DNA from: a phage
Assembly (NCBI GenBank): GCA_014435945.1
Contig: GCA_014435945.1_4088.1
Reading direction: 5' to 3' (one strand)
Length of the DNA: 64,000 nt
Shown here: positions 1 to 64,000 of the stretch, piece by piece
Numbering within the stretch: the stretch's first letter is position 1
Layout: each line of letters starts with the position of its first letter
The notes under the pieces: model-generated
Databases searched by the model: none
What the model saw: only the letters and a program-made list of their open reading frames with translations
What the model was told of the DNA's origin: nothing
Made by a program: the position numbers and the translations under genes

Positions 1-162
1 GCCACTGGCTTTAAACGCATCGATGCTGATGTAGTATACGCTAAGATGAATAAGCTGGTAGACAAGATTAACGCGAAAGGTACTATCGATTTACAGTACT
101 GGACCGAAACCGATCCAGAATATGGATCTCACCGCTACCTGAATCCAGGTATTAAAATGTAA
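1..162 (+). CDS. hypothetical protein, C-terminal fragment (gene starts upstream of window)
   Basis: Frame 1 open from window edge to TAA at 160-162; promoter follows. Confidence 0.4.
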   Translation, partial: ATGFKRIDADVVYAKMNKLVDKINAKGTIDLQYWTETDPEYGSHRYLNPGIKM

Positions 163-169
163 AAAGTAC

Positions 170-197
170 TTGCATAGTACTTAGATTCATGTATAAT
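170..197 (+). promoter_or_regulatory. sigma70-like promoter
   Basis: TTGCAT 170-175, 16-nt spacer, TG-extended TATAAT 192-197; AGTACT copies flank the -35. Confidence 0.5.
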
Positions 198-251
198 GTT
201 TTACATAGAGAGGGGGAAATGGTTCTCCCTCCTAAATTAAGGAGTTTTATC

Positions 252-653
252 ATGACCTTCTCAATCACTTCCTTCGCTGACGTTTTAGTACTGGCTCGGA
301 CTTTTGGTAAAGATGCACTGGAGTACGCTGTAAGTAATGGCACTATCCAACCGGAACAGTGCCGCATCATTGGAAACTGCAAACGTTGGGCGGTATCCAA
401 TACTATTGCACTGGAAAACTTCAACGATGGCAACAATGAATATTCTGTTGATGTAGTATTCGAAGCCGTAGACCTGGGCGGTATCTATAACACTAACCTG
501 AATGATGTGCGTATCGTTCGCACTGGCTTCGGTGCTTATGATGTATCTATCCGTGAAGCTATGGACAAGGGATACATTAGCAAGGACTTACTTGCTCACA
601 TCATGCAGCTATGGACGGAACGTAACGAAGCACGTACTATCTTAGGGCTGTAA
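252..653 (+). CDS. hypothetical protein (134 aa)
   Basis: ORF-track ORF 189..653 trimmed to ATG 252 preceded by AAGGAG RBS. Confidence 0.65.
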   Translation: MTFSITSFADVLVLARTFGKDALEYAVSNGTIQPEQCRIIGNCKRWAVSNTIALENFNDGNNEYSVDVVFEAVDLGGIYNTNLNDVRIVRTGFGAYDVSIREAMDKGYISKDLLAHIMQLWTERNEARTILGL

Positions 654-678
654 GCAATACACATCACCAAACATCATA

Positions 679-696
679 GGCCGCTCTCTAGCGGCC
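679..696 (+). terminator. GC-rich hairpin, possible terminator or RNA stability element
   Basis: GGCCGC-CTCTA-GCGGCC perfect stem after stop of 252..653; weak T-tract. Confidence 0.3.
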
Positions 697-721
697 TTAA
701 CTATATCAGGAGTACATACAC

Positions 722-931
722 ATGATCTATACAGTATACAACGTTCTAGGCACTATTGCAGGCGTACATGATAACGTCGATAGTGCTATGCGTACAGTAC
801 TGCAACAGGTTCCACTAAAGCCTAAGACCATTAAGCAGATGACAGCACGACTAACCAGGGCGACGGCTGGCGTGGAAGTATGGCAGGACTATGGGGATAC
901 ACAGATAATCGTAAGCGTAACGAAGGATTAA
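722..931 (+). CDS. hypothetical protein (69 aa)
   Basis: ORF with AGGAG RBS about 10 nt upstream. Confidence 0.6.
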   Translation: MIYTVYNVLGTIAGVHDNVDSAMRTVLQQVPLKPKTIKQMTARLTRATAGVEVWQDYGDTQIIVSVTKD

Positions 932-960
932 TGCGTAAAGGGATCTAGTACTGATTCAGA

Positions 961-1024
961 AAAAAGTCAAGGCGTTTTTAAAATTATGCGTTAAAAAAAT
1001 GCATAGGTAATCCCTTGACTTTTT
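961..1024. repeat. perfect 12-bp inverted repeat with 40-nt spacer
   Basis: AAAAAGTCAAGG 961-972 and its reverse complement CCTTGACTTTTT 1013-1024 in a 250-bp non-coding gap. Confidence 0.5.
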
Positions 1025-1122
1025 TGAAATAAAAGGGATTGGACTATGGCAAAATGCGTAGGGGGCTAAAGGGCGGGTAACCTTAGCGACTTCGATAAAG
1101 GGGTATTACTTATAAAATGTTA

Positions 1123-1150
1123 TTGACTTTTTATATGAATCGTATATTAT
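1123..1150 (+). promoter_or_regulatory. sigma70-like promoter for the small-gene array
   Basis: TTGACT 1123-1128, 16-nt spacer, TATTAT 1145-1150. Confidence 0.45.
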
Positions 1151-1180
1151 TGGATTGATATTATTTTTAATGGAGTCCCT

Positions 1181-1378
1181 ATGCGTATTTTAACTCAAGA
1201 AGAGCACAACCACACACTCATATCCAACATGGCATATATCCTACATATGTCACATATCCGTGGTATTGCATATAAGCGTGAATTGGTTATGAAACTTTTC
1301 ATAGGAACTAACTATCAAGAAAAGTATATCGAACTATACTTACAAGAATTACGAAGGGACATAAAAGGTAGACTATGA
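1181..1378 (+). CDS. small protein, tandem paralog family 1 (GTNYQE motif)
   Basis: motif FIGTNYQEKY; first gene of array; stop overlaps next start. Confidence 0.65.
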   Translation: MRILTQEEHNHTLISNMAYILHMSHIRGIAYKRELVMKLFIGTNYQEKYIELYLQELRRDIKGRL

Positions 1379-1575
1379 AAATGCGTATTTTAAATAAAGA
1401 AGATTATCAAGAACTGTTACGTAAAAACATGGTAAAGATTTATAACACAGACACAAACTTAGAACGAATTGAGTTATACCTTTTGATTACATTGGGAACA
1501 AGCTATCAGGGAAGATGGGTGATTCAATATATGGATGCATTGAAAAATGAAATATTATCCACGAGGAAACAATGA
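1375..1575 (+). CDS. small protein, tandem paralog family 1
   Basis: motif LGTSYQGRW; ATGA overlaps both sides. Confidence 0.65.
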   Translation: MKMRILNKEDYQELLRKNMVKIYNTDTNLERIELYLLITLGTSYQGRWVIQYMDALKNEILSTRKQ

Positions 1576-1781
1576 AAACTATAACACGAACCCAATCATA
1601 CGGTCTTATCTTGAGATACATGGACTTAATGTTGGATATCAGAAAAGACCTTCCTAAAACTGCAATTGAAGTTGCAAGAGCAGAGATCCGCATGTTGGCT
1701 GTACTGAACACAAACCATCAGGAAGAGTATGTTGACGATTGGATTCGATTTTTAATAGAAGATATTAAGAGGAAACTATGA
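1572..1781 (+). CDS. small protein, tandem paralog family 1
   Basis: motif LNTNHQEEY; ATGA overlaps. Confidence 0.65.
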   Translation: MKTITRTQSYGLILRYMDLMLDIRKDLPKTAIEVARAEIRMLAVLNTNHQEEYVDDWIRFLIEDIKRKL

Positions 1782-1990
1782 TTTTTTTAACACCAGAAGA
1801 ATATAAGATACGTTTTGTTTCTGTCCAGAATAAAATCTTAATTATATACAATTCAAATGCAGACCTTAACTTATCAAGGGTATTAGAAAAAGATTTACTT
1901 ATGGGTGCATTTTTGGATACAGACTTTCAGGTGTATTATGTAGGGGAATACTTAATTGCACTCCAGAATTACATTAAGAGTAAACTATGA
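1778..1990 (+). CDS. small protein, tandem paralog family 1
   Basis: motif FLDTDFQVYY; ATGA overlaps. Confidence 0.65.
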   Translation: MIFLTPEEYKIRFVSVQNKILIIYNSNADLNLSRVLEKDLLMGAFLDTDFQVYYVGEYLIALQNYIKSKL

Positions 1991-2199
1991 ATAGCATTAA
2001 CTCAAATCTATATACCGAACGCGTCGCTGCCAGACAACTTGAAATTCTCATAGTATATGAAGAGACTGATGATTTAAACTTAGCATTAGTATTGGAAAAT
2101 GATATACTATTGGGTGCATTCCTCGGCACAGACTATCAGGAGCACTTCTTGAATGAGTATATAATTGCACTCCAGAAATACATTAAGAGCAAACTATGA
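1987..2199 (+). CDS. small protein, tandem paralog family 1
   Basis: motif LGTDYQEHF; C-terminus near-identical to previous gene (IALQKYIKSKL). Confidence 0.65.
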   Translation: MNSINSNLYTERVAARQLEILIVYEETDDLNLALVLENDILLGAFLGTDYQEHFLNEYIIALQKYIKSKL

Positions 2200-2414
2200 A
2201 ACATTTAAGTAATTACGAGAAGAATAAAATTATCGTTGCTGCAATAAACAAATATTTTACACTTCCTCACACAGAAGGTTTATGTGTAAGGGAACACAGG
2301 ATAAACACCACCGATATACGCATGATGGCTGTACTGGGGACGAACTTTCAGGAAGAGTATGTTGTTGCACACATAGTTGCCCTCACTGATTTAATAAGGG
2401 ACAAATGCAAATGA
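2196..2414 (+). CDS. small protein, tandem paralog family 1
   Basis: motif LGTNFQEEY. Confidence 0.65.
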   Translation: MKHLSNYEKNKIIVAAINKYFTLPHTEGLCVREHRINTTDIRMMAVLGTNFQEEYVVAHIVALTDLIRDKCK

Positions 2415-2629
2415 AAGACATAAACACTCAAGAATATCTTAAACGATTAGAACAAGGGAAGAACTTTAGACTTCAAGTTTACGATGATGAATCACTAACA
2501 TCCAATGAAAAGTATGTTATACTAACAGACTCAACATTAATACCATTTGTAGGAACAAACTATCAGGAGGTTATGGTAGACAACCACATCACGGCCTTAA
2601 AATGTCATGTCAGGGATTTAGGTAAATGA
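2405..2629 (+). CDS. small protein, tandem paralog family 1
   Basis: motif VGTNYQEVM. Confidence 0.65.
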   Translation: MQMKDINTQEYLKRLEQGKNFRLQVYDDESLTSNEKYVILTDSTLIPFVGTNYQEVMVDNHITALKCHVRDLGK

Positions 2630-2883
2630 AACACTTAACTGATGATGAATTTGAAACTATAATTCGTAAACTAACCCCCATCACAAGGATAGTCTACGGT
2701 GACCCCAGCCTTACATGGAACCAAATGCGAGCTAAAGTTAATGAGCTATGGTTGCTGTACTTTATGGGGACTCAATATCAAGATAAGTTTTGCACAGAAT
2801 ATATCGAACAATTAACGAATGTTATACAGGATAAACTAGATGATTATTTGCTCACAAAACATGAAGACTTTATCAGGAGTTGA
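2626..2883 (+). CDS. small protein, tandem paralog family 1
   Basis: motif MGTQYQDKF. Confidence 0.65.
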   Translation: MKHLTDDEFETIIRKLTPITRIVYGDPSLTWNQMRAKVNELWLLYFMGTQYQDKFCTEYIEQLTNVIQDKLDDYLLTKHEDFIRS

Positions 2884-3112
2884 GTATCAAACTGCCCTAT
2901 TCTCTTTAATCCATACCCTTAGAAAAAACAATGCCTTACATGGTGCACCTGAAGTGGATGTTATCAACGGTGAACTTTATCTTATGAAATTCATTGGAAC
3001 AAACTATCAAGATCTGTTCATTCAACGATACTTATCAGCATTAAGAAACCAAATCCAATATAAAACCATCAAGGCCAAAAAAGAATGGAATAAACAATGC
3101 GACACAGACTAA
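2861..3112 (+). CDS. small protein, tandem paralog family 1
   Basis: motif IGTNYQDLF; start set to internal ATG (MKTLSGVEY) by family N-terminal pattern; ORF-track start 2840. Confidence 0.55.
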   Translation: MKTLSGVEYQTALFSLIHTLRKNNALHGAPEVDVINGELYLMKFIGTNYQDLFIQRYLSALRNQIQYKTIKAKKEWNKQCDTD

Positions 3113-3348
3113 ATCACAAAATGTATTGTAAACTATTACAGACACTGGCACAGAAACACTATGACACGGTATCTGAAATATTACCCTATGATATCATGCG
3201 TTTACTTCACTGTGAGGCCGAGATGCTTGTACTGATGACAGGCACAGATAAAAAAGCAATTGCCAAATCAATAGATATGTTCATCGAAGCACAATGTCAA
3301 CACATTAGAACCGAGATATGGAGGCGAGAGAATGATAACCCTAAATGA
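3097..3348 (+). CDS. small protein, tandem paralog family 1 (divergent)
   Basis: motif degenerated to MTGTDKKAI; same size and position in array. Confidence 0.55.
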   Translation: MRHRLNHKMYCKLLQTLAQKHYDTVSEILPYDIMRLLHCEAEMLVLMTGTDKKAIAKSIDMFIEAQCQHIRTEIWRRENDNPK

Positions 3349-3547
3349 GTATCAGTATCATTGGAGGTTACAAGCTATAAGAAGGAAAGTTGTTAGTATT
3401 TCTTTAGACAAGTCTATTGCACAAGAGGACAAATGTGTTATAATAGCTGAAATGAAGTTGGGTGCTTTCGTAGGAACAAACTATCAAAACATCTACACTG
3501 ACGTATTGTTAAGTGCCTTACGTAACAAGGTGATATCAAAAGAATGA
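3332..3547 (+). CDS. small protein, tandem paralog family 1
   Basis: motif VGTNYQNIY. Confidence 0.65.
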   Translation: MITLNEYQYHWRLQAIRRKVVSISLDKSIAQEDKCVIIAEMKLGAFVGTNYQNIYTDVLLSALRNKVISKE

Positions 3548-3762
3548 GAAAATTACAAGGCTTTGAATACATCAGACTCCTGAAAACATGTGCCAACAGA
3601 AGAGTAAAGATTCAATCTGATAAGAGCATCCCTGCCAACCTAAAACATGCAATGATAGCTGAACTCTATGCAGGGGCACTCATAGGGACAAACTATCAAC
3701 AAATGTATATAGACATGTGGGTTGATGCATTAGTCAAGGAGATCCAAAGTAAATGCAAATGA
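3544..3762 (+). CDS. small protein, tandem paralog family 1
   Basis: motif IGTNYQQMY. Confidence 0.65.
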   Translation: MRKLQGFEYIRLLKTCANRRVKIQSDKSIPANLKHAMIAELYAGALIGTNYQQMYIDMWVDALVKEIQSKCK

Positions 3763-3971
3763 TTAATTTAAGTAAAGATGAATATTATGATCGTCTTGCA
3801 AAAACTTATCCAGCACGTAACGCCGTTTATAATAGTAACATTATTGAACGCTCAAAGAAGTTGATTGTAGTGAATGAGATTAAGATGCTTTCAGTCTTAG
3901 GAACAAACTATCAAGAGAATGCTGTACTGTTGTTAATTGATGCCCTCCAGAGAGAGATACAAAGTAAATGA
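3753..3971 (+). CDS. small protein, tandem paralog family 1
   Basis: motif LGTNYQENA. Confidence 0.65.
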   Translation: MQMINLSKDEYYDRLAKTYPARNAVYNSNIIERSKKLIVVNEIKMLSVLGTNYQENAVLLLIDALQREIQSK

Positions 3972-4204
3972 TTAATTTATCTTTCCATGAATATCAAAAA
4001 CGTTTAAATGCATCAAGGGATATAAGGATTCAAATCTTCAATAACAAAAAATTGAAACCTGACACCAGAAGAATCAAAATAATAGAAGCAGAGTTATGCA
4101 ACTTCCTGGGGACGAACCATCAGGAAGGTAAGATAAAAAACTATCTTAGAGAACTAATGAATTGTATCGAAAATAAATGCGATGCTTTGGAGAATAAAAA
4201 ATGA
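3968..4204 (+). CDS. small protein, tandem paralog family 1
   Basis: motif LGTNHQEGK. Confidence 0.65.
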   Translation: MINLSFHEYQKRLNASRDIRIQIFNNKKLKPDTRRIKIIEAELCNFLGTNHQEGKIKNYLRELMNCIENKCDALENKK

Positions 4205-4458
4205 TCAATTTAAGTAAAGATGAATATACCGAGCGTATGACAAAAATCTCACCTAAACGTAATGCAATCTATTACAGCCAAGAAATTCCACACAGTAAGA
4301 AGATGATTATGTATCGTGAGTTAAAGATGGGTATGTTCTTAGGAACAAACTATCAAGAACCAGAAGTAAATCGCTTAATAAATGAATTACTCATGGAAAT
4401 CAGAGGTAAGCTGTACTTTCATCAAATGACCCAGCCACTGAGGTGTACTAAGAAATGA
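4201..4458 (+). CDS. small protein, tandem paralog family 1
   Basis: motif LGTNYQEPE. Confidence 0.65.
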   Translation: MINLSKDEYTERMTKISPKRNAIYYSQEIPHSKKMIMYRELKMGMFLGTNYQEPEVNRLINELLMEIRGKLYFHQMTQPLRCTKK

Positions 4459-4670
4459 TCAACATCACATTGCAAGAAAGATTCATCCGAATCAACTATG
4501 CAATTACCAAATTAGATGCTACTATAGACAACCAAAGTTTACCGTTCAAAACAAGAATGATATTAGAGTGCGAAGCCAAGTTAGGTGTACTGTTAGGGAC
4601 GCAACACCAACAACGATATGTGGAAATCTGGATTGATCTTTTAACCCAAAATGCACATGAGAGAATGTAA
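4455..4670 (+). CDS. small protein, tandem paralog family 1
   Basis: motif LGTQHQQRY. Confidence 0.65.
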   Translation: MINITLQERFIRINYAITKLDATIDNQSLPFKTRMILECEAKLGVLLGTQHQQRYVEIWIDLLTQNAHERM

Positions 4671-4901
4671 ATGCAAAAGGAAATGATATACTTAACACAT
4701 GATGAATTTCAAGAGAAGATGTTAAAAGCCAATAACATTACTCTTAAGTTCGTTCCAAATCAATCAATATATGAAATGTCTGCGAATGTATTGTTTCAGA
4801 AGCTACCATACGTTCTTGGAACTGATAAACAAGAATTTATGGTTCAAAATATGATTGAGCATCTTGCAATGAGTATTATGGAAAAAGTAAATGCAAAATG
4901 A
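4671..4901 (+). CDS. small protein, tandem paralog family 1
   Basis: motif LGTDKQEFM preceded by VLFQKLPY. Confidence 0.65.
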   Translation: MQKEMIYLTHDEFQEKMLKANNITLKFVPNQSIYEMSANVLFQKLPYVLGTDKQEFMVQNMIEHLAMSIMEKVNAK

Positions 4902-5133
4902 AATGAAATACTTAACATATAATGAATACGTCGAGAGATTAGTTAGTGCCAAGAGATATGCCAATCAACTTCCTAATGATCCAAACCAAACCCCAGAGGA
5001 AAAGAATGCGGAAGCTCTATTCCAAGCACTACCATACCTTCTTGGAACTGATAGGCAGGAGTATCACGTTGAACGTATAATTAAATCTCTTAAAATCACT
5101 ATTAAGGAAAAAGTAAATGCAAAAGCAAAATGA
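4891..5133 (+). CDS. small protein, tandem paralog family 1
   Basis: motif LGTDRQEYH preceded by ALFQALPY. Confidence 0.65.
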   Translation: MQNEMKYLTYNEYVERLVSAKRYANQLPNDPNQTPEEKNAEALFQALPYLLGTDRQEYHVERIIKSLKITIKEKVNAKAK

Positions 5134-5380
5134 AATGAAATACTTAACAGACGATGAGTTAAAAGAACGATTAATTAAATCCAGAAAACTTACAAATCAA
5201 CTTCCAATCGACACAAACAAGTCACATGCCGAAAGGAGTGCAGAAGTTTTATACATTCAACTCCTGTACTTTCTTGGAACTGACAGACAAGAGTATTACA
5301 TTGAAAGTATGCTTCGATATCTTAAATTCTCTATAAAGGAAAAGGTACATGCTCAAGAATTTAAAAATCCTAACAGTTAA
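5117..5380 (+). CDS. small protein, tandem paralog family 1
   Basis: motif LGTDRQEYY. Confidence 0.65.
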   Translation: MQKQNEMKYLTDDELKERLIKSRKLTNQLPIDTNKSHAERSAEVLYIQLLYFLGTDRQEYYIESMLRYLKFSIKEKVHAQEFKNPNS

Positions 5381-5591
5381 TGAATATCATAAGATTGTAA
5401 TGAAAACTAATAGTGAAATTTCTAAAAAATCAAACCCAAAGTACATACTGGAACACACATTCGAAGAACGTCAATTAGCTCTAGTTGAAGCAAAACTTCT
5501 TGCACTCCTAGGAACAAACTATCAGGAAGAATACATCAGAAAACTAATATACCTTTTAACTAAACACATCAGGAAAAGAAAAAAAGCATGA
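5349..5591 (+). CDS. small protein, tandem paralog family 1
   Basis: motif LGTNYQEEY. Confidence 0.65.
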   Translation: MLKNLKILTVNEYHKIVMKTNSEISKKSNPKYILEHTFEERQLALVEAKLLALLGTNYQEEYIRKLIYLLTKHIRKRKKA

Positions 5592-5818
5592 AACACTTGA
5601 CAGATGATGAACATGGGCTTATAGTAATGGATGTAATCAACATCGAATACAAAAAGTTGATACGCTACCGTTGTTATGAAGATAAGCAACTCGTTCTAGC
5701 AGAACAGAAGTTGTTTCGACTCTTAAACACAAACTTCCAAGCACAATACGAAGAATCGTATTTGTACCTACTGTCGAGGAAAGCAAAAAGAGATTATGAA
5801 AATTTTAAACCACAGTGA
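5588..5818 (+). CDS. small protein, tandem paralog family 1
   Basis: motif LNTNFQAQY. Confidence 0.6.
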   Translation: MKHLTDDEHGLIVMDVINIEYKKLIRYRCYEDKQLVLAEQKLFRLLNTNFQAQYEESYLYLLSRKAKRDYENFKPQ

Positions 5819-6011
5819 ACAAACAGAATTGTTAATCTTTAATACAAGTAAATTCTTAAACATAACATTGTCTGATATAGATGAGGATGAAAAAGAGTTA
5901 CTTAGAGCAGATTTAAGAGTTCTTTTATATGTTGGAACTAACTTCCAAGAGCAATTCGTTGAGGACTACATCGATGAACTTAAAGAATCTGTACTGAGAA
6001 CATGCAAATGA
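5796..6011 (+). CDS. small protein, tandem paralog family 1
   Basis: motif VGTNFQEQF. Confidence 0.65.
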   Translation: MKILNHSEQTELLIFNTSKFLNITLSDIDEDEKELLRADLRVLLYVGTNFQEQFVEDYIDELKESVLRTCK

Positions 6012-6235
6012 AAATCCTTTCACCAAGTGAATACCACGAACTATTAAGTAGTTTAATTCTAAAATTGTATATAGCAAAGACCACAGATTTACCTGATGAA
6101 GAAAAAAATATTCTAATGAGTGAAATCTATGTTAATTCTACCCTAGGGACTAACTATCAAGAATGTAATATTAATGATTACATCAATGAACTAAAAAGGT
6201 TTATCCAATGCAAATGCGAATCATTACCGAAGTAG
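6002..6235 (+). CDS. small protein, tandem paralog family 1
   Basis: motif LGTNYQECN. Confidence 0.65.
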   Translation: MQMKILSPSEYHELLSSLILKLYIAKTTDLPDEEKNILMSEIYVNSTLGTNYQECNINDYINELKRFIQCKCESLPK

Positions 6236-6450
6236 AATACCTAACAATCATAAATGGACTGTTTTCGAAGTTATTTGCCATTAACACATCAAAACTTCCA
6301 GATACTGATAAAATTATTAAGTTAAATGAAATCTACGTTCAAGCTACTCTAGGAACAAACTATCAAGAAGCCAATGTGTATAATTACATTAATACACTCA
6401 AAAGGGTAATACAATTAAAATGCACAGACAGCACACACACAAACCCCTAG
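6208..6450 (+). CDS. small protein, tandem paralog family 1
   Basis: motif LGTNYQEAN; close paralog of previous gene. Confidence 0.65.
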   Translation: MQMRIITEVEYLTIINGLFSKLFAINTSKLPDTDKIIKLNEIYVQATLGTNYQEANVYNYINTLKRVIQLKCTDSTHTNP

Positions 6451-6650
6451 GAACAGCAGAATACATTGAACTAATGGCTGCAAACTTCTCATCCTTTAAG
6501 AAACTGATGCAAGAATCAAATAATGATTTAGAATATCATATCAAAAGTTCAGATTTAAGATTACTACTCACTCTAGGAACAGACAGTCAGTACAAATTCG
6601 TACAGGAGCATATTAGAGCACTTTTAAATGGCATCAGGGATAAACTATGA
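6420..6650 (+). CDS. small protein, tandem paralog family 1
   Basis: motif LGTDSQYKF; start overlaps previous gene by about 30 nt. Confidence 0.55.
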   Translation: MHRQHTHKPLGTAEYIELMAANFSSFKKLMQESNNDLEYHIKSSDLRLLLTLGTDSQYKFVQEHIRALLNGIRDKL

Positions 6651-6862
6651 AGGAAATATCAAATCAAGAGTACTTGGCACTGTTCAGAAAAAATAGTCAA
6701 GAATTTCTGAATATTGATACAAGGACTGATATAAGTGAACTTCAGAAAAATCTTTTGCGTTCAGAGATGATAGTACTGACACTCTTAGGAACACAGCATC
6801 AAGAGAGAACTGTTAATTCACACATAGGTATTCTTATACAGATTGTACAGGAAAAGATATGA
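6647..6862 (+). CDS. small protein, tandem paralog family 1
   Basis: motif LGTQHQERT. Confidence 0.65.
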   Translation: MKEISNQEYLALFRKNSQEFLNIDTRTDISELQKNLLRSEMIVLTLLGTQHQERTVNSHIGILIQIVQEKI

Positions 6863-7080
6863 GAATCATAACACAACAAGATATTCTTAAGTTCACAAGG
6901 GTTCATGCATCTGAATTTGATGCTATATTATCAAAAAGTTACAATGACCCTTATACAGAAGATGTACTCTACAATGAATTATGGGTGTATATACTTTTAG
7001 GTACAGATCATCAAGAGCAAGCCGTACAGAAGTATTTGACAGCTTTACGTGATGCTACAGCTAATGGAGTACATGTTTAA
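6859..7080 (+). CDS. small protein, tandem paralog family 1
   Basis: motif LGTDHQEQA. Confidence 0.65.
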   Translation: MRIITQQDILKFTRVHASEFDAILSKSYNDPYTEDVLYNELWVYILLGTDHQEQAVQKYLTALRDATANGVHV

Positions 7081-7081
7081 T

Positions 7082-7333
7082 ATGAAAGTACTGACAGAAT
7101 TAGAAATGTATCATAGATTTAACAAGTACTATCATTTACTTAAACCTATACAGAGGATTAAGTGTCCCTTTGTAGTGAAACAGGTATTAATTTATGAGCA
7201 TAAGTTATTTGTATCATTAGGTACGAATGAACAAGAGTATTATTTGAAGTTGTACTTAATTACATTAATAGATTTAATTCACTATAAAACCACACAATCC
7301 AAACAAGCTAATAAAGAGAAATATGAAAACTAA
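7082..7333 (+). CDS. small protein, tandem paralog family 1
   Basis: motif LGTNEQEYY; start moved to ATG just after upstream stop (ORF-track start 7049). Confidence 0.6.
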   Translation: MKVLTELEMYHRFNKYYHLLKPIQRIKCPFVVKQVLIYEHKLFVSLGTNEQEYYLKLYLITLIDLIHYKTTQSKQANKEKYEN

Positions 7334-7661
7334 TATACAACTCAAGGTTTATAAATCATTTGCAAGTACATACATCAAATGCTATACATGTAACTATGTA
7401 ATGGACTACAAAGGTAAGCCATTTACACTTACTTACGATAATACAAGAGGTTTTTATATATCTTTTGCTGATTACAAATATAACATATACGAACACATTG
7501 ACATTGAAGATTTAAGTACTTTATCACCAGAGGAATACTTTCAGGAATCGTTAGTATGGGATTTGGAGTTTCCTATGCCATTAGTACATAAAATGGTAGT
7601 CCAAATGAAAGAAGCTAAACCGGAGTTTAACGGTTATGAAGAATACACAATTGAGTATTAA
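7323..7661 (+). CDS. hypothetical protein, paralog family 2 (acidic-FQ-S motif)
   Basis: motif PEEYFQESLVWD. Confidence 0.65.
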   Translation: MKTNIQLKVYKSFASTYIKCYTCNYVMDYKGKPFTLTYDNTRGFYISFADYKYNIYEHIDIEDLSTLSPEEYFQESLVWDLEFPMPLVHKMVVQMKEAKPEFNGYEEYTIEY

Positions 7662-7877
7662 ATGAAAAGATTATCATACGAAGATTACACCAATCTTATC
7701 AGGACTTTACAACCAGAAATTAAAAGAATTAATTCTCTTCCTATATCTAATGAAGAATGTTCAGTACTGAAAGATGAGTTAATCTTAAAACACACAGTAG
7801 GAACAAACTATCAAGCAGATAGTGTTCGATATTTAATTTGGGGGTTGATGTGTCAAATAAAGTCCAGACAAGCTTGA
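7662..7877 (+). CDS. small protein, tandem paralog family 1
   Basis: motif VGTNYQADS; ATG directly follows upstream TAA. Confidence 0.65.
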   Translation: MKRLSYEDYTNLIRTLQPEIKRINSLPISNEECSVLKDELILKHTVGTNYQADSVRYLIWGLMCQIKSRQA

Positions 7878-7932
7878 CAGTACTCTTCATTACTGCTATA
7901 GTACACTAACGTTAATCATTAGGGTAAAAATT

Positions 7933-8178
7933 ATGTTAAATTTTTTAAATTTCCTTATCGTCTTGTGTATTGTTCTTGGGATTGCACCATTTGTATTGTA
8001 TTTCATGGATTCAGATGAAATGCAGAAGATGAATTGCACAAGGACAGGACAGAGTAGAGAAGAGACGATTCTTATGCCTGTTACGGTTATTGTTAACAAC
8101 ATGCCCATTACAAACATGGTCCCTACCCTAACGACAACGTACCAGTACTCTTGTACAGACGGAGAGAGGTGGAGATAA
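7933..8178 (+). CDS. small membrane protein (one N-terminal TM helix)
   Basis: hydrophobic N-terminus LNFLIVLCIVLGIAPFVLYF. Confidence 0.55.
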   Translation: MLNFLNFLIVLCIVLGIAPFVLYFMDSDEMQKMNCTRTGQSREETILMPVTVIVNNMPITNMVPTLTTTYQYSCTDGERWR

Positions 8179-8501
8179 TGTGTAAGTTCAATTGTATTGT
8201 ACGTAAGAATTCATGTTACATTGTAGTAGCTGATTTTAATACAGGTTCTGGGTTGAAGATATTTGAGTACAGAAAATGCAATAATTCTTTTCATTGGAAA
8301 TTGGGTGCAAGAAAAACAAAAACAATTTCAGTACCGAATTTATGTTCTATCTCTGAAGAAGAAGAGTTTCAGTACTTGTTAGTACATGATGATTCTTTAG
8401 GATTTACATTCGAAGACATGAAGGAAGTACAAAAGCAGATGATTGCACATTGTCATCTTCCAAAGAATTTTGTTCAACGCGTATGTGAATTCTACATATA
8501 A
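8178..8501 (+). CDS. hypothetical protein, paralog family 2
   Basis: motif EEEEFQYLLVHDD; start at ATG overlapping upstream TAA with GGAG RBS (ORF-track start 8151). Confidence 0.6.
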   Translation: MCKFNCIVRKNSCYIVVADFNTGSGLKIFEYRKCNNSFHWKLGARKTKTISVPNLCSISEEEEFQYLLVHDDSLGFTFEDMKEVQKQMIAHCHLPKNFVQRVCEFYI

Positions 8502-8510
8502 GAGAAGAAT

Positions 8511-8822
8511 ATGAAATTTAATATAGCAAAAACATCGAGTATATGTATTTTTGGTTATGCAGAAGAGTTAGGTGATATTGACATTCTTTTGTACAAAAAG
8601 GATGGTGTTATGCATTTCAAGTACCAGGATGAAGAGGCAGACAATTATCTTTTACCTAATTTAGTACAAATGCAGGAAGAGGAATTATTCCAGTACAGCT
8701 TAATATACGACATTGATATTTGCACGATGCCAGTATTAATTAGTATTCAAAAAGTGATGCTCGATATGTATGATAAGCTAATACAAGGTATGTCAGGGAG
8801 GATCATTGAAATTGACATATAA
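8511..8822 (+). CDS. hypothetical protein, paralog family 2
   Basis: motif QEEELFQYSLIYD. Confidence 0.65.
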   Translation: MKFNIAKTSSICIFGYAEELGDIDILLYKKDGVMHFKYQDEEADNYLLPNLVQMQEEELFQYSLIYDIDICTMPVLISIQKVMLDMYDKLIQGMSGRIIEIDI

Positions 8823-8850
8823 GAATATACCTAAAGGAGATGCAATATAA

Positions 8851-9102
8851 ATGTACAAAAAAATAAACCGTTATTTGTATGCATCAAAGTACAGGGATTT
8901 TTGTTTACGAGGGGGAGAGGAAGATTTTGCTCTGAGGTTATCGGAATTTAATATGTTATTTTATCTTGGGTCAAAAGAACAAGAAGATACAGTACAGAAA
9001 TTTCTCAATCATCTTGTACAAAAAATTAATATGCAAATTTTGATGCTTAAGTTACAGGATGAGATAAATGAATATGAATCCAGAAATAGTTCAGGATCTT
9101 AA
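8851..9102 (+). CDS. small protein, family-1-like
   Basis: degenerate motif YLGSKEQEDT; AGGAG RBS. Confidence 0.55.
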   Translation: MYKKINRYLYASKYRDFCLRGGEEDFALRLSEFNMLFYLGSKEQEDTVQKFLNHLVQKINMQILMLKLQDEINEYESRNSSGS

Positions 9103-9457
9103 AAAAGTAATATTTCTTTTGAATACAAGAAGCTCTTTATATAAGGAATTCAAAGATAATGATGGTTCTTTTAAACCATTATGTATAGAATTCAATGATT
9201 TAATTACAGATGCATTGTTTGAATTTTCAGAGAAATATCAAGATACCGTGTTTGGTGTTAAGAATGTTATTAGTCCAAGTTCAAGGAAGATAACGTTATC
9301 TCATTTTACATTTGACAATAAAGATTTATTCAGTTATAATCCTAGTACATCTTTATATTTTATTCCTAAAGGAGAAAAGAATAGTCCTATTCATTACGGA
9401 TGGATTATATCTTATACAATAAATGGAACGGAGTATCCTATCAAATGGCACGATTAG
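9068..9457 (+). CDS. hypothetical protein (129 aa)
   Basis: ORF in tight series; overlaps upstream gene by about 35 nt. Confidence 0.55.
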   Translation: MNMNPEIVQDLKKVIFLLNTRSSLYKEFKDNDGSFKPLCIEFNDLITDALFEFSEKYQDTVFGVKNVISPSSRKITLSHFTFDNKDLFSYNPSTSLYFIPKGEKNSPIHYGWIISYTINGTEYPIKWHD

Positions 9458-9597
9458 GGAGTGGAGATTATAATATGAATATATTATTAAGAAATATTAA
9501 TGCAGATTATTGTGTATGGGTTAAGAATCGAGATATGATGTATTATGATTTTTATTTAGATTGTGCCATTAAGCGTTTTTTAAGAGAAGAACATTAA
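9445..9597 (+). CDS. hypothetical small protein
   Basis: ORF-track ORF 9400..9597 trimmed to internal ATG; start uncertain. Confidence 0.4.
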   Translation: MARLGSGDYNMNILLRNINADYCVWVKNRDMMYYDFYLDCAIKRFLREEH

Positions 9598-9779
9598 TGA
9601 AAGACGTTAATACAAAAGCAATAAATGATTTAAATGATTCTTTATTAGTAAGTATCAAGATGTATTACAATATACATTTAAAGGGTGGTATTGATGATTA
9701 CAATTATTATCTTTCATTAGTTACAATAGAACATTTAAATTATATAGATCATTTATTACATCCAAATCCACCAATTTAA
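9597..9779 (+). CDS. hypothetical small protein (60 aa)
   Basis: ATG overlaps upstream TAA. Confidence 0.5.
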   Translation: MKDVNTKAINDLNDSLLVSIKMYYNIHLKGGIDDYNYYLSLVTIEHLNYIDHLLHPNPPI

Positions 9780-9790
9780 GGAATACCAAT

Positions 9791-10120
9791 ATGAATAAAA
9801 TTATTTTAGCTCTAACATTTATTTTATCAATGTTCTCTAATACAGTACAGGCCGCTGATTATGAAGTATATCAATTTGATTGCAGATTACAAAACAATGA
9901 TAAAATTGATATATTTTTACATAGCACAGAAATTCCGTATTTGCAAATTGAGTCCACAAAGTACATTTATTTTGGTGAGAATTCAGTACAGGAATTTTTA
10001 TTCAAGCACACATCAGAAGATGTAATTGTATCATTACAATACGTTGATGCATCATTATCGTTAATGCATTTCAAGAACGCAAAAGGTTTAGTTACAGTGC
10101 TTAAATGCACAAGGGTATAA
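9791..10120 (+). CDS. predicted secreted protein with signal peptide
   Basis: N-terminus MNKIILALTFILSMFSNTVQA then AD: typical Sec signal with AxA cleavage site. Confidence 0.6.
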   Translation: MNKIILALTFILSMFSNTVQAADYEVYQFDCRLQNNDKIDIFLHSTEIPYLQIESTKYIYFGENSVQEFLFKHTSEDVIVSLQYVDASLSLMHFKNAKGLVTVLKCTRV

Positions 10121-10121
10121 T

Positions 10122-10682
10122 ATGAATGATATTGAGTTATTGGTACATAAGATTTGCACAATATCGTTAGTGCTGAACAATGCGAATACAGTACAGAGTT
10201 CCCTTTTAAGAATTAATAAAGTTGGGAGTAGTTTATATTTGGAAGTAAAAGCTGGTTTTGCAGGTCAGTACAATGATAAAATCAAAGAAGAAGTTAAGGG
10301 AAGTGAAGATGCTTTCATTGAGGTTTGTGCAACAGTTGGTTCAAATCCAATTTCAGTATCACCGTTAATGCGAAATGAAAATTCAGAATTTAATTCCATT
10401 TTTGAAGGTTATTTGTGGTATAATGCTGGAGATGATTATTTTATATATCAGAATTCCAAAACGGATTACAGTGAAGAAGGTATAAAATTCATTGATCCTT
10501 ACAATGAAGCAGAAGTATTTCAGACATCCCTAATATACAATGCAAATCAAATGAAGTATCTTATGTTGTTTAGTACAATGCATTTGAATCCATTGAAAGA
10601 TAATTTAAAATTTTTCATTCGTTTAGAATTAGTTGATATTGCTTATGATCTTTTAATGCAAGGATACAGTTATGAAGTATAA
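10122..10682 (+). CDS. hypothetical protein, paralog family 2
   Basis: motif EAEVFQTSLIYNA; C-terminus LLMQGYSYEV shared with 10759..11265. Confidence 0.65.
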   Translation: MNDIELLVHKICTISLVLNNANTVQSSLLRINKVGSSLYLEVKAGFAGQYNDKIKEEVKGSEDAFIEVCATVGSNPISVSPLMRNENSEFNSIFEGYLWYNAGDDYFIYQNSKTDYSEEGIKFIDPYNEAEVFQTSLIYNANQMKYLMLFSTMHLNPLKDNLKFFIRLELVDIAYDLLMQGYSYEV

Positions 10683-10752
10683 AATGCTTTATACAAAAGA
10701 TATGATTTATGTTGAATTAGAAGGCAATGACGATGTATCCATCAATAGGTAA
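10672..10752 (+). pseudogene. truncated N-terminal remnant of a family-2 paralog (26 codons)
   Basis: encodes MKYKMLYTKDMIYVELEGNDDVSINR, matching the N-terminus of 11255..11566 (MKYKMLYTLTLIYVELESDSDAW); junction sequence duplicated at 11235-11285. Confidence 0.6.
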
Positions 10753-10758
10753 TAATAT

Positions 10759-11265
10759 ATGAATGAGATAGAATTATTAGCACACAAGATTAGTACAGTA
10801 ATGCTTATGCTCAAGAATAATCATTCTATGCATAAGTACATTTTTATAGGTGATTTACGCATAGAAGATAGATATGATAAATTATCGTTTATGTTTAAAG
10901 ATGAAAGTAATGCAAAAGTTTGTTTTGCAGCATTTGCCCAAGGCAATCCAGAACAAGCATCTCCTGTTATATACGAAAATAGTGAAGGGTATTTGTGGGT
11001 CAACACAAACGATTATTTCTTTTATGTTTTGAAACAAGATGATGAAGTAGAAGCACGAATTGATTTAATTGATATTAGTACAGATTGTAGTGCTGAATTA
11101 TTTCAGAAATCGTTATTATACAGTCCTCGTCAAATACATTATCTAAAGTTATTCAGTTCATTGTACGCGAATCCTTTAATTAAGGGTTTTAAATTTTATA
11201 TCAAAATTCCGCACCTTTCAAACGTTTATGATTTATTAATGCAAGGATATAGTTATGAAGTATAA
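10759..11265 (+). CDS. hypothetical protein, paralog family 2
   Basis: motif SAELFQKSLLYSP; ends LLMQGYSYEV. Confidence 0.65.
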   Translation: MNEIELLAHKISTVMLMLKNNHSMHKYIFIGDLRIEDRYDKLSFMFKDESNAKVCFAAFAQGNPEQASPVIYENSEGYLWVNTNDYFFYVLKQDDEVEARIDLIDISTDCSAELFQKSLLYSPRQIHYLKLFSSLYANPLIKGFKFYIKIPHLSNVYDLLMQGYSYEV

Positions 11266-11566
11266 AATGCTTTATACATTAACATTAATATATGTAGAAT
11301 TAGAATCCGATTCAGATGCATGGAATTTGGTTAAAGAGGTCGATACCAATCAATGGTACATGGCAAATTTAGACGCACAGGTTGTTACGGATTATTTTAT
11401 AGATTTTAATACATTATCTGAAGAAGAATTTTTCCAAATGCAATTGGTGGTTGACATGTACGGGCATGACATGGTAACATTACGAAATATACAGAAAGCC
11501 GTTAATGAAATCCAAAGCAAGAAAGATTATGAGGTAGGAGAGTATTATGAGATCGACGTACAGTGA
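11255..11566 (+). CDS. hypothetical protein, paralog family 2
   Basis: motif SEEEFFQMQLVVD. Confidence 0.65.
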   Translation: MKYKMLYTLTLIYVELESDSDAWNLVKEVDTNQWYMANLDAQVVTDYFIDFNTLSEEEFFQMQLVVDMYGHDMVTLRNIQKAVNEIQSKKDYEVGEYYEIDVQ

Positions 11567-11904
11567 AAGCAATGAGTACAATAGTTATGATATATAAAAT
11601 GCTTTATACAGTATCGGGGATATATGTAGAATTAGAACCCGATTATCCAGATGGATGGAATTTTATTAAACGCTCCGATAGAAATACATGGCAAATGGAA
11701 CATTTGGATAATGACGTAATATTAGACAATTTTGTGGATTTTAATACATTATCAGAAGAAGAATTCTTCCAAATGCAATGTGTGCTTGACACAAAAGGAT
11801 TTGATGTGCTATTATTAAAGAATATACAGAAAGCTGTTAACGAATTAATATCCAATGACGAGTTAGGCAAAGTGAGGCTGTTCCATGATCTCGAAGTACA
11901 ATGA
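11563..11904 (+). CDS. hypothetical protein, paralog family 2
   Basis: motif SEEEFFQMQCVLD; close paralog of previous gene. Confidence 0.65.
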   Translation: MKAMSTIVMIYKMLYTVSGIYVELEPDYPDGWNFIKRSDRNTWQMEHLDNDVILDNFVDFNTLSEEEFFQMQCVLDTKGFDVLLLKNIQKAVNELISNDELGKVRLFHDLEVQ

Positions 11905-12460
11905 AAGCAATGAGTACAATGAAATTCAGTACACCTACGCTAATGCAATCCTTATGGGACAAAAGTTAGCTTGTATTGTTGCAGCCTTATATAATGCACA
12001 GAAAGATTACAAGCGTCACATCCACAAATGTATTGGTATTATTCCATCGAAGTACAATACATATATTGCGTGCACGAGTCATTTTGATAAACGATTCAAT
12101 ACACCTGATACCCCAAATGCCCATAGTGTTATTGGTCTTTTGGATTTTGCCCCTGGTGCTGTTATTGGAAAGAATGATTTAGAGTACGCATGGTATAATA
12201 AAAATGCCCCGTTAGTAATGGTAAAATATGATACAGAAACGAACAAAGCAATAGAGTACAATACATATAAATCAGAGGAAGAATTTTTCCAAGGTTCATT
12301 GCTTGTACCAGTGCGATTGTTATTTTATAATGTCATAATGAGTACAGTACACGATAGTCCATTACACAAGAATCACAAAATTAATTTCAATTTTTGTGCT
12401 TATGCGATTGATGGTGTTTATGAGTGCTTAATGGAGGTATTGAGTTATGAAGCTGAATAA
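11885..12460 (+). CDS. hypothetical protein, paralog family 2
   Basis: motif SEEEFFQGSLLVP. Confidence 0.65.
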   Translation: MISKYNESNEYNEIQYTYANAILMGQKLACIVAALYNAQKDYKRHIHKCIGIIPSKYNTYIACTSHFDKRFNTPDTPNAHSVIGLLDFAPGAVIGKNDLEYAWYNKNAPLVMVKYDTETNKAIEYNTYKSEEEFFQGSLLVPVRLLFYNVIMSTVHDSPLHKNHKINFNFCAYAIDGVYECLMEVLSYEAE

Positions 12461-12788
12461 TACATTTGATATTAAGAAGTTAAGAGAATGGTTTTATAGT
12501 ATTGAAATTGAAGCCATTCCTTATCATAGATATGAACAAAGTGATTTACAAAGTATTGATATCAGAGAGTTGTACAAATATTATCAGAGTGCATTAGAGA
12601 TGCATAAGTTATTTTTGAGTACAAATTTCATCCTAAATTACAATTTTGAGGAATTTAATAATTATAATTTAGTACAGAAATATGTAGTAGCAAAGTACAT
12701 GTACAATCAAGGTATCAAAGGTTGCCTCGAATTCAATACCGTTCTTATTTTAGTTGAGGTAATTTTATGCACCGCATGTCTGATTTAG
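12447..12788 (+). CDS. hypothetical protein
   Basis: ORF in series; only a degenerate motif (NFEEFNNYNLV). Confidence 0.5.
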   Translation: MKLNNTFDIKKLREWFYSIEIEAIPYHRYEQSDLQSIDIRELYKYYQSALEMHKLFLSTNFILNYNFEEFNNYNLVQKYVVAKYMYNQGIKGCLEFNTVLILVEVILCTACLI

Positions 12789-13264
12789 AGTTCAGTTTAG
12801 ATGCAGCCTTTAAATTTGTTCACAAAATAGAAACAATATATCGTACATTATGTGCAATAACATCAGTATCAAAAGAGTTTGATGTTGGTGAAAGGTATCA
12901 GGTGTGGAATAATTCATTTTATAATAAAGAACATTCTGCGACGGCATTTTATATTTTAGCATTTAATCCCAGCAATTGTTACCCAGAGAAGCATGAACGT
13001 TATCCAAATGACGACATGTGGTTTGAGTACAAAGAAGATGCTGATATGTCGTCAATTGTAGTTCCTGATGATTTTAATGCACAAGATTTAACAGAAGAGT
13101 GGTGGTTCCAGCAGAATTTAGTACATGATGATATTGATTTATTTTTCTATATAGTGTTTAAAATGCTTTATCACAACAATATAGTTAAAGAAAGTTTATC
13201 GTTTTCATGTCTATATATTGATGATTTGTACAATGAAATTCAAATAAACATGCCTGTATCGTAA
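12767..13264 (+). CDS. hypothetical protein, paralog family 2
   Basis: motif TEEWWFQQNLVHDD. Confidence 0.65.
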   Translation: MHRMSDLEFSLDAAFKFVHKIETIYRTLCAITSVSKEFDVGERYQVWNNSFYNKEHSATAFYILAFNPSNCYPEKHERYPNDDMWFEYKEDADMSSIVVPDDFNAQDLTEEWWFQQNLVHDDIDLFFYIVFKMLYHNNIVKESLSFSCLYIDDLYNEIQINMPVS

Positions 13265-13280
13265 GATATGGGCTTTTTTT
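13253..13280 (+). terminator. possible rho-independent terminator
   Basis: 8-bp stem with two G-U pairs and GTAA loop around stop codon, followed by CTTTTTTTGTTT. Confidence 0.4.
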
Positions 13281-13282
13281 GT

Positions 13283-13311
13283 TTGACACGAGTACAAATG
13301 CATGGTACAAT
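13283..13311 (+). promoter_or_regulatory. sigma70-like promoter
   Basis: TTGACA 13283-13288, 17-nt spacer, TACAAT 13306-13311. Confidence 0.5.
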
Positions 13312-13337
13312 GTGTAATCATTTTTAAGGAGATACCT

Positions 13338-13886
13338 ATGGAAAATTTTAAAATACCAGATGATTTCAATTCAGTACAAGAGATGGTACACAAGGTTCAT
13401 TACATTTTTAATGAATTAATTATTGCCAATTCATCCAGTATGCAAATTGAGTTAAAGGATATTGATAGAGAAGAAGTTTTTTTGGGTTCCCCAAATTCAA
13501 TCATTCCTTTTTATGGTCAGGACCGTTTATGGTTCATGAGAGATACCCCAATTGACAAATACAAAATACAAAACAAATCAGAGAATGATTTTTCTTATTA
13601 TTATCTTAAAATTTCATTACAAGTACAAGATATTAGTGCAATGGGTGAAATAAGTGCAGAGGATTATTTTCAGTACAGTACATTGCATAGTCCAGAAGAA
13701 ATCTTTGTTGCTATGCTCGTTGCAAAATTGAGCACAGTTGATTTTGGGACATACCCACATAAATCATTCAAGATTATTATTCCTGCATTCGTCGATCTTT
13801 ATGATTTCATTGTGCACAAGAAAGAAAGTACAGTGTACGATATGTATCGTTCAAATTTCAGTATGATTACAGGGGCATTAAAATGA
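13338..13886 (+). CDS. hypothetical protein, paralog family 2
   Basis: motif AEDYFQYSTLHSP; start at ATG with AAGGAG RBS (ORF-track start 13302 lies in promoter). Confidence 0.65.
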   Translation: MENFKIPDDFNSVQEMVHKVHYIFNELIIANSSSMQIELKDIDREEVFLGSPNSIIPFYGQDRLWFMRDTPIDKYKIQNKSENDFSYYYLKISLQVQDISAMGEISAEDYFQYSTLHSPEEIFVAMLVAKLSTVDFGTYPHKSFKIIIPAFVDLYDFIVHKKESTVYDMYRSNFSMITGALK

Positions 13887-14491
13887 ACATAGATCAATTA
13901 ATGAAGTACAGTACAAATGCAATTCCAGTGCTAAGTAAAGCATTAGATGCATTCAATGCTAAGTACCCTGAAGGTTCAGAGTTAAATATTCCTTTTACCA
14001 CAGAGGGGATTGTTGATACGTACATTGTAAACATCAGTAGTACAGGTATTGTTTTGAAGCAGAAGTACGGCGAAGGTGAATATTATGGATTGAAGCTGGA
14101 TAATATTTCAGGAGAGAAAACACCTTATGAGTTTTGGGTTCCGAATAACATTGAGTCATGGAAAACAAATATTAATAAGAGAGACGAAAGAAATTTACCT
14201 CTTGTACAAAATAATGAAAAAAGAATTGACGTATTTTATTATTACAGTACAGACCAGTTTCCAGAAGAGATTTATTTAAATTCAGAGGTGCATGAAGATA
14301 TTGAATCATTTTTCTTTCAGTTATCATTGGTACAGGATATCATGCCTGTGCAAATGTTCAGGGATGAAATAAATTTAGCGAAAGAGATTTCGGATATGTT
14401 ACCTGAATTTAGTGTTCTTTATGGTAGTAGAGCTTTACCTGAAAATGTATACAAAGAATTTATTTCCATTGTTAAAGGGTTGAATATATAA
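13883..14491 (+). CDS. hypothetical protein, paralog family 2
   Basis: motif IESFFFQLSLVQD. Confidence 0.65.
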   Translation: MNIDQLMKYSTNAIPVLSKALDAFNAKYPEGSELNIPFTTEGIVDTYIVNISSTGIVLKQKYGEGEYYGLKLDNISGEKTPYEFWVPNNIESWKTNINKRDERNLPLVQNNEKRIDVFYYYSTDQFPEEIYLNSEVHEDIESFFFQLSLVQDIMPVQMFRDEINLAKEISDMLPEFSVLYGSRALPENVYKEFISIVKGLNI

Positions 14492-14492
14492 T

Positions 14493-14687
14493 ATGACCGC
14501 CTATGATATCAAACAAAGGCATACGAAGTTTGATTTGTTCACATACCAATTCCACAATGATATAGTGAATTTTAACATCAATGCGTCATTGCATCCTACA
14601 TCACAAGATGATTTTGACAACAGAGTGCTTAACATAGTGGTGCTTTTGTGTTATAATCATTTCAGTGAATATTTTAACACAAGATAA
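14493..14687 (+). CDS. hypothetical small protein
   Basis: ORF in series; no family motif. Confidence 0.45.
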   Translation: MTAYDIKQRHTKFDLFTYQFHNDIVNFNINASLHPTSQDDFDNRVLNIVVLLCYNHFSEYFNTR

Positions 14688-14700
14688 GGTTGAGGCACAC

Positions 14701-15219
14701 ATGTATCAGGCCAAGTACAATACATCATATGTATTTGCACACAACATTTTGAAGATCATCAAAGCGTTAGAGGGTGGATTGCTTAGTCATAAGTACACCA
14801 AAGTAGGTGACAATTGGTTCAGAAATGATGATGAGTTCAGAAGTCATAAGATTGTTTACAGCAATAATTACAGTGCCAATTACCTTCAGGATGTTGCTAT
14901 GTGCTTCGAATACGTGTTACAGTTCAGGGGTTCCATCAGTCCAGAGCTAAGAGAACACATGTACATTCGATACCTACCAATGCTTAAGGATGAGAAATCA
15001 ATATTCAATTCAGTACACCACAGAGTACGAGAGAGAACATTCAGGGATATTTTAGAAGATGAAGCTGCCTATTTTCAGCAATCATTGATTGATGCTCCTG
15101 ATGTGTTACAGATGCAGAATTTGTATAATGTATTAGATGCGAACATCGATACGGATATCTTTTTTTCCTTAAGTGATTATGAAACATTTTTGGAAGATTT
15201 AAAGGAAATAGGATTATGA
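14701..15219 (+). CDS. hypothetical protein, paralog family 2
   Basis: motif DEAAYFQQSLIDAPD; start at internal ATG with GAGG RBS (ORF-track start 14665). Confidence 0.6.
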   Translation: MYQAKYNTSYVFAHNILKIIKALEGGLLSHKYTKVGDNWFRNDDEFRSHKIVYSNNYSANYLQDVAMCFEYVLQFRGSISPELREHMYIRYLPMLKDEKSIFNSVHHRVRERTFRDILEDEAAYFQQSLIDAPDVLQMQNLYNVLDANIDTDIFFSLSDYETFLEDLKEIGL

Positions 15220-15560
15220 GTAGATTTTCAGTGTATATAGTGAACGTCAGTAAAGATGGTAGTTTAATTGAATTTGATGTAGTTGATAACAATGATAATT
15301 CATATGGTATTAAGGTACAGGACAATGATGTACAGTTCAGTACAAGGACAAATTTTGAGAATCCAGTCCAAGTTCCGAATTTCATAGAAGATGAAGCTGC
15401 ACGATTCCAATACGAAACGGCCTTTGATAATGTAGCGATGCATATTATTATGCAACAAAGTTTAGTTCAATTGCTTCAGGTATTCAGACAAAATATATAT
15501 ATACATGAAGTGTCGATTAATGGCATTCAAAGTTCCGTTTTGTTCGGTACAAATATGTAA
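15216..15560 (+). CDS. hypothetical protein, paralog family 2
   Basis: motif DEAARFQYETAFDN. Confidence 0.6.
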   Translation: MSRFSVYIVNVSKDGSLIEFDVVDNNDNSYGIKVQDNDVQFSTRTNFENPVQVPNFIEDEAARFQYETAFDNVAMHIIMQQSLVQLLQVFRQNIYIHEVSINGIQSSVLFGTNM

Positions 15561-15570
15561 GGAAAGTACA

Positions 15571-16125
15571 ATGAGTTCAATGAGTTTATTAGATACATTA
15601 GAAAAAGACAGAAGTGCCATTAAGAGATTAAAAAATCTTGTCCAGAGCATTGCGAACAACGCTGAGAAGTTCAGTGACAATCTTAGTATAGGTGATATAA
15701 CCAGTACAGGAATAAAATCCCTGAAGTCAGATTTATTAATTCATAAGGAAGATAAATTATTATTTGTATTGAGTTCAGATTTAATGGTTGCAAGTAATGG
15801 TTTCAATTCGATATCAACACAAGATGGTAGCACAGGATTATATCTATCACAGGGTGTCCAGACGAACGAACAAAAGTGTTTTAGTTCAGGAGTACAGAAT
15901 CCCTTTAAGTTCAGTACAGAACAAGCTACAGAGCTTTTAGATGCATCAGAAGAGATGTTATTTCAGTACAAAACGGTTCATACAGATTTTGAATTACGAT
16001 GCATGTACGCTGTTAAGCATTATGTTCAGGAGTTCGAGGATTTAAGTTATCTTTTAGTTCGAACGAATACAAAGAACATTGGTGCATTAGAAGATTACAT
16101 TTCAAAAGTTGTTAAAGGGTGCTAA
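15571..16125 (+). CDS. hypothetical protein, paralog family 2
   Basis: motif SEEMLFQYKTVHTD; start MSSMSLLD with AAGGAAAG RBS (ORF-track start 15505). Confidence 0.6.
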   Translation: MSSMSLLDTLEKDRSAIKRLKNLVQSIANNAEKFSDNLSIGDITSTGIKSLKSDLLIHKEDKLLFVLSSDLMVASNGFNSISTQDGSTGLYLSQGVQTNEQKCFSSGVQNPFKFSTEQATELLDASEEMLFQYKTVHTDFELRCMYAVKHYVQEFEDLSYLLVRTNTKNIGALEDYISKVVKGC

Positions 16126-16134
16126 AGGGTGCTG

Positions 16135-16296
16135 ATGAAAGAGTTATTTGAAGAACAGTTCGATACATATGTGGATAATATTCTTTATTCTAGCCGTGCT
16201 AGTCAACGAGGAAATCGTGCTTACAACATAGATTACCTATTAACGGTGCTGAGTTCACAGTACACCTACGCTGTACAGAGGACATATTATGAATAA
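16135..16296 (+). CDS. hypothetical small protein (53 aa), below the ORF-track length cutoff
   Basis: ATG 16135 to TAA 16294-16296 overlapping the next start (ATGAATAA); fills an otherwise empty 160-bp gap. Confidence 0.45.
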   Translation: MKELFEEQFDTYVDNILYSSRASQRGNRAYNIDYLLTVLSSQYTYAVQRTYYE

Positions 16297-16492
16297 TTTT
16301 AGAGATGTTGCAAAGGAGAAGTTCAAGTGCAGTTTAGATTACGGTTTAAATGATTTTCTTACATGCACAATGTACAGGAATGATGATTATGAGCAATCCG
16401 TAATTTCGTTGCACAGATATTTCGAAATAATTTATGCAAGATATCTTAGAAGGTTAGATGGGATAGGGGATTGGAATTATGATTACGTTTGA
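16289..16492 (+). CDS. hypothetical small protein
   Basis: ORF; degenerate motif NDDYEQSVISL. Confidence 0.5.
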   Translation: MNNFRDVAKEKFKCSLDYGLNDFLTCTMYRNDDYEQSVISLHRYFEIIYARYLRRLDGIGDWNYDYV

Positions 16493-16703
16493 AGAGCCGG
16501 AAGTGGTATATTGCTTTAGTGTGAAAGGTTTTGAATACATGATGGATTCGATTTTGAAGGATACATATTTGGTTCAGATTGAAGTTACAGATAATACAGA
16601 TAATGCATTACAACGAGTATTGAATATATACGAGAGGACGAGTCGAAGGCTTTGTGCAATGAAAAGGATTGAAGAAATCAAGCTTTCTAGGCTGAATAAA
16701 TAG
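16479..16703 (+). CDS. hypothetical small protein
   Basis: ORF overlapping upstream gene; followed by 160-bp gap. Confidence 0.5.
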   Translation: MITFEEPEVVYCFSVKGFEYMMDSILKDTYLVQIEVTDNTDNALQRVLNIYERTSRRLCAMKRIEEIKLSRLNK

Positions 16704-16900
16704 AGACGTTTCGTTTTCACAGGCCGCAGGAGGGGGGTCAAAAAAATTTTCGCTGAAAAACATGTTAAGGTATATGTTTAATATAAAGTTTTAAAATGTG
16801 TTCACAGAGTACAGTTCATGTTTCCTGAAACAAAAAATACCCCGCCGCGAACGTTCTCCTTATATTGGAGTTTACCTTATTAATTACAGTTGAGATTAAG

Positions 16901-17278
16901 ATGGAAATAAAATATAAAGAATTTTGTATAGGGACATGGATGTACACGGGTGAGTTGATTACGTGTTGTAATTTGTACAAAGGTGATTTAAACTACACAA
17001 GGGGCAAGGTTATAAAGTTCTGGAATTCACAATTTTATTTAATGGATCTTGGTACTGGATTTAGTTGTAAAGCAACCGATATGCTGGACTATACCTTAAT
17101 GGATGATGCTGCACTATTTCAGGAGTCATTAGTATTTGACAAGAAGTACATCTGTACATTAGAAGAGATTGTTGAAATCCAGCGTAGAATTAAATGTATT
17201 CACAGGGAATGTATAGATAAATGGTGTAAAACTGGTGAAACTAATTTTAGTAATCATTTCAATCTAGGGGAAGAGTGA
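16901..17278 (+). CDS. hypothetical protein, paralog family 2 (LFQESLVFDKKY subgroup)
   Basis: motif DAALFQESLVFDKKY; first ATG used (ORF-track start 16865 is TTG). Confidence 0.6.
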   Translation: MEIKYKEFCIGTWMYTGELITCCNLYKGDLNYTRGKVIKFWNSQFYLMDLGTGFSCKATDMLDYTLMDDAALFQESLVFDKKYICTLEEIVEIQRRIKCIHRECIDKWCKTGETNFSNHFNLGEE

Positions 17279-17634
17279 TGGAATTTGATTTTGTAATATC
17301 AGTACATTCTTTTAAGAACAGTTTTCAGTACTTTTGTAATTTAAACAAAGGTGATTTAATGCACAGTGCAAATGAGTATATTCATTACACTCAGGGTAAA
17401 TTTACATTCATTGATTACAGTTCATTACAGTATCCGCATCAGGATATGCCGGATTATACAGTACTTGATGAGGCTGAACTATTTCAGGAGTCATTAGTAT
17501 TTGATAAGAAGTACTTGTGTACATTTGAAGAAGTAATTGCAATACAAAATGAAATGAAAGAGTATGACTCTTTGAATAAAGGCAATGTCAGTATTAATCA
17601 AGAATACAAATTCAATATAGGAATTCCAGAATGA
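17275..17634 (+). CDS. hypothetical protein, paralog family 2 (LFQESLVFDKKY subgroup)
   Basis: motif EAELFQESLVFDKKYLCTFEEV. Confidence 0.65.
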   Translation: MMEFDFVISVHSFKNSFQYFCNLNKGDLMHSANEYIHYTQGKFTFIDYSSLQYPHQDMPDYTVLDEAELFQESLVFDKKYLCTFEEVIAIQNEMKEYDSLNKGNVSINQEYKFNIGIPE

Positions 17635-17975
17635 CATTTGATTTTTCTATGTTTATACCTAAGATTAGTACTTCACTGGAAGTGTATTGCAATCTTAACA
17701 AAGGTGATTATGAACACAAAATGGATCAGTACATTAAATTTAATGGTTCTTACTTTAGCTTCATTGATTATCAGACCAAAGGAACAGTTGTAGAAAATAT
17801 GAAAGACTATACAACAGTACAGGGTGAGGCTGAAATATTTCAAGAGTCATTAATATTTGACAAGAAGTACTTGTGTACACTAGAGGAAGTAATTGAACTC
17901 CAACAGAAGATGAAAGAATATAGAAGAATCTGTATAGAGACTGATTCCAAAGATAGGTATTGTTTTAAGCTATGA
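17631..17975 (+). CDS. hypothetical protein, paralog family 2 (LFQESLVFDKKY subgroup)
   Basis: motif EAEIFQESLIFDKKYLCTLEEV. Confidence 0.65.
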   Translation: MTFDFSMFIPKISTSLEVYCNLNKGDYEHKMDQYIKFNGSYFSFIDYQTKGTVVENMKDYTTVQGEAEIFQESLIFDKKYLCTLEEVIELQQKMKEYRRICIETDSKDRYCFKL

Positions 17976-18157
17976 ATAAAAAAGAACAAATGGAATCATT
18001 CATGAATACAATGCTTCGACGATTCGTAATTGATATTAGACATAACAACAGCATTAGGAATGACATGTACTTCGGTACATATGATATTAGTGAATTGTAT
18101 ATAGCTAATATTCACATGGTGTACCGAGATTATATCAAGACACAACACAGGAGTTGA
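17972..18157 (+). CDS. hypothetical small protein
   Basis: ORF in series; no family motif. Confidence 0.45.
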   Translation: MNKKEQMESFMNTMLRRFVIDIRHNNSIRNDMYFGTYDISELYIANIHMVYRDYIKTQHRS

Positions 18158-18158
18158 T

Positions 18159-18629
18159 ATGAGTTTTGCAAGAGCATTAGAAATTGCTAAGTTAATTGAT
18201 TTATGTAAAAAGGAAATAGTACTCAATCGACTCAATGGGTATCTATTCAAGGAAGGTAAAGCTTATTGTCGAATGATATACGATGACAGTAGTGAGTACA
18301 TTCACATGTACGAAGAAAACTTAGATTCTTCTGAAACAACACTCACTGGGTGTGATGTTAATCTGGAAGATAATTACATGTACTTCTGTCGTGATGCTGA
18401 TATTTTAATACAATATACTGACATTATAACTGGTGCAGCAGAAAAACATCTTCCGTATTCAGTACTGGATAATGACTGGGGAAGTGAAGAGTTCTACTTC
18501 CAGCAGAATACTATCTACGAGGAATATGTGCTTGACAAGCTTGTCATTCTGTGGTACTTTAATAATACCGATTGTCCTAGCTTCTATCTGGACTTGGATC
18601 TACTACGAGTTATTAAAGAGGATATATGA
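18159..18629 (+). CDS. hypothetical protein, paralog family 2 (WGSEEYYFQ subgroup)
   Basis: N-terminus MSFARALEIAK; motif WGSEEFYFQQNTIYEE; LVILWYF. Confidence 0.65.
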   Translation: MSFARALEIAKLIDLCKKEIVLNRLNGYLFKEGKAYCRMIYDDSSEYIHMYEENLDSSETTLTGCDVNLEDNYMYFCRDADILIQYTDIITGAAEKHLPYSVLDNDWGSEEFYFQQNTIYEEYVLDKLVILWYFNNTDCPSFYLDLDLLRVIKEDI

Positions 18630-19066
18630 GTTTAGCAAGTGCACTTAAACTGGCACACAAAATACATCACTTCCACGATAACATAAAAAGTGGTTTCTAT
18701 GGTGATAAAGTAAGTGCATTTGGTAATGAGTATTATCTATCAGGTATAAAGACATACTCTGATGATATTTTACTTATGGGCCATGATAAAGACAATACTA
18801 TACAGTACTCTTCATGTAGTCAATATACTAGTTTTTTTGTATATATTCCAGGTACTAAGATTACTTTTGACACATCAAATACACCTGTTGACTTCGGGGT
18901 ACTTGATGGGCCGTGGGGTACTGAAGAGTATTACTTCCAACAGAGTCTTATTTTTAACCAAGAAATGCTTGATTCCTTGGTTGTTTTGTGGTACTTTAAG
19001 GAATTGAATTTTGAACCCTTCTTCCTTGACTGGGGAGCATGTGAATATTTAAGTACAGGGGATTAG
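18626..19066 (+). CDS. hypothetical protein, paralog family 2 (WGSEEYYFQ subgroup)
   Basis: motif WGTEEYYFQQSLIFNQ; VVLWYFK. Confidence 0.65.
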   Translation: MSLASALKLAHKIHHFHDNIKSGFYGDKVSAFGNEYYLSGIKTYSDDILLMGHDKDNTIQYSSCSQYTSFFVYIPGTKITFDTSNTPVDFGVLDGPWGTEEYYFQQSLIFNQEMLDSLVVLWYFKELNFEPFFLDWGACEYLSTGD

Positions 19067-19068
19067 TA

Positions 19069-19557
19069 ATGTCATTACAAAGTGCATTGAAAGAAGCAAA
19101 GAAGATTCATGAGTACATGATTATGGTACAAGAAGGTTCAGTGCCTGGTGTGTATAAAACATCTGATACTGAATTTTTTGTAAAAGACCGCGACGATTAT
19201 GATGAGTCAGAGATACATGCAGAAACGTTAGTACTACACACTGATACGGGTGATACTGATGACTGTGAATATCATATGTACAATCAGTACATTAGTTATT
19301 GTAGAGATGAAGATATTATAATTTACAGCCCTGATTACGATGATTATGACACAATCATTCCGTATTCAGTACTGGAAGGTCCGTGGGATAGTGAAGAATA
19401 TTACTTCCAGAACAGTACTGTGTACAATGAAGAAGAATTAGATGTTATTGTAATTATGTGGTACTTTAAAAGTATTGGTTCTGGTAGTTTCTATTTCGAT
19501 TATGAATACGTAGAGAATACTGTAGGGGAAGATAATGTCATTACGAAGTGCTCTTGA
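19069..19557 (+). CDS. hypothetical protein, paralog family 2 (WGSEEYYFQ subgroup)
   Basis: motif WDSEEYYFQNSTVYNEE; VIMWYFK. Confidence 0.65.
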   Translation: MSLQSALKEAKKIHEYMIMVQEGSVPGVYKTSDTEFFVKDRDDYDESEIHAETLVLHTDTGDTDDCEYHMYNQYISYCRDEDIIIYSPDYDDYDTIIPYSVLEGPWDSEEYYFQNSTVYNEEELDVIVIMWYFKSIGSGSFYFDYEYVENTVGEDNVITKCS

Positions 19558-19978
19558 TAAAGCAAAAGAACTACAGGCATATATTGAAGATATTAAGGCT
19601 GGGAAGTTCGAAGAAGTATACAAAGCCGAGAATGGTAACTACTACAAGGATATTGATTTTGCTACAACTACAGTTATTCTTGGGTTGAATTCCAAAAGTC
19701 CCGCAGATTTTTCACAATACAATCCAGATGCAGAATTTATCAGTTATGCTTATGGTGGTGAAATCCGTTTTTATAATCGCAGTAGACCGTTAAAATTGAA
19801 CTTTGAAGTACTGAAAGGTCCGTGGGATAGTGAAGAATACTACTTTCAGAATAGTACTTTGTATGATGATGAAGTAATAGATACTTTAGTTATTATGTGG
19901 TACTTTAAAAGTATTGATAGTACAAGATTTTATTTGGATTATGAATATGTACGTGAAGTATATAAGGGTAAACGATGA
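19535..19978 (+). CDS. hypothetical protein, paralog family 2 (WGSEEYYFQ subgroup)
   Basis: motif WDSEEYYFQNSTLYDDE; VIMWYFK. Confidence 0.65.
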   Translation: MSLRSALDKAKELQAYIEDIKAGKFEEVYKAENGNYYKDIDFATTTVILGLNSKSPADFSQYNPDAEFISYAYGGEIRFYNRSRPLKLNFEVLKGPWDSEEYYFQNSTLYDDEVIDTLVIMWYFKSIDSTRFYLDYEYVREVYKGKR

Positions 19979-20289
19979 AATTCTTATACAGTATTCAGTA
20001 CATTCCAGGTACAATTAGTTTAATGTATTTCTTCGATCATGATAATTTCCAGCACCTTGCCGTTAGAAGATGTAATGAATCTTTAATGATTGAATATCTT
20101 CACGATTGTGATTATATTCCTGACTTCCTTGAATGTGATTACAGAGATGATCATGAAACATTTCTTTTTCAGGAATCACTTATATGGGATAAGAGAATTA
20201 ATTTTCATGCCTTAATTGAGATACAAAAACAAGTGAAGTACTACTGGGATTACTTAATTACCCAAGAATATATAGAGATTGAAATATAA
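19975..20289 (+). CDS. hypothetical protein, paralog family 2
   Basis: motif HETFLFQESLIWDKR. Confidence 0.65.
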   Translation: MKFLYSIQYIPGTISLMYFFDHDNFQHLAVRRCNESLMIEYLHDCDYIPDFLECDYRDDHETFLFQESLIWDKRINFHALIEIQKQVKYYWDYLITQEYIEIEI

Positions 20290-20732
20290 TGTACGAAAGT
20301 GATCTTAAGCACGCTGAGGAATTAGTTAATATAGTAAAGTTCTTTCAAAATAATGTAAAGTACTTAGACGACAAAGGGGCATATATTAGTACTATAAGTG
20401 TTGGTACAGATATTCTAGGATTAGGTAATGAATATAAGTACGAGTCCCATGATTATGATTTGGAATTCAAGTACTTCGAATGGAATTCTGGAACTTTCTA
20501 TTCAATCGATGAAAGTGGGGGATACATTGAATTCACAGAAGAAGAAGTACTATTCTTAAATTCAGAATATGCTTACTTCCAGTACAGTACTATATACCCA
20601 AATAGTGCATTAAGAGCTTTAGTAGTTTTTAATGCATTTCTGAAAGAGAACTTTAATAATTCTATATTCATTGATTTAAATTATGTATATGAACTAAATC
20701 AGGTGATATATATGGAGTCCAGAAAAAAATGA
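20289..20732 (+). CDS. hypothetical protein, paralog family 2
   Basis: motif SEYAYFQYSTIYPN. Confidence 0.65.
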   Translation: MYESDLKHAEELVNIVKFFQNNVKYLDDKGAYISTISVGTDILGLGNEYKYESHDYDLEFKYFEWNSGTFYSIDESGGYIEFTEEEVLFLNSEYAYFQYSTIYPNSALRALVVFNAFLKENFNNSIFIDLNYVYELNQVIYMESRKK

Positions 20733-21175
20733 GTTACGAAAGTGCAATCAAGAAAGCAAATGATATTCTAAAAGTTGTTAAGTTCTTCAAAGAAAATCCT
20801 GAATACGTAGATGATGAACGAAGAGAAGTTTCTAATGGCACGAAGATTACAATTGATTCTTTATTTGACACTAGCAACAACAACTGTAGTACTATTGAAT
20901 TAGCATACGATTATATTTCATTGAACAGAAAATATGATGAAGTTACGATAGAGCGTCATGAGAATGAAGAATCTTTTAAAATTTCTGATATTTTATCTCT
21001 GAGTACAGAAGAAGGGTACTTCCAGGGAAGTACTGTTTATAATGAAGGAACACTAGACAATCTATGTACATTTAGTGTACTATATCAGAAGTCAGTACTG
21101 GATATATTTTATCTAGACACTGAAAAACTTGATAGGTTAGTTGATTTCGTTACTATAGAAGAGGCATCCGTTTGA
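20729..21175 (+). CDS. hypothetical protein, paralog family 2
   Basis: motif TEEGYFQGSTVYNEG. Confidence 0.65.
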   Translation: MSYESAIKKANDILKVVKFFKENPEYVDDERREVSNGTKITIDSLFDTSNNNCSTIELAYDYISLNRKYDEVTIERHENEESFKISDILSLSTEEGYFQGSTVYNEGTLDNLCTFSVLYQKSVLDIFYLDTEKLDRLVDFVTIEEASV

Positions 21176-21705
21176 GAAAAATTAACATTAATGATTATGA
21201 TGCATTACAAGATTTATCAAAAAAGATTCGCACTATCGTACCAGTACTGAAAAAATGCAGTACTGGATTAATTGATCCTAGTACAGTTATTAGTGAGAAG
21301 TACGATTTCCATAAACTGTTACAAGGGAATGGTGCATTCCAGAAGTGTGAGATACGTGAGAAACACGTCATTGATACATCATTGCTTTCAATTGGTTCAG
21401 CCGTTCATAAGAATGTTGTATACCTTGAATCCAGATCTGAAACTATTCGACAGATGACTTTTAAGAAAAAGTGTACTGAAATTGACGTGTACACTATGAT
21501 ATGGGGTTATCCAGAGTTATATCGTACTATTAATATTCCTAAGTACAATTACAATTCATTTGAAGAACAGTGCTTTCAACTATCTTGTACTGATCCTGAC
21601 TATGCTATTATTCAGTTCTATATGGAATTACAGATGGCATTTAACAGTAATTTAAATATCAATTTATTAAAGGTTGATTTCGATGAAGTATTCAAAAACA
21701 TTTAA
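21172..21705 (+). CDS. hypothetical protein, paralog family 2
   Basis: motif FEEQCFQLSCTDPD; no in-frame ATG near 5' end, so probable TTG start at 21172. Confidence 0.5.
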   Translation: MRKININDYDALQDLSKKIRTIVPVLKKCSTGLIDPSTVISEKYDFHKLLQGNGAFQKCEIREKHVIDTSLLSIGSAVHKNVVYLESRSETIRQMTFKKKCTEIDVYTMIWGYPELYRTINIPKYNYNSFEEQCFQLSCTDPDYAIIQFYMELQMAFNSNLNINLLKVDFDEVFKNI

Positions 21706-21901
21706 TCGAATTGAATACATGAGAACTGTGAGTGCAGTGTGGGACATATGGTTCACTACTAAACCAAAAATGGATTACCATGACTTTAAGCTATTGTTTT
21801 TCGTTGGCTCTAACAAACAGGATGTTGCAATGAAGGGTTATATTCAGCACTTACAGGAACTAATACAGAAGAGGGTTTATGAAAATAATAAACCAAGATG
21901 A
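21674..21901 (+). CDS. small protein, family-1-like
   Basis: motif FVGSNKQDVAMKGYIQHLQELI; start ambiguous (21674 or 21719). Confidence 0.5.
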   Translation: MISMKYSKTFNRIEYMRTVSAVWDIWFTTKPKMDYHDFKLLFFVGSNKQDVAMKGYIQHLQELIQKRVYENNKPR

Positions 21902-22070
21902 TATTGCTAAACTATTCAATATATATTCTTCTAAAATGATGCAAACCGACTCATATAGTACTGAATTCAAAGAATTAAAAGTACTGATGTATTTGGGCAC
22001 ACAGTATCAGGAACAAGTTGTTAAAGAATATATTGATTCTTTACAGAAGGATATCCGTTATGTACAATGA
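21879..22070 (+). CDS. small protein, family 1
   Basis: motif YLGTQYQEQVVKEYIDSL. Confidence 0.6.
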   Translation: MKIINQDDIAKLFNIYSSKMMQTDSYSTEFKELKVLMYLGTQYQEQVVKEYIDSLQKDIRYVQ

Positions 22071-22614
22071 ACTTGACTTGGCATTTGAGCGTGTAAAAAT
22101 CTTCATTGAAACTTATCTTATGCATGAAACTATACTGAAAACAAAAGGAATATGGTTCACTGATAAATTTCTTACTCTAGCTATGAGAGGTGGAATGAAA
22201 CATCTGTACTGCACAGATAATGCAAGAATTTCAGTACTGAATTATGATGAAAGTGTAGCATCCAGTACCAGTTTAATTTCTACATACAATGATAATGTTA
22301 TTAGTATTATGTGCAATATGAATGTCCCATCTATTTCTGTATATAAAAACTGTGATAGTTCATTGGAGTACAAGATTGAGCAGTACTTATATCCTAACAC
22401 AGAAGAAAACATCTTTCAAAATAGTCTTATGTGGGATGATACATCTACTAAGTGCATATATCTTTATAATAAATTAAAAGAGTACATTGTTGATAGTTCA
22501 ATTAGTACTGCTGTATTCAGTGTTACTGTTTTTAATGATAATCGTGAAGATATGAGTTATTACAGAGACATTGTAAGAATACATGCAATGTATAAGGATC
22601 TACTATGTTATTAA
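22060..22614 (+). CDS. hypothetical protein, paralog family 2
   Basis: motif TEENIFQNSLMWDD; start at ATG overlapping upstream stop (ORF-track start 22018). Confidence 0.6.
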   Translation: MYNELDLAFERVKIFIETYLMHETILKTKGIWFTDKFLTLAMRGGMKHLYCTDNARISVLNYDESVASSTSLISTYNDNVISIMCNMNVPSISVYKNCDSSLEYKIEQYLYPNTEENIFQNSLMWDDTSTKCIYLYNKLKEYIVDSSISTAVFSVTVFNDNREDMSYYRDIVRIHAMYKDLLCY

Positions 22615-23207
22615 ATGTAAATAAATGTTGTAGTACTGAGGTTCATTTGTATTTTAAGAAATTAGTAAATGATATTATCTATATGCAAGAAATCATTTAT
22701 CACAAAAGAATGGACTTAGAAAAAGCATTAGTTCAGTTCTCTTTTAATCTCGATGGTGATATATCGTTAGATGGTGATGGATTGCGTATAGCATTTGACG
22801 GTAATACAAATAGGGTTTTCTTTTGGATAGATAATAAATTATGTTCATCAATATGTCGTACTTTTTATAACCCTATTTCGGACTTATATCAATTGGTGTA
22901 TTCTAAAGGTGCAGTTGAAGCATCATACGGTGATAGCTTTGCACTAGGGAAGAGTATCCCATATATGCAATCATTTGATATTGAATTAGTCAGTACTGAT
23001 GAAGATGCGATGTTCACAAATGATATAACAATGCAGCGTGAATCTGCAATGAGATATATTACAAATTCTATGCATACATTCTTCGAAAGAACAGAATTTG
23101 ATAATGTGTATATAGCAAATGTAAATATTTTTACTGACCTTTGTCAGTTCTTGAGAAGTATTTTTGATTTCGATGAAAGCTATTGTAAGCTTTATACTGA
23201 GGTTTAA
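22605..23207 (+). CDS. hypothetical protein (family-2-like, motif degenerate)
   Basis: DEDAMFTNDITMQ at the equivalent position. Confidence 0.5.
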   Translation: MLLNVNKCCSTEVHLYFKKLVNDIIYMQEIIYHKRMDLEKALVQFSFNLDGDISLDGDGLRIAFDGNTNRVFFWIDNKLCSSICRTFYNPISDLYQLVYSKGAVEASYGDSFALGKSIPYMQSFDIELVSTDEDAMFTNDITMQRESAMRYITNSMHTFFERTEFDNVYIANVNIFTDLCQFLRSIFDFDESYCKLYTEV

Positions 23208-23212
23208 ATGCC

Positions 23213-23572
23213 ATGAATACCATTAGTATTACGTACTACACAACGAAAAAATACGTTTGTTGTTTACTTTCGTTAAAGACAAATGATGATATGTTTGAAA
23301 TGGCGGCATATACATTAGAATTGTCAGAAGATGGATTTCAATGTCATGAAGCGTACTCAAATACACGTGAAGATACAATTGATACTACGCTAATGCAAGA
23401 AGATGAGTTATTTCAAGAAAGTTTAGTATGGGATAAAAAATACTATTGTGATTTTGATTTTCTTTGTTTAATCCAGAAAGAAATGAAAAGGATCTTCGAC
23501 AATTATCCGGTGAAGAGATTGAGTACTAAGCCGGAGCAGTACAGGAGAATTTTATTCCGTTATGAAGACTGA
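23213..23572 (+). CDS. hypothetical protein, paralog family 2
   Basis: motif QEDELFQESLVWDKKYYC. Confidence 0.65.
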   Translation: MNTISITYYTTKKYVCCLLSLKTNDDMFEMAAYTLELSEDGFQCHEAYSNTREDTIDTTLMQEDELFQESLVWDKKYYCDFDFLCLIQKEMKRIFDNYPVKRLSTKPEQYRRILFRYED

Positions 23573-23900
23573 ATTAGTAAAAATAATGTACGCAACTCAC
23601 ACCAAGTTATTATTGGTTAAAATGGATTACAACAGAAAACATAATGAATTCTGTACATTAATCCGAAATGAGGAATCATTTACATTGCGTACAAATGATA
23701 AGCCAATGCTAACTATAAATGATTTTTCATGTTTAGATACAGGTGAATTGTTCCAGGAGTCATTAGTACTGGATAGTAGTATACATTTGGAAATTGAAGT
23801 ACTACAACAGTACCAGATACTTTTGAATCGTATTATGGAAAATTATCCATGTGAAGTTGGTGGACCAATGCAATTCAAATCAAAGATGTATGAACTATGA
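23562..23900 (+). CDS. hypothetical protein, paralog family 2
   Basis: motif DTGELFQESLVLDSS. Confidence 0.65.
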   Translation: MKTELVKIMYATHTKLLLVKMDYNRKHNEFCTLIRNEESFTLRTNDKPMLTINDFSCLDTGELFQESLVLDSSIHLEIEVLQQYQILLNRIMENYPCEVGGPMQFKSKMYEL

Positions 23901-23907
23901 GGTTAGT

Positions 23908-24441
23908 ATGTTAGATAAAATAAAGAACGAGGGAACTCTATACAATCATCTTAAGTTGGATACGTTCGAGGCAGCAATCAGTACTGCACAAGATATAATT
24001 GATATTATCAAGTACATTAAAGAAAATAAGTTAAAATGTGTGAAAACGCCAGAACGTACAATGTACAAAGATGACGACCTTCACGTATCAGTTGTTAAGC
24101 CAAAAGATAAGGATGGTAATAGAGATTTCTATAATAACAGTGGACAGTATGAATGTGAATATGATCCCGAATTTAGAGGTGGATTCATGTGCTTCAGTAA
24201 AACAGATACTTCACATGTTGAGATACGTACATTAAAAGGTCTAGGTAGATTTGAGTTCATGGATATAGAACTAAATGAAGAAAACTACTTCCAACAATCA
24301 TTACTTAATACTGAATACAATTTAGGTGTACTATTCATGTACAAGTACTTATATGAGCACTTAAATGAAGACTTCTATCTGGACTTAGAAGATTACCATT
24401 TAGTATGGAAAGAAATGGTAGAACTTCGTGAGAACTCTTGA
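23908..24441 (+). CDS. hypothetical protein, paralog family 2
   Basis: motif NEENYFQQSLLNTEY; start at ATG with GAGG RBS (ORF-track start 23851). Confidence 0.6.
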   Translation: MLDKIKNEGTLYNHLKLDTFEAAISTAQDIIDIIKYIKENKLKCVKTPERTMYKDDDLHVSVVKPKDKDGNRDFYNNSGQYECEYDPEFRGGFMCFSKTDTSHVEIRTLKGLGRFEFMDIELNEENYFQQSLLNTEYNLGVLFMYKYLYEHLNEDFYLDLEDYHLVWKEMVELRENS

Positions 24442-24467
24442 CACCCTCCAAATCTTTGTGATATAAT
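24438..24467 (+). promoter_or_regulatory. sigma70-like promoter
   Basis: TTGACA 24438-24443, 18-nt spacer, TG-extended TATAAT 24462-24467. Confidence 0.55.
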
Positions 24468-24500
24468 CTCTTTATATTAATTGTAAAGGGTTATATCACA

Positions 24501-24983
24501 ATGTCCAAAGACCTATCATTTAGCAATGCACAAAAAATCGCACAAAATATCATTAAACTTCATAAGTTCCTTTTAACAGTTAAAGAGAATATAATTCTCC
24601 CACGATGCACACTTTATGCGTACAAAAATTATTTGTCAATGAATAGCAATTTGTTGTATACTACAGATGAGAATTTCTGTGGTATTCGTGTACTTGACGA
24701 TGCACCAACAGGGGATTTTATCTCATATTGTTTCCATACATCTGATAGTTTTAAGTACTATCATCCTAGATTTAATGATGATGAATATGAATATGACACA
24801 TTTAATGTTAGATCAGAAGAAGAATTCTTCCAGTACAGTACTTTGTACAATGAGAGAATCGTGTTTAGTTCTACAATTTTTACAGTACTTAAAGATGAAC
24901 TCAATGACGCAGATGATAGATTCTATATGGATTTAAACTTCGTAGATGAAATCATTGAGTACATGGAGAAAAATGGTCTATGA
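24501..24983 (+). CDS. hypothetical protein, paralog family 2
   Basis: motif SEEEFFQYSTLYNE. Confidence 0.65.
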   Translation: MSKDLSFSNAQKIAQNIIKLHKFLLTVKENIILPRCTLYAYKNYLSMNSNLLYTTDENFCGIRVLDDAPTGDFISYCFHTSDSFKYYHPRFNDDEYEYDTFNVRSEEEFFQYSTLYNERIVFSSTIFTVLKDELNDADDRFYMDLNFVDEIIEYMEKNGL

Positions 24984-25462
24984 TTACAACAGAATATGAT
25001 TACGATGGTGTTTTAGAATTTGCATCTAACATTCATCGCATTGCAAAGGAGTTCAGAAGTCCCCAACCTTTCGGTGGAATGCCTTTTGGTGGAATGTTCC
25101 AATATGACCAATTCAGTTCAACCAAAGGAAGACTTGCCTTTAAAAATAATAGGGACAATCAAGTATATGCTGAGTACTTTGACGATAATGACTTTCATTA
25201 CAGAGGTGAATATATTTCATATTGCCAAGGGTCCGATTTGAAGATTAACATTGATACATTTAGAGATTCAGTGCTTATCCCTTACAATGAGTTAGTTTTC
25301 ATGACTGAAGAAATGTACTTCCAAGGGTCTTGTATTCATGATGCAAAAGTACTTAATGCTATATTACTTTATGGTGCACTACTTCATCATTACAAATACA
25401 AACAACGATTCTTTTTAGATTTAGATGTATACCATAAATGCGTGGATTATTTGAATGCATAA
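24980..25462 (+). CDS. hypothetical protein, paralog family 2
   Basis: motif TEEMYFQGSCIHDA; in-frame 9-nt tandem duplication encoding FGGMPFGGM. Confidence 0.65.
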   Translation: MITTEYDYDGVLEFASNIHRIAKEFRSPQPFGGMPFGGMFQYDQFSSTKGRLAFKNNRDNQVYAEYFDDNDFHYRGEYISYCQGSDLKINIDTFRDSVLIPYNELVFMTEEMYFQGSCIHDAKVLNAILLYGALLHHYKYKQRFFLDLDVYHKCVDYLNA

Positions 25463-25817
25463 TACAACAACAATTCAGTACATGACGGATGGCAATGATT
25501 GCTTTGCTTCAAGATATGAATTCACCAAGAACCATTTCGTAACCTATATCCCTGAATATAATCAGTTTTATCTACAGATTTACCAAAATGATTCATATAT
25601 GAATGAGATATATTCTGAAATAAAAATCCCTGATTATAGTACTTTATCAGAAGAGGAATTGTTTCAGGAGAGCACTGTCAATACTGAAGATGTGTACGAA
25701 CTAATGGAATACCAGAAGGTACTTAAATATTTCCATGAAGTTCAGGATATACAAATGGATAGTGTTAAAACGTGGAATTATAACACATACGAGGTAAATT
25801 ATGTTCGAAATGATTAA
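25455..25817 (+). CDS. hypothetical protein, paralog family 2
   Basis: motif SEEELFQESTVNTED. Confidence 0.65.
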   Translation: MHNTTTIQYMTDGNDCFASRYEFTKNHFVTYIPEYNQFYLQIYQNDSYMNEIYSEIKIPDYSTLSEEELFQESTVNTEDVYELMEYQKVLKYFHEVQDIQMDSVKTWNYNTYEVNYVRND

Positions 25818-26214
25818 AATTATGCAACGATGCATTGTTGACCAACATGGAATATATGGATATAGTTTAAGTGCAGCTATTGACAAAAACAAAACAACCT
25901 ATGTAAGCTATAATTCAGTACTTGGATTTGATATATTCATTGATGCCAACAATAAAATCAAACAAGCCAAGGATGTATCTATAATGACCCCTGATGAGCT
26001 ATTTCAGTACAGCTTAGTTCTGCCCACCTGTATTGATTTACAACGCCTAGGAGCTATACAGAAGGTTTTACGCGAACATAAAGTACAACCAAATAAAATT
26101 ACACACATTCCAGAAACATTCTACAAACCCATAGAAGTAGAAACACCTGATTATATGTTAAGTGATGATGAGTTCTACAAGAAACACTTCCCTGGTAAAG
26201 TTTGGAGAGACTAA
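25801..26214 (+). CDS. hypothetical protein, paralog family 2
   Basis: motif TPDELFQYSLVLPT. Confidence 0.65.
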   Translation: MFEMIKIMQRCIVDQHGIYGYSLSAAIDKNKTTYVSYNSVLGFDIFIDANNKIKQAKDVSIMTPDELFQYSLVLPTCIDLQRLGAIQKVLREHKVQPNKITHIPETFYKPIEVETPDYMLSDDEFYKKHFPGKVWRD

Positions 26215-26696
26215 TGAACCGAAAGTACAGAGAAACTATGAAGTTCGCTAAGGAGTGTTTAGAGACAGTTGATTTCATTTTCGATAACAAAGACTCATTG
26301 GGTCGCCACTTCGTAATTACAAAGAAAGAAGATAAGAGATACAAATGTCAACGATTAGGATACAGTATTGAGTTCTCCTTAATGATTGATGGCATGATAA
26401 ACTCCTTATATGAATGTGGTAAGACTGATTACATTTCATTTAGATCTTGGAGTGAACGTGTCATGTTCTTGACTCCAAATGGAGTTGTATATCCTTTTCT
26501 TGATGATTTATCAGAAGAAAGTTACTTTCAAAATAGTTTAATTTACACAGAAAAAGAACTCAAAATGCTATTCATTATGTCGTACTTTAAAAAGTACTGC
26601 AATTTTAAATCATTATCTTTTGAGATCTCTGCAATGAAAGTATTCATTAAAAATGTAAAAGAATTAAAGAGGATTTACGATGTACATAGAAAATGA
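26202..26696 (+). CDS. hypothetical protein, paralog family 2
   Basis: motif SEESYFQNSLIYTEKE; MSYFKK resembles the WYFK subgroup. Confidence 0.65.
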   Translation: MERLMNRKYRETMKFAKECLETVDFIFDNKDSLGRHFVITKKEDKRYKCQRLGYSIEFSLMIDGMINSLYECGKTDYISFRSWSERVMFLTPNGVVYPFLDDLSEESYFQNSLIYTEKELKMLFIMSYFKKYCNFKSLSFEISAMKVFIKNVKELKRIYDVHRK

Positions 26697-27222
26697 TAAT
26701 GTAAAATGCATTGCCGACATTTGTATAAAATTAATGAAAATTTTCATTAACCCAAAATACAAGACTCGTTCTTTACGTCATAATATTGATGATCATTGTG
26801 TAATTACTATTCTAGGTAGTATGCTTGATGTAAAGTACGATGGTAAATTGTTATTCGGTGTCCGAGAAGAGAAGATAGATGATGTCTTCTTTTCTCCTAA
26901 AGATAAGTTTGAACCTTCTGATTATAAAGTAATTATTCGTGATGATAGTATCTACATTAGTAGTGACTATTCAAATTACGTCGAACAGATATACACTGAA
27001 AATGTTGACTACAACCATGAACTACTAGATTTACCAACATCAGACATAGATATGGAGAGAATCAAATTTTCATTATCAAATAATGAGTACTTAGGTATAC
27101 AAACATATTATGCACTTCAGGGAAAGATTCCACCTGCGATGTATATAAGAATTGAGATTGGTAATGTATTCAGTGATACGGTTATATCAATTGCTGATAA
27201 AATATTGAAGGTACAATTATGA
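26680..27222 (+). CDS. hypothetical protein (family-2-like, motif degenerate)
   Basis: ORF with AGAGGA RBS; no clear FQ motif. Confidence 0.5.
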   Translation: MYIENDNVKCIADICIKLMKIFINPKYKTRSLRHNIDDHCVITILGSMLDVKYDGKLLFGVREEKIDDVFFSPKDKFEPSDYKVIIRDDSIYISSDYSNYVEQIYTENVDYNHELLDLPTSDIDMERIKFSLSNNEYLGIQTYYALQGKIPPAMYIRIEIGNVFSDTVISIADKILKVQL

Positions 27223-27776
27223 ATTTTACTAATTATAATTTACATAGACTTGAATTACGTCATTGTATTGCATTTGCAAAAACATTAATGTGCATCATTG
27301 ATACACTATCATCTAAAACTTTTCGAAAGGATAATGATTTATGCCTTAAAAAAGGTAAAGTACAAAAATACGATTATACAGATGAAACGTATTTTGATAT
27401 CTTTTTGGGAACAAATGATAGTACAAGAGTAGGATGTTTGGGAACAGTTGGGACACATTGCTTTACATGGAATCCAAATTCAAGTACAGTACGAATTGAC
27501 ACCAACGATACATGTTATGCTGACCTTAGTACTGAATCTGATTTAGAATCAGTTATGTTCCAACACATGTTAATCCATAAACCAAATGAAATTCTTTATC
27601 TTGTTGCTTTTAGTTATCTCTTACAAAATTATAAATCAGGTTTTACTATTGAAACTGATATCGATGAGATTATGGATGAGATTCCTAGTTTAAAAGATAT
27701 TCTTGAAGAAAAAGATTTCTATCAGGACTTTAGAGATTTATACAACATGCACAGGGAGTTATCTGATAATGAATAA
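27219..27776 (+). CDS. hypothetical protein, paralog family 2
   Basis: motif DLESVMFQHMLIHKPNE. Confidence 0.6.
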   Translation: MNFTNYNLHRLELRHCIAFAKTLMCIIDTLSSKTFRKDNDLCLKKGKVQKYDYTDETYFDIFLGTNDSTRVGCLGTVGTHCFTWNPNSSTVRIDTNDTCYADLSTESDLESVMFQHMLIHKPNEILYLVAFSYLLQNYKSGFTIETDIDEIMDEIPSLKDILEEKDFYQDFRDLYNMHRELSDNE

Positions 27777-28287
27777 AGATGATATTCTAATCAGACTAAT
27801 CAACAGTCTGTTAAATTTCGTGAATAGTGGCAGTGATACACACAATGTAGGTGACATTGAATTCAAATCATTTGGAATGTACGGTGAGGAAAAAACATAT
27901 TATGCATCAATGAAATTCCAAGATTATTATGAAATGTTAATTGCGTTAACATACGAAGATGTGGACCCAAGATGGAGTTCCAGTATTTCTCTGTCGAGAA
28001 TGGTAATTCGTAGTAAACATCGTTACATTTCGTCAAAGAATACTCCTAATTTGTTTGATATTGTTTTGAATGAAAATACCAACCCCCCATCTAAACATGA
28101 TATCGTACCTTTAACTGATGAAGTACAGTTTCAATTGAGTACCATTTGTGATGAAGATGTGATATCATGTATGAAAATTTACGAGAAGATTGGTAGTGAT
28201 ATCCCTAAGAACTATTACATAACAATAGATGGAACGTACCTCCGAGATGAGGCTCTAGCGTACATTGACAGCGTTTTACCAAAATAA
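27769..28287 (+). CDS. hypothetical protein, paralog family 2
   Basis: motif TDEVQFQLSTICDED; start at ATGA overlap (ORF-track start 27703). Confidence 0.6.
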   Translation: MNKDDILIRLINSLLNFVNSGSDTHNVGDIEFKSFGMYGEEKTYYASMKFQDYYEMLIALTYEDVDPRWSSSISLSRMVIRSKHRYISSKNTPNLFDIVLNENTNPPSKHDIVPLTDEVQFQLSTICDEDVISCMKIYEKIGSDIPKNYYITIDGTYLRDEALAYIDSVLPK

Positions 28288-28310
28288 AGACCCTTATGGG
28301 TCTTTTTGTG
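28288..28310 (+). terminator. rho-independent terminator
   Basis: AGACCC-TTAT-GGGTCT hairpin then TTTTTGTGTTT, right after the stop. Confidence 0.65.
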
Positions 28311-28318
28311 TTTAGTGC

Positions 28319-28347
28319 TTTACATGAGCATTCAGGTGTGTTATAAT
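28319..28347 (+). promoter_or_regulatory. sigma70-like promoter
   Basis: TTTACA 28319-28324, 17-nt spacer, TG-extended TATAAT 28342-28347. Confidence 0.5.
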
Positions 28348-28374
28348 CGCTTTTAACAGAGTACAGGAGAAGAT

Positions 28375-28938
28375 ATGAGTACTGAATTAATTAAAGAAAT
28401 CACATTGTTGGTAAAGCATTGTTTTAAGTTCATTGATGATAATGGTTCACGCCAGTACATTAAAGTTAATGAGAAATATAACATTAACGTCCTAAAGAAT
28501 GAAACCGTTAACAGTTATGCAAACATTGAGTTAGATGTTGAGGACAAATACACAGCATTACACATCATTTCGTCCGGCGATAGAAAACAAGATTATCGTT
28601 CTACATTTTATGATGATAGTGTTACTGTTGGTTATAAATTTCATAAAAATAAAATTGCTTATAAGAATACATACACACATGAAGTAATTGAAGAGTACAA
28701 TTATAAAATTAAAAAAGACGAGTACGATGTACTTTTATTCAATGCGAACCTCATACACAACGCTGGTACTGTTCGCAATCTTATGTTAGCATATGAAATT
28801 CCAAAGATTATAGAAAGAAATGAATTGATAATCTTTAAAACTATATTAAAATTCAGTACAGAAGAATTAGAAGATCTAGTACTGGCTCTTAAGACGTTCA
28901 TCAATGAACATGTACCTGTTAAATTAGAGGACTTATAA
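28375..28938 (+). CDS. hypothetical protein (family-2-like, motif degenerate)
   Basis: AGGAG RBS; EYDVLLFNANLIHNAGT at the equivalent position. Confidence 0.55.
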   Translation: MSTELIKEITLLVKHCFKFIDDNGSRQYIKVNEKYNINVLKNETVNSYANIELDVEDKYTALHIISSGDRKQDYRSTFYDDSVTVGYKFHKNKIAYKNTYTHEVIEEYNYKIKKDEYDVLLFNANLIHNAGTVRNLMLAYEIPKIIERNELIIFKTILKFSTEELEDLVLALKTFINEHVPVKLEDL

Positions 28939-29522
28939 TGCAAGCTGAACACATTCAAATTATGAAATTGATGCATGACATTGCAGAACTATCTGAAAAG
29001 CACAACATTACTGAACATGAGCCTATTGGAAATTATCGTCTTAAAGTTGAATGCAAATCACCATATCGTTTTGGTTCAGTAGTACTGGAGTCTTATAAAG
29101 TTTACGATTATGGAACGACGAAAAAAGGTTCATGGGATACTATGGCAATGTATATCCGCACATCAAGGCATAGTGAGCAAATCGGTTCCATTACTCCAAA
29201 CATGATATTTGTCAATGCTTTACACGAAGATATTAATCGAATTGTTGAATCTAATTTTGATGACGTAGAGAATGATACATATTTGGAAATTCCACCAGAA
29301 CTAGATCAATGTGAAGACATTCGCGAAGGATACATTTTTCAGAGATCAGTACTTGACAACTTCAAGGAATTTGAGTACATGATGCTTTGCTATGAAACTG
29401 CAAAAGCTATTGACACTGGTGAATTGGTAATGTATAGTAAGTTCATTAACTGTGAATCCGATACATTAAAAGAGCTACACACGGCAATCAAAAACATCAA
29501 GGATACATATGAACGCTTATAG
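28938..29522 (+). CDS. hypothetical protein, paralog family 2
   Basis: motif REGYIFQRSVLDNF. Confidence 0.6.
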   Translation: MQAEHIQIMKLMHDIAELSEKHNITEHEPIGNYRLKVECKSPYRFGSVVLESYKVYDYGTTKKGSWDTMAMYIRTSRHSEQIGSITPNMIFVNALHEDINRIVESNFDDVENDTYLEIPPELDQCEDIREGYIFQRSVLDNFKEFEYMMLCYETAKAIDTGELVMYSKFINCESDTLKELHTAIKNIKDTYERL

Positions 29523-30087
29523 TTATATGACAGCCCGACACCAACAGCTATATGATATCAGTACAAAGATGCTACACATTGTTGGTAGTGCCAAAGAAAT
29601 TAACAAACATTACCTCATTCGTGATGTGTCATTTTCATCTAAATGTTTGTCCAAAGAATATTACGATCACGGTATTCTTACTATTTCTGGTGCCAGGAAT
29701 ATTTGTATTGTAAAAAATAATAGTAAAAGTAATGAAGAGTGCGAGATTAGATCCGATATCCAAATTAATGATGATGGAAGTTTTTCACACCATCCATTTC
29801 ATATTAGTACTGTTGGTGTTTTATATAATATTAAAGTAATATTCGGTGATGAAGAGTATAAGTTAAAAGCTATCAATCCAGAATCAAGTACAGTTGATGA
29901 AGAACTGTTTCAGATGAGCACCGTTATACCTGAAGAGGTTCTTAGTACTGTTGTTTTTTGTAGTTTAATTTATCACACATACAAAAAGAACCAGTTCGAT
30001 TTCCACATTTTAGGAACGTACATCTTCAATACTTTGAATGTTGATCGTTTAAAAGCATTAAATGCAGCAATGGATAAGGTGCTATAA
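29509..30087 (+). CDS. hypothetical protein, paralog family 2
   Basis: motif DEELFQMSTVIPEE. Confidence 0.6.
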   Translation: MNAYSYMTARHQQLYDISTKMLHIVGSAKEINKHYLIRDVSFSSKCLSKEYYDHGILTISGARNICIVKNNSKSNEECEIRSDIQINDDGSFSHHPFHISTVGVLYNIKVIFGDEEYKLKAINPESSTVDEELFQMSTVIPEEVLSTVVFCSLIYHTYKKNQFDFHILGTYIFNTLNVDRLKALNAAMDKVL

Positions 30088-30515
30088 TGACAAGAGATGA
30101 TTGTTTGTACATATGGGATATAATTGAAACTACACTTTCAAATCCAGAAAATTATAAAACAAAAAAAAGACAACGACACAAAATATGGATAGATTTGTTC
30201 GTTGAGGGCATACACGCAGTGACTATTTGGGATTCACCGAGGGCATCATCATCTACTCTGTTGGACAATGAATGCATTGATTGCATTAATTCCAATTTTC
30301 ATCTCCACGGTACTACATATTTCGGCACATTTCTGGATATTGAAAGTAAAGATGATATTGATTCACTTGCTTTACAATACGGAGTACTGTATGATACTAA
30401 ATTAATTTACGATTTAGTACTAGCTTCTTATGTGTATAAATTAATGATGAAATACAATCACATTTCTGTATCAGTTTATACTAAGGATATTCTTTCATTA
30501 AGAGACAAAACATGA
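30087..30515 (+). CDS. hypothetical protein (family-2-like, motif degenerate)
   Basis: DSLALQYGVLYDTK at the equivalent position. Confidence 0.5.
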   Translation: MTRDDCLYIWDIIETTLSNPENYKTKKRQRHKIWIDLFVEGIHAVTIWDSPRASSSTLLDNECIDCINSNFHLHGTTYFGTFLDIESKDDIDSLALQYGVLYDTKLIYDLVLASYVYKLMMKYNHISVSVYTKDILSLRDKT

Positions 30516-31018
30516 GTTTATTAAATGCACGAGAATTAGTTGAGATGTATGAGATCTTATCTTCATATAAAAATTCCCCAAAAGATGTAATTCTAAACAA
30601 AAAGTTCCATGTCAATGTTGATCATATGAAAAATATAGATATGATTTCTTTAGTGGAAAGTCGCAAATCGGGTATTGAGCGTGATATCATGCGTTTGATT
30701 TATATTACCAAACCATCATATACTAATGATAGTTCAATTAGTAATGAGACGTTTTTGTACACTCCTTATACTGATTGTACTTTAGTTTCAATGTCTAATC
30801 AGAAACAAGATACTATCCAATTCATCAATACCAGTACTGATAACATTGAAGAAAATGAATTCCAAAACAATACATTAAGTTCATGTAGTAGTGTTATAAC
30901 CTTTATGTCATATCTGTGGTCAATCAAATCAAATGCAATTGTATATAGTTCTAATTACACACAAGATAGTATTGTTGAATCATTTAAAGTTCTAAAGGAA
31001 TACTATGAAAATAACTAA
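30512..31018 (+). CDS. hypothetical protein, paralog family 2
   Basis: motif EENEFQNNTLSSCS. Confidence 0.6.
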   Translation: MSLLNARELVEMYEILSSYKNSPKDVILNKKFHVNVDHMKNIDMISLVESRKSGIERDIMRLIYITKPSYTNDSSISNETFLYTPYTDCTLVSMSNQKQDTIQFINTSTDNIEENEFQNNTLSSCSSVITFMSYLWSIKSNAIVYSSNYTQDSIVESFKVLKEYYENN

Positions 31019-31586
31019 TGATTTTATTAGAAGCTTAGTGCACCCTATGCTTGGTGTTATGAAAAAATTACAAACTCTACCTGAAGACAACGATTACAAG
31101 TTTAATCGTTTTGATTCAGATGTGTTTTGTATTGAAATGGAAATTAATAACAATCGTTATTTTCATTTAAAATTCAAAGAATCGTCGAGTTCGCACTACA
31201 ACTTTGACATGAATTTTAAAATAAGCAATGATATTGAAGAAAACGCAATATCAAATCATATTAGCAGAAATGGTTTCATGCATAGAACTAATATGTTCAA
31301 TAATAAAAACAGTATTATATCTAAATGGAATCATCAATTCACTAAAATTTGTGATATTGATTGCAGTACATTTGGTGAAGAACAATACTTTCAGTTAAGT
31401 ACAATACATGAACTTCCACCATATGATTGTGTAAAAACATGGTTTGATATTCATAATATAATTGATGATGCAATCGTACTTCCATTTGGGTTGTCAATAT
31501 CATATACTGCACCTAAAACGTTTGTTTTTACTGAAGATATGATTATGAAAAAGATATGGGCGATGATCCCACTTATGCTTGATTAA
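31005..31586 (+). CDS. hypothetical protein, paralog family 2 (FQLSTIH subgroup)
   Basis: motif GEEQYFQLSTIHELP. Confidence 0.65.
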   Translation: MKITNDFIRSLVHPMLGVMKKLQTLPEDNDYKFNRFDSDVFCIEMEINNNRYFHLKFKESSSSHYNFDMNFKISNDIEENAISNHISRNGFMHRTNMFNNKNSIISKWNHQFTKICDIDCSTFGEEQYFQLSTIHELPPYDCVKTWFDIHNIIDDAIVLPFGLSISYTAPKTFVFTEDMIMKKIWAMIPLMLD

Positions 31587-31597
31587 CGGAGAACTAC

Positions 31598-32149
31598 ATG
31601 AATCAAAGTCATGATCTTTTTAAATTATGTGCATCCAAAGATGTGGAAGGATGGGCAGATAAAATCAATACAATTATTAACCGTTATCTTGGCTTCTGTG
31701 CACGTTCACGAAGTGAAGGTTCAATGCGTTTCCAAATAACCATGACAATCGATGGTGTTACGATTTATGTCAACGAAGAACGTCTTGGTATTAATCTCTA
31801 TGATAGTTGTGTCTTTGCTATTCACCAGAAAATGGGGGCAGGTTGGGGTTGTAATAATATGAACACCAATGCTTTTTTCTGGGTAGGTCATAGCAACACA
31901 GTACTTGATCCTTCAAAGAAATCAAACCTTTTAGATGATAATTTGGTATATGATTTAGCTTACTCTGAAGAACAACATTTCCAGTTAAGTACAATACATA
32001 GCTTAGTTCAATATGAAGATTGTATCAAAGCATTAGAATTATGCCATTCACTTGAACTTAAAGAAAAATTGATACAAATTTACCCATTGTTCTTCCATGA
32101 AGAAGTACAATGCACACTAGATCATATTTTATATGGGTACGACAAATGA
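31598..32149 (+). CDS. hypothetical protein, paralog family 2 (FQLSTIH subgroup)
   Basis: motif SEEQHFQLSTIHSL. Confidence 0.65.
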   Translation: MNQSHDLFKLCASKDVEGWADKINTIINRYLGFCARSRSEGSMRFQITMTIDGVTIYVNEERLGINLYDSCVFAIHQKMGAGWGCNNMNTNAFFWVGHSNTVLDPSKKSNLLDDNLVYDLAYSEEQHFQLSTIHSLVQYEDCIKALELCHSLELKEKLIQIYPLFFHEEVQCTLDHILYGYDK

Positions 32150-32748
32150 GAAAAAGTTATCAAGAAGCTATTGACCTAATTCGAGAAGTTATTAAGGTGG
32201 CTCCTGGTGCGATAGCATTCAAGAAGTCCCTATATAAAAAGTATGGCTCTATGTCAAGTATGTGCTGTCAAAAGAAACGTAGTAAATTCACTACGCAGTA
32301 CTGGCACGATTCTATTATCCTGAGTAATGAACATCAGCGTATTTTAACAATCGAATCAGTAGATAATCAATATGGTGAAGGAATGATTTGTGTTCCTGAC
32401 TATGATGAAATTAATTTCAATTGTGGAGATTATGAGACAACATTATTATTACACGAGGGTTACCCTGAAGGTGATGTAATGGCAGAGTATAATCCAAAAA
32501 CCAAAATACTGAAACATGGTATGCAGTTCAAAATCAATAATAAAGATGATGTGGAAGCAGCACTAATGCAACTTAGTACTAGTGAACCTATCACTATTGA
32601 TGTAGAAGAGTTATGGGGCATCATTTCAGTACTTAATGAGTGTTATAAAATTAAATCATTACATAAGTACTCTATCATTTTACATACTAATTGTGCAATG
32701 ATAAAATGCAAGAACATACAAGAGATGGTGGTTCCAGATGAACTTTAA
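32146..32748 (+). CDS. hypothetical protein (family-2-like, motif degenerate)
   Basis: DVEAALMQLSTSEP; start at ATGA overlap (ORF-track start 32110). Confidence 0.5.
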   Translation: MRKSYQEAIDLIREVIKVAPGAIAFKKSLYKKYGSMSSMCCQKKRSKFTTQYWHDSIILSNEHQRILTIESVDNQYGEGMICVPDYDEINFNCGDYETTLLLHEGYPEGDVMAEYNPKTKILKHGMQFKINNKDDVEAALMQLSTSEPITIDVEELWGIISVLNECYKIKSLHKYSIILHTNCAMIKCKNIQEMVVPDEL

Positions 32749-33322
32749 AGAAATAGAAAGTAAAATTAAGTACTTCAAAGATATTAAAAAACTTTGGGAA
32801 AAGTATAAAATTGATTATCAGTTCCAAGATGATGATACGGTTCAAAGCATTGATATTAATATTCGTGTGAAGTTCAAGAATGGCAATTATGGCGAAGTTA
32901 AATTGAATGCTATTGGTGTATTCCTTAAGGATTATGATGGTTCTTCACTCGCTCAATTCGATTTCACACCTGATCCTGATGATATGTTATTGAGTGAAGT
33001 CAATGCATATGACCTTGAGATGTTTAATGGTAAACCTTTACTATTCCGCTTATCAGATGAATGGGATGAGATTTACTACACATACAAAGATGGTGTGATT
33101 CGAGACGTAAATGATGAAGTAGTAAATGATATGGAAGAACGTCTATTTCAAGAATCATGTGTGTCATCGGAGTCATATACATATCAATATCTACTTGACA
33201 TGTTCGATTTGTATAGTAAAATAGATTCAGAAATGAGTACATTGGGTATTCATTATCTTACAATCAACGACTTTGCACAACTTGAAACAGCGGTTAAAGC
33301 CCTGGTCAAAGTACTGAAATAG
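32738..33322 (+). CDS. hypothetical protein, paralog family 2
   Basis: motif MEERLFQESCVSSES. Confidence 0.6.
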   Translation: MNFKEIESKIKYFKDIKKLWEKYKIDYQFQDDDTVQSIDINIRVKFKNGNYGEVKLNAIGVFLKDYDGSSLAQFDFTPDPDDMLLSEVNAYDLEMFNGKPLLFRLSDEWDEIYYTYKDGVIRDVNDEVVNDMEERLFQESCVSSESYTYQYLLDMFDLYSKIDSEMSTLGIHYLTINDFAQLETAVKALVKVLK

Positions 33323-33331
33323 GAATGAATA

Positions 33332-33745
33332 ATGAAACTGTATCATGCGAGTACTGTAAAAATTGATAACTTTTATATCCCGTATGGTGGCCTTCATATG
33401 GGAGGTAAACACAGTGCTTTAGAAGCTGCATTACGCAAACTGAGAAGCCCACTAAACGTCGTTGACGCTGATACAGTATACTTGCATACATTAGAAGTTG
33501 ATGTTGATAACGTGCTTCTATGGACGGATATGGGCAGTGATGATGAATGGCGTGGAGTGATTGAGTACTGCGAAATTAACGGCTATGATGCAGTTCAGTA
33601 CCAAAACGATTACGAACCAGATACAGTTCCTAGCTATATGATTTGGGATACGTCTAAGGTTCGCATTATTGAAGTTGATGCGATGCATATGGATGAAGCT
33701 GAAATGATCATCGAAGATTTCCTTGATGAATATGAAGGTGTATAA
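33332..33745 (+). CDS. hypothetical protein (137 aa), not a family-2 member
   Basis: AGGAATGAATA RBS region; visibly GC-richer than neighbours; no FQ motif. Confidence 0.6.
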   Translation: MKLYHASTVKIDNFYIPYGGLHMGGKHSALEAALRKLRSPLNVVDADTVYLHTLEVDVDNVLLWTDMGSDDEWRGVIEYCEINGYDAVQYQNDYEPDTVPSYMIWDTSKVRIIEVDAMHMDEAEMIIEDFLDEYEGV

Positions 33746-34263
33746 TGATTGAACCTATGACAGTACTAGCACGTACTAAATTATTATTGAAGATTGGTGA
33801 GATATTCACTGATATTTTGTACAGTGGGATTGATATACATGAATTAGGCATTAAGCAACCGTGGGAAATAACCAAGTTCTCTGCGTTCTATCGTTTATCA
33901 TATAAAGGGGAAACGGTTCTGGACTGGAACCCCAAAGCCAAATTCATGGAATATGCGGCGTTATATGGAAGCAATGGTGGTATAACAAATAATTTTAAAG
34001 AAATTAAAGTCCTAATTGGGTCAAAGGAATTTAATGATCTACTATATCCAGAATTTAAGTTAACAGAAGAATTAATATTTCAGTACTCATTGATTTTAAA
34101 AGATCTTAATGATTTAAAGTACTACAAAGAGTTAGTAGATATTTTTATTAATACTCGACTTTCAAAAGATATTGTGATATTCTGGTATGTTGAGTATGTT
34201 ACAGAGGAATTGCTTGAAGAATTTCTTCTAAATATGACAGCAATCAAGGAGAAGTTATGTTAG
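33745..34263 (+). CDS. hypothetical protein, paralog family 2
   Basis: motif TEELIFQYSLILKD. Confidence 0.65.
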   Translation: MIEPMTVLARTKLLLKIGEIFTDILYSGIDIHELGIKQPWEITKFSAFYRLSYKGETVLDWNPKAKFMEYAALYGSNGGITNNFKEIKVLIGSKEFNDLLYPEFKLTEELIFQYSLILKDLNDLKYYKELVDIFINTRLSKDIVIFWYVEYVTEELLEEFLLNMTAIKEKLC

Positions 34264-34730
34264 ATATTTTAGGAAACATCGATACAGCAAATTATTTTAT
34301 TCAAGATGCACTGTTCAATACAGTACAGAAAGGGTTGGATGTACGATGTAATATCCATCAGGGAGATGGGTATTTTGTTGATATCACTGAAACACGCAAG
34401 AACGTGTTCAATTTAAACATTACAACATTAGCACGTCAGAACATTGCACGTATTTTGGTCAATAAAGATGAAGTAGTTCTTCGTTATAATTCCAAATTCT
34501 TGTTCACATACAAGAAGAAGACTGACATGTTCAGTACTAATTTGTTTGATGAACCCTTCAATCTGGAAGACTTAGAAGCAACTTTCTTTACACAGAACAC
34601 TATGCTGAAATTCAATGATGTTGAATTTTCATCAGAAGTAATGTCTGAAACACTACAAATGGTTAAGGTAGTATTCTATGCTTTTCAACAGTTTAACGAA
34701 GAACGAAACAAGGTTAACAACAACAGATGA
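34257..34730 (+). CDS. hypothetical protein (family-2-like, motif degenerate)
   Basis: LEATFFTQNTMLKF at the equivalent position. Confidence 0.5.
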   Translation: MLDILGNIDTANYFIQDALFNTVQKGLDVRCNIHQGDGYFVDITETRKNVFNLNITTLARQNIARILVNKDEVVLRYNSKFLFTYKKKTDMFSTNLFDEPFNLEDLEATFFTQNTMLKFNDVEFSSEVMSETLQMVKVVFYAFQQFNEERNKVNNNR

Positions 34731-34743
34731 ACTAATCGCGGCG

Positions 34744-35091
34744 ATGGGAGCCAATGAGAAATACTTCAATGGGATTCATTTTTTTAAAACGGATCTTAGT
34801 GAAAGTAAAGTACTATATGTGTATGGTTCCCAGTACTGCATTGTTACAAAGCACCCCGACGCGATTTCACTAAAATTTAATACTTATTCAAAAAACTTCT
34901 TGACGATTAATAAAAGCAATGTTACTATGTCTGGTATAGGGAATCAGGTTGTTGAGATTCCTTTGGACTCAATTGATTCTATTGAGTTCTTTCAATACGA
35001 GTGCTTAGGTGTTGATTTTGGTACGGTCAGTACTGAATCTATGCGAACATTAATTAATCTACTTAAAGGTAAAGTTCATGCTTTTAACTAA
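34744..35091 (+). CDS. hypothetical protein, paralog family 2
   Basis: motif SIEFFQYECLGVD; start at first ATG after upstream stop (ORF-track start 34678); weak RBS. Confidence 0.5.
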   Translation: MGANEKYFNGIHFFKTDLSESKVLYVYGSQYCIVTKHPDAISLKFNTYSKNFLTINKSNVTMSGIGNQVVEIPLDSIDSIEFFQYECLGVDFGTVSTESMRTLINLLKGKVHAFN

Positions 35092-35578
35092 TTCGATGAA
35101 GAATTCATTTAAAATTATCAAAGAAATACTAAATGGTTCTAAAAATCATAGTGGGTCTTCCTTTACTAGTGACCAGATCCAACACAGTACAAAGGATTGT
35201 ACTGTAATCTTTGGGTTACATAGTCTGCGTTTGACAATAGTAAATAATATTGATAACACAGCAATTGTAATCACCCCATGTCATATTCAGAATGAAACTG
35301 GTGTATACTTACACCACATGGGGACTGTATTCTACATCTTCAATACTGAAGAAAATATTGTTAAAGAATACAACACACTCAATGTTGATGCGGGTGAGTT
35401 ATTTCAATTGAGTACTGTCAATGATTGTAACTTCAGTGACAATGCAGAAGTACTTCCATTGTTTCTAAGTCTTCTCAATAACATGGAAAAACTAACCACT
35501 GCATACAACAAAAATGACGTACCGCAAGCAGTATTGAATATCACCGAAGCAATGGAGAAATACAAAGCTGTGACCTAA
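35078..35578 (+). CDS. hypothetical protein, paralog family 2
   Basis: motif DAGELFQLSTVNDC. Confidence 0.6.
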   Translation: MLLTNSMKNSFKIIKEILNGSKNHSGSSFTSDQIQHSTKDCTVIFGLHSLRLTIVNNIDNTAIVITPCHIQNETGVYLHHMGTVFYIFNTEENIVKEYNTLNVDAGELFQLSTVNDCNFSDNAEVLPLFLSLLNNMEKLTTAYNKNDVPQAVLNITEAMEKYKAVT

Positions 35579-35620
35579 TATATGTGCACATGGAGTGCCT
35601 TTGAAGATCAAGGATAGATC

Positions 35621-36094
35621 ATGGAGATTAAAACTGTTGAGAATGGAAAGATAGATGACATTTTAGAGTTGGACGCATTCAAAGTTCATGATATAATGTT
35701 CAATGTAAAGGACATAATTCAGTGCTTGTTTTTATGCAGTAAAACTATGCACGACTTCTTTCACAATCCAAATACTAATGTTTTTATACTAACAATCAGT
35801 ACTAGCAATTCGTTTATCATGGGTATGCCTATGAGTACAAATGACGAGTACATTGATTGTGTTATTCGTAACAATGATAATATTACCCCACAATCTGAAG
35901 TACGTAAGAAAAAGAATACATACACTATCAAAGATGATAAAATCATGATGTGTTGTAGTAAAGGGTTTATTTTGGATAATTTTAAAGTGAAAGATAGTTA
36001 TCATGATTTTAAAGTATCAGAGACACAAACTAATGTAGTTCTTTACGCAAGTGATATTGAAAGCCTAACAGTTAAAGATCCCGATTTGGAGTAA
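35621..36094 (+). CDS. hypothetical protein (157 aa)
   Basis: ORF; no family motif. Confidence 0.55.
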   Translation: MEIKTVENGKIDDILELDAFKVHDIMFNVKDIIQCLFLCSKTMHDFFHNPNTNVFILTISTSNSFIMGMPMSTNDEYIDCVIRNNDNITPQSEVRKKKNTYTIKDDKIMMCCSKGFILDNFKVKDSYHDFKVSETQTNVVLYASDIESLTVKDPDLE

Positions 36095-36096
36095 GT

Positions 36097-36228
36097 ATGG
36101 CTAAAAATGTAAACAACTTTGTACAAAAGCATATGAATGAGTTTAATAAACCTCAAACACATGTGGACCGTAAAAAAGCAATGAAGAATGGTAAAGTAAA
36201 ACACAAGTCGAGATTTATTCTCGACTAA
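36097..36228 (+). CDS. hypothetical small basic protein (43 aa), below the ORF-track cutoff
   Basis: ATG 2 nt after upstream TAA; encodes MAKNVNNFVQKHMNEFNKPQTHVDRKKAMKNGKVKHKSRFILD. Confidence 0.4.
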   Translation: MAKNVNNFVQKHMNEFNKPQTHVDRKKAMKNGKVKHKSRFILD

Positions 36229-36261
36229 TTTTTTGTCCGAAATTTAGGAGATTGTATTACT

Positions 36262-37110
36262 ATGGATACAACAGATTTTCGTAATTTCAAAAAGTATTCA
36301 GTACTTGAACATATCAACGAATTTCTGAATTCCCCAACACCATTTGGTATCAGTACATCAGATACATACGATGGATATAGAATCTTCCCATGCAATGACT
36401 TTCAAATTTCTGTCAAAAAAGGTACTTCAAAAGAAGTTGCAATTCGTGATGTAGTACTGTATAGCGATTCTTCTATTTCTTACTGTCATGATGTGAACAA
36501 TTTTGAATCTCTTTCAACACCTAATTGTTCATACTACAAATCGAATGACACTATGATGTACAAAGAAGAACACATCAATGGGGTTTCGTTTTATAAAACC
36601 GCCAGTGATAAATCTTATACATCTAGAGATGATTTTGGAAAATATACATGCACTATGTATACGGATGATGAAAAATCAAATCGTATTCATTCATTCGAAT
36701 CCAAATTCAAAGAGAGTGAAGTTTCAAATATCACTATACAAGAACAGGTTACCGAAGATGGTGTTGTGTATCGTAGTACTGCATTCTTCCGAATGAAAGA
36801 TATTGCAACTGGTCGCCCAATGATGTATAATATTGACATATTCATGAAAGGTGAAACATCGGAAGTGGTGATTAGTACTGGTTATCGTGCCAACTACACA
36901 TTTACAATGCATTCACCTGATGCATCGTTGGTACATCTATTCAACAATTTATATACTTTTCAATTCGAACTTGGTTTCGAAACAAATGAATATCAAATAT
37001 TTGAGATATTAAAAAGTAATATTATTAAGAAATTGGAATATTACTTCCAGTTAGGCGGGAAGATGAACATAGTTAATACTATGTTGTGCAACATAAAAGA
37101 AACAATGTAA
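36262..37110 (+). CDS. hypothetical protein (282 aa) with family-2-like motif near C-terminus
   Basis: AGGAG RBS; KLEYYFQLGGK close to the C-terminus. Confidence 0.6.
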   Translation: MDTTDFRNFKKYSVLEHINEFLNSPTPFGISTSDTYDGYRIFPCNDFQISVKKGTSKEVAIRDVVLYSDSSISYCHDVNNFESLSTPNCSYYKSNDTMMYKEEHINGVSFYKTASDKSYTSRDDFGKYTCTMYTDDEKSNRIHSFESKFKESEVSNITIQEQVTEDGVVYRSTAFFRMKDIATGRPMMYNIDIFMKGETSEVVISTGYRANYTFTMHSPDASLVHLFNNLYTFQFELGFETNEYQIFEILKSNIIKKLEYYFQLGGKMNIVNTMLCNIKETM

Positions 37111-37126
37111 TTATGGAGGATTTGGT

Positions 37127-37420
37127 ATGGATACTAAATTCAAACTTATTTTCAAAACAGAACCGTATATCCCTTATACTGGTGAACGTTTTATTCCACC
37201 TGGTGCTGTGGAGATTGAGCATCCTGATGGAACAAAATTGTATCTCAGCCCATGTTCATATGAACGTGCAGTTGAAATGCTAATTATGAATAGCAAACAC
37301 TGTAGTAATAAGTACATTAGCTACTTATACAATGAACACATTCTAGAATTTAATGATGAGAATATGTTTATGCTGGCTATTAACGATTTCAATAACTGGC
37401 ACGAAAGTTTGACTATTTGA
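37127..37420 (+). CDS. hypothetical protein (97 aa)
   Basis: ORF with GGAGGA RBS. Confidence 0.6.
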   Translation: MDTKFKLIFKTEPYIPYTGERFIPPGAVEIEHPDGTKLYLSPCSYERAVEMLIMNSKHCSNKYISYLYNEHILEFNDENMFMLAINDFNNWHESLTI

Positions 37421-37427
37421 TAAAATA

Positions 37428-37458
37428 TTGTGGACATAACAATTCCTTGTGATATAAT
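37428..37458 (+). promoter_or_regulatory. sigma70-like promoter
   Basis: TTGTGG 37428-37433, TG-extended TATAAT 37453-37458. Confidence 0.45.
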
Positions 37459-37491
37459 GTTCACATCTTTTTTTGATAAATGGAGATATAG

Positions 37492-37878
37492 ATGAATACA
37501 AGTTCTGTTCTAAAAGCGATTGGTGGTGTACTTCTGATTGAAGTCCAGGGTGAACCTAAGCTATGTTGCTTAGAAGACATGAAGAATACTAAACACTTCA
37601 GTACTGGACAGATTTTCAATGCTATTCGTGTTCTTAACGACAAATCAGTACAAGACTATGGAAAGGTATGGCCTTCGTATGTAAATCCTGAAGGTGAAAT
37701 TAGTGCTGATTGGAAAACAATTGAAGCAGTACGTGTGAGTTGTGAGAGCGATTGGGATTTCATCGTTGAAGTATGTGACCAACTGCAAGAAGATGTGCCA
37801 GAGATTGTCGAACGTAAAGAAGTTCTTGCACAACTTGATAAATTCCGTCACGGTACTCTACCGTATGACGTAATCTAA
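37492..37878 (+). CDS. hypothetical protein (128 aa)
   Basis: ORF with GGAGA RBS. Confidence 0.6.
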   Translation: MNTSSVLKAIGGVLLIEVQGEPKLCCLEDMKNTKHFSTGQIFNAIRVLNDKSVQDYGKVWPSYVNPEGEISADWKTIEAVRVSCESDWDFIVEVCDQLQEDVPEIVERKEVLAQLDKFRHGTLPYDVI

Positions 37879-37929
37879 TCTGATTTATTAAAAACTATCT
37901 AACTAACATTATATAAAAAGGAATTTAAA

Positions 37930-38235
37930 ATGGAAGACAACGGAATGAAATTTGATATGTTTGAAGGTGTACCAGAGTTCGATTTCAATAAACTTGAAAA
38001 TGGTGAAGAATCAGAACTAGTAAGTGTTACACTAAAATCAGATACCAAAAAGAAATATTCCCCATCAGTTCGTTCACGTTCTCAAGAAGAATATGAAACC
38101 TTCATTGATAGTATTCATTACGAAACGTTCCATCATGCAGATGGTACTCCGTATGAAGTTCGTGTTACAGTACTGAAGCCTGAAGTAAACCCAATGGAAA
38201 ATCTACGTCCTGTTTACTGCTGGGCAAGCCACTAA
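37930..38235 (+). CDS. hypothetical protein (101 aa)
   Basis: ORF with AAAGGAA RBS. Confidence 0.6.
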   Translation: MEDNGMKFDMFEGVPEFDFNKLENGEESELVSVTLKSDTKKKYSPSVRSRSQEEYETFIDSIHYETFHHADGTPYEVRVTVLKPEVNPMENLRPVYCWASH

Positions 38236-38241
38236 TAAACC

Positions 38242-38276
38242 AAAGGACGGGATATAATATCTCGTCCTTTTTTTGT
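38242..38276 (+). terminator. rho-independent terminator
   Basis: long hairpin AAAGGACGGGAT...ATCTCGTCCTTT followed by a T7 run. Confidence 0.65.
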
Positions 38277-38286
38277 CTGGAGATAT

Positions 38287-39144
38287 ATGAAACTTTATCT
38301 AATCGTTGACTACAGTAAGGGTTATTATGACTACGCAGAAGAATCTGAAGGGTATTGCTCGTCTACTAATGTCAATGTACGCACCAGTAATACACATGAG
38401 CATGAATCTATTACAAACCTAAAAGATTTCATCGCATATCGAGCATTTGAAAAGAATTTCTGTCGTAGTAGATATTCGAAGTTTGAGTACCCGTTGATTG
38501 ATGTTCCTGATGAATTGATGTTCCAGTTAATGCTCACTGGAGTACAAGATTATGATTACATCGCGTACAATCACATTACTAAGAAAATTTATATCGGTAC
38601 GTCAACACATGACATTTCTATGTATGCATCATGCCCGGATGATCGAATGAAGGATAGAAATTCACGAAATTCATACAGTAGTGGTTCAGTTGGTTTAAAT
38701 GATGCATTAAATAAAAATTTATTCTTTGAGTACGAGTTTGATAATCATCGAAGGAAAAAAGACCGAGAAGATTATTGTACTGAAATTGATAGTACCAATG
38801 GATATGAAGAAGTGAAAGAAGCGTTAATGCCATATATCCTTGACAAGTACTACAAAGATTTTCAGTACTGTAGTAATTTTCTAATCCGAAATTCTATCAT
38901 AATCGGTCGTCAAAGTACTGCATTCTCTAAGTACTACAATGATTCCCCTGTTGCTGAAAATGAAAACTGTAATGTTCTCTCAATCCCACGTGAAGATATG
39001 GTATTCATGTTCACATCTTTCATTGAAGATGATGAGTTGTATGTAAAAAACAAGCACAGGTTCATGCCAAGTAAGATTGAGGTTATGAGAAGCTTAAGTG
39101 CAGATATCTTAACGAATTTCACTGAAAAAACAGAATACAACTGA
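38287..39144 (+). CDS. hypothetical protein (285 aa) with family-2 motif
   Basis: motif PDELMFQLMLTGVQD. Confidence 0.6.
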   Translation: MKLYLIVDYSKGYYDYAEESEGYCSSTNVNVRTSNTHEHESITNLKDFIAYRAFEKNFCRSRYSKFEYPLIDVPDELMFQLMLTGVQDYDYIAYNHITKKIYIGTSTHDISMYASCPDDRMKDRNSRNSYSSGSVGLNDALNKNLFFEYEFDNHRRKKDREDYCTEIDSTNGYEEVKEALMPYILDKYYKDFQYCSNFLIRNSIIIGRQSTAFSKYYNDSPVAENENCNVLSIPREDMVFMFTSFIEDDELYVKNKHRFMPSKIEVMRSLSADILTNFTEKTEYN

Positions 39145-39170
39145 GACATACCATAAGTTTATGATATAAT
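39142..39170 (+). promoter_or_regulatory. sigma70-like promoter (TGAGACATA type)
   Basis: TGAGAC 39142-39147, 17-nt spacer, TG-extended TATAAT 39165-39170; same architecture as 52730-52758. Confidence 0.4.
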
Positions 39171-39174
39171 GTAA

Positions 39175-39205
39175 GGTGACAGCAGAATATGTTGTCACCT
39201 TTTTT
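39175..39205 (+). terminator. rho-independent terminator or attenuator hairpin
   Basis: GGTGACAGC-loop-GTTGTCACC stem then TTTTTT; lies just downstream of the preceding -10 box. Confidence 0.6.
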
Positions 39206-39735
39206 AATCCTGAAAGGTTCCATATGGAAATGATTGAAGCCTAATCCACTCGAAAAGTAGAGGGTAGATGAGTAGTCCTTTCAGTACGAACAGCAAATGA
39301 AACCCGTTAGATGATGGCATAGTTTGAACCACTCACGGCAATGCGGCTGTATAAAGAACTCCAATAGGATAAAGAGAGTTCCTCGATAGACATATAAGGA
39401 TCGCACCTTACCAATTATCTAAGGGAGATTTCATGAGAAATTTGCGGTCGTAATTTATACAATATAGTTGCGTCCAAAATTCGTGAAATCAAATACAAGT
39501 ACTGGTCATATGGTATTTGTATTATGTGTCGGGATGTTTAAGACCGACGACCGTTGCTACAAGAACCGCGATAGAGAGAAACAGAGCAACCCGCTTTCGC
39601 CTCGTAAGAGAATTCGTGATATGAACTATGTGAAGGCCACCAGCGTCAAACTTTTTTTGTTCTTTCCCCTGCGGGGGGATGAAATATGCTCAAGCAAACC
39701 CCGTCAATATTAATTAAAACAAATCATAGTACTTT
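39205..39735 (+). other. non-coding region, candidate structured RNA or decayed gene remnant
   Basis: about 530 bp with stops in all frames, visibly higher GC than flanks, bounded by terminator and promoter; the only listed ORF (39468..39713) has atypical composition. Confidence 0.3.
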
Positions 39736-39737
39736 CG

Positions 39738-39766
39738 TTGAATTAGACATGCGAAGCGTGTATAAT
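39738..39766 (+). promoter_or_regulatory. sigma70-like promoter
   Basis: TTGAAT 39738-39743, 17-nt spacer, TATAAT 39761-39766. Confidence 0.5.
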
Positions 39767-39779
39767 TCGACTGGTGTTG

Positions 39780-40370
39780 ATGAAGTCAACGCCATGTACA
39801 GTCATTGATGTTTCCATAGGAATAATGATGTCATTTATTAAAAAATCTAAAAGCGTCACTTATAAAACACTAGAATTTGTTGATTCAGACAATCAGAACC
39901 AAGACCAAGAGAATTTTACTGGTTTTGTTGTGATTAAAGAAAAGGGATGTATTTCGTACATCAAAGAGTTGCAGTGCGGTTTTGAATTAACTTCCATTAA
40001 GTTATTCCCAACCAAGAAGCCTACAATTCTTAAAGCTCGTTATGGGAACTACTACGAAGAGCGTTATAGTAATAATCTAATCAGTGCGAAAGCACATATC
40101 GTCAATGGAGAACTAGAAGGAGAATATAGAAAATTCAACCCACAAGGAAAATGTGTTTGGGTTAAATACTTCAATTCAGGAAATGATGTAACATCAGAAA
40201 TTATTGAGTTTTTAGGTTTAACATGTACCCTTGAAACTCTTCATGATTACAAATTTAATACTGAAGAAGAGTTTAATCTGATGATGCGTTATGGATCACA
40301 TTTTAAATTTTTATATGAATACAACATTGACAGTAGTACTTTTGATGACATAGTACTTAACTGTCTATAA
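39780..40370 (+). CDS. hypothetical protein
   Basis: ORF-track ORF 39774 begins with GTG; first ATG is 39780, alternative ATG 39825. Confidence 0.55.
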   Translation: MKSTPCTVIDVSIGIMMSFIKKSKSVTYKTLEFVDSDNQNQDQENFTGFVVIKEKGCISYIKELQCGFELTSIKLFPTKKPTILKARYGNYYEERYSNNLISAKAHIVNGELEGEYRKFNPQGKCVWVKYFNSGNDVTSEIIEFLGLTCTLETLHDYKFNTEEEFNLMMRYGSHFKFLYEYNIDSSTFDDIVLNCL

Positions 40371-40386
40371 TCAAAGGAAATTATGT

Positions 40387-40911
40387 ATGTCGAAGAAGGA
40401 TGCTTCGAAGAAAAAACAATCAGTACATTTCAGTACTGGAAAAGATAACTGGACTACTCCAAAGGATTTCTTTGAAGATTTGGATGAACTCTGGGAATTT
40501 ACACTAGATGCAGCGTGTGTCAAAGAAACTGCATTGTGTGATAAGTTCTTTACACCAGAAGACAATTCACTTGAACAGGACTGGGGAAACAATATCGTGT
40601 GGCTCAACCCACCGTACAGTGATTTGAAAACGTGGTTATCTAAGGCAGTTGATGCATATAACAAAGGTGCTACAGTACTGATTCTCGTACCATCAAGAAC
40701 TGATACTATAGCCTTTCAGGATTATGCTGCGAAAGTTTGTGATTGTATTTGTTTTATAAAAGGTCGCTTAAAGTTCGGTATCCCTGAAGAACCAGATAAA
40801 AAGACGGACAGTGCTCCATTCCCTAGTTGTTTAATAGTACTGGATAAGTATTTGACTCCAGCTAAAATCAACTATCTTAAATCTATTGGTCAGGTGATGA
40901 AGAACATATGA
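40387..40911 (+). CDS. DNA N6-adenine methyltransferase (phage Dam family)
   Basis: AAGGA RBS; motif region WTTPKDFFEDL...FTLDAA...VWLNPPYSDL...ILVPSRTDT matches the phage N6A-methylase family with its NPPY catalytic motif. Confidence 0.8.
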   Translation: MSKKDASKKKQSVHFSTGKDNWTTPKDFFEDLDELWEFTLDAACVKETALCDKFFTPEDNSLEQDWGNNIVWLNPPYSDLKTWLSKAVDAYNKGATVLILVPSRTDTIAFQDYAAKVCDCICFIKGRLKFGIPEEPDKKTDSAPFPSCLIVLDKYLTPAKINYLKSIGQVMKNI

Positions 40912-41441
40912 AAGAAACATGCGTAGTGACATTCGGAAGAATTAACCCTGTACATCGAGGTCATGGTTTAGTGTTTGAAAAAGCTCAAGCACTACAAGAA
41001 CAGTACAATGCTGATTTGAAAATATTCCTTAGTACCAGTACTGATGCCGTCAAAAACCCATTACCTCCTGAACTGAAAATGTACTATACAGAAGGATTTT
41101 ACCCATCTGTACAAGAAAATATCTATACAGAAGATAATCTGTTTGATATAATGAGAGAACTGGATGGAAAGTACTTAGATGTTCTTTTCATATGTGGTTC
41201 AGACAGACTTGAACCATTCCAAAAAACGCTTGACACGTACAATGGGAAGTTATATAATTTTTGTTCAATCAAGGCAGTTCAAGCTGGAATTGATCGAAAT
41301 GTAAGTCGCTACAGTTCCACACAGATGCGTGAGTTTGCCAAGAATGAAGATTTTAATAGCTTCAGTACTTTTCTACCTGGTAATGATGATGCACTGAAAA
41401 CTAAACTATTTGAAGATGTAATAAAATACATGAGGAAATAA
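40908..41441 (+). CDS. nucleotidyltransferase (HxGH cytidylyltransferase superfamily; NMN adenylyltransferase-like?)
   Basis: N-terminal TFGRINPVHRGH is the (T/H)xGH signature; ATGA overlap with methyltransferase gene. Confidence 0.6.
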   Translation: MKETCVVTFGRINPVHRGHGLVFEKAQALQEQYNADLKIFLSTSTDAVKNPLPPELKMYYTEGFYPSVQENIYTEDNLFDIMRELDGKYLDVLFICGSDRLEPFQKTLDTYNGKLYNFCSIKAVQAGIDRNVSRYSSTQMREFAKNEDFNSFSTFLPGNDDALKTKLFEDVIKYMRK

Positions 41442-41443
41442 CT

Positions 41444-41737
41444 ATGTCAGTACTGTTTAAAACTAACCCAGTACTTTGGGATCAGAATGAGGATTCGGGT
41501 TTCCGTTCAATCCATGTTGAATTCAAAGGTAATACGGTGGTTGCAATCATTGCAAACAAAACTTTAGGAAACTGGACTGCACAAGTTGTTCCTATGGGAT
41601 ATTCTTATACATCTGATGAAGTTGCGTTTCTGGCTGAATTATATAGTCAAACACCATTCATCATCAATGTTTTAGAGCGTAGTGATAAGTTAACACATGA
41701 CGAAGTAATTGACTTCCTGGCGAACTTACATGTCTGA
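41444..41737 (+). CDS. hypothetical protein (97 aa)
   Basis: ORF 2 nt after upstream stop. Confidence 0.55.
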   Translation: MSVLFKTNPVLWDQNEDSGFRSIHVEFKGNTVVAIIANKTLGNWTAQVVPMGYSYTSDEVAFLAELYSQTPFIINVLERSDKLTHDEVIDFLANLHV

Positions 41738-42017
41738 TGATTCGAATCTAACAGGTTATTTTTTACAAGAATCAATGATCAAATTCAGTGAACATTTTCC
41801 AGTACTAGATGGTGTGGAGATGTGGCATGTAAAACCACTCTTCCACACTTTCAGTAAAGAGCACAAAATGTTATTGACTGAGGCTTGTAAATCGAATAAA
41901 ATATGCCAAATCAAGATTGGTGTAAATGTCTACAAAGGATTAGTCATCTTTTTTGACAACAACAGCAACTACTTTTATATTGTTAAGGAGCATTACGTTG
42001 ACAAATACAAATACTAA
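41730..42017 (+). CDS. hypothetical protein
   Basis: ORF-track ORF 41709..42017 trimmed to ATG overlapping upstream stop; stop codon lies inside a hexamer repeat. Confidence 0.5.
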   Translation: MSDDSNLTGYFLQESMIKFSEHFPVLDGVEMWHVKPLFHTFSKEHKMLLTEACKSNKICQIKIGVNVYKGLVIFFDNNSNYFYIVKEHYVDKYKY

Positions 42018-42615
42018 TACATACTTTCGTTATCTTCGCCTAGGGCTTTCCCTACGCCCAATCCGTGGTAAGTGTGATTCACTTGCTGATTTGGATTATG
42101 CATATGCATTACATTGTGATGGTGTTCAATATGTATTAGGTGACTATGGCACATTCGAAGAATCCAATGACAGTTCAGAAATTATTGCTGGTGTTGCTAA
42201 CCTTAACAACATTGCCAATAGTTCTCGTCATGAAATCGTTCTTGAAATTCAGAACTTCATTGAGAAAAATACTGGCAAGCGTACATGGTCATATGTCGGT
42301 ACTGATGCACAAATGTCAATCGCATTTGGTAACGAAGATGGTTATGTAGCACAACTTATTATGGATTTCGAATCAGAAGAGAAGTTCCTAGAATACAAGG
42401 AAAAAATCATCCAATCCTTGTTGCAAATGGGTATTCCTGAAGATCGTATGCCTGAAATTCAAAGCATTGATGAGTTTGTTCTTATCCCATCTGATGAAAA
42501 ATATGATGCGATGTTTACAGCACTGAACATTCCTGGTGTAGTTGTTGAGTACTTCGATGATGGTGATGCTGACATTTACCTAGATCTCGACGACGATGAT
42601 GACGATGATGAATAA
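41953..42615 (+). CDS. hypothetical acidic protein with poly-Asp C-terminal tail; start unresolved
   Basis: ORF opens with TTG, no in-frame ATG for about 100 codons; ends DLDDDDDDDE; terminator follows. Confidence 0.5.
   Translation: MTTTATTFILLRSITLTNTNTNTYFRYLRLGLSLRPIRGKCDSLADLDYAYALHCDGVQYVLGDYGTFEESNDSSEIIAGVANLNNIANSSRHEIVLEIQNFIEKNTGKRTWSYVGTDAQMSIAFGNEDGYVAQLIMDFESEEKFLEYKEKIIQSLLQMGIPEDRMPEIQSIDEFVLIPSDEKYDAMFTALNIPGVVVEYFDDGDADIYLDLDDDDDDDE
42001..42024 (+). repeat. tandem hexanucleotide repeat at gene junction
   Basis: ACAAAT ACAAAT ACTAAT ACATAC; contains the stop codon of 41730..42017. Confidence 0.5.
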
Positions 42616-42621
42616 TACATA

Positions 42622-42649
42622 TAGCCCGACATAAGTTCGGGCTATTTTT
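42622..42649 (+). terminator. rho-independent terminator
   Basis: TAGCCCGA-loop-TCGGGCTA then TTTTTG. Confidence 0.7.
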
Positions 42650-42661
42650 GTAAGGGGAAAT

Positions 42662-42931
42662 ATGAATTACAAACATATACAATTCACTTATATGGAATTA
42701 TTTAAATTACACCATAATCACAGAAGTACTAACACAATTAATAAAAATGCGTTTACTCATAAATTATGGTCAAATTACCTAGAAGAATTACGTGAGTATT
42801 TTATTGATACTGAAATTTTCATTAATGGAAAAAAACGAAAGATACTTAGAGTCGATAGTTTTGGTGGTAGATTAGTACTTTCATATAAATTTGATAACGA
42901 CTTATTCTCTGTTGATTTGGTGAATATATGA
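42662..42931 (+). CDS. hypothetical protein, tandem paralog family 3 (QFTYK motif)
   Basis: N-terminus MNYKHIQFTYMELFKL. Confidence 0.6.
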   Translation: MNYKHIQFTYMELFKLHHNHRSTNTINKNAFTHKLWSNYLEELREYFIDTEIFINGKKRKILRVDSFGGRLVLSYKFDNDLFSVDLVNI

Positions 42932-43188
42932 ATTATAAAGATTTCCAATTAACATTCAAGTGCATTCGTGACCTAGCAAATAAAAATAATAGTATATTTT
43001 TAGAAGATACATGTATTGAAATGATTAATATTGTGCGTGAGAGGATTAAAGAAAAATTCAGTACTGTAATTATCAACAACGATCATGCAGAATTTTCAGA
43101 TATAATCATTAAGCTCGATGGTAAAGTAGAGGTACAGTTCTACACTGATTTTGGATTTACGAGTGTTCCTCTGGAGATATTCCCTTGA
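42928..43188 (+). CDS. hypothetical protein, tandem paralog family 3
   Basis: N-terminus MNYKDFQLTFKCIRDL. Confidence 0.6.
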   Translation: MNYKDFQLTFKCIRDLANKNNSIFLEDTCIEMINIVRERIKEKFSTVIINNDHAEFSDIIIKLDGKVEVQFYTDFGFTSVPLEIFP

Positions 43189-43496
43189 AATTAAATTTGA
43201 ATGATGTTCAATTCACGTATAAAAATATATATGGTTTGTATGACATGTATCTTTTTAGTGGGAAGATTGGTGAACATGTCGAATCAAAAGAATCACCATT
43301 TATTAATAATTACTATGATTACTTAGATTCTATTGCTGAATATATAAAAAAGAATTACAGTACTTACACTGATGGAGATGATATATTCGAATATTCAGGT
43401 GTAAAATCTTATCAAGGTATTATCCATGTAGAATTTCTTGAAAAAACTGATAGGGAATTTATGGAGATTAAAGTTTTGAAGTTAACGGACCTATAA
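43185..43496 (+). CDS. hypothetical protein, tandem paralog family 3
   Basis: N-terminus MKLNLNDVQFTYKNIYGLY. Confidence 0.6.
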   Translation: MKLNLNDVQFTYKNIYGLYDMYLFSGKIGEHVESKESPFINNYYDYLDSIAEYIKKNYSTYTDGDDIFEYSGVKSYQGIIHVEFLEKTDREFMEIKVLKLTDL

Positions 43497-43506
43497 GAGT
43501 TGACAT

Positions 43507-43818
43507 ATGAATATTAATGATATACAATTCACATACAAATTTTTGTATATCCAATACGCTACGGTTGATGCTGGAGAATATCTCTACGGTGAAATCTATC
43601 GTTCGGTATGGATAAAGTTTTTGGATGAATTACATGAATATTACCATGATTTGTGTATAGTTCGTGATAATAAAATATACAAATTCCGCGATATTGTTAG
43701 TCATAGCGGTAAGCTACGATTGGAATTAAGTACTGATAGTGATGTTGATTGGATTGGTGTAAATTTACTGGAGTTGGAGAATGAAAAACAACTTAAAGGA
43801 AATACAAGTATTTTATAA
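43507..43818 (+). CDS. hypothetical protein, tandem paralog family 3
   Basis: N-terminus MNINDIQFTYKFLYIQY. Confidence 0.6.
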   Translation: MNINDIQFTYKFLYIQYATVDAGEYLYGEIYRSVWIKFLDELHEYYHDLCIVRDNKIYKFRDIVSHSGKLRLELSTDSDVDWIGVNLLELENEKQLKGNTSIL

Positions 43819-44065
43819 ATTCTTATACTTGTCATATGTAAAAGATGAGTACTATGAAAGTGTGTATTATTTTTTATGGCAACATTACCGTACTATAGTA
43901 AGAGATTTATATATAGGAAAATCTATCATATCCAATGGTGAAAAATGTATATGTACGGATGTCGTGAGTTATAATGGTTCTTTAACACTGTGTTTCAGAT
44001 GCGTTAATAATAGTGGGTCATTTTCATTAAACATATATCAGTTAGAAGGAATAAATTTTGAATAA
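43781..44065 (+). CDS. hypothetical protein, tandem paralog family 3
   Basis: N-terminus MKNNLKEIQVFYKFLYLSY. Confidence 0.55.
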   Translation: MKNNLKEIQVFYKFLYLSYVKDEYYESVYYFLWQHYRTIVRDLYIGKSIISNGEKCICTDVVSYNGSLTLCFRCVNNSGSFSLNIYQLEGINFE

Positions 44066-44258
44066 ATGTCCATATTGCAACAGTACTCAATTAGCTCGTT
44101 TCCGTTTAGATTCAGACTGGGCCTCTGGTGCTGGGGATTTCTTTCCTATCAATGATGATGCGGAATACACTGAAGAACAGCACAAAGATTTCGATAAATC
44201 ATGGCGACCTGACATTGAGTGCATTTATTGTCTGGCATGTGAGCGTATTCATGACTAA
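44058..44258 (+). CDS. small zinc-ribbon protein
   Basis: CPYC ... CIYCLAC double CxxC pair; no in-frame ATG so probable TTG start with GAAGGA RBS. Confidence 0.5.
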   Translation: MNKCPYCNSTQLARFRLDSDWASGAGDFFPINDDAEYTEEQHKDFDKSWRPDIECIYCLACERIHD

Positions 44259-44514
44259 AGCTGAACTGATCGTGCAAACACTGCGTTTATTGAGGGATTT
44301 AGATATACCACGCATGGATGTGAAACTTGAAGATATCTACATTGAATCTCTTAGTGAAGATTACACCGATACCGTAATGATGCTGAATGACGTGCTTTAT
44401 CGTATAGATAGCATTAGTCGTATTGGAAGAACTTTAAAAGTTAATATGGAACGAGTTGATAAACTTTATGTACATATATATAGTCTTCCCATTTCAATAT
44501 TAAACTATAGATGA
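44251..44514 (+). CDS. hypothetical protein (87 aa)
   Basis: ORF-track ORF 44128..44514 trimmed to ATGACTAA overlap with upstream stop. Confidence 0.55.
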   Translation: MTKAELIVQTLRLLRDLDIPRMDVKLEDIYIESLSEDYTDTVMMLNDVLYRIDSISRIGRTLKVNMERVDKLYVHIYSLPISILNYR

Positions 44515-44801
44515 ATATCATATTAATACAAAAAACATATGCTCTACTGATGAAAGAATATACTAATACTTATGATGAAAAGTGTAGTGCAAATCATCAT
44601 ATGTATAAATTCATTACTCAAGAGTACAGGGATTATATATATGCTGCGTTAGTGGGTAGATATTTCAGTACTAAAAAACGAAAAGAACTAAAAGTTGTGG
44701 ATGTTACATTTTTCTACAACGGGCATATAACAATTCATGGTGTGGAACATAATTCACAAATATATCGTAACTACTCATCTAACGAGGTAACATTTTTATG
44801 A
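44511..44801 (+). CDS. hypothetical protein (96 aa)
   Basis: ATGA overlap; faint similarity to family 3 (IQKTYALL). Confidence 0.55.
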   Translation: MNIILIQKTYALLMKEYTNTYDEKCSANHHMYKFITQEYRDYIYAALVGRYFSTKKRKELKVVDVTFFYNGHITIHGVEHNSQIYRNYSSNEVTFL

Positions 44802-44971
44802 GAGCATTATTTTTTATCTGGAGTCTTTTCTCACTAGCAGTACTGACAGTAAGTGGGATTTGTTTCCTTTCAACAATGAATGTCTGGTACATTAATTTAC
44901 TATTCCCATTCGTAGGTGTAGGTTTAGGATTTACTTTACATAGTGTTTGTAAGGATTTTAATGGCAAATAA
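44798..44971 (+). CDS. small membrane protein (57 aa, two predicted TM helices), below the ORF-track cutoff
   Basis: ATGA overlap with upstream stop; encodes MRALFFIWSLFSLAVLTVSGICFLSTMNVWYINLLFPFVGVGLGFTLHSVCKDFNGK. Confidence 0.5.
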   Translation: MRALFFIWSLFSLAVLTVSGICFLSTMNVWYINLLFPFVGVGLGFTLHSVCKDFNGK

Positions 44972-45245
44972 ATCGAATGAAGTACTTGTTGCTGAAACAA
45001 TGAAGATGGTTTATGCCATAACAACTAGTAATGATATGTCTTACCCAATTAAGTCCAAGTTGAGGGATATAACTCTTCAGGTTATACAGCAGTACTACAA
45101 ATCTAAACACAAAAGTATTATTAATGTTTATCGTGACTATGAAAGGATTCGCATTTTGTTCTGGAACAAGAATCGAGTTCGTTCGGAATGTGATATAGAA
45201 AACTTTAAATTTGAGAATCTTTATTGTTACAGAGCGGGACAATAG
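44961..45245 (+). CDS. hypothetical protein
   Basis: ORF-track ORF 44943 trimmed to ATG overlapping upstream stop. Confidence 0.55.
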   Translation: MANKSNEVLVAETMKMVYAITTSNDMSYPIKSKLRDITLQVIQQYYKSKHKSIINVYRDYERIRILFWNKNRVRSECDIENFKFENLYCYRAGQ

Positions 45246-45263
45246 CTCAAGTAGTGATATAAT
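45236..45263 (+). promoter_or_regulatory. possible promoter (extended -10 only)
   Basis: TG-extended TATAAT 45258-45263; weak -35 GGGACA. Confidence 0.35.
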
Positions 45264-45303
45264 ATTGGATGAGGAACAATAACTAACACAAGGAGTGTGT
45301 AAA

Positions 45304-46032
45304 GTGCTTGACCGTATCCGTTTCGCTACAGAGATGGCGAATGAATTAAACATGGCAAATTTTCAAATGTTAACATCAGTGATGGCTGAACATGCATGTG
45401 CTTATTCTGTAAGTGGTGTGCAGTGCGGTCAGGAGAATATGTTAGCAGATGTATATAGCGAAGTTCAAAGTAAACAATACAGTGTAAAGACGTACAAGGA
45501 TAAGTTCGTTAGTCTTTATATGAATGAAGACATTGCAGAAGACCGCAAATATACTGATTTTATTATTGAACGAAGAGTATCAGGTGTATCCAACCCAAAT
45601 GCTGACAGTACTACAGTATTTGAAGAAGTACTTCAAGATATATATGAAAATGAATTGAAAAGTAAGAATCATTACAATGTACGTGAAACTAACACAGTGC
45701 TCTTGGGATATGATGAAGACGATCAATATTATTATTTCCGTATGACTGAAGTTCCTTTTGAATATAAATCACCAAGTACTACTGCTGTAAAAGAATTTAC
45801 CGAGAAAAGCAAGAACTACAAGAAACATGAAGGTAACCGTTGTAGTATAAATGGTTATAATGAAGATGGTGTTCATATATATGAATGGGTTCATCCTAAT
45901 TGCCAGACATATACCCGTTGCTTGAAGAAACGTTATAATTTAGAAGACAATGAATCCTTCTACTTTAAAGTTAAGAAACAAGGCTATACTCGCCCTGAAG
46001 ATTCAGAATTGATGGGTATGGTATATTTCTAA
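45304..46032 (+). CDS. hypothetical protein (about 243 aa)
   Basis: AAGGAG RBS at 45289-45294; GTG 45304 chosen for spacing (ORF-track start 45295; alternative ATG 45334). Confidence 0.55.
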   Translation: MLDRIRFATEMANELNMANFQMLTSVMAEHACAYSVSGVQCGQENMLADVYSEVQSKQYSVKTYKDKFVSLYMNEDIAEDRKYTDFIIERRVSGVSNPNADSTTVFEEVLQDIYENELKSKNHYNVRETNTVLLGYDEDDQYYYFRMTEVPFEYKSPSTTAVKEFTEKSKNYKKHEGNRCSINGYNEDGVHIYEWVHPNCQTYTRCLKKRYNLEDNESFYFKVKKQGYTRPEDSELMGMVYF

Positions 46033-46041
46033 GGAACTGTT

Positions 46042-46323
46042 ATGGATTTTTACCTACACACATGGTCATACGAACAATACATTACATTATATCTTGAGAT
46101 TATTAATACTGATCCCAGATATGGTTGTGATTTTGCTGATATTATAAAAGAGTATGCAGATGAGTTTGAGTTTGTATATCTTGGCTCTGACCTATTCGTG
46201 AAGAGTGTAGGTAAAACCGGACGCATCACTGAGATTGATTATGATACTGTTAGTGTGAATTTCTATGTTGATTTTCCTTGTGATGGCGTTGATGGTGTAT
46301 ATTGTCTATATGAAATAATTTAA
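46042..46323 (+). CDS. hypothetical protein (93 aa)
   Basis: ORF with AAGGAA RBS. Confidence 0.6.
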   Translation: MDFYLHTWSYEQYITLYLEIINTDPRYGCDFADIIKEYADEFEFVYLGSDLFVKSVGKTGRITEIDYDTVSVNFYVDFPCDGVDGVYCLYEII

Positions 46324-46328
46324 ATTTT

Positions 46329-46356
46329 GAGGCCAGCGTTTGCTGGTCTTTTTTCG
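46329..46356 (+). terminator. rho-independent terminator
   Basis: GGCCAGC-GTTT-GCTGGTC hairpin then TTTTTT. Confidence 0.6.
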
Positions 46357-46367
46357 CAGGTACAAAG

Positions 46368-46670
46368 ATGATTAGTATAGATTTAATTAACAGTACTATA
46401 AAGTTGTTGGCTGATGTAGTAAGAGAATCCAATGGAACTTTATACCCATCAATGTATAAAATCTTTGAACGATACATCAAGGATTGTAACATATCCTTAT
46501 ATGGACTGGCGGTTGATATAGACGACCACTATGAAATTAATACTTCATATAAAACTGGAATGTTAATTGGTATTAATATAAAGATGGGATATTTTCCTTA
46601 TTACTGTATAGGATTACCAGATAGTACTATGGTAGATTATCCAGCCAGTATTATTAAACTAAGAGGATAA
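46368..46670 (+). CDS. hypothetical protein (100 aa)
   Basis: ORF after terminator. Confidence 0.55.
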   Translation: MISIDLINSTIKLLADVVRESNGTLYPSMYKIFERYIKDCNISLYGLAVDIDDHYEINTSYKTGMLIGINIKMGYFPYYCIGLPDSTMVDYPASIIKLRG

Positions 46671-46677
46671 AACTAAA

Positions 46678-47256
46678 ATGAATGTATTAGAATTATGTAC
46701 TAAGCTGATTACTATGCGTAATGAGTGGTACGATTGGTTTTATAATGGTACTGATATGGATTTTTCAAAATATCCATTTATGGAATCAGGATGTGATGCA
46801 AGATACCGCTGGTTGAGCAAAGATTGTTCTGGTTTACATATTCTAGTTGACGATAGTGGTCAGGGAATTATAAAAGATTTACTTCAAGTTCAACAACTCG
46901 TCCATGATAATTTGTGTGATAACGATCCATACCTTGGAAATATGATTTATGTAAGTGAAGATGATTGCATATTCGTTATCCAGCGTCATGGTAATTCTAT
47001 GTTTTATATAGCAGACAGCAGTACTCCAGAAGGTGCAGCAGCAGATGGACTTATGCCTAAGATTGATATATTGGAATTTGGATTACCTGAGCACTTCCAG
47101 ATTGGTACTTTATACGATATTCCCCCACTTGAGTTCTTTGAAGAATTTAAATTGTACTACAATGATCTTCAAAAATTGAGTACTGATCGTCGCATTGAAA
47201 TAACTGTTAAGTACATGGACGGAACGAAATTAACCGATACGAGGATAGAATTTTGA
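46678..47256 (+). CDS. hypothetical protein with family-2 motif
   Basis: motif LPEHFQIGTLYDIPP. Confidence 0.6.
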   Translation: MNVLELCTKLITMRNEWYDWFYNGTDMDFSKYPFMESGCDARYRWLSKDCSGLHILVDDSGQGIIKDLLQVQQLVHDNLCDNDPYLGNMIYVSEDDCIFVIQRHGNSMFYIADSSTPEGAAADGLMPKIDILEFGLPEHFQIGTLYDIPPLEFFEEFKLYYNDLQKLSTDRRIEITVKYMDGTKLTDTRIEF

Positions 47257-47942
47257 TTAAAGATTTAGATAGAATTTTATATGTACTGAGGGGTGTAATT
47301 ACATTACAACCACAGGTTAATCGTATGGAGAGAGCCTTTGAATTAAAATCAAGAGAAACTCCATATTCACATATATCAAATGTAGTTGGTTCATTCAGTA
47401 CTGAAGACTCGCCTTATGATATTTGTGTATGTGAAGTACAGCCAAGTTCGGATCTTGGATTTGCTATTTTTGATAAAAATCAAAATCTCATTAGTATGTT
47501 TCAGTGCAATAATCCTTTTTGGAAAACATGCCTGTATCCAGAGTGGGCTATGCTTGATCCAACAAAGAGTTCCATTAAAGTATATGACTCTAAAAATGAT
47601 GAAGTCGTTATTGATTTGGATGAGTCAATGTCAGAGGAAGAACACTTTCAGCTAATGATGATGCGTGCTATGCCTGAGTACAATGCAATGATTAACACGG
47701 TGCAATACATTAAGGATACCATGCCATCATTGCGTACACATGAGTTTTGCCATCCTGTATTGTATGAACATTTGGATTTAGATTTCAGTACTATTAAATT
47801 TAAAGATAATGTTATTAATTACATTCAAGAGAATGTTAAATTTGATTTTATTAGTACAATGACAAATAATCCAAATACTAATTTCAGGCATCAGTACAAT
47901 GAATCTTTGTCTGGTGGTCGTGATACAACTTGGTGGAAATAA
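47253..47942 (+). CDS. hypothetical protein with family-2 motif
   Basis: motif SEEEHFQLMMMRAMPE. Confidence 0.6.
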   Translation: MIKDLDRILYVLRGVITLQPQVNRMERAFELKSRETPYSHISNVVGSFSTEDSPYDICVCEVQPSSDLGFAIFDKNQNLISMFQCNNPFWKTCLYPEWAMLDPTKSSIKVYDSKNDEVVIDLDESMSEEEHFQLMMMRAMPEYNAMINTVQYIKDTMPSLRTHEFCHPVLYEHLDLDFSTIKFKDNVINYIQENVKFDFISTMTNNPNTNFRHQYNESLSGGRDTTWWK

Positions 47943-47943
47943 T

Positions 47944-48207
47944 ATGAATATCCAAGATAGATTGCAATTATTGCACACACTTGAAGAAGCTGCTTTTGAA
48001 CTTGTTAATAAAATTGCACAAGAACTCCCAAAAGGAACCAAAGTTCGTGTTCGTGAAATGGATTATTTAACGGGAAAAATTGATGAAAAAGTTCTAACAG
48101 TGATCAAAGTAACATACTATGAATCAGAGTTATCAATTCAATGTAATTCAGATAATGGTTACGTTTCCTACTATGGTACAGATGTAGATATAGAGGTAAT
48201 AAAATGA
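47944..48207 (+). CDS. hypothetical small protein (loose family 4)
   Basis: ORF-track ORF 47899 trimmed to ATG after upstream stop with GGTGG RBS. Confidence 0.55.
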   Translation: MNIQDRLQLLHTLEEAAFELVNKIAQELPKGTKVRVREMDYLTGKIDEKVLTVIKVTYYESELSIQCNSDNGYVSYYGTDVDIEVIK

Positions 48208-49346
48208 CCCTTTTACAAATATATGAAGATTTAATGCACTTATGTAATACCCGTGAGGCTTTCTTTTATGTGGATCATAAAAGTCCTGCTGGTGGAACAT
48301 ATCGTGTATTCAGTTATCGTCTAGCATCATATACCGATTTCATGCAACCCAATGCATTAGAAACCCGTGGTTCTATGTGGGAAATTGATGAAGACGGTGA
48401 TATGATTCGTTGTGCTGCTCGTACTATGAAAAAGTTCTTCAATGCTTACGAAAATCCTGCTACAATGTTCCCTGCTGATACCTCATTCGATGACATTGCA
48501 GTAGTGATGCCTAAGTTGGATGGTTCAGTAATCAGTACTTACCGTGATAATGATGGTGTAATTCGTTGTAAATCACATACTGCATTGTATTCAGATCATG
48601 CGATTAACAGTACTCGTCTTCTCAATGAGAACCAAAATTTGTATCAATACATTGACGAAGCAGACCGTTTGGGCTATACTGTTAATCTGGAGTATACAAG
48701 TCCAGAGTACCGTATTGTATTACCATACCAGGTTGAACAATTATTTGTACTAAACGTTCGCCATCGCAAGAGTGGTGAACTATTATGTGGTTCTGCATTA
48801 CGTAATAAGTTCCCATGCCTTGCACAGTACAGTACTAACATGACAGGTAAAGATATTCATTACACTTTCCCTGCTCGTGCTACATTCAAAGAAAGTGTTG
48901 AAGAAGTTAAGAAAATGCTTGACATTGAAGGTTTTGTGTGCATCCTAAATAATGGTACAATGTGCAAAATCAAAACCGACTGGTATTGTTCTTTGCATTT
49001 AACGAAAGACAGTATTATAATCGATTCCCATTTATATGAAGCTGTATTAAATGGTTCGAGTGATGATTTAAAACAGTTGTTCAGTACTGACGAATATGCT
49101 ACCCAAAAGATATTAAGAATGGAACAACTAGTCTTTTCGTGCTATAATGCTTTACAAGATGAAGTTGAAAGCTTCGTCAAGGAACACAAGCACTTGGAGC
49201 GAAAGGAATTCGCTAAGAAGGTTCAGGAGTGTTTAACTAATGAACTGAATCGTCAGGGCTTGGCCTTTGCAATGTACAACAATAAGAAAGTCGATTACAA
49301 AGAGACTCTTATTAAGTACATGAAAATTGTACTAAAGGATTTTTAG
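48204..49346 (+). CDS. rnlA: RNA ligase 1 (T4 RnlA-like)
   Basis: N-terminal region ...CNTREAFFYVDHKSPAGGTYRVFSYRLASYTDFMQPNALETRGSMWEID closely parallels T4 RnlA; nucleotidyltransferase motif I KLDGS. Confidence 0.85.
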   Translation: MTLLQIYEDLMHLCNTREAFFYVDHKSPAGGTYRVFSYRLASYTDFMQPNALETRGSMWEIDEDGDMIRCAARTMKKFFNAYENPATMFPADTSFDDIAVVMPKLDGSVISTYRDNDGVIRCKSHTALYSDHAINSTRLLNENQNLYQYIDEADRLGYTVNLEYTSPEYRIVLPYQVEQLFVLNVRHRKSGELLCGSALRNKFPCLAQYSTNMTGKDIHYTFPARATFKESVEEVKKMLDIEGFVCILNNGTMCKIKTDWYCSLHLTKDSIIIDSHLYEAVLNGSSDDLKQLFSTDEYATQKILRMEQLVFSCYNALQDEVESFVKEHKHLERKEFAKKVQECLTNELNRQGLAFAMYNNKKVDYKETLIKYMKIVLKDF

Positions 49347-49375
49347 TACTATCTAGCCTAGCACAAGGAGAAGTG

Positions 49376-49630
49376 ATGGCTAAACCTAAGTATAAAAATG
49401 ACGGTTCCCTTTCTCCGACAGAATTCAGGAAAATACAAGAAGAAATCGATGAATTACAGCACAAACGCTCTAAGAAAGGTGTGAAGATTAGTAAGAAACG
49501 AATCGAGAATACTTTCGGGTGTAGTAGTACTGAATACAAGAAGAAAAGGAAACCAAAAGGTGTTAAGCCGAGAATACATGATGTAACTCGCTATACATCG
49601 AAACGTGAAAATAAATTCGACCCACTATAA
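49376..49630 (+). CDS. small lysine-rich basic protein, possible nucleic-acid-binding
   Basis: AAGGAG RBS 7 nt upstream of ATG 49376 (ORF-track start 49373 is GTG); K/R-rich. Confidence 0.55.
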   Translation: MAKPKYKNDGSLSPTEFRKIQEEIDELQHKRSKKGVKISKKRIENTFGCSSTEYKKKRKPKGVKPRIHDVTRYTSKRENKFDPL

Positions 49631-49639
49631 GGAGTTCAT

Positions 49640-49876
49640 ATGAAAGTTGAAGTTCAGCATAGTATTGTTCAGGATATGTCAGTAGTTAAATTTCTTTCCT
49701 TGAAAGATTATTTCAGATGTATCAAGTTCCTAGAAGAATCTCAATTACAGTGGACCCCATTAAAGTACAGTTCATCCAATGATACTGCTAGTATTCGTTG
49801 TGATGAATCTGTACTTGTGAAAATCTCCAAGCGATTTGGGATTGGGAAATACAATGATAAACAATGCACAAAGTAA
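49640..49876 (+). CDS. hypothetical protein (78 aa)
   Basis: ORF with AGGAG RBS. Confidence 0.55.
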   Translation: MKVEVQHSIVQDMSVVKFLSLKDYFRCIKFLEESQLQWTPLKYSSSNDTASIRCDESVLVKISKRFGIGKYNDKQCTK

Positions 49877-50165
49877 TTTACTATATATAAAGTCAGTAGA
49901 AGCTGAAATTAAAAATTCAGTACAAACTATCGTCGATGAAATGATTGACAAATACAAGAGCAATCTTATTGGAAAGAAAGTCAGATGTTGGGATTACACA
50001 TTCAAACACTGGTACGATTCCGAGATTGTGAAAGTTGATGTGAATACTGATAGTAATGGTCTAATTAATGGTATTGCGTATATTGGTGTTTTAATACGCA
50101 AGGGAACACCACAGGAATGGCTCACATATCATAATATAGAGCATGTTAAATTTTTAGAGGATTAA
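49854..50165 (+). CDS. hypothetical small protein (loose family 4)
   Basis: start ambiguous (49836 or 49854). Confidence 0.45.
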   Translation: MINNAQSNLLYIKSVEAEIKNSVQTIVDEMIDKYKSNLIGKKVRCWDYTFKHWYDSEIVKVDVNTDSNGLINGIAYIGVLIRKGTPQEWLTYHNIEHVKFLED

Positions 50166-50168
50166 AGG

Positions 50169-51101
50169 ATGCCAACTATCACACTAACAGTTGGATTGCC
50201 AGGGTGTGGTAAAACTACATGGGCAGTGCAAGAGATTAAAAAAGCCAAATCCAAGACTATCAACATCAACCGTGATGATATTCGTGAATCTATGGCTGGG
50301 TCACATGATGCTTACAAATTCAACGATGCTAATGAGCAGTACGTAACTAATTTACAGTTCAGTGCAGCAAATTCAGCCGCAGAGAATGGTTGGAACATCA
50401 TCATATCCGATACGAACCTTAAACAACATTTCCGTAATCTATGGAAAGTATGGGCTACAGATAATGGTTATGATTACAAAGAAAAGAATTTCTATGATGA
50501 TTTTGTACCTAATGAAGACCGTGGTGCAGATGTTCATGAATTCTTTAAGATTAAAGAGTTCGTAAAACTTTGTAAGAAATATAACCTCCAGCGTGAGCGT
50601 TCAGTACAAGATAATATCATTGACACTATGGCAGATACGTACTATTATAGTAAGGCATTACACATTGGTTACTATGGTAATTCACGCGAAGCTGCTATTA
50701 TCGTTGATATCGACGGTACTCTTGCTCATAAATGGGGACGTAACCCGTTCGATGAAAGTACTGTTCTCCAGGACACACCAGACGAAGAAGTTATTTTGTC
50801 TATTATCGCAGAAGCAGTTTTTCATAAACGCAAGATTATCGTCATGAGTGGGCGTACTGAAGGGTGTCGTGCTGATACCGAACAGTGGCTTAAGAATTGG
50901 GGTATTCCTTACGATGCATTGTTTATGCGAGACATTGATGATAAACGTCCTGATGATGTTGTCAAATTCGACCTGTACATGAAAAATGTGGTTGATCATT
51001 ACGATGTTAAAAAGGTATATGATGACCGCAATCAAGTTGTGTTCATGTGGCGTAAGTTACTTGGGTTGAAAGTTTTTCAAGTGGCTGAAGGAAATTTCTA
51101 A
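50169..51101 (+). CDS. pseT: polynucleotide 5'-kinase/3'-phosphatase (T4 PseT-like)
   Basis: P-loop GLPGCGKTT in N-terminal kinase domain; HAD phosphatase motif DIDGTLA; C-terminus VFQVAEGNF parallels T4 Pnk. Confidence 0.85.
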   Translation: MPTITLTVGLPGCGKTTWAVQEIKKAKSKTININRDDIRESMAGSHDAYKFNDANEQYVTNLQFSAANSAAENGWNIIISDTNLKQHFRNLWKVWATDNGYDYKEKNFYDDFVPNEDRGADVHEFFKIKEFVKLCKKYNLQRERSVQDNIIDTMADTYYYSKALHIGYYGNSREAAIIVDIDGTLAHKWGRNPFDESTVLQDTPDEEVILSIIAEAVFHKRKIIVMSGRTEGCRADTEQWLKNWGIPYDALFMRDIDDKRPDDVVKFDLYMKNVVDHYDVKKVYDDRNQVVFMWRKLLGLKVFQVAEGNF

Positions 51102-51104
51102 TAC

Positions 51105-51137
51105 AAAAGGGATCATATATTGGTCCCTTTTTCTTTT
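51105..51137 (+). terminator. rho-independent terminator
   Basis: AAAGGGATC-loop-GGTCCCTTT hairpin then T-rich run. Confidence 0.55.
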
Positions 51138-51168
51138 AAGGTACATTATAGTGAATGTAACAACACAG

Positions 51169-51327
51169 ATGTTATTACGAAAAGACTACTTAGAAAATAT
51201 AGAACGATACTATAGATTGTCTTTGTATGAAAATAAGCATAAAAATTATAGTTTTGATAAACTACTAAATTCTAGTACTGAAGATTATCTATTTTCATCA
51301 ATGTTTTATGTGAGAGGATTATTGTAA
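51169..51327 (+). CDS. hypothetical small protein (52 aa), below the ORF-track cutoff
   Basis: open frame from ATG 51169 (or GTG 51151) to TAA overlapping next ATG; no clear RBS. Confidence 0.3.
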   Translation: MLLRKDYLENIERYYRLSLYENKHKNYSFDKLLNSSTEDYLFSSMFYVRGLL

Positions 51328-51587
51328 TGGATAAATTTCACACAGATATATCACAGATAGGTAATCTTATCAATAGTCTAATTACTGATTTAGAAGAAAA
51401 GTACTTAGGACGAAATGTATACTTAGAAATGTATGAAACATATGGTGTTATTGATATGATTTATTACAGTGCATTGAAGTATGAAATACGTTTAACTGTA
51501 TGTTTATATGAAAAAGGTACATTTAAAAGAAGTACTGCAATTCGCCAAGTTGGAGTTGATGACATGGAATTATACGAGGAACACTGA
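51327..51587 (+). CDS. hypothetical small protein (loose family 4)
   Basis: ORF; EEKYLGRNVY pattern. Confidence 0.55.
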   Translation: MDKFHTDISQIGNLINSLITDLEEKYLGRNVYLEMYETYGVIDMIYYSALKYEIRLTVCLYEKGTFKRSTAIRQVGVDDMELYEEH

Positions 51588-51838
51588 TGTTTGAGCAGGA
51601 CTTAGAGCTATTCAAAAGTTATGTCGAGTACTTAGTTACATTAGAAAAAGAGCTAACGACAAAGTACAAAGGTATTCGTGTTCTGTGCTGGTATGATGAT
51701 TCGGATTATAAACGTGAACTCACCATTGACCGAATCTATTTCATCGACGGTGTATTGAATGTGCATGGTGTAAATGATTTTGGACATTCATATACTTATT
51801 CGAATAATGCTAAATTCAAGAGGATTGACAATGAATGA
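51587..51838 (+). CDS. hypothetical small protein (loose family 4)
   Basis: ORF; TTKYKGIRVLCW pattern. Confidence 0.55.
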   Translation: MFEQDLELFKSYVEYLVTLEKELTTKYKGIRVLCWYDDSDYKRELTIDRIYFIDGVLNVHGVNDFGHSYTYSNNAKFKRIDNE

Positions 51839-52133
51839 GTACTATCAAAATTTATTCAATTACATAAAACTAATAGATGATCTTGCTTTCGATTTTCTTA
51901 GTACTGATAAAGTTGGTGAGCCTTTATATTATGATTGTATTGGAACACTTTGTTCAGATGAAAAGAATATATTAGAAAATAAATTACCGTCATCACAGTG
52001 CTTAATCAATGGTTCCAAAGCAGTAATAACTGATGTTAATTTTTATAAATCTCTTAATACTATTTGTTATGTATTCAATAACACTGTGTTTAAACATGTA
52101 ACAAGTAATATTAAATCTGTGAGGTTCTTATGA
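51831..52133 (+). CDS. hypothetical protein
   Basis: ORF-track ORF 51774 trimmed to ATG overlapping upstream stop. Confidence 0.5.
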   Translation: MNEYYQNLFNYIKLIDDLAFDFLSTDKVGEPLYYDCIGTLCSDEKNILENKLPSSQCLINGSKAVITDVNFYKSLNTICYVFNNTVFKHVTSNIKSVRFL

Positions 52134-52426
52134 ATTTAAAACTTTTGTTAGAACAGGTACATTTATTGTATAGCTGTGCTGATGGTTCTGATAAGGAGTA
52201 TAGTGAAGTTTATTTAGAACTGTTTAGAACGGAAATACACATAATTAGAAGATACTTAATTGATAATAAAACTGAAGTAAAAGTTAGATACCATAATGGT
52301 ACTTTAAAGAATGGTATAATTATTGGATTGATAGTTACACGAATGTCTAGTAATATTAAAGTTGCAGTTAGATTAATGACTGATGATGGTGTCTACACCA
52401 TAGAAGTAAGTGAGATTATATATTAA
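52130..52426 (+). CDS. hypothetical small protein
   Basis: ATGA overlap. Confidence 0.55.
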   Translation: MNLKLLLEQVHLLYSCADGSDKEYSEVYLELFRTEIHIIRRYLIDNKTEVKVRYHNGTLKNGIIIGLIVTRMSSNIKVAVRLMTDDGVYTIEVSEIIY

Positions 52427-52732
52427 ATGGATATACAAACATTCAATAAACTAAAGTACTATGACAATGGTTTTGCTATTATCATTGATGAACTAGATGG
52501 AATACCATATGAGTATCATAATGATGTAATGAAGATAGTAAAAAGTATTTGTAATGATTTAAAAACTATTTTCGAAAATGAATATGTATACGACTTAGGT
52601 ACAAACAATAAGAAACTATACATAAAGAAATTCTGTGGAACGCATTGTGGTCTGATGGTTGATTTAGGTTTAAGTGCTGACAACAATTTCGAAGCATGTA
52701 GTTTATATCTGGATGAAATGCGAATCTCATGA
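52427..52732 (+). CDS. hypothetical small protein
   Basis: ATG directly follows upstream TAA. Confidence 0.55.
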   Translation: MDIQTFNKLKYYDNGFAIIIDELDGIPYEYHNDVMKIVKSICNDLKTIFENEYVYDLGTNNKKLYIKKFCGTHCGLMVDLGLSADNNFEACSLYLDEMRIS

Positions 52733-52758
52733 GACATATCTTGATTCGGTGATATAAT
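52730..52758 (+). promoter_or_regulatory. sigma70-like promoter (TGAGACATA type)
   Basis: TGAGAC at about 52730, TG-extended TATAAT 52753-52758. Confidence 0.4.
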
Positions 52759-52789
52759 TTCATTACAACACTGACATGGAGTAGTTGTT

Positions 52790-53119
52790 GTGAATAACGA
52801 TTTTTTAAAAATGTGGGAAAAAACAATAGTAATTCTATCTAGTTCATTAATGCACATTATCAGTACTGATAATTCTTATAGTTCACATACATTTGATTTA
52901 ATATGTAATAACTATGTAAATGGTATATCAGATGAAATATGTCCATTCATTGCGTATTCACCGGATGGTATTGAAGAATTTAATATATGCAACATCAGTT
53001 GTGGTTTTGGTGATTGGCTTGTGTTAAATGATCGAGGTGGAATATGTTTATACATCGAAGATATTGGTAAATTTATATACAAAGGAGTAGAATATGTTAA
53101 CAATCGCAGCAGTTATTAG
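52790..53119 (+). CDS. hypothetical protein
   Basis: probable GTG start with GGAG RBS 8 nt upstream. Confidence 0.5.
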   Translation: MNNDFLKMWEKTIVILSSSLMHIISTDNSYSSHTFDLICNNYVNGISDEICPFIAYSPDGIEEFNICNISCGFGDWLVLNDRGGICLYIEDIGKFIYKGVEYVNNRSSY

Positions 53120-53690
53120 TGTACTTGGTGTAGTTATTGCAGGTATGCTTGCATACAATTACAATCGTAGTGTTATCGGCTATGTACTACTTAGTCTAGT
53201 ACTAACCCCAGTACTCACCATCGTTACTTTATTAGTTCTAGGTGAACGTAATATCAACTTCATGATTAATGATAAACGTGATCAGGTTACACCAGAACCT
53301 GAAAAAGTTATTCCTGAAGAACAAGAAGAACTTAAAGTTGAAGTTCAAATGCAAGTGAATGTTCACAATGCACTTGATGAAACTGATCCAAAAGTTAATG
53401 TTACTGTTGTTCCTGTCGTCAATGAAGTAAAGCCTAAAGCAGCACCGAAAAGTACTAAAGCACCAAAGAGCACCAAGACTACAAAGAAAGCTCGCTATAC
53501 TAAAGGGAAGAATAAAAACAAAGTCCAAGATGAACCACAACAAGGTACACACGACCATACTTCCCATATTATTACAGCAGCCACCACCGCAGCAATCGTA
53601 ACGCCATATATCTCTTCTGCTGATACTGGTTCATATGATAGCTCTAGCTGTGATTCAAGCTCTAGTTCAAGTTCCGGTAGCTGTGATTAA
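53094..53690 (+). CDS. membrane protein with two TM helices, K/P-rich repeat region and Ser-rich C-terminus
   Basis: hydrophobic N-terminal segments; APKSTKAPKSTKTTKK repeats; tail SSSCDSSSSSSSGSCD. Confidence 0.6.
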   Translation: MLTIAAVISVLGVVIAGMLAYNYNRSVIGYVLLSLVLTPVLTIVTLLVLGERNINFMINDKRDQVTPEPEKVIPEEQEELKVEVQMQVNVHNALDETDPKVNVTVVPVVNEVKPKAAPKSTKAPKSTKTTKKARYTKGKNKNKVQDEPQQGTHDHTSHIITAATTAAIVTPYISSADTGSYDSSSCDSSSSSSSGSCD

Positions 53691-53692
53691 CA

Positions 53693-54025
53693 ATGAAACA
53701 TCTTGCACAATATAATCAGTACTTGATTGCGTTGCATCAAATGAAAGATGATTTCTATAAAAGTGCAGAAACAGAACTCGTCGGTAAGATAGTAAAATTT
53801 ACTGACGAGTACATCAACCGATATGCGGAAATGGACGATGATCCAGAGTATGAATCATACTACCAGTACATAAATTCCAATACAAGAATGAGAATTATTG
53901 AAATTATGAAATACGGTATACGTTTAATTGCACAAGTAGAATACATCAATCACGATGCAATTGATGCCGCTGCCTTTGGTGATGAAATAAGTTTAGAATA
54001 TCTTATTCAAGTTGATGAGGAATAA
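53693..54025 (+). CDS. hypothetical small protein (loose family 4)
   Basis: ORF 2 nt after upstream stop. Confidence 0.55.
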   Translation: MKHLAQYNQYLIALHQMKDDFYKSAETELVGKIVKFTDEYINRYAEMDDDPEYESYYQYINSNTRMRIIEIMKYGIRLIAQVEYINHDAIDAAAFGDEISLEYLIQVDEE

Positions 54026-54027
54026 TA

Positions 54028-54243
54028 ATGACTACCTTTTTTGCAATATATGGATTTGTTGCGTTTTGCTCATTTATATGTAACTTTCTAGTACTGAATT
54101 GGAAATGTTTCAAAGATGAAATCATAACTGCAATGAGTCTACAATCAGCAGCACTAATGGCTATAATTTGGCCTGTAACTATGGTGTATCTTTTTATCTC
54201 AATAACAAAAGATATCATATCCCACTTCAAGAGAAAGAAATAA
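54028..54243 (+). CDS. small membrane protein with two TM helices and basic C-terminus (holin-like topology)
   Basis: two hydrophobic segments; C-terminal HFKRKK. Confidence 0.5.
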   Translation: MTTFFAIYGFVAFCSFICNFLVLNWKCFKDEIITAMSLQSAALMAIIWPVTMVYLFISITKDIISHFKRKK

Positions 54244-54494
54244 TGTTCAACACCGACTATTCACATTTGCGATATCTTATGTCTTTGGCTGATGATTTTA
54301 TTAATGATTTGAAGCCGAAGTATATTGGACAAGAAGTATCTTTGATAAACTCAAGGGGTTATGGGAAGTACATTATCGCTGATATGTATATTAGCGGTGG
54401 TGAATGGCGTTTCAAAGTTAATACGTATCTTAAAGATGGTTCTTTTGCAGGTACACAAGTTACAAAACACACTAACATTATATGGTTGAAATAA
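54243..54494 (+). CDS. hypothetical small protein (loose family 4)
   Basis: ORF-track ORF 54168 trimmed to TAATG overlap; LKPKYIGQEVSL pattern. Confidence 0.5.
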   Translation: MFNTDYSHLRYLMSLADDFINDLKPKYIGQEVSLINSRGYGKYIIADMYISGGEWRFKVNTYLKDGSFAGTQVTKHTNIIWLK

Positions 54495-54496
54495 TA

Positions 54497-55240
54497 ATGA
54501 AACATTTTTTGGAAATTACAGTACCGGATGATAAAGATTTATATATCGTTGGTGATTTACACGGCAATGGAAAACTGTGGGATGCTACCAAGAAAGAATT
54601 TGGTATCACCAATAATGACTATGTTTTTTGTGTAGGTGATGTTATTGACCGTGGTGACCAGAATTCCAAACTACTATTTGAATTCCTTTTCGGTGAAAAC
54701 CGTTTTATGATTGCTGGGAACCACGAGATCATGTGTGTTGATTCTGAAACTCACCGTGACTGGCATCACTGTTGGGTACAAAATGGTGGAGATAAGTTCA
54801 TTGATGAAGTTGGTGAGACAGGTATACAGTTCTTCCGTCAGTACTTAAAGGATCTCCCTATGATTATCCAAATCAATCACCGAGGATTGAAGATTGGTCT
54901 AGTTCATGCTGGTGTTCCATTGGAATATACCACATGGGAACGTTTCGTTAGTGGGACAAAATCACTTAGTGCTGATATAATTGAGAAGTGCTTGTGGGAC
55001 CGTGATACATTCGACTACTGCAAGAAAAATAACACATATTACGTCCCTAGACTTGATGGCATCCATTGCGTCTTTAGTGGTCATACCGCAGTATCCGACC
55101 CACTCATCTACGGTAATCGTATCTGGATTGATAGTCAGTTTTTAACTGGTGATTTGACTCTTGCAACTCCCCAAAGTGGCGGGATGAGATACTTACGTAA
55201 AGAAAAAGATGAGTATTCATTTAACCGCTTCAAAAGGTAA
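54497..55240 (+). CDS. Ser/Thr protein phosphatase (PPP-family metallophosphoesterase, lambda-PPase-like)
   Basis: GDLHG, GDVIDRG and GNHE metallophosphatase motifs in canonical order; start at ATG just after upstream TAA. Confidence 0.75.
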   Translation: MKHFLEITVPDDKDLYIVGDLHGNGKLWDATKKEFGITNNDYVFCVGDVIDRGDQNSKLLFEFLFGENRFMIAGNHEIMCVDSETHRDWHHCWVQNGGDKFIDEVGETGIQFFRQYLKDLPMIIQINHRGLKIGLVHAGVPLEYTTWERFVSGTKSLSADIIEKCLWDRDTFDYCKKNNTYYVPRLDGIHCVFSGHTAVSDPLIYGNRIWIDSQFLTGDLTLATPQSGGMRYLRKEKDEYSFNRFKR

Positions 55241-55244
55241 TAAT

Positions 55245-55514
55245 ATGCATGATGATATTAAAAAATCATTGTATGATTTATATATTATGAAAAAAACCAT
55301 CAATTCTATACTTGCCGACCAGATCAAACAGGTACGTAACTTCCTATCAAAAAAACTTATTGGTGCAGAGGTTAAATTCCATTACAAAAAAAATGTCGTG
55401 GTTGATGGTGTTATTAGAAGAGTAGTTACAATTTCAGACCAAACAATATATGTTGAAGTTGAATATGATGGTAAATTATCACAATTAAGTACTGAAGATT
55501 TAACATTTTTATAA
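55245..55514 (+). CDS. hypothetical small protein (loose family 4)
   Basis: ORF-track ORF 55209 trimmed to ATG after upstream stop. Confidence 0.5.
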   Translation: MHDDIKKSLYDLYIMKKTINSILADQIKQVRNFLSKKLIGAEVKFHYKKNVVVDGVIRRVVTISDQTIYVEVEYDGKLSQLSTEDLTFL

Positions 55515-55524
55515 GGAAATAGAA

Positions 55525-55752
55525 ATGAAAGTAATTCAAGTTATGGTAGAAAAATACCAAACTGAAGATGGCCGTATTTTTGATTCAGCTAAACAAGCTG
55601 AACATCATGAACGTATTATTTCTGGTGCACGTAAAGTATGCCCTACATGTAATGGAACACAACAAGTACCATCTGAAGACTATCGCAGTTATTATGCTTG
55701 TCCACATTGTGATGGTAAAGGGTTTGTAGAAAAACAAGAGGTATGGAAATGA
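55525..55752 (+). CDS. small zinc-finger protein (DnaJ-type CxxCxGxG-like)
   Basis: CPTCNGTQ and CPHCDGKG motifs. Confidence 0.6.
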   Translation: MKVIQVMVEKYQTEDGRIFDSAKQAEHHERIISGARKVCPTCNGTQQVPSEDYRSYYACPHCDGKGFVEKQEVWK

Positions 55753-56162
55753 AATTATATTGCTTAACAAACATGTACTGCCAAGGTGTACAAGCTGGAA
55801 TTCAAGCATTTCATGCTGGCGTAAAACTAATTAAAGAATATGAAGGTACTGCTTTCAGTACTATTATTGATGAATGGTATTATGACCACGAAACTATTGT
55901 AGTACTAAATGCTGGCGGTCATGATAAGTTAAATTCTTATTATGATGACCTTTGTAAGCAGGGAAAAGTGCCATTCGCTAAATTCAATGAAGCCGGATTA
56001 AATGATGCAACTACATGTGTAGCAGTACTGTGTACATCTGAAATGGTTGAAGACATGTCTGTTATGCGTATGAATCTTCCTGCTGGGGATCAACTAATGC
56101 AAGTAAAATATGGTGCATTGTTTAACACATTAAAAGCAATTAGTACAATGAGGACTGTTTGA
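55743..56162 (+). CDS. hypothetical protein (about 139 aa)
   Basis: ORF overlapping upstream stop; start 55743 or 55749. Confidence 0.55.
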   Translation: MEMKLYCLTNMYCQGVQAGIQAFHAGVKLIKEYEGTAFSTIIDEWYYDHETIVVLNAGGHDKLNSYYDDLCKQGKVPFAKFNEAGLNDATTCVAVLCTSEMVEDMSVMRMNLPAGDQLMQVKYGALFNTLKAISTMRTV

Positions 56163-57361
56163 TGGATTTTCCAGAGAAGTTATTTGTTGCTCGTTCGTAT
56201 GTAAATCATAACCAAGTTACTGGTTACATTATAGATGCCACAAAATCGCACACAAAAGCGTTTGAGACTAAAAAAGAAAAGGCCGAGTACTGGGCTAAGA
56301 AAAACAATCTACCTTCACTATGGATTGATAATGTGCCTACAATTGGGTTTTCTGTGGTACATAAGCTCACTGTTCATGCTCGTGAAACATACTTCACCAT
56401 ACGTCACCCTGAAGGTTTCGAGTTCTTGGTGAGTGCTAAAAACATGAACGACCTTATCATCAACAATGATATTGTTAAGGGTGTATTTGTTGAACCTATG
56501 TTCTTCAATAATAGTTTAGAACTAATTAACGGTAAAACTAAAACCTTTGCTAAATTGGTTGAGAAGGAAAATAAGAAAGAACAACAAAAAGAAGTTGTTT
56601 CTAAATTGAAAGTGGGTGATGGTTTTAGACACAATAAAGAAGATTACTATTATTGTGGTAAAGTAAATGCTATTTGTATCAAGAAAACTAAAGAGTTTTC
56701 ATTTTCTGATAAGAGTTCCAAGTATCACTTAGTATATAATACTACTCGTGGGACATATGCTCTTAATGCTCGTCTTGAAACTTATGCATTAGAACCAAGT
56801 GCTGCACTGAATGTGAAAACTACAGTTCAAGATGAAATTGTTAAAGCTAATGCATTTTGGCAAAATATCCAACGAAATCGCCATAACCCATTATGTGAAA
56901 GCAATGTACCAGTACTGATAAGTGATAAGTCGTTTAAAGCACAAGATTTGAAAGTAAAGTACGAAGAAATCAATCCTGATGATATAATGAGTAATGGACG
57001 ATTCAACGAGAACGTACCGTTCATGTGTAAAGTTGATGAACAGGCATATCGTGTTTTCTTTGGTGTAAAGAACAATACAACCAGAAGTTATTATGGTCGT
57101 AATGGTGATTATATTCTTCAATACACTGATGTATTTGAACGATACAGTGCGTATCCAGTTGAAATTGATGCTAATGGCATTATGACAATGGATGTGGATT
57201 TAAACGAACATGTATCATTTGGTACATGGAATGGATACCGTTCTCCTTTCTTCCCACCAACAGAAAATAAAACATCATCAACTCGTTACTACCAAGAAAA
57301 ACCTTGTCACGTCCAGCTATCACTAAGTAATACACTTTACATTGGAAAGTATTATCTATAA
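56162..57361 (+). CDS. hypothetical protein (about 400 aa)
   Basis: long ORF; ATG overlaps upstream TGA (ORF-track start 56159 is TTG). Confidence 0.65.
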   Translation: MDFPEKLFVARSYVNHNQVTGYIIDATKSHTKAFETKKEKAEYWAKKNNLPSLWIDNVPTIGFSVVHKLTVHARETYFTIRHPEGFEFLVSAKNMNDLIINNDIVKGVFVEPMFFNNSLELINGKTKTFAKLVEKENKKEQQKEVVSKLKVGDGFRHNKEDYYYCGKVNAICIKKTKEFSFSDKSSKYHLVYNTTRGTYALNARLETYALEPSAALNVKTTVQDEIVKANAFWQNIQRNRHNPLCESNVPVLISDKSFKAQDLKVKYEEINPDDIMSNGRFNENVPFMCKVDEQAYRVFFGVKNNTTRSYYGRNGDYILQYTDVFERYSAYPVEIDANGIMTMDVDLNEHVSFGTWNGYRSPFFPPTENKTSSTRYYQEKPCHVQLSLSNTLYIGKYYL

Positions 57362-57372
57362 GGGAATATATA

Positions 57373-58791
57373 ATGAGCATTTTAGCAATTCTTGAAAGCA
57401 TTAAAAATACTAGCAGTACTCTGGGTAAAAAAGCTATCCTTGAACAAAACAAAGATAACCAAACATTACAAAAAGTACTGAAATATACACTAGACCCTTC
57501 AATTGTAAGTGGGTATAAAAAGCTACCACAAGCTGATGATGTATATCAACATATGACATTAGACGAAGCTATTGATAAGCTAGAATGCATTTACAAACGT
57601 GGTGTGACCGGAAATGCTGGACGTGACTTCATTGCTTCAGTACTGGGTTCAGTATCAGAAGATGACCAAGAAGTTCTTCGTAAAATGCTCACGAAGAACC
57701 TTGATTGTGGTATCCAAGAAAAGAACTGCAATGATGTGTTCGGGAAAGGTTTCATCAAAGACGAACCATACATGCGTTGTTCGTTGATTGACAAAAAGAC
57801 TGCAAAGAACATTAACTTCAAAGATTATGGTTATGCTATATCAGAAGTGAAAATGGATGGTCAGTACTTGAACCACGTTGTCATTAATGGTTCATTAACT
57901 TCTACATCCCGTAATGGTAAACTATACGACTTCCTGGGTTGTCGTGATGGTGAGATGGCAGGTCTTGCTCACATCATCCAAAGTAAAGATGAACGTTTTA
58001 GTAGTGGTGTAGTCTTTATGGGTGAAGGTGTAGTACTGGACAATGATGGAGAAACCATTCTCCCACGCACTACTGGTAACGGTATTATCCAGAAAGCTGG
58101 TAAAGATAGCATCAGTCAGAATGAAGCAATGCGTACTGTATTCGTTCTATGGGATGTTGTTCCATATGATGCATTTTGTGAAGGTGTATGGGATGTAAAA
58201 CGTAAAGAACGCCGTGAGATCTTAGTAGATGCAATTAACGAACTCGGTAGTGATTTTGTTCGTATGGTTGGATTCCGTAAAGTTCTAAACATCAAAGAAG
58301 CATTTGAGTACAATAGTGAACTAATGAACGAAGGTGAAGAGGGTTCAGTACTGAAATGTGAAGATGGTATCTGGAAATCTCACACTTCTCCTAAGCAGTT
58401 GAAAATGAAACTTAAAATGCAATTGGACTTGCGTATTGTTGGTTTCAATGAAGGTGAAGGTAAGCGTAAAGGTAGCCTTGGTTCTTTACAACTGGAAAGT
58501 GCTTGTGGTACATTGAAAGTTAATGTAGGTACTGGAATTAAAGAGAAAGACGCAGAATGGACGTTTAAAACCATTTGGGAAAGAATGCAAGAACTCATTG
58601 GTCAAGTAGTGACAGTAGAGTGCAATGATATTGTATTCGATAAGCGTACTGGTGAGCCATCACTATTTTTACCAGTGTTTATTGAATTTAGATTTGACAA
58701 AAACACCTGTGACGACTATACTCGTATCTTAGAAATTCGTGATAGTGCTGTTGAGGTGTTCTCTAATAGTATTCTTGAATCACTCGGTTAA
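57373..58791 (+). CDS. ATP-dependent DNA ligase (T4 gp30-like)
   Basis: N-terminus MSILAILESIKNTSSTLGKKAILEQNKDNQ parallels T4 DNA ligase; adenylation motif KMDGQ; 472 aa. Confidence 0.85.
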   Translation: MSILAILESIKNTSSTLGKKAILEQNKDNQTLQKVLKYTLDPSIVSGYKKLPQADDVYQHMTLDEAIDKLECIYKRGVTGNAGRDFIASVLGSVSEDDQEVLRKMLTKNLDCGIQEKNCNDVFGKGFIKDEPYMRCSLIDKKTAKNINFKDYGYAISEVKMDGQYLNHVVINGSLTSTSRNGKLYDFLGCRDGEMAGLAHIIQSKDERFSSGVVFMGEGVVLDNDGETILPRTTGNGIIQKAGKDSISQNEAMRTVFVLWDVVPYDAFCEGVWDVKRKERREILVDAINELGSDFVRMVGFRKVLNIKEAFEYNSELMNEGEEGSVLKCEDGIWKSHTSPKQLKMKLKMQLDLRIVGFNEGEGKRKGSLGSLQLESACGTLKVNVGTGIKEKDAEWTFKTIWERMQELIGQVVTVECNDIVFDKRTGEPSLFLPVFIEFRFDKNTCDDYTRILEIRDSAVEVFSNSILESLG

Positions 58792-58810
58792 TCATTTATA
58801 GGAGGTAATT

Positions 58811-59602
58811 ATGAAATTTGTTGTAACGTCAGACGTACACGGTGGCACTGATTACCTCCATAGTGGTGATTACAGTGATACAGTACTGATTATTGCAGGG
58901 GACTTTGATGAAGCTAAACGCAGTCGTTATCGTACTGGTATCGAATCCCTGTGCAAGCAGTTCAAGAATGTAGTACTGGTTCCTGGTAATCATGAGTACT
59001 ACGGTTCAAACATTCACAAGACTAATAAAGTACTGTCCGATATGCAAGATGAGATTCCAAATTTCATCTTTTTGCAAAACAAATTTGTATGGCTGGATGG
59101 TGTACTGCTGGTTGGTAGTACACTGTGGACTGACTTTGATAAAGGCAATGCACTGGTTAAGTTTGATGCTCATCAAAAGATGAATGATTATAAACACATT
59201 CGTCATGGAACAACATCAGAACCGTGGAAACGTAAGCTCAAACCTGATGATGTTGAGTTCATGCATTATCAGGATAAACAATTTATCAAAAATTCAGTTG
59301 ACACAGTTCGTCTAATGAATGATAATGATTTCAAGGTTGTGGTGGTAACACATCATGCACCAAGTTATCAGAGTGTATCTCCGAGATACAAGAATGACTC
59401 ACTGAATGGATGTTATTGTTCTGATATGGACCAGTACATCGAAGATTTGGGTGCTGATGTTTGGATTCATGGTCACGTTCATAGTAGCTTTGACTACAAT
59501 ATTGGGAAAACTCGTATCATTTGTAACCCAAGAGGTTATGAATCTTACAGTGGTGCATGTGAGAACTTCGATTACGATCCTAAATTTGTATTTGAAATCT
59601 AA
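58811..59602 (+). CDS. calcineurin-like metallophosphoesterase
   Basis: motifs SDVHGG, GDFDE, GNHEYY, VTHHAP, GHVHSS; AGGAGG RBS. Confidence 0.75.
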   Translation: MKFVVTSDVHGGTDYLHSGDYSDTVLIIAGDFDEAKRSRYRTGIESLCKQFKNVVLVPGNHEYYGSNIHKTNKVLSDMQDEIPNFIFLQNKFVWLDGVLLVGSTLWTDFDKGNALVKFDAHQKMNDYKHIRHGTTSEPWKRKLKPDDVEFMHYQDKQFIKNSVDTVRLMNDNDFKVVVVTHHAPSYQSVSPRYKNDSLNGCYCSDMDQYIEDLGADVWIHGHVHSSFDYNIGKTRIICNPRGYESYSGACENFDYDPKFVFEI

Positions 59603-59611
59603 GGTAATGTT

Positions 59612-60007
59612 ATGATACATACACTTCACATTGATGATAAAATGCTTGTTATATTGGGTAGTTGTCATATGTTTCGACAATTGGGTATGCGTATGCTATA
59701 CTCTTGTGACAAAACCCAATACTACAATCCTGATGGTACTGGTACTGTGATGAAAGATAGGCATCACTTCACCAGTGATGTAAAACAAGCAGACGATTTA
59801 GATTCATTTGTGGGAAAGGTGTATGTTCTAATTAATGATGATAGACGTGGTGGTGTGTTACCATTCAGTACTTTATCAATTAATATGTTCTTTAGATACG
59901 AACAATTTTCAAATTCACTAAGAATGATTGAGATTGATTTTGATGACATCCCAGTTGGTATACGATATGAATTTCTTCATGCTCTTGCGTCAATAGGGGT
60001 GTACTGA
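59612..60007 (+). CDS. hypothetical protein (131 aa)
   Basis: ORF with AAGG RBS. Confidence 0.55.
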   Translation: MIHTLHIDDKMLVILGSCHMFRQLGMRMLYSCDKTQYYNPDGTGTVMKDRHHFTSDVKQADDLDSFVGKVYVLINDDRRGGVLPFSTLSINMFFRYEQFSNSLRMIEIDFDDIPVGIRYEFLHALASIGVY

Positions 60008-60390
60008 TGGAAAATGTTGTTGTATATATAATTGAGTACAATGATGAAATCAAGTACGTGATTAATGGTTATAAACATTACTCCAGTGCAGCCAGAAAGC
60101 TGGAAATATATTCAAAAGAAGCAAGAAACTACTGCTTAGATGATGATTCAGTTGAGGTTTGGATTGATGGAAATGCAGAGTACTTTGATGCTGACTTCTA
60201 TGAAGATCTTGACAAATCAAATGACTTATACATTTATGTAGAAAATGAACGTTATTACACAAATTCTTTGTTTGACATTACCGACTCTACGGTGTATGAT
60301 AATGCTATGGTTAAGTTGTTAAAGATTGACCACGATATGTTTAATAAACATACAATTTGCGGTTTACTAGATTTTTTAAGAAACTTGTAG
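60007..60390 (+). CDS. hypothetical protein (127 aa)
   Basis: ATG overlaps upstream TGA. Confidence 0.55.
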   Translation: MENVVVYIIEYNDEIKYVINGYKHYSSAARKLEIYSKEARNYCLDDDSVEVWIDGNAEYFDADFYEDLDKSNDLYIYVENERYYTNSLFDITDSTVYDNAMVKLLKIDHDMFNKHTICGLLDFLRNL

Positions 60391-60415
60391 ACAAATACGA
60401 ACACTGTGATATAAT
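60385..60415 (+). promoter_or_regulatory. sigma70-like promoter (TAGACA type)
   Basis: TAGACA 60388-60393, 16-nt spacer, TG-extended TATAAT 60410-60415. Confidence 0.5.
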
Positions 60416-60449
60416 ACTCACATCAATGAAACAATAGAGGAAAATAACA

Positions 60450-61145
60450 ATGGTTGAACAATTCAATTTTGGTGGTTATGCTGGTGGTGAAGTTCGCAAC
60501 ATTTCTATTCCTTATGTAGTTGAAAAAGTTAATGGTGCAGAACGTACTTATGACCTAGCATCTCGTATGATGCAAGACCGTATCATTTTCCTTGATACTG
60601 ACTTCAATGACCAAATGGCACATATCATCAAGCAACAATTGGTGTGGTTGGATTCTCAGGGTTCGGAACCAATTACCTTCTACATTAGTTCTCCTGGTGG
60701 TTCAGTACACGCAGGTTTGGGTATCGCTGACATTGCTAAGTCTTGTGTATCTCCTATCCGTACAGTAGTAATGGGTTATGCAGCATCAATGGGTTGTTAT
60801 ACTCAATCAGTAGTTGGTACTAAAGGTTTCCGTCTAGGCGGGAAGCGTTCTTACTTCATGTGTCACCAAGTAAGTTCTGGTACTCAGGGTTTGATTACTG
60901 ACCAGAAGATTTCTTTGAAACACTCTGACGCATTGAACACACTACTAACTAAAGAAATTGCTGAAGCAGTTGGTGTATCACACGAACAACTACTGAAAGA
61001 TGCGGACCGTGACCTGTGGTTGAACGCTGAAGAAGCACTCGAATACGGCGAACATGGTTTCATTGATGGTATCATCCTTGGACCACGCAACGAAGAAGGT
61101 AAGTATCTCGTCAAACGTCGCGGCGGCGTGGAAGAGTGGGTCTAA
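60450..61145 (+). CDS. ClpP-family serine protease homolog
   Basis: YISSPGGSV, GYAASMGCY (Ser) and MCHQVSSG (His) match the ClpP core; GAGGAAAA RBS. Confidence 0.8.
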   Translation: MVEQFNFGGYAGGEVRNISIPYVVEKVNGAERTYDLASRMMQDRIIFLDTDFNDQMAHIIKQQLVWLDSQGSEPITFYISSPGGSVHAGLGIADIAKSCVSPIRTVVMGYAASMGCYTQSVVGTKGFRLGGKRSYFMCHQVSSGTQGLITDQKISLKHSDALNTLLTKEIAEAVGVSHEQLLKDADRDLWLNAEEALEYGEHGFIDGIILGPRNEEGKYLVKRRGGVEEWV

Positions 61146-61196
61146 TTTGAATTTCATTTGATGCCTCATTTGGGGCATCTTATTTCTGGAGATTAT

Positions 61197-61487
61197 ATGA
61201 AAGTTCTTGTACGTAATAATACTGAAGTCAATGATGTGTTGGATGATTCAGAGTTTATTAATGTCGCATTAGATCAGATTAGTGCAGTAGCTCTTGAATT
61301 GAAAGGTGTTGACGAGGCAGAACGAGTACTCAATGGTTTTTCTATTGTTCTCGAACTAATGCAAGAAGTTCTTATTAAAAAGAACATTAATCCAATTAAC
61401 GCAGTTCAACACGCAGAAGCTATGCGTCAAGAACATGGCACATTCTCAGATAAAAAATTCATCAGTACTGACGAGGGGAAAGAATAA
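61197..61487 (+). CDS. hypothetical protein
   Basis: ORF-track ORF 61158 trimmed to ATG with GGAG RBS. Confidence 0.55.
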   Translation: MKVLVRNNTEVNDVLDDSEFINVALDQISAVALELKGVDEAERVLNGFSIVLELMQEVLIKKNINPINAVQHAEAMRQEHGTFSDKKFISTDEGKE

Positions 61488-61488
61488 T

Positions 61489-61935
61489 ATGTCTAATGCA
61501 CAATACAAAGAAGGTTCTGCCGCGTTTAAAAACAAAGTAGTTTTTAACAATGAACAGCTAAAATCACAGCACCCACTATTCCGTCAAGGTTATCGTGCTG
61601 CACAAGCTGAAGCTATGAAGAAAAACAACGTAACATTCCCAACAACTCTGTATGATATTCCTAAACGTCCATCAGTGTTTAAAGCAGAATGGACTGACAT
61701 TATGGCAGCAACTAAACGTCCTCGTTTTGCTAAACTTCACACTGATGAAGGTCGCTGGATGTTGATGGGTATTATGAAAGCAGTTGAGAAACAGGCACAT
61801 ACCATCGTTCGTTACAAAGACGTTGTAGCTATGGTTGATAAAGCATTTGATCTTATTCTCCAGTACGGTTATGATGAAGGTGTACTAACTGTATCTGATT
61901 GTGAGCAGTACCAGTACACTCCATTCCAGAAATAA
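61489..61935 (+). CDS. hypothetical protein
   Basis: ORF-track ORF 61435 trimmed to ATG after upstream TAA. Confidence 0.55.
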   Translation: MSNAQYKEGSAAFKNKVVFNNEQLKSQHPLFRQGYRAAQAEAMKKNNVTFPTTLYDIPKRPSVFKAEWTDIMAATKRPRFAKLHTDEGRWMLMGIMKAVEKQAHTIVRYKDVVAMVDKAFDLILQYGYDEGVLTVSDCEQYQYTPFQK

Positions 61936-61942
61936 TTACTTA

Positions 61943-61970
61943 GGGAATCTTTCATGATTCCCATTTTATT
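61943..61970 (+). terminator. rho-independent terminator
   Basis: GGGAATC-TTTCAT-GATTCCC then ATTTTATTT. Confidence 0.6.
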
Positions 61971-62048
61971 TGCTGTATATCAAAAATTATTGATCAAAAA
62001 TTGATCCATACAAGGTAAATACCCAAGGTGTAATTGTTAATAGGGTAG

Positions 62049-62576
62049 GTGGATATGCAGCAATATAAATTATCTGAAGATCAAAGTGATTTATTTTTCA
62101 ATCACATGTTTTTAATTGATGAATTTGCCGAAAGTTTAAATTCAGAGGCAATAGCTATAGTTAAAAAGTGGTATTCTTGCTATAACAAGAACAAAAAATG
62201 GTATTGGTTGAATAGAAATTTAAAATCATTTCTAGGAACAATAACCAGTACTGATAGTATTGAACTAATACATAGTTCCATTGGCTACAGTTACTTAACC
62301 AAGCATAATAATAATACGTCAATAGAGTCTGGCTTCAAAATCAAGCGTCTAATGAAATTGACGGGATTGAGTGCAGAAACTATACAAAACGATACAGAAA
62401 AGTTATGGAAGATTATAGAATTCATGAATAAAAATATGTCATTTATATATAGAAACTACGATATATTCACTGACGTAAGACAATTTTATAATAGTCCATA
62501 TTCACTTGATGAGAAATATTTCAGTCACATGGAATTATGCTCAACTGTGGTTGATGAATGGAATTTAGAGGATTAA
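62049..62576 (+). CDS. hypothetical protein (175 aa)
   Basis: ORF after terminator, GGTGG RBS. Confidence 0.6.
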   Translation: MDMQQYKLSEDQSDLFFNHMFLIDEFAESLNSEAIAIVKKWYSCYNKNKKWYWLNRNLKSFLGTITSTDSIELIHSSIGYSYLTKHNNNTSIESGFKIKRLMKLTGLSAETIQNDTEKLWKIIEFMNKNMSFIYRNYDIFTDVRQFYNSPYSLDEKYFSHMELCSTVVDEWNLED

Positions 62577-62577
62577 C

Positions 62578-63105
62578 ATGAAATACACTGCTCTTAGCCC
62601 AACTGATACTAAAGTATGGTTGAGCAATTTGAACAAAACTATCATTTTGACAAAAAAAGTGATATCAACAGCTAATTCATTAGATGTAAATATCAAGAAG
62701 AATGTTCTTAAATATCATCACCGAAGTAAACTTAGTACTTGGTACTCCAATATTTTTTACGGCTTATATGGGATAGATGATATTATAATTGGTACATCAT
62801 CTGGGTCATGTTTCAGTACTGGCGGGATGTGCTTTATGGATTTGGGTTTTTCATTATCAGATGAAGAAATCGAGTTTAAACAATTCCGTGACAAGTTACT
62901 GGGTTCGGGTGATATCAAGTTCTGTACAGAATTAATGGGAGCATGGGACGTTTATGCAGCGAAACCATTTGACATTGAAGAATCAGATGTGCTAAACTAC
63001 CTTCGTATTCTTAAAATACATTCGAACTGTAAAGCCAAATTACAATCCCTAGGAGTATATGATGAAACACTTGACGTGGTTGAAGATAGCCGAAGTCGTG
63101 GCTGA
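62578..63105 (+). CDS. hypothetical protein (175 aa)
   Basis: ATG 2 nt after upstream stop; 3' end overlaps the deaminase start by about 45 nt. Confidence 0.55.
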   Translation: MKYTALSPTDTKVWLSNLNKTIILTKKVISTANSLDVNIKKNVLKYHHRSKLSTWYSNIFYGLYGIDDIIIGTSSGSCFSTGGMCFMDLGFSLSDEEIEFKQFRDKLLGSGDIKFCTELMGAWDVYAAKPFDIEESDVLNYLRILKIHSNCKAKLQSLGVYDETLDVVEDSRSRG

Positions 63106-63541
63106 AGAGAGTAAATGCATTTCACAGAAAGTTGGTTGTGTTATTGTTAAAAATAACCGAGTATTGAGTACTGGTTATAATGGCACTCCATCTAAACAAC
63201 CTAACTGCTGTGACGCTAATGAGCACTTAGTTAATGGTGGACGTTTCCAAGACTGGGTTAGCGATGACGCAAAGCATGAACACCATGAATGGAGTAATAT
63301 CCATGAAATCCATGCTGAAATGAATGCATTGTTATACAGTTCACCTACCGAACGTCAGGGAGCAACACTTTACACAACGCTGCAACCATGCTATACTTGT
63401 TCTAAGTTGATCGCGGGAAGTGGTATTGCTCGCGTGATTTATCACAAAAGTTATCCTCGCACTCCACCAGAAGCTATTAAAGTACTGGAAGATGCTGGGA
63501 TTATTGTAAATTGCATTTATGATAAGGGGTTGGGACTTTGA
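63059..63541 (+). CDS. cd: dCMP deaminase (T4 Cd-like)
   Basis: zinc-binding HAE (HEIHAEMNAL) and PCxxC (PCYTCSKL) motifs; N-terminus LKIAEVVAEESKC parallels T4 Cd. Confidence 0.85.
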   Translation: MMKHLTWLKIAEVVAEESKCISQKVGCVIVKNNRVLSTGYNGTPSKQPNCCDANEHLVNGGRFQDWVSDDAKHEHHEWSNIHEIHAEMNALLYSSPTERQGATLYTTLQPCYTCSKLIAGSGIARVIYHKSYPRTPPEAIKVLEDAGIIVNCIYDKGLGL

Positions 63542-63798
63542 CTTTCTTGATTTTAGGTATCCCATTTGCAGTTGTGATTCTTGTACTTTTAGTGATGATG
63601 GTATTAAATGATAATACTACTCCACCAGTGATGCGTAATCATGAAGTACGATTTTCAGCACAAAACAACAAGTACTACATAGTAAATTGTTTAACTTGTA
63701 AAGAGTATAAAGTAACTGGTAAATTTGGTTTTACCATTTATTATAAAGACCGTGTTGAAGCTGACATGATTTGTCAGAAACTTAATACGGTAGAATAA
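63538..63798 (+). CDS. small membrane protein (N-terminal TM helix)
   Basis: ATGA overlap; N-terminus MTFLILGIPFAVVILVLLVMMVL. Confidence 0.55.
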   Translation: MTFLILGIPFAVVILVLLVMMVLNDNTTPPVMRNHEVRFSAQNNKYYIVNCLTCKEYKVTGKFGFTIYYKDRVEADMICQKLNTVE

Positions 63799-63830
63799 AA
63801 AAAGGAGCCATAAGGCTCCTTTTTCTTTTG
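63799..63830 (+). terminator. rho-independent terminator
   Basis: AAAAAGGAGCC-ATAA-GGCTCCTTTTT then CTTTTG. Confidence 0.75.
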
Positions 63831-63915
63831 TTAGTACACGATAATTTGAATTTCAGGAAAACTCTTAGAACCAACAACGAGTTCAGTACTACCACGTTAT
63901 TTGTTGACAAAAGCA

Positions 63916-63943
63916 TAGACATTATACATTAGTGTGATATAAT
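63916..63943 (+). promoter_or_regulatory. sigma70-like promoter (TAGACA type)
   Basis: TAGACA 63916-63921, 16-nt spacer, TG-extended TATAAT 63938-63943. Confidence 0.5.
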
Positions 63944-64000
63944 CATTCAAAAGAAGGTAAAAAGGCGGGGCGATTCTGCGAGGGAATGTGTGAAGTGATT

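Follow-up and report, generated by a model that had tools for sequence, protein, structure and literature searches.

A tandem array of small genes in the stretch of phage DNA analysed here (the window; 64,000 nucleotides) is almost certainly a genuine paralogous family of at least seven members, whose copy number varies and whose individual cassettes are exchanged between related phages. The 64-kb window belongs to an Asteriusvirus (121Q-like) jumbo coliphage. The 5-kb region around the array was closest to that of Escherichia phage Turkey3 (98.5% identical), followed by eight other isolates (95-98% identity) and by 121Q, PBECO4, slurp01 and phAPEC6 (~84% identity); all of these relatives were Asteriusvirus jumbo myoviruses of ~350-385 kb. 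In fEgEco12, the physical ends of which have been mapped and which has a terminal repeat of ~21 kb (PMC13070987), the array begins ~63.3 kb from the left end.

The genes of the array region were found to lie on the + strand throughout. The backbone order was Dam methylase, nucleotidyltransferase, a small gene, a ~204-aa protein with an acidic tail, a variable slot, a 245-aa gene, Rnl1 and Pnkp, and the array filled this slot, flanked by the acidic-tail gene on one side and the 245-aa gene on the other and adjoining a gene for a zinc-ribbon protein. The same slot position was observed in the window, 121Q, slurp01, A4, Turkey5, vB_Ec-M-J, ph0011, WPEC5 and phAPEC6, as well as in the metagenomic contigs L004 and L012-L016. 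The Dam, T4-type Rnl1 and Pnkp genes near the array have been linked by the authors of the phAPEC6 study to protective methylation and to the countering of Prr (PMC7247149). The array was more AT-rich than its surroundings (GC content, 28.5-30% versus ~35%), and an Rfam scan of the region from 40 to 47 kb gave no match. Coordinates of the features are given in Table 1.

Table 1. Genes of the array and the hairpin preceding it (positions counted from the first nucleotide of the window)
Feature	Coordinates	Strand	Product or sequence	Remarks
Hairpin, intrinsic-terminator-like	42621..42650	+	GCCCGAC-loop-TCGGGC plus T run	stem 42621-42645
g1	42662..42931	+	89 aa, phrog_32291 type, pI 9.3	family member
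g2	42928..43188	+	86 aa, phrog_35943 type	most divergent of first five
g3	43185..43496	+	103 aa, phrog_21004 type, TTG start	GGAG 8 nt upstream
g4	43507..43818	+	103 aa, central member, protein modelled	exact motif carrier
g5	43781..44065	+	94 aa	family member; 38-nt overlap with g4
Zn-ribbon protein	44058..44258	+	66 aa, phrog_22354	CxxC...CxxCxxC; outside family, embedded in array
g7	44251..44514	+	87 aa, highly divergent member	start taken as ATG 44251
g8	44511..44801	+	96 aa, phrog_28826 type	assigned by hmmsearch and HHalign

The first-pass annotation of the window had described five head-to-tail genes at 42662-44065, lying between a terminator and a small zinc-ribbon gene. All five open reading frames were present on the + strand and encoded proteins of 86-103 aa, the terminator was located as a stem followed by a T run, and the gene after g5 had the CxxC...CxxCxxC arrangement expected of a zinc ribbon. 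The g1/g2 and g2/g3 junctions were 4-nt overlaps (ATGA and TTGA, respectively), the ATG of g2 overlapping the stop codon of g1, while g3 and g4 were separated by 10 nt and g4 and g5 overlapped more extensively (Table 1). The TTG start of g3 agreed with independent gene calls (P0005), each of the five genes was preceded by a plausible Shine-Dalgarno sequence, and no open reading frame longer than 57 aa was found on the strand opposite to g1-g5. Judged from the sequence, these overlaps and gaps are compatible with translational coupling. The N-terminal pattern M-N-x-x-D-I-Q-F-T-Y-K-x-L-Y, previously ascribed to all five products, was exact in g4 (MNINDIQFTYKFLY) and held only approximately in the other four (MNYKHIQFTYMELF, MNYKDFQLTFKCIR, MKLNLNDVQFTYKNIY and MKNNLKEIQVFYKFLY).

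Public records annotated the products as hypothetical proteins in 9 of the 9 annotated records fetched, among which 121Q gp422-426 and phAPEC6 gp386c-389c were inspected in full. Searches against PHROGs assigned g3 and g4 to phrog_21004 (1e-35 to 1e-44), g1 to phrog_32291, g2 to phrog_35943 and g8 to phrog_28826, and the 121Q-type allele of g7 to phrog_33961; all five clusters are labelled "unknown function".

Several lines of evidence indicate that g1-g5 are paralogues. In phmmer searches among the 388 open reading frames of the window with at least 40 aa, significant similarity was detected for the pairs g1-g4 (1e-6), g4-g5 (1e-6), g3-g4 (3e-5) and g1-g5 (4e-5), and g2 joined the profile of the other four members at 3.9e-5; against the family profile A4 (A4.hmm), g1-g5 scored with E values between 1e-23 and 1e-33. 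Smith-Waterman alignment with 1000 shuffles gave z values of 10.4 for g1-g4, 12.1 for g4-g5, 9.0 for g3-g4, 8.6 for g1-g5 and 4.3 for g2-g3, and the real score exceeded all 1000 shuffles for g1-g4, g1-g5, g3-g4 and g4-g5. Upon removal of the N-terminal 16-18 residues, z values of 9.0 (g1-g4), 5.7 (g4-g5), 3.1 (g3-g4), 9.9 (g1-g5) and 4.0 (g2-g3) were obtained. Since the similarity outlasts both shuffling and deletion of the motif, it is neither compositional nor limited to the QFTYK motif; low-complexity composition of the N-termini, the explanation against which the first-pass annotation had asked its grouping to be checked, does not account for z values of 3.1-9.9 without the motif. Nor do the proteins simply diverge after the motif, as had been stated: homology was full-length, reaching a C-terminal S-[YF]-x-G-x-L hairpin, which belongs to another conserved stretch, [VI]-x-S-[YF]-x-G-x-[LI]-x-[LV], the Gly of which is the only near-invariant residue.

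The earlier description of the set as locally amplified is correct in that tandem paralogues occupy a single locus, but the duplications are not recent. Amino acid identity between the array paralogues was 15-30%, with no recent near-identical duplicates among them, and the DNA similarity left between paralogues was confined to 34-39 nt at the motif (67-79%), from which we conclude that the duplications are old. The array was also distinct at sequence level from the other arrays of the window, as had been proposed, the broad family profile having no match in the arrays at 2.6-6.6 kb or 17-36 kb (E<0.2).

The count of five members ending before the Zn-ribbon gene proved too low. L004, a 9.3-kb syntenic contig from a metagenome, represents a more remote relative; in it, one member preceded the Zn-ribbon gene, at least five followed it, and two others lay past the 245-aa gene. 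In view of L004, the genes downstream of the Zn-ribbon gene of the window were tested for membership, and g7 and g8 were found to belong, raising the number to at least seven. For g7, a profile built from five sequences of the slot (A6) aligned with the family profile A4 at an HHalign probability of 91.7% (E=7.8e-7). The AlphaFold2 (AF2) model of g7 (pLDDT 71.5) had the same H-H-E-E-E-E-H topology as that of g4, an agreement that is not independent since paralogues were included in the alignment, and its best BFVD matches were family entries also found with the g4 model. For g8, hmmsearch with A4.hmm, which contains no g8 sequences, gave 1e-4 for the window copy and 3e-9 for the Turkey5 orthologue, and HHalign against the family gave E=1.4e-4. 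The following gene, g9 (45000-45245), was not supported as an eighth member (HHalign probability, 3.5%). Five small genes at 51327-52732 gave borderline hmmsearch values (2e-4 and 1.7e-3) and HHalign probabilities of just 24-34%.

An AlphaFold2 model of g4, built with a 24-sequence alignment, had a pLDDT of 81.2 and a pTM of 0.73. It contained helices at residues 3-22 and 25-45 and strands at residues 49-53, 56-66, 69-75 and 82-86, followed by a short helix (87-92) and a disordered tail. According to this model, the predicted family fold begins with two antiparallel helices, which form a hairpin and pack against a beta-meander of four strands. In a 27-sequence alignment, G68 was invariant and Y10 was conserved in at least 90%; the conserved positions of the family were chiefly aromatic or hydrophobic, plus the one near-invariant hairpin Gly. 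Foldseek comparison of the g4 model with BFVD retrieved only family members; further notable matches were to a slurp01 protein of 96 aa, the probable orthologue of g8 (TM 0.69/0.73), and to an 89-aa protein of RaK2 (H6X4R2; TM 0.61/0.69, E=0.027), whereas no specific match to the family fold was found among solved structures. Taken together, the analysis shows that the five PHROGs clusters (21004, 32291, 35943, 33961 and 28826), unrelated as they look, form a single superfamily that shares both a fold and a locus.

No member matched a PADLOC profile, member-by-member scanning of 36 members against Pfam gave no match at the cutoff and none that recurred, and Pfam-type scans detected no DNA- or RNA-binding domain in the members. 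Weak matches of g8 to Phage_Gene33 (E=0.015) and of the Zn-ribbon protein to Lar, a restriction alleviation family (E=0.41), did not recur and were treated as noise. The members appeared to be of soluble type, with GRAVY values negative or near zero (maximum, +0.36) and unremarkable Cys content. Their pI ranged from 4.5 to 9.6, which is consistent with diversified surfaces, and their net charge from -7 to +6. Relationship to DNA-mimic anti-restriction proteins of the Ocr or ArdA type was rejected because these need a uniform strong negative charge.

The family was narrowly distributed. A profile of the five paralogues retrieved 25 clusters among 5.8 billion proteins, exhaustive HMMER searching of 1.84 billion cluster representatives gave 19 matches, and a broad 36-sequence profile gave 14 matches; in IMG/VR, the family was found only in 121Q. 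One of the 19 matches, a 1243-aa repeat protein (P0031, E=1e-12), was discarded as an artefact of repeat summation, as it also "matched" 15 unrelated Pfam families and contained no significant stretch. Every match with a contig or source record that was examined belonged either to a phage of the Asteriusvirus type or to a syntenic contig from a metagenome, a synteny count that excludes several Logan/ENA-only clusters (e.g. P0026-P0034, P0037 and P0038). The check across related phages that had been suggested for this gene set thus found the family confined to Asteriusvirus-type phages, with weak relatives in Klebsiella Alcyoneusvirus.

The backbone itself extends further. The flanking 245-aa gene was 58-70% identical across the RaK2-like jumbo clade (Alcyoneusvirus, Mimasvirus, Eneladusvirus and Xanthomonas phages), and in CBB and Serratia phage BF the slot was devoid of family members and contained an HD-phosphohydrolase and a gene of ~350 aa. 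In Klebsiella phage Muenster, the slot contained an HD-hydrolase and an orthologous Zn-ribbon gene located between weakly matching single genes, gp145 and gp148, which matched the family at E values of 1e-5 and 5e-6 (hmmsearch, 84 ORFs). The Zn-ribbon gene was 88-95% identical across Asteriusvirus and was linked to family members also in L004 and Muenster. Since the contents of the slot differ by genus, the array is an expansion specific to the Asteriusvirus lineage around an older Zn-ribbon gene. The Alcyoneusvirus relatives (Muenster gp145 and gp148; RaK2 H6X4R2) resemble the array in occupying the same place in the backbone beside the orthologous Zn-ribbon gene; they differ from it in that just one to three weakly similar copies are present, that an HD-phosphohydrolase shares the slot, that one copy is annotated as a membrane protein, and that their homology to the family is marginally significant.

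Copy number upstream of the Zn-ribbon gene was five in the window, 121Q, A4 and vB_Ec-M-J, three in Turkey5 and one in L004. Identity between orthologous slots was strikingly uneven. Between the window and 121Q, identity was 57% for g1, 76% for g2, 71% for g3, ~32% for g7 and 56% for g8, whereas it reached 98% for g4 and 97% for g5; Dam was 92%, the 204-aa gene 86%, the Zn ribbon 95% and the 245-aa gene 91% identical. In the same comparison, dS was 1.0-1.7 for the flanks versus 0.013 for g4 and 0.06 for g5, which points to recent transfer of these two genes. Against A4, g1-g4 were at most 44% identical and g5 was 93% identical. Against ph0011, identity was 59% for g4 and 60% for g5, and 95-98% for g7 and g8. 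Against WPEC5, the flanks had a dS of at most 0.1 and g4 was 66% identical (dN 0.23, dS 0.44). This mosaic pattern shows that single cassettes have been exchanged by recombination between co-circulating phages. Chimeric or truncated members in the Salmonella SD-series (P0024, P0025 and P0036) were considered as a sign of recombination between paralogues and set aside, as the same records fragment conserved genes and are therefore unreliable.

The dN/dS ratios (Nei-Gojobori) of divergent family pairs were 0.2-0.5, as compared with 0.04-0.12 in the flanking genes at comparable, saturated dS, and the gene-wide omega of members never exceeded 1 in any informative comparison. The amino acid sequences of the members therefore change several-fold faster than those of the flanks and yet remain constrained by purifying selection, which indicates that the genes are real.

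The hairpin in front of the array was located 5 nt past the upstream gene and 16 nt ahead of g1, and its stem and T run were kept in four species-level relatives (121Q, ph0011, A4 and Turkey5), with loops that differed. As just 16 nt separate the hairpin from g1, no array promoter is to be expected there, and the arrangement of the sequence suggests that the array is probably transcribed by polymerases that read through the conserved terminator in front of it, in delayed-early style. Two sigma70-like sites were considered and dismissed. For the one at 41953-41981, the overlapping coding sequence explains its conservation, and the transcription start predicted from it would truncate the Shine-Dalgarno sequence of the gene that follows; the other, at 43500-43528, straddles the start of g4 and probably occurs by chance. 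With regard to the whereabouts of the products, the 62 proteins identified by mass spectrometry of phAPEC6 virions (PMC7247149, Table 1) included no product of the range gp381c-gp394c, to which the family orthologues gp384c-389c belong, and it is therefore probable that the products act inside the infected cell.

As a tentative reading, possible but somewhat short of probable, we propose that the members are non-structural, fast-diversifying small binders used for counter-defence or host takeover. They would be non-essential accessory proteins made in the infected cell, each being a small binding module with a conserved hydrophobic scaffold and a diversified surface, and each would act on a variable target in the host or on a genetic element in competition with the phage, which it would neutralise or redirect. 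The array would then serve as a counter-defence or host-takeover arsenal, the diversity of which is kept by an arms race, and the fact that it is always linked to the conserved Zn-ribbon protein may reflect a partner or pathway in common. A bolder version, which we consider unlikely, holds that the family is a new class of modular counter-defence proteins, in which one alpha/beta scaffold is varied through recombining cassettes, each allele would disable a different E. coli immune system, and the Zn-ribbon protein would act as cofactor or regulator.

Other explanations have to be weighed against the proposal of small binders. Elevated dN/dS, a copy number of one to five upstream of the Zn ribbon, the lack of homologues outside the clade and the AT-richness of the array relative to its flanks would all be expected of a nearly neutral ORFan expansion, in which dispensable copies without targets drift and are tolerated by jumbo genomes. 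We regard this as rather unlikely, because dN/dS values of 0.2-0.5 are far from ~1, the reading frames are undisrupted in every genome of good quality, the tight gene overlaps are kept, and core residues and fold are retained at 15-30% paralogue identity and in the Alcyoneusvirus relatives. The members may alternatively regulate the phage's own programme, acting together with a TFIIS-like Zn ribbon on host RNA polymerase or on translation, with the paralogues as stage- or promoter-specific adaptors. The annotators of Muenster report an HHpred match of the Zn-ribbon protein to the ribbons of TFIIS/Rpb9, its gene is constantly linked to the members in Asteriusvirus, L004 and Muenster, and, in a block of genes that all run in one direction, the array precedes those for replication and repair. 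However, factors for a phage's own expression are normally single-copy and conserved, whereas here slot alleles differ by up to ~70% within a genus and copy number shifts; together with the lack of a detectable nucleic acid-binding domain (DNA or RNA) in the members, this makes such a role rather doubtful.

Competition between phages, or superinfection exclusion directed against related co-infecting jumbo phages, would fit the hypervariability of the family, which suits an arms race of phage against phage, and the swapping of alleles among co-circulating Asteriusviruses, which implies frequent co-infection; but no member is predicted to be membrane-bound or secreted, as many exclusion proteins are. 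The observations fit both this explanation and the small-binder proposal, and we consider it improbable. Virion or structural proteins, such as decoration or fibre-associated proteins, came into question because hair-like fibres and numerous uncharacterised virion proteins are known from Asteriusviruses (PMC7247149). Given the missing gp381c-gp394c among the 62 phAPEC6 virion proteins and the distance of the array from the structural modules, a role in the particle is highly improbable. Finally, the best PDB sequence match of the family profile was to AcrVA1 (6nmc_B, profile positions 12-90); its E value of 0.98 amounts to noise, and the probability that the members are anti-CRISPR proteins of the AcrVA1 type is close to negligible.

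Over 80% of the genes of jumbo phages lack an assigned function, and the array offers a compact and delimited candidate for the host-interacting share of these genes. If the members are inhibitors of host immunity, they would represent a new inhibitor scaffold and would help to explain differences in host range among therapeutic Asteriusvirus isolates; otherwise, the array still provides a clean example from nature of cassette-style evolution in a phage genome. No published discussion of the family was found in the literature, the genes being public as hypothetical proteins and unannotated PHROGs.

Among phages, clusters of small inhibitors are known from anti-CRISPR loci and the accessory regions of T-even phages, where the genes are usually unrelated. 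The array is similar to these anti-defence clusters in that small soluble proteins of ~90 aa without enzymatic motifs are encoded by clustered, mosaic and narrowly distributed genes, near other counter-defence genes (Dam, as well as Rnl1 and Pnkp, which counter PrrC). It is unlike them in consisting of paralogues of a single fold without an aca-type regulator, and in lacking a match to known Acr or anti-defence families. Large viruses are well known to carry accessory families that are arranged in tandem and evolve fast; the array is an uncharacterised example, the fold of which has no specific counterpart among solved structures. The multigene families MGF110/360/505 of African swine fever virus (ASFV) and the amplification of K3L in poxviruses are such families or "gene accordions", acting in host range and immune evasion. 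With these the array shares tandem paralogues in a genome arm, differences in copy number between close isolates, amino acid evolution faster than that of core genes, and non-structural products, whereas its copies are old and diverged, its variation consists largely of allele exchange at fixed slots, and its host is a bacterium.

Comparison with the syntenic locus of phage 121Q revealed that the g4-g5 tract, within window 43507-44258, was almost identical in the two phages (dS 0.01-0.06 for g4 and g5) and that the likeness was less marked for the Zn-ribbon gene (dS 0.31), whereas the genes on either side had dS values >1. This divergence pattern marks a stretch of ~0.6-0.75 kb that has recently recombined between species-level lineages. 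The array was also more AT-rich than its surroundings, having a GC content of 28.5-30% versus ~35% in the flanking genes (window 42600-44000). A local GC-skew peak was noticed across the array, in window 42600-44000.

Although surrounded by a hypervariable array, the Zn-ribbon protein was 88-95% conserved, and its gene was linked with family members in Asteriusvirus, in a metagenomic contig of a more distant relative (L004) and in Klebsiella phage Muenster, whose annotators reported an HHpred match to TFIIS/Rpb9 ribbons. Assignment as the restriction alleviation protein Lar was rejected, the Pfam match (E=0.41) being weak and not significant. The hydrophobic 57-aa protein (MRALFFIWSLFSLAVLTVSGICFL...), which probably has two transmembrane segments, was 87-95% conserved in 121Q and A4, whereas its neighbours were not.

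In the second run of small genes (Table), two of the five (51774-52133 and 52130-52426) matched the broad family profile with E=2e-4 and 1.7e-3, respectively, but with an HHalign probability of only 24-34%; these two may be very distant relatives sharing the helix-helix-beta architecture. P0031, a 1243-aa protein of 13 tandem repeats, gave E=1e-12 against the family profile by summing weak matches and was rejected as a family member, since 15 unrelated Pfam families were matched in the same way. It shows that repeat proteins can inflate whole-sequence E-values. Truncated or chimeric members, including a g2/g3 fusion, were found in Salmonella SD-series Asteriusvirus records (locus L020 of SD-2_S15; proteins P0024, P0025 and P0036), in which Dam, nucleotidyltransferase and other conserved genes were likewise fragmented; indels introduced during sequencing or assembly are no less probable an origin of these members than genuine deletions.

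The hot spot contained a 308-aa "endonuclease" in vB_Ec-M-J, a 495-aa ORF in ph0011 and a 310-aa ORF in a metagenomic relative. None of these was present in the window, and they are therefore probably mobile insertions of the homing-endonuclease type. Upstream of the array, the "220-aa" ORF (window 41953-42615) actually starts at TTG 41998 (MTNTNTNTYFRYLRLGLSL...), preceded by AAGGAG; it has a C-terminal poly-Asp/Glu tail and is conserved clade-wide (phrog_15575). Its PADLOC match to Cas8c (E=1e-3, spanning 55 residues) is probably noise.

Features in and around the array (window coordinates)
Feature	Position	Strand	Remark
Perfect TTGACA-N16-18-TATAAT	9312-9340; 24438-24467; 41230-41258	+	motif match
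Dam-family methyltransferase	40387-40911		upstream
Zn-ribbon protein, 66 aa	44058-44258		mid-array
Strongly hydrophobic 57-aa protein	44798-44971		after g8
Insertion hot spot	45246-45294		between g9 and 245-aa gene; compared with syntenic loci L008 4805-5728, L009 4782-6266, L014 6388-7320
T4-type RNA ligase 1	48204-49346		3-6 kb downstream (joint range with next row)
Polynucleotide kinase/phosphatase	50169-51101		3-6 kb downstream (joint range)
Second run, five genes, each ~85-100 aa	51327-52732	+	directly 3' of polynucleotide kinase/phosphatase

Perfect sigma70-like matches numbered three on the + strand of the window, with 0.32 expected by chance, the last falling within the nucleotidyltransferase gene; they may be early promoters for host sigma70. 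Downstream, the T4-type RNA ligase 1 and polynucleotide kinase/phosphatase constitute a tRNA repair pair known to counter the PrrC anticodon nuclease (PMC7247149).

Follow-up and report, generated by a model that had tools for sequence, protein, structure and literature searches.

The window, the 64,000-nt stretch of phage DNA analyzed here, carries a run of plus-strand genes that includes a predicted RNA ligase 1 (Rnl1, encoded by rnlA), a predicted polynucleotide kinase-phosphatase (Pnkp, encoded by pseT), and, further downstream, a predicted DNA ligase (Table 1). The whole interval shared 99.0% nucleotide identity with Escherichia phage vB_Ec-M-J, an Asteriusvirus. Identity to vB_Ec-M-J, Turkey3, EC.P1, Ecwhy_1, and fEgEco12 was 97-99%, and to PBECO4 about 88%. 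A total of 37 related records matched the interval, and in most of those listed all three enzymes are annotated there. We therefore assign the window, from its nucleotide identity, to a known Escherichia coli jumbo phage of the genus Asteriusvirus, within the RaK2-like group that comprises Asteriusvirus (PBECO4, 121Q, phAPEC6), Alcyoneusvirus RaK2, Eneladusvirus, Mimasvirus, and GAP32. RaK2 and the other RaK2-like genera have the same conserved backbone as the window, with no substantial difference from it; what varies is confined to the lineage-specific small open reading frames (ORFs) between backbone genes. No tRNA genes were found in the 64,000 nt of the window.

Table 1. Predicted features of the rnlA-pseT region and the DNA ligase module, in window coordinates.
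Feature	Coordinates	Strand	Basis or remark
RNA ligase 1, T4 RnlA/gp63 family, 380 aa	48204..49346	+	Pfam, NCBIfam, PDB structure match, residue audit
Basic 84-aa protein, directly 3' of rnlA	49376..49630	+	ATG at 49376 after AAGGAG; PHROG 15306, no named family
78-aa protein upstream of pseT	49640..49876	+	PHROG 14730, no named family
Lineage-specific 103-aa ORF directly 5' of pseT	49854..50165	+	Comparison with relatives
Polynucleotide 5'-kinase/3'-phosphatase, T4 PseT/Pnkp family, 310 aa	50169..51101	+	Pfam, PDB structure match, residues
Terminator-like hairpin, 11-bp stem then T-run	51105..51131	+	4 nt past pseT stop codon
Lambda-phosphatase-like (NinI-like) binuclear metallophosphoesterase, about 247-252 aa	54482..55240	+	1g5b match
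75-aa CxxC zinc-ribbon protein	55525..55752	+	DnaJ-central/Anti-TRAP-like, under Pfam cut-offs
Pth2-fold protein, 137-139 aa	55743..56162	+	Pfam PTH2, AlphaFold, Foldseek; start probably 55749
399/400-aa protein, no assigned function	56162..57361	+	Always directly 5' of DNA ligase in RaK2-like phages
ATP-dependent DNA ligase, T4 gp30 type, 472 aa	57373..58791	+	Pfam, PDB structure match, PHROG, motifs
Second calcineurin-like metallophosphoesterase, 263 aa	58811..59602	+	PHROG 1649; directly 3' of DNA ligase

The rnlA product matched Pfam RNA_lig_T4_1 (E 1e-14) and, over residues 268-379, T4_Rnl1_C (E 2.6e-16; profile positions 1-113 of 122), so that the C-terminal domain of T4 Rnl1 is retained. 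It scored 289.6 bits against the NCBIfam equivalog TIGR02308, 'T4 RnlA family RNA ligase' (cut-off 242.25), and aligned to the T4 Rnl1 structure 2c5u with an E of 1e-56. The adenylylation lysine is K104, within a motif I (K104-L-D106-G107) that aligns to T4 K99-E-D-G and is invariant in 120 sequences. Residues reportedly essential in T4 Rnl1 (R54, K75, F77, E159, E227, G228, K240, and K242) correspond to R55, K77, F79, E163, E242, G243, K255, and K257, all of which are conserved; together with K104, D106, G107, and Y261, they are invariant or nearly so across the 120 homologues. K119 of motif Ia is also said to be essential in T4, but its position is occupied by H125 here. Among the 120 homologues this position varied (H in 47, K in 41, Q in 18, and N in 14), while the preceding T4 K117-S118, here K123-S124, was invariant. 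The histidine is thus a clade-wide trait rather than a lesion specific to this phage. The gene is predicted to encode a T4 RnlA-family RNA ligase 1 that has retained its catalytic motifs.

In T4, Rnl1 has an additional non-enzymatic role in tail-fiber attachment, and its C-terminal domain is reported from Shuman-lab work to confer tRNA specificity. PHROG 562 and many phage records accordingly carry the name 'RNA ligase and tail fiber protein attachment catalyst', an annotation transferred from T4. This raises the alternative that the homologue is mainly morphogenetic, like T4 gp63, with a secondary or vestigial ligase activity. The (near) invariance of the nucleotidyl-transferase residues among the 120 homologues instead points to selection on catalysis, and rnlA lies in an early-type region beside pseT, away from structural genes. 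RaK2-like tail fibers are also not known to share the architecture of T4 fibers. We consider a mainly structural role very improbable.

The pseT product matched Pfam AAA_33 and HAD_PNKP (E 2e-43) and, over its full length, the T4 Pnkp structure 1ltq (E 5e-39). The N-terminal kinase domain has a P-loop of the GxxGxGK(S/T) form (G9-LPGCG-K15-T16) and retains D36 and R39, equivalent to T4 D35 and R38. The C-terminal domain has the phosphatase motif DxDxT (D180-I-D182-G-T184), and S227, R229, K266, and D285/D286, as well as R191 and D262, are likewise conserved. T4 R126, which we take to be the kinase 'lid' arginine, aligned to Q141, with an adjacent arginine, R142, conserved in four of four RaK2-like sequences; the alignment is uncertain here because the kinase domain of this clade carries, close by, an insertion of about 20 aa (roughly residues 108-128) that T4 Pnkp lacks. 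S227, K266, and D286 map onto T4 S211, K258, and D278, which with DxDxT support an acylphosphatase mechanism in the T4 enzyme (PMC3592404). These matches argue for a bifunctional polynucleotide kinase-phosphatase with intact catalytic motifs.

Both enzymes therefore share family, domain architecture, and catalytic residues with T4 RnlA (gp63, Rnl1) and PseT (Pnkp), at 37-38% identity, apart from the histidine at K119 and the changes around R126. The two T4 enzymes make up a tRNA repair pathway that counters the PrrC anticodon nuclease. The gene order is also that of T4, with rnlA 5' of pseT and a short run of small genes in the gap. T4 has alc, pseT.3, pseT.2, and pseT.1 there; the three intervening ORFs here (84, 78, and 103 aa) are unrelated to them, and when the T4 region was searched by tblastn with the small ORFs, no matches were returned. 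Homologues of the 84-aa protein occupy the same position in RaK2, Yersinia phage fHe-Yen9-04, Xanthomonas phage XbC2, Pectobacterium phage CBB, Salmonella phage Munch, and two metagenomic relatives, at 40-56% identity. The 78-aa protein was detected by tblastn in 71 RaK2-like phage records, and 30 columns are invariant in an alignment of seven sequences. Its cross-genus identity (59-69%) at least matches that of the enzymes (Rnl1 47-64%, Pnkp 40-64%). The 103-aa ORF, by comparison, is not conserved outside Asteriusvirus: it has no counterpart in RaK2 or in relatives L008 and L010 and is unrelated to the 'middle' small ORF of other genera. Diverged relatives have no counterparts of about 19 further small ORFs of the region. 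The sequence-only reading had proposed the small genes around the enzymes as candidate counter-defense factors; that idea keeps some force for the two ORFs between rnlA and pseT that are strongly conserved in place, while nearly all the others are lineage-specific filler.

The order Rnl1, basic protein, 78-aa protein, Pnkp is kept in RaK2, Eneladusvirus, Mimasvirus, Munch, and the metagenomic relatives. A hairpin followed by a T-run lies after pseT in seven of the eight lineages examined, although the sequences differ, and the Munch record has a terminator annotated at the equivalent place. The hairpin probably marks the end of an rnlA-pseT transcription unit.

The DNA ligase lies beyond this point, 6.3 kb downstream of pseT and past about 16 ORFs that include the 252-aa lambda-type phosphatase, the Pth2-fold protein, and the 400-aa protein. 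Its product matched Pfam DNA_ligase_A_M, T4 DNA ligase 6dt1 (E 5e-44), and PHROG 114 (E 1e-118), with a 122-aa N-terminal DNA-binding domain that matched 5wfy (E 2e-13). The adenylylation lysine is K160 (K-M-D-G), and motifs I (K160xDG), III (E218), IIIa (F257xxWD261), IV (E323GxxxK328), V (K344xK346), and VI (R440xDK443) are invariant in comparison with T4 and four relatives. At 33% identity, it shares with T4 gp30 the six motifs and the three-part architecture (N-terminal DNA-binding, nucleotidyltransferase, and OB domains), but lacks the T4 insertion of about 23 aa after motif III; its upstream neighbors are not homologous to T4 30.1, 30.2, and 30.3. By sequence it is a T4-type ATP-dependent DNA ligase with its catalytic motifs kept. 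The three enzyme identities in the sequence-only reading were thus borne out by Pfam and PDB structure matches, with E-values well outside the range of chance, each at exactly the ORF proposed and on the plus strand. Its description of these genes as having nothing but small ORFs between them is right for rnlA and pseT but fails for the DNA ligase, given the distance and the larger genes in between.

The neighbors of the ligase are themselves conserved. The lambda-type phosphatase (1g5b, lambda Ser/Thr phosphatase, E 4e-16) is kept in RaK2, L006, and L010, the second metallophosphoesterase keeps its place 3' of the ligase gene in three relatives (L006, L008, and L010), and the zinc-ribbon gene is retained beside the 400-aa gene in L006. 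The Pth2-fold protein, conserved in RaK2, L006, and L008 and annotated 'peptidyl-tRNA hydrolase' in phage ph0011, scored only marginally against Pfam PTH2 (23.2 bits, cut-off 23) and far below the NCBIfam Pth2 equivalog cut-off (18.3 versus 126 bits), and PDB sequence searches did not reach Pth2. Its AlphaFold model (pLDDT 86.5) resembled Pth2: the best 13 Foldseek PDB matches were either Pth2 structures or structural-genomics proteins from archaea that share its fold, all with probability 1.00, and TM-scores, normalized to the target, reached 0.74. The protein is thus modeled to adopt the Pth2 alpha/beta fold of the archaeal and eukaryal enzymes despite marginal sequence similarity, with an additional C-terminal helix in the phage protein. 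The DNA ligase belongs outside the RNA repair unit, in a conserved module of its own whose genes run in the order zinc-ribbon, Pth2-fold, 400-aa, DNA ligase, metallophosphoesterase, and ClpP.

This arrangement bears on a second alternative, in which the chief partners of Pnkp are the DNA ligase and the two metallophosphoesterases. Together they would process DNA ends and seal nicks for replication or repair, in a neighborhood devoted to DNA rather than RNA metabolism. The four genes are syntenic across genera and lie less than 6 kb apart in L010, and T4 Pnkp is active on DNA ends in vitro. However, the hairpin stands between pseT and the downstream genes in the seven lineages noted above, pseT is packed tightly with rnlA rather than with the ligase, and in L006 the 10 kb upstream of the ligase module contain neither rnlA nor pseT. 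A DNA-directed set is, in our view, unlikely. Another relative, L009, has Rnl1 without Pnkp within 10 kb; because the module and Rnl1 each occur without the full pair, we take rnlA-pseT to be dispensable or mobile in the wider group.

The gene identities proved right, and neither the KxDG lysine (K104 in Rnl1, K160 in the DNA ligase) nor the DxDGT aspartates of Pnkp, whose loss the sequence-only reading had named as grounds for rejection, is missing. Heal-and-seal RNA repair is therefore the reading that best fits the rnlA-pseT pair. In the scheme we favor, drawn from T4, the Pnkp phosphatase domain would remove the cyclic or 3' phosphate (D180 as nucleophile, D182 as acid-base), its P-loop kinase domain would phosphorylate the 5'-OH (K15, D36, R39), and Rnl1, self-adenylylated on K104, would activate the 5'-phosphate and seal the break, steered to tRNA by its C-terminal domain. 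The DNA ligase would seal nicks in phage replication and repair. We put the probability at about 70% that the window is a portion of the early-type, all-plus-strand Asteriusvirus region carrying a T4-type heal-and-seal cassette, with the DNA ligase in a separate module. Weighing against this reading are the histidine at the T4 K119 position, the glutamine aligned to T4 R126, the absence of tRNA genes from the window, the relatives without the full pair (L006 and L009), and the tail-fiber role of T4 Rnl1. The comparisons show homology, intact catalytic residues, conserved gene order, and a terminator-like structure, and from these we infer enzymatic activity, a tRNA substrate, and a counter-defense role for the pair.

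A broader version of this reading, to which we give slightly less than even odds, is that rnlA-pseT came with the RaK2-like backbone as an all-purpose kit for mending damaged RNA and is no specific answer to a PrrC-like anticodon nuclease. [quoted passage not shown] The retained Rnl1 C-terminal domain, associated with tRNA specificity, argues that tRNA would be the preferred substrate. On the other side, different ligases serve different RNase effectors according to a jumbo-phage review (PMC7824862), and many tRNA-targeting systems are now known (PMC12409363 and PMC12330615).

T4-type RNA repair genes in these phages were already known: vB_Ec-M-J carries the same gene names, an anti-Prr role has been proposed for the close relative phAPEC6 (PMC7247149), and a review of jumbo phages covers the pairing of their ATP-grasp RNA ligases with PNK-HAD enzymes and Pth2 (PMC7824862). 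Our additions are the hairpin-ended rnlA-pseT cassette, its two position-conserved small ORFs, and the separate DNA ligase module. By comparison with the T4 Prr system, it is the phage side alone, in the form of genes, that is seen here, with no host nuclease, trigger, or tRNA target visible in the window, and by analogy with T4 the phage may meet a tRNA-targeting defense. Because homologues of Rnl1 are present in 1,672 phage records from many host genera, a spread well beyond that of any one nuclease, the pair reflects inheritance within the lineage no less than it specifically signals such a defense.

The interval at 48204-58791 matched 37 phage records, all with genomes of roughly 310-386 kb, and the matching phages belong to Asteriusvirus, within the RaK2-like jumbo myoviruses. 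Identity over the full length of the interval was 99.0% to Escherichia phage vB_Ec-M-J, with 97-98% to Turkey3, EC.P1, Ecwhy_1, fEgEco12, WPEC5 and CMSTMSU, and ~88% to PBECO4 and its relatives. Across its 64 kb, the window carries ~150 closely packed ORFs on the plus strand and hardly any genes on the minus strand, and no tRNA genes were found within it. A promoter scan yielded 74 sites compared to 80.8 expected from shuffled sequence, and without an excess no promoter was called.

A sequence-only reading had assigned T4-type RNA ligase 1 (Rnl1), polynucleotide kinase/phosphatase (Pnkp) and DNA ligase to three ORFs in this interval. All three were present exactly where it placed them, and family profiles together with matches to T4 structures showed the identifications to be right. 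Rnl1 matched Pfam RNA_lig_T4_1 and T4_Rnl1_C, PHROG 562 (E 4e-108) and T4 Rnl1 crystal structures (E 1e-56); at 289.6 bits it cleared the cut-off of 242 for the curated NCBIfam equivalog TIGR02308 ('T4 RnlA family RNA ligase'). Pnkp combines an N-terminal P-loop kinase (AAA_33) with a C-terminal HAD_PNKP domain (E 2e-43), and aligned end to end with T4 Pnkp (1ltq, E 5e-39). The DNA ligase matched T4 DNA ligase (6dt1, E 5e-44) and PHROG 114 (E 1e-118); the match to T4 extended to the N-terminal domain, which has a structure of its own (5wfy).

Features of the window and of two metagenomic relatives (L008, L009).
Feature	Position	Strand	Size
27-member tandem paralogue array	1181-7877, plus 21879-22070	+	~65-94 aa
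15-member paralogue family (within 7323-26696)	10122-26696		~146-198 aa
10-member paralogue family	7323-8822, 16865-17975, 19975-20289, 23213-23900, 25455-25817		~103-137 aa
Methyltransferase/cytidylyltransferase-like pair	40387-41441
Four-member paralogue family	42662-44065
rnlA (Rnl1)	48204-49346	+	380 aa
84-aa basic protein	49376-49630		84 aa
78-aa protein	49640-49876		78 aa
pseT (Pnkp)	50169-51101	+	310 aa
Paralogue pair of small ORFs	51327-51587, 54168-54494
198-aa ORF	53094-53690		198 aa
CxxC protein	55525-55752		75 aa
Pth2-fold protein	55743-56162		139 aa
400-aa protein	56162-57361		~400 aa
DNA ligase	57373-58791	+	472 aa
Four tandem ORFs (L008)	13947-18367		343-380 aa
Intein/TnpB entry (L009)	6656-9151, 19443-20561

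The catalytic residues were also retained: neither the Lys of KxDG nor the Asp of DxDGT, whose loss the sequence-only reading had set as grounds for refutation, was missing. Motif I of Rnl1 reads K104-L-D-G. Residues equivalent to T4 R54, K75, F77, D101, G102, E159, E227, G228, K240, K242 and Y246 were all present, and across 120 aligned homologues they were invariant or nearly so. The position of T4 K119 (motif Ia), which we take to be essential in T4 Rnl1, is occupied here by His125. Across the family this position is H in 47 sequences, K in 41, Q in 18 and N in 14, and the K-S dipeptide just before it is invariant; because the substitution is clade-wide, His125 is a variation of the family and does not point to decay.

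In the kinase domain of Pnkp, the P-loop (GLPGCGK15T), D36 and R39 were kept, while phosphatase residues D180, D182, T184, S227, K266 and D286 correspond to T4 D165, D167, T169, S211, K258 and D278, whose roles have been described (PMC3592404). T4 R126 aligned to Gln141, with the adjoining Arg142 kept in all RaK2-like sequences, although the local alignment is uncertain due to an insertion of ~20 residues in the kinase domain (aa ~108-128, FYDDFVPNEDRGADVHEFFKIKE). This insertion was kept in all RaK2-like homologues examined, whereas T4 Pnkp lacks it. When the DNA ligase was aligned to that of T4 and four relatives, none of motifs I (K160xDG), III, IIIa, IV, V and VI varied.

The description of these genes as separated only by small ORFs held for rnlA and pseT but not for the DNA ligase, which lies 6.3 kb further on, with about 16 ORFs, several of them not small, between it and pseT. 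Diverged relatives used for comparison were Klebsiella RaK2, Yersinia fHe-Yen9-04, Xanthomonas XbC2, Pectobacterium CBB, Salmonella Munch and four metagenomic contigs. Using tblastn, all 31 ORFs at 46-61 kb were searched against five loci, those of RaK2 and the four metagenomic contigs. The conserved backbone consisted of Rnl1, the 84-aa basic protein, the 78-aa protein and Pnkp, followed downstream by a lambda-type phosphatase (E 4e-16 to 1g5b), a CxxC zinc-ribbon protein, a Pth2-fold protein, a ~400-aa protein, the DNA ligase, a second metallophosphoesterase and ClpP. The suggestion that the flanking small genes are accessory factors therefore survives in part: the 84-aa and 78-aa proteins are conserved in the cassette, but the other small ORFs (~19) had no counterpart in the five relatives' loci.

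Within this cassette, the 84-aa protein was encoded directly 3' of rnlA in every lineage with the rnlA/pseT pair, with 40-56% identity by global alignment and motifs such as TPEEHRKI and RIYD..RY.RE. The 78-aa protein, encoded just upstream of pseT, was found by tblastn in 71 RaK2-like records and has 30 invariant alignment columns. Its identity across genera was 59-69%, at least as high as that of the enzymes, for which these phages gave 47-64% (Rnl1) and 40-64% (Pnkp). Neither small protein gave a significant match in Pfam, NCBIfam, PHROGs or a PDB profile search, or a tblastn match to the T4 rnlA-pseT region. A GC-rich hairpin followed by a T-run starts 4 nt past the pseT stop codon. Of 8 lineages, 7 have an equivalent structure after pseT, though its sequence differs, and a terminator is annotated at this position in the record of Salmonella phage Munch; on this basis the cassette appears to close a transcription unit. 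Collectively, rnlA, the two small genes and pseT are a defined, terminator-bounded unit whose synteny is conserved across RaK2-like genera.

The ligase module and the RNA repair pair are separable. In the metagenomic relative L006, the phosphatase, Pth2-like protein, zinc-ribbon, 400-aa protein, ligase, metallophosphoesterase and ClpP were all present, and rnlA and pseT were absent from the 10 kb upstream of the module. In L009, Rnl1 was present and Pnkp was absent within 10 kb. The DNA ligase lies outside the rnlA-pseT cassette and is unrelated to the RNA repair unit. L009 is a 341-kb metagenomic contig whose Rnl1 is 42% identical; its adenylosuccinate synthetase gene is split by an intein that contains a LAGLIDADG homing endonuclease, and a gene for TnpB (OrfB_IS605/Cas12f-like) is found 8 kb downstream of Rnl1.

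The 139-aa protein of the ligase module scored right at the Pfam PTH2 threshold and is annotated as peptidyl-tRNA hydrolase in one relative. The best 13 PDB matches to its model (pLDDT 86.5) were all Pth2 or archaeal structural-genomics proteins of the same fold. A sequence search found no link to solved Pth2 structures, to which the protein is putatively assigned by fold comparison. Its profile also gave weak sequence matches (E 0.02-0.03), in which aa 18-134 aligned within two large phage or PVC structural proteins of solved structure, namely 'inner-peripheral baseplate spoke gp32' (36za) and 'PVC protein gp65' (11fg); these matches may be due to chance or to a Pth2-like domain inside baseplate proteins.

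In RaK2-like phages the gene for the 400-aa protein always lies directly upstream of the DNA ligase; in the metagenomic relative L008, four tandem ORFs occupy its position. The family numbers 1,611 cluster representatives and has neither a Pfam domain nor a relative of solved structure. Pfam searches that included 10 distant members returned no match, and matches in BFVD were uncharacterised phage proteins only. We rejected the 400-aa and Pth2-like proteins as homologues of the T4 gene 30 neighbours, as BLASTP against gp30.2 and gp30.3, encoded upstream of that gene, gave no match. The 75-aa protein, whose L006 counterpart adjoins the 400-aa gene, has two CxxC pairs like the DnaJ central zinc-finger and Anti-TRAP, with a score below Pfam cut-offs (31.2 vs 32).

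Among the small ORFs of the interval, one paralogue pair was BLAST-detectable, and all-vs-all BLASTP and an HMM built from it found no further member at E<=0.01. A 'KYxGxxV' family picked by eye among 85-110-aa ORFs was discarded when the candidates ranked no better than random ORFs. The 198-aa ORF begins with a hydrophobic segment made up of two probable transmembrane helices, is rich in Lys and Pro in its middle part and ends in a Ser-rich tail (…SSSCDSSSSSSSGSCD); its name in fEgEco12, 'ribosome biogenesis protein Nop10', is implausible. Elsewhere in the window, the members of the 27-ORF array run head to tail and are all linked by BLASTP at E<=1e-3, and the 15- and 10-member families are interleaved. 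An N6-adenine DNA methyltransferase of the Dam family (E 2.5e-32) precedes an ORF weakly resembling cytidylyltransferases, and RaK2 carries the same pair upstream of rnlA.

The comparisons establish the family membership, catalytic residues, synteny and terminator-like structure; from these we infer the enzyme activity, substrate and biological role of the pair. Rnl1 would seal ends once healed, with a probable preference for tRNA anticodon loops since the C-terminal domain is retained, while the DNA ligase would close DNA nicks in replication and repair. A counter-defence role for rnlA and pseT, which the earlier analysis read as a sign of a tRNA-targeting host defence, is plausible; the host nuclease concerned may be PrrC or one of the many other systems now known to target tRNA (PMC10264068). 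The anti-Prr reading is already published for the Asteriusvirus relative phAPEC6 (PMC7247149), and a review covers RNA repair in jumbo phages. A comparative study of jumbo phages counts Rnl1, along with PNK-HAD enzymes and Pth2, among the components of RNA repair and ribosome rescue, with Pth2 proposed to free peptides from cleaved peptidyl-tRNA (PMC7824862). RNA ligase, polynucleotide kinase and DNA ligase are annotated in most matching records among the matches listed, and dozens of near-identical GenBank records carry these annotations; in RaK2 they date back to the original description of that phage. Homologues of Rnl1 are found in 1,672 phage records. Given these annotations and the published reading, the RNA repair finding is correct, ordinary and already known.

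The sole element we did not find described elsewhere is that the 84-aa and 78-aa proteins are conserved within the rnlA-pseT cassette. Of all the small ORFs in the interval, just these two have evolutionary support for a role tied to RNA repair. They might, for example, target tRNA or ribosomes, bridge Rnl1 and Pnkp, or inhibit the host nuclease. Combined with the Pth2-fold protein encoded nearby, they could provide an extended rescue of broken peptidyl-tRNA that T4 lacks. That they are dedicated accessory subunits of the RNA repair machine of the RaK2 lineage, acting jointly with the Pth2-fold protein, is a tentative proposal to which we give roughly one chance in four. Both proteins are reasonable targets when PrrC, RloC, PARIS, retrons and Schlafens are tested against jumbo phages.

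Follow-up and report, generated by a model that had tools for sequence, protein, structure and literature searches.

The window, which is the whole stretch of 64,000 nucleotides that was analysed, is DNA of an Asteriusvirus jumbo coliphage (121Q/PBECO4 group). Phage vB_Ec-M-J is 98.3% identical to it, and the first part of the window corresponds to roughly 154–193 kb of 121Q. A tRNA scan and an Rfam scan of the window gave no matches. The clpP gene lies near its end, with the following features and neighbours (window positions).

57373–58791, DNA ligase, neighbour of clpP
58811–59602, metallophosphoesterase, neighbour of clpP
60385–60415, + strand, σ70-type clpP promoter with the −35-like element TTGTAGACA and the extended −10 element TGTGATATAAT, from a consensus scan
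60436–60441, + strand, Shine-Dalgarno sequence AGAGGA, 8 nt before the ATG, read from the sequence
60450–61145, + strand, clpP coding sequence, 231 amino acids plus stop, ATG start; Clp ATP-dependent protease proteolytic subunit
60450–60503, + strand, N-terminal extension of ∼18 residues, presumptive propeptide, before the conserved axial-loop segment I-P-Y-V-V-E
60786–60788, + strand, codon of catalytic Ser113 (in AASMG), aligned with E. coli Ser97 (mature numbering)
60864–60866, + strand, codon of catalytic His139 (in ‘HQ’), aligned with E. coli His122
61011–61013, + strand, codon of catalytic Asp188 (E. coli Asp171 in the alignment), following that of the ring-sensor Arg187 (E. coli Arg170)
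61077–61142, + strand, C-terminal extension, residues ∼210–231, G.RNE.G..V.RR.G..(E/D)W(V/I), from the alignment
61160–61189, + strand, intrinsic-terminator-like hairpin (61160–61179) and T-rich tail, from a terminator scan
63059–63541, dCMP deaminase, neighbour of clpP

The remaining neighbours of clpP encode small proteins without known function, and no head-morphogenesis genes were found near it. This annotation agrees with the original prediction, which had placed the gene among ligase and deaminase genes and outside a head-morphogenesis module. The ligase–ClpP–deaminase block of nucleic-acid metabolism genes is conserved, and the synteny of clpP is kept in CBB and in PA5oct-like phages.

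The clpP promoter is composed of TAGACA, a 16-nt spacer and TATAAT with an upstream TG, matching the consensus at 11 of 12 positions, and the window contains a single copy of its exact motif, with zero expected. The gene had been predicted to have its own promoter at 60385–60415, and we recovered it at exactly these coordinates. The terminator-like hairpin downstream has an 8-bp stem (five GC pairs) and a 4-nt loop, and the ATG of the next gene is at 61197. The same promoter architecture is present upstream of clpA in 121Q, EC.P1 and vB_Ec-M-J, and also ahead of other non-structural genes. In the DNA examined, the exact arrangement TTGTAGACA-N16-TATAAT was found only at clpP and clpA; upon relaxed matching, the architecture also appeared before topoisomerase II and another gene of the window, and the clpP promoter of 121Q itself differs in the −35 region. 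These observations rule out a promoter shared specifically by the clp genes, and indicate a general class of strong early/middle promoters rather than a clp regulon signal. Judging from the promoter type, clpP would be expressed early or in the middle of infection by the host RNA polymerase. The accessible part of the PA5oct RNA-seq paper makes no gene-level statement on the timing of the clpP transcript.

From the profile searches, we observed that the clpP ORF matches Pfam CLP_protease (PF00574) with an E-value of 1.3e-41 and 142.9 bits (gathering cut-off, 20.2), and that solved cellular ClpPs in the PDB align end to end with residues 19–209 (best E = 3.3e-36). The predicted membership of the ClpP family is well founded on these matches. 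The NCBIfam ClpP models score 153–156 bits over the full length of the phage protein. As both values fall below the respective cut-offs (TIGR00493 clpP, 153.3 bits against an equivalog cut-off of 308.6; a second ClpP model, 156.4 bits against 249), the protein is to be regarded as a diverged member of the family and not as an NCBI ‘equivalog’. Its dN/dS relative to the 121Q orthologue is 0.032, the lowest among the neighbouring genes, which indicates a functional gene under strong purifying selection. The identity to E. coli ClpP (P0A6G7) is 36%, ruling out a recent capture from the host, and the phage clade is sharply set apart from all the cellular ClpPs, which reach ∼53% at most. The GC content of clpP (0.42–0.44) is slightly higher than that of its neighbours (0.31–0.40); since that of the ligase is equally raised, we did not take this as evidence of transfer.

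The AASMG serine and the HQ histidine, which had been picked out as catalytic-site motifs, are indeed catalytic residues by alignment, and Asp188 completes the triad. Gly84 and Met114 align with Gly68 and Met98 of the E. coli oxyanion hole. None of these five residues varies across 50 aligned sequences; in the phage clade, which extends down to ∼61% identity, the triad was not lost in any member, and together with the oxyanion Gly/Met and the Arg170 sensor it is invariant in 32 of 32. Pro21, Val23, Glu25, Glu31, Arg32 and Arg39, the equivalents of the E. coli axial-loop residues Pro4, Val6, Glu8, Glu14, Arg15 and Arg22, which gate the pore and touch the unfoldase, are also invariant or nearly so, the first five being unchanged in all 32 clade members. 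By its sequence, the product of 60450–61145 is a genuine full-length ClpP that is catalytically complete.

The AF2 model of the protein (pLDDT 91.4) has the long helix of the handle, which in ClpP makes up the ring–ring interface, at residues 149–174. The best 50 Foldseek matches in the PDB were all cellular ClpPs, with TM-scores of 0.91–0.96 (target-normalised) and rmsd of 1.2–2.0 Å; those of S. aureus, T. thermophilus and E. coli are among them. The N-terminal extension has low pLDDT, varies in length and sequence among the orthologues and is almost missing in the Yersinia phage protein. The propeptide of E. coli ClpP is 14 residues long, and by analogy the phage extension may also be processed.

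Two regions distinguish the clade. The C-terminal extension is present in 32 of the 32 clade members, is missing from cellular ClpPs, and is modelled as short β-strands with pLDDT >90. The other region is the hydrophobic pocket at the apical face, into which the unfoldases insert their IGF/IGL loops; in E. coli, going by ClpP–ADEP/ClpX structures, it is formed by Tyr60, Tyr62, Phe82, Ile90, Met92, Phe112, Leu114 and Leu189. The clade keeps the positions of Tyr62, Ile90 (as Val), Met92, Phe112 (as Leu) and Leu189 (as Ile), while Phe82 is changed to Ser/Asn, Leu114 to Gly (31 of 32) and Tyr60 to Thr. Because the Phe82 and Leu114 positions are non-hydrophobic, an IGF/IGL-type loop of any kind might fail to dock. 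The alignment with E. coli ClpP also revealed a 3-residue insertion in the phage protein.

No AAA+ protein was found among the window ORFs of at least 230 amino acids; the partner genes are at other loci of these genomes. The 121Q protein gp581 aligns with E. coli ClpA at 2.4e-180 (residues 17–741 against 20–734) and is colinear over ∼725 residues. It has an N-domain and two AAA+ rings with both Walker A motifs (Pfam AAA, AAA_lid_9, AAA_2 and ClpB_D2-small). Its best model is TIGR02639 ClpA, at 754.7 bits, which is below the equivalog cut-off of 993. At the ClpP-docking loop in D2, gp581 has RSIGMSG where E. coli ClpA has KSIGLIH, and the tripeptide across the clade is IGM, LGM or IGF. In vB_Ec-M-J, ClpA is EcMJ_316, at 168.7 kb. 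A ClpS-like protein, gp48 of 121Q, is above the Pfam ClpS cut-off; its 181 amino acids include an extension at the N-terminus, and residues of its pocket are altered. Among the phage records of the same clade, those with an orthologue number about 70 for ClpP, 71 for ClpA and 72 for ClpS. As the genes reside at three separate loci, the functional link among them is one of co-occurrence and homology only.

A second ClpP-like gene (121Q gp473/EcMJ_208) is located just beyond the window. Its product is 25% identical over 102 residues, scores 16.7 bits against Pfam CLP_protease (under the cut-off of 20.2), and is probably exported, given its signal-peptide-like N-terminus. These properties rule out a ClpP1/ClpP2-type hetero-complex with gp473.

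The original prediction had offered three roles for the protein (an unusually placed prohead protease, the enzyme that processes small ‘FQ-motif’ paralogs, and a stand-alone protease working with host ClpX/ClpA) and considered them inseparable. We found them to be largely separable by the head module, the promoters, the NCBIfam scores and the ClpA/ClpS partners. A ClpP-like protease of the S14 type that matures the capsid from a site distant from the head module would agree with the scattering of structural genes in jumbo-phage genomes, with the best PHROG match of the protein (phrog_94, ‘head maturation protease’, 9.5e-44) and with several GenBank/RefSeq records that name clpP accordingly. 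However, a search for scaffold and capsid genes outside the window located the head module ∼120 kb from clpP (119–122 kb in 121Q and vB_Ec-M-J), and not beside it; there, a dedicated Peptidase_S77 (T4 gp21-type) protease lies between the portal, scaffold and MCP genes. In the virion proteome of phAPEC6 (Asteriusvirus; 62 proteins), the gp21-like protease was detected and ClpP (gp353c) was absent (PMC7247149), whereas mass spectrometry of CBB virions yielded one ClpP peptide, at 4.5% coverage (PMC5259590). The late promoters TATAAATA precede MCP, scaffold and baseplate genes; the clpP promoter is of the σ70 type instead, and no TATAAATA box was found in the whole window against 12.8 ± 3.6 expected. 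Comparison with the ClpP and head-protease models gave 153 bits for ClpP against 51 bits for head maturation: the protein does not reach the cut-off of either NF045542 (Clp_rel_HeadMat; 51.1 bits, cut-off 120) or the fusion model NF045540 (48.7 bits, cut-off 475), and it retains the architecture of a complete ClpP, including both the axial loops and the handle. The phrog_94 label can be explained as a transfer artefact, as this broad profile of 622 columns merges ClpP-fold proteins, and in vB_Ec-M-J ‘head maturation protease’ is attached to three different genes. A role in capsid maturation is therefore very improbable, and the evidence here says that this naming of clpP is an annotation-transfer error. 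Even less credible, to the point of being negligible, is the site-specific processing of the FQ-motif paralogs. This family does exist, as ∼22 tandem genes of ∼70 amino acids at 1181–7080 and 21879, and beyond it there is just the original suggestion. The conserved core of these proteins is LGTN[Y/F/H]QE, so that their motif is Y/F/H-Q-E and not FQ-S; it lies inside the conserved core of a fold-sized domain and looks structural. FQ[ST] occurs once in all the + strand ORFs of the window, and the paralogs are ∼55 kb away from clpP, with no gene linkage. ClpP is a processive degradative peptidase that acts inside a chamber, and it is not known to be a sequence-specific endoprotease, the self-processing of its own propeptide excepted.

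We consider it likely that this ClpP is the serine-peptidase core of an ATP-dependent ClpAP(S) protease encoded by Rak2-like/Asteriusvirus jumbo phages. The proposal of a stand-alone ClpP served by ClpX and/or ClpA of the E. coli host was incomplete, since phages of this clade encode, elsewhere in the genome, a ClpA orthologue of their own and a ClpS-like adaptor. Such a ClpP could add to the ClpXP/ClpAP capacity of the cell, or it could take the place of host ClpP rings or poison them, with the phage ClpA-like protein being an independent chaperone or translocase. Its axial-loop residues in contact with the unfoldases do not vary and agree with those of E. coli ClpP, pocket positions Tyr62, Ile90, Met92 and Leu189 are retained or conservatively replaced, the clp genes are unclustered, and Iyer et al. 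list phage ClpP, ClpS and ClpA/ClpX as separate items (PMC7824862). We nevertheless regard dependence on the host unfoldases as unlikely: the I/L-G-M/F docking tripeptide, which would be pointless without a ClpP partner, is kept clade-wide in ClpA, and ClpP, ClpA and ClpS are found together in the same ∼70 genomes. Moreover, the 36% identity to E. coli ClpP, the Phe82/Leu114 pocket changes and the C-terminal tail suggest an interface that is co-adapted rather than host-matched. The remodelled pocket and the extra tail could also alter partner binding in a non-proteolytic subunit, acting as a decoy that ties up the host unfoldases (anti-ClpX/ClpA) or just as a scaffold for the phage ClpA, and the second ClpP-like gene nearby shows reuse of the fold in this genome. 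A decoy is, however, highly unlikely, because the triad, the oxyanion hole and the Arg170 sensor are invariant in so deep a clade and the dN/dS is 0.03, both of which point to selection on catalysis.

For the phage-encoded ClpAP(S) protease that we favour, we propose the following course. The N-terminal ∼18 residues would be removed autocatalytically, and ClpP would then form the predicted two-ring tetradecamer. A hexamer of the phage ClpA would be its main cap, inserting the IGM loops into the partly remodelled ClpP pockets. Cytoplasmic proteins, unfolded and fed in by ClpA either alone or together with the ClpS-like adaptor, would be degraded in the course of a long, protein-heavy infection; the likely substrates are regulators or defence proteins of the host, excess or misfolded proteins of the phage, or both. 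The capsid is served by the separate T4 gp21-type protease. Assembly into a double-heptameric barrel, and ATP-dependent degradation with a Clp/Hsp100 or ClpX partner, are hinted at indirectly by the conserved Arg187/Asp ring-sensor and by the cognate ClpA with its docking loop in the same genomes. In the searchable literature, we found no experimental work on the activity, oligomer state, partners or substrates of a phage-encoded ClpP.

A bolder form of this proposal, which we consider possible but doubtful, is an orthogonal and self-contained ClpA–ClpP–ClpS machine whose co-diverged docking insulates it from host ClpX, ClpA and regulation, and whose enlarged ClpS-like adaptor retargets N-degron-type recognition. 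The divergence of the docking interface would consist of the IGM loop, the replacements of Phe82 by Asn/Ser and of Leu114 by Gly, and the ordered ClpP tail; defence or restriction components are examples of host proteins that might be retargeted. If true, this would be a virus-encoded system of targeted protein degradation in bacteria.

The presence of clpP in these phages is already known, being annotated and mentioned in the literature. Proteins identical to the window ClpP have been deposited as ClpP, and homologues of ClpP, ClpA and ClpS in Rak2-like and other jumbo phages have been noted (PMC6102473, PMC7824862, PMC5259590, PMC12707154). Iyer et al. (2021) described jumbo-phage ClpP as a patchily distributed, probably host-directed peptidase, and suggested for phage ClpA/ClpX a possible role as translocases or in assisting assembly (PMC7824862). 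The clade-specific C-terminal tail and the remodelled docking pocket are the only points of mild novelty, and they offer concrete, testable handles on partner specificity. The question of whether phages direct targeted proteolysis of their own at host regulators or defences is most readily approached in a coliphage that brings ClpA, ClpP and ClpS together. As a practical consequence, the ‘head maturation protease’ label that clpP carries in several records looks mistaken.

We compared the phage proteins with the known systems. E. coli ClpAPS has the same three-component parts list. Its ClpP shares the fold, triad, axial loops and handle with phage ClpP but does not have the ordered tail of ∼20 residues, the 3-residue insertion and the Phe82/Leu114 replacements; its ClpA is colinear with phage ClpA and has the docking tripeptide at the same position, as IGL instead of IGM. 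A ClpS domain is recognisable in the phage protein, although the latter, at 181 amino acids, has an N-terminal extension and an altered pocket. Unlike in E. coli, the phage genes occupy three loci and are under phage promoters. The S14-type head-maturation proteases (NF045542, NF045540, phrog_94) have the ClpP/crotonase-like fold and the Ser-His core in common with the window ClpP, but their genes adjoin scaffold/capsid genes or form fusions with them, and they have no apparatus for docking an unfoldase. Human mitochondrial ClpP also has a C-terminal tail, situated on its apical face and reported to influence how ClpX binds. This tail has no sequence relationship to the phage tail, which is predicted to be ordered. 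The analogy is a lead only. Full-length ClpP homologues located away from the head genes, often with ClpA/ClpX/ClpS homologues alongside, are also encoded by other phages of >280 kb, namely Agrobacterium Atu_ph07, Pseudomonas PA5oct/MIJ3/Callisto, Bacillus phage G, the Lak megaphages and Salicola SCTP-2. These ClpPs are 33–41% identical to that of the window and do not have the tail of the enterobacterial clade, and the docking loop of the PA5oct-like ClpA is IGF.

The open reading frame at 60450-61145 indeed encodes a ClpP-family protease, as had been proposed from the sequence. Its product matches Pfam CLP_protease (E=1.3e-41, 142.9 bits; gathering score 20.2), and residues 19-209 align to solved cellular ClpP subunits, the best match being S. 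pneumoniae 1y7o (E=3.3e-36). In the alignment, the AASMG serine and the HQ histidine, which the original prediction took to be catalytic, fall on Ser113 and His139 (CHQ), and Asp188 (DRD) completes the triad. The gene's own promoter was likewise recovered exactly where it had been placed.

Signals of the clpP gene
60385-60415: promoter, TAGACA, 16-nt spacer, TATAAT with upstream TG (11/12 matches in the promoter scan)
8 nt 5' of the ATG: Shine-Dalgarno AGAGGA
60450-61145, + strand: clpP, 231 aa
61160-61189: terminator-like hairpin with T-tail, 5' of the next gene (terminator scan)

Over the clpP region, identity reaches 95-98% with the Asteriusvirus jumbo coliphages vB_Ec-M-J, TH47, CMSTMSU, EC.P1 and others, and it is ~82% with 121Q, PBECO4 and phAPEC6. 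The protein itself is identical (100%) to ClpP of CMSTMSU and WPEC3. Against the 121Q orthologue, identity was 86% in DNA and 96% in protein, with a dN/dS of 0.032, the lowest of five genes in the neighbourhood. Around clpP lie genes for an Rnl1-type RNA ligase, a polynucleotide kinase, a DNA ligase, two metallophosphoesterases, several small uncharacterised proteins and dCMP deaminase. Pectobacterium phage CBB/GAP32 keeps the ligase...ClpP...deaminase order, and so does Callisto, a PA5oct-like Pseudomonas phage whose ClpP is only ~34% identical; the position of clpP is therefore ancestral for the clade and not a recent insertion. In the syntenic Callisto block, an FtsH-like ATP-dependent zinc metalloprotease (L009, the Callisto stretch, 761-2491) lies directly upstream of DNA ligase. 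The T4 Rnl1-type RNA ligase and polynucleotide kinase/phosphatase of the window (48204-49346 and 50169-51101, 0.8 kb between) form a tRNA/RNA-repair pair of the kind countering host anticodon nucleases. Two adjoining ORFs of exactly 175 aa each (62049-62576 and 62578-63105) have no detectable similarity to one another; the records of 121Q and of vB_Ec-M-J name the second a 'virion structural protein', despite its place between clpP and dCMP deaminase.

We compared the protein with E. coli ClpP (reference sequence identical to PDB 3mt6), to which it is 36% identical. When its AlphaFold2 model (mean pLDDT 91.4) was laid over the ClpPs of S. aureus, T. thermophilus and E. coli, target-normalised TM was 0.91-0.96 and rmsd 1.2-2.0 A, and the best 50 PDB structural matches were all cellular ClpPs. 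Among 32 members of the jumbo-phage clade, the triad, the oxyanion Gly/Met, the ring-sensor Arg and the axial-loop residues Pro4, Val6, Glu8, Glu14 and Arg15 are invariant. In the docking pocket, Phe82 is changed to Asn/Ser and Leu114 to Gly (31/32), with Tyr62, Ile90, Met92 and Leu189 retained. All 32 members also share an insertion of 3 residues and a C-terminal tail of ~20 residues, G.RNE.G..V.RR.G..(E/D)W(V/I); both are modelled at pLDDT >90, and cellular ClpPs have neither. Ahead of the axial loop is an N-terminal extension (~18 residues) that varies in the clade, is almost missing from the Yersinia phage protein and has low model confidence; like the E. coli propeptide, it is probably cleaved off. 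The extension, the two pocket substitutions and the insertion with the tail are specific to the clade. A search of 5.8 billion proteins bounded this clade sharply: ~66 clusters, on contigs of up to ~370 kb, share at least 61% identity with the window ClpP, after which identity falls to at most 53%, generic ClpPs being at ~45%. We therefore rejected a recent capture of clpP from a host, as this gap marks an old phage ClpP lineage.

The 121Q annotation names a 'ClpA-like' gp581 and a 'ClpS' gp48. We found that gp581 (762 aa) contains the Pfam domains AAA, AAA_lid_9, AAA_2 and ClpB_D2-small, has both Walker A motifs and is colinear with E. coli ClpA over residues 17-741, N-domain included (E=2.4e-180); its best NCBIfam model is ClpA (754.7 bits), above ClpB. 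At the ClpP-docking loop it reads RSIGMSG, compared with KSIGLIH (the IGL loop) in E. coli ClpA, and Asteriusviruses carry IGM at this tripeptide, CBB LGM and Callisto IGF. The match of gp48 to Pfam ClpS is 24.7 (cut-off 23); E. coli ClpS aligns to it over the N-degron-pocket segment with several substitutions, and gp48 has ~70 additional N-terminal residues. In 121Q (gp47-gp49; L003, a 121Q stretch, 33944-35623), the ClpS-like gene comes directly after the gene of an IF3-like translation initiation factor and is followed by a KTSC-domain gene, an unusual neighbourhood for a protease adaptor. In tblastn searches of 50,697 phage records, ClpP and ClpA were found at ≥60% identity in 70 and 71 records, respectively, and the ClpS-like protein in 72, all with ≥80% query coverage. 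The carriers are the same jumbo phages of Escherichia, Klebsiella, Salmonella, Erwinia, Yersinia, Pectobacterium, Serratia and Cronobacter. The phages nearest to the window have all three genes; EC.P1 carries ClpP, ClpA and ClpS, and the vB_Ec-M-J ClpA lies at 168,677.

The original prediction also considered an unusually placed prohead protease and proposed looking for scaffold or capsid genes outside the window. Such genes do exist: 121Q and vB_Ec-M-J have a canonical T4-type head module (portal, structural protein, gp21-like protease, scaffold and MCP) 119-122 kb from clpP. The module's own protease scores 74.6 bits with Pfam Peptidase_S77 (cut-off 27) and also hits phrog_207 (1.3e-58). The phAPEC6 virion proteome of 62 proteins includes the gp21-like protease (gp227c), scaffold, MCP and portal, and ClpP (gp353c) is absent from it (PMC7247149). 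The sole datum against a non-capsid reading is a single peptide from the CBB orthologue CBB_104 (4.5% coverage; PMC5259590). The best PHROG match of ClpP is phrog_94, 'head maturation protease' (9.5e-44). NCBIfam has distinct models for ClpP and 'head maturation protease, ClpP-related'; the former score 153.3 and 156.4 bits over the full length, the latter only 51.1 bits (cut-off 120).

The promoter classes also speak against a capsid role. T4-late-type TATAAATA boxes precede the MCP and scaffold genes, and all four copies in the 49-kb structural region (L016, vB_Ec-M-J 165000-214000) sit 18-55 nt upstream of late structural genes. On both strands of the 64-kb window, we found 0 copies of TATAAATA against 12.8 +/- 3.6 expected, which suggests selection against the box in the early/middle genes here. 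Instead, clpP carries a sigma70 -35/extended -10 promoter, and that of clpA is of the same kind (TTGACA, 17-nt spacer, TGTGATATAAT). We conclude that the window ClpP is not the capsid protease.

A strong sigma70 architecture, TTGnnGACA-N11-TGTGATATAAT, recurs 5' of clpP, clpA, topoisomerase II and a 128-aa ORF. A clp-specific signal was rejected, and the architecture is assigned to a strong early/middle class, because topoisomerase II and another window gene share it.

Sites of this type, besides 60385-60415
37428-37458: promoter of the 128-aa ORF at 37492-37878
L006 (related phage stretch) 11686-11716: promoter site
L003 38010-38040: promoter site

The name 'head maturation' on ClpP appears to be an over-transfer: several records use it because phrog_94, a 622-column profile pooling ClpP-fold proteins, is the best PHROG match. 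Three different vB_Ec-M-J genes carry the label (L001, another stretch of this phage, 21451-22146 and 25081-25689; L016 38444-39064). They encode ClpP, a probably exported ClpP-like protease and the gp21-like S77 enzyme, which share a distant relationship at most. RefSeq records of 121Q, CBB and GAP32 also show 'head maturation protease/protein' labelling.

The results established that ClpP is complete and constrained, that its cognate ClpA has kept a docking loop, that a ClpS-like adaptor is present, that the three are inherited together, that the capsid has a protease of its own, and that the promoter signals are not of the late type. It is likely that ClpP is the core of a phage ClpAP(S) machine with a non-morphogenetic role. 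Host RNA polymerase would transcribe clpP in the early or middle phase of infection, and ClpP would process itself and form a tetradecamer, which mainly the phage ClpA would cap; cytoplasmic substrates, picked by ClpA alone or together with the ClpS-like adaptor, would then be degraded. Within this reading, phage or host unfoldases may be the partner. The stand-alone ClpP working with host ClpX/ClpA that the original prediction considered is a possible additional activity, but as the sole mode it leaves unexplained why the docking loop is conserved in the phage ClpA and why clpP, clpA and clpS are co-inherited. That the machine is insulated and retargeted by the virus is, in our view, unlikely. 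Suggested functions are host-directed proteolysis (PMC7824862), aid against stress or aggregates in infection (PMC6102473) and, possibly, anti-restriction (PMC12707154).

The gene is already known: dozens of database records name it ClpP, and Clp components of Rak2-like and other jumbo phages are in the literature (PMC6102473, PMC7824862, PMC5259590, PMC12707154). Our literature search turned up no phage ClpP that had been studied experimentally. Iyer et al. (PMC7824862) stated that several other phages 'instead' encode ClpS, with a CBB protein as their example; contrary to this, CBB carries ClpP, ClpA and ClpS. The three genes as one co-inherited system, plus the tail and pocket features, are a small refinement and no discovery.

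Further genes of the genome code for an HslV-like Ntn peptidase, a probably exported ClpP/S49-like protease and proteins resembling DnaJ and GroES, together a broad proteostasis and proteolysis toolkit. The highly divergent ClpP/S49-like serine protease, with a signal-peptide-like N-terminus, lies just past the window end (~64,080 onward); its 121Q counterpart, gp473, scores 16.7 bits with Pfam CLP_protease, below the cut-off, and adjoins the HslV-like peptidase gp475, which starts Met-Thr (phrog_1040, 1e-23). Such pairs occur at L001 25081-25689 and 26039-26632 and at L002 (related phage stretch) 25526-26134 and 26462-27058.

It had also been suggested that ClpP processes 'FQ-motif paralogs'. 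These are probably a family of ~22 proteins of ~70 aa (63-90) with the core motif LGTN[Y/F/H]QE, mostly in tandem (1181-7080, plus 21879-22070). Nothing connects them to ClpP, which to our knowledge is no site-specific processing enzyme, and we discarded this suggestion. Small to medium ORFs form several other tandem clusters of paralogs, at 4671-5380, 10122-12460, 16865-17975 with 23213-23572, and 18159-19978. Pairs within them reach E-values as low as 1e-36, and local duplicates abound in the window.
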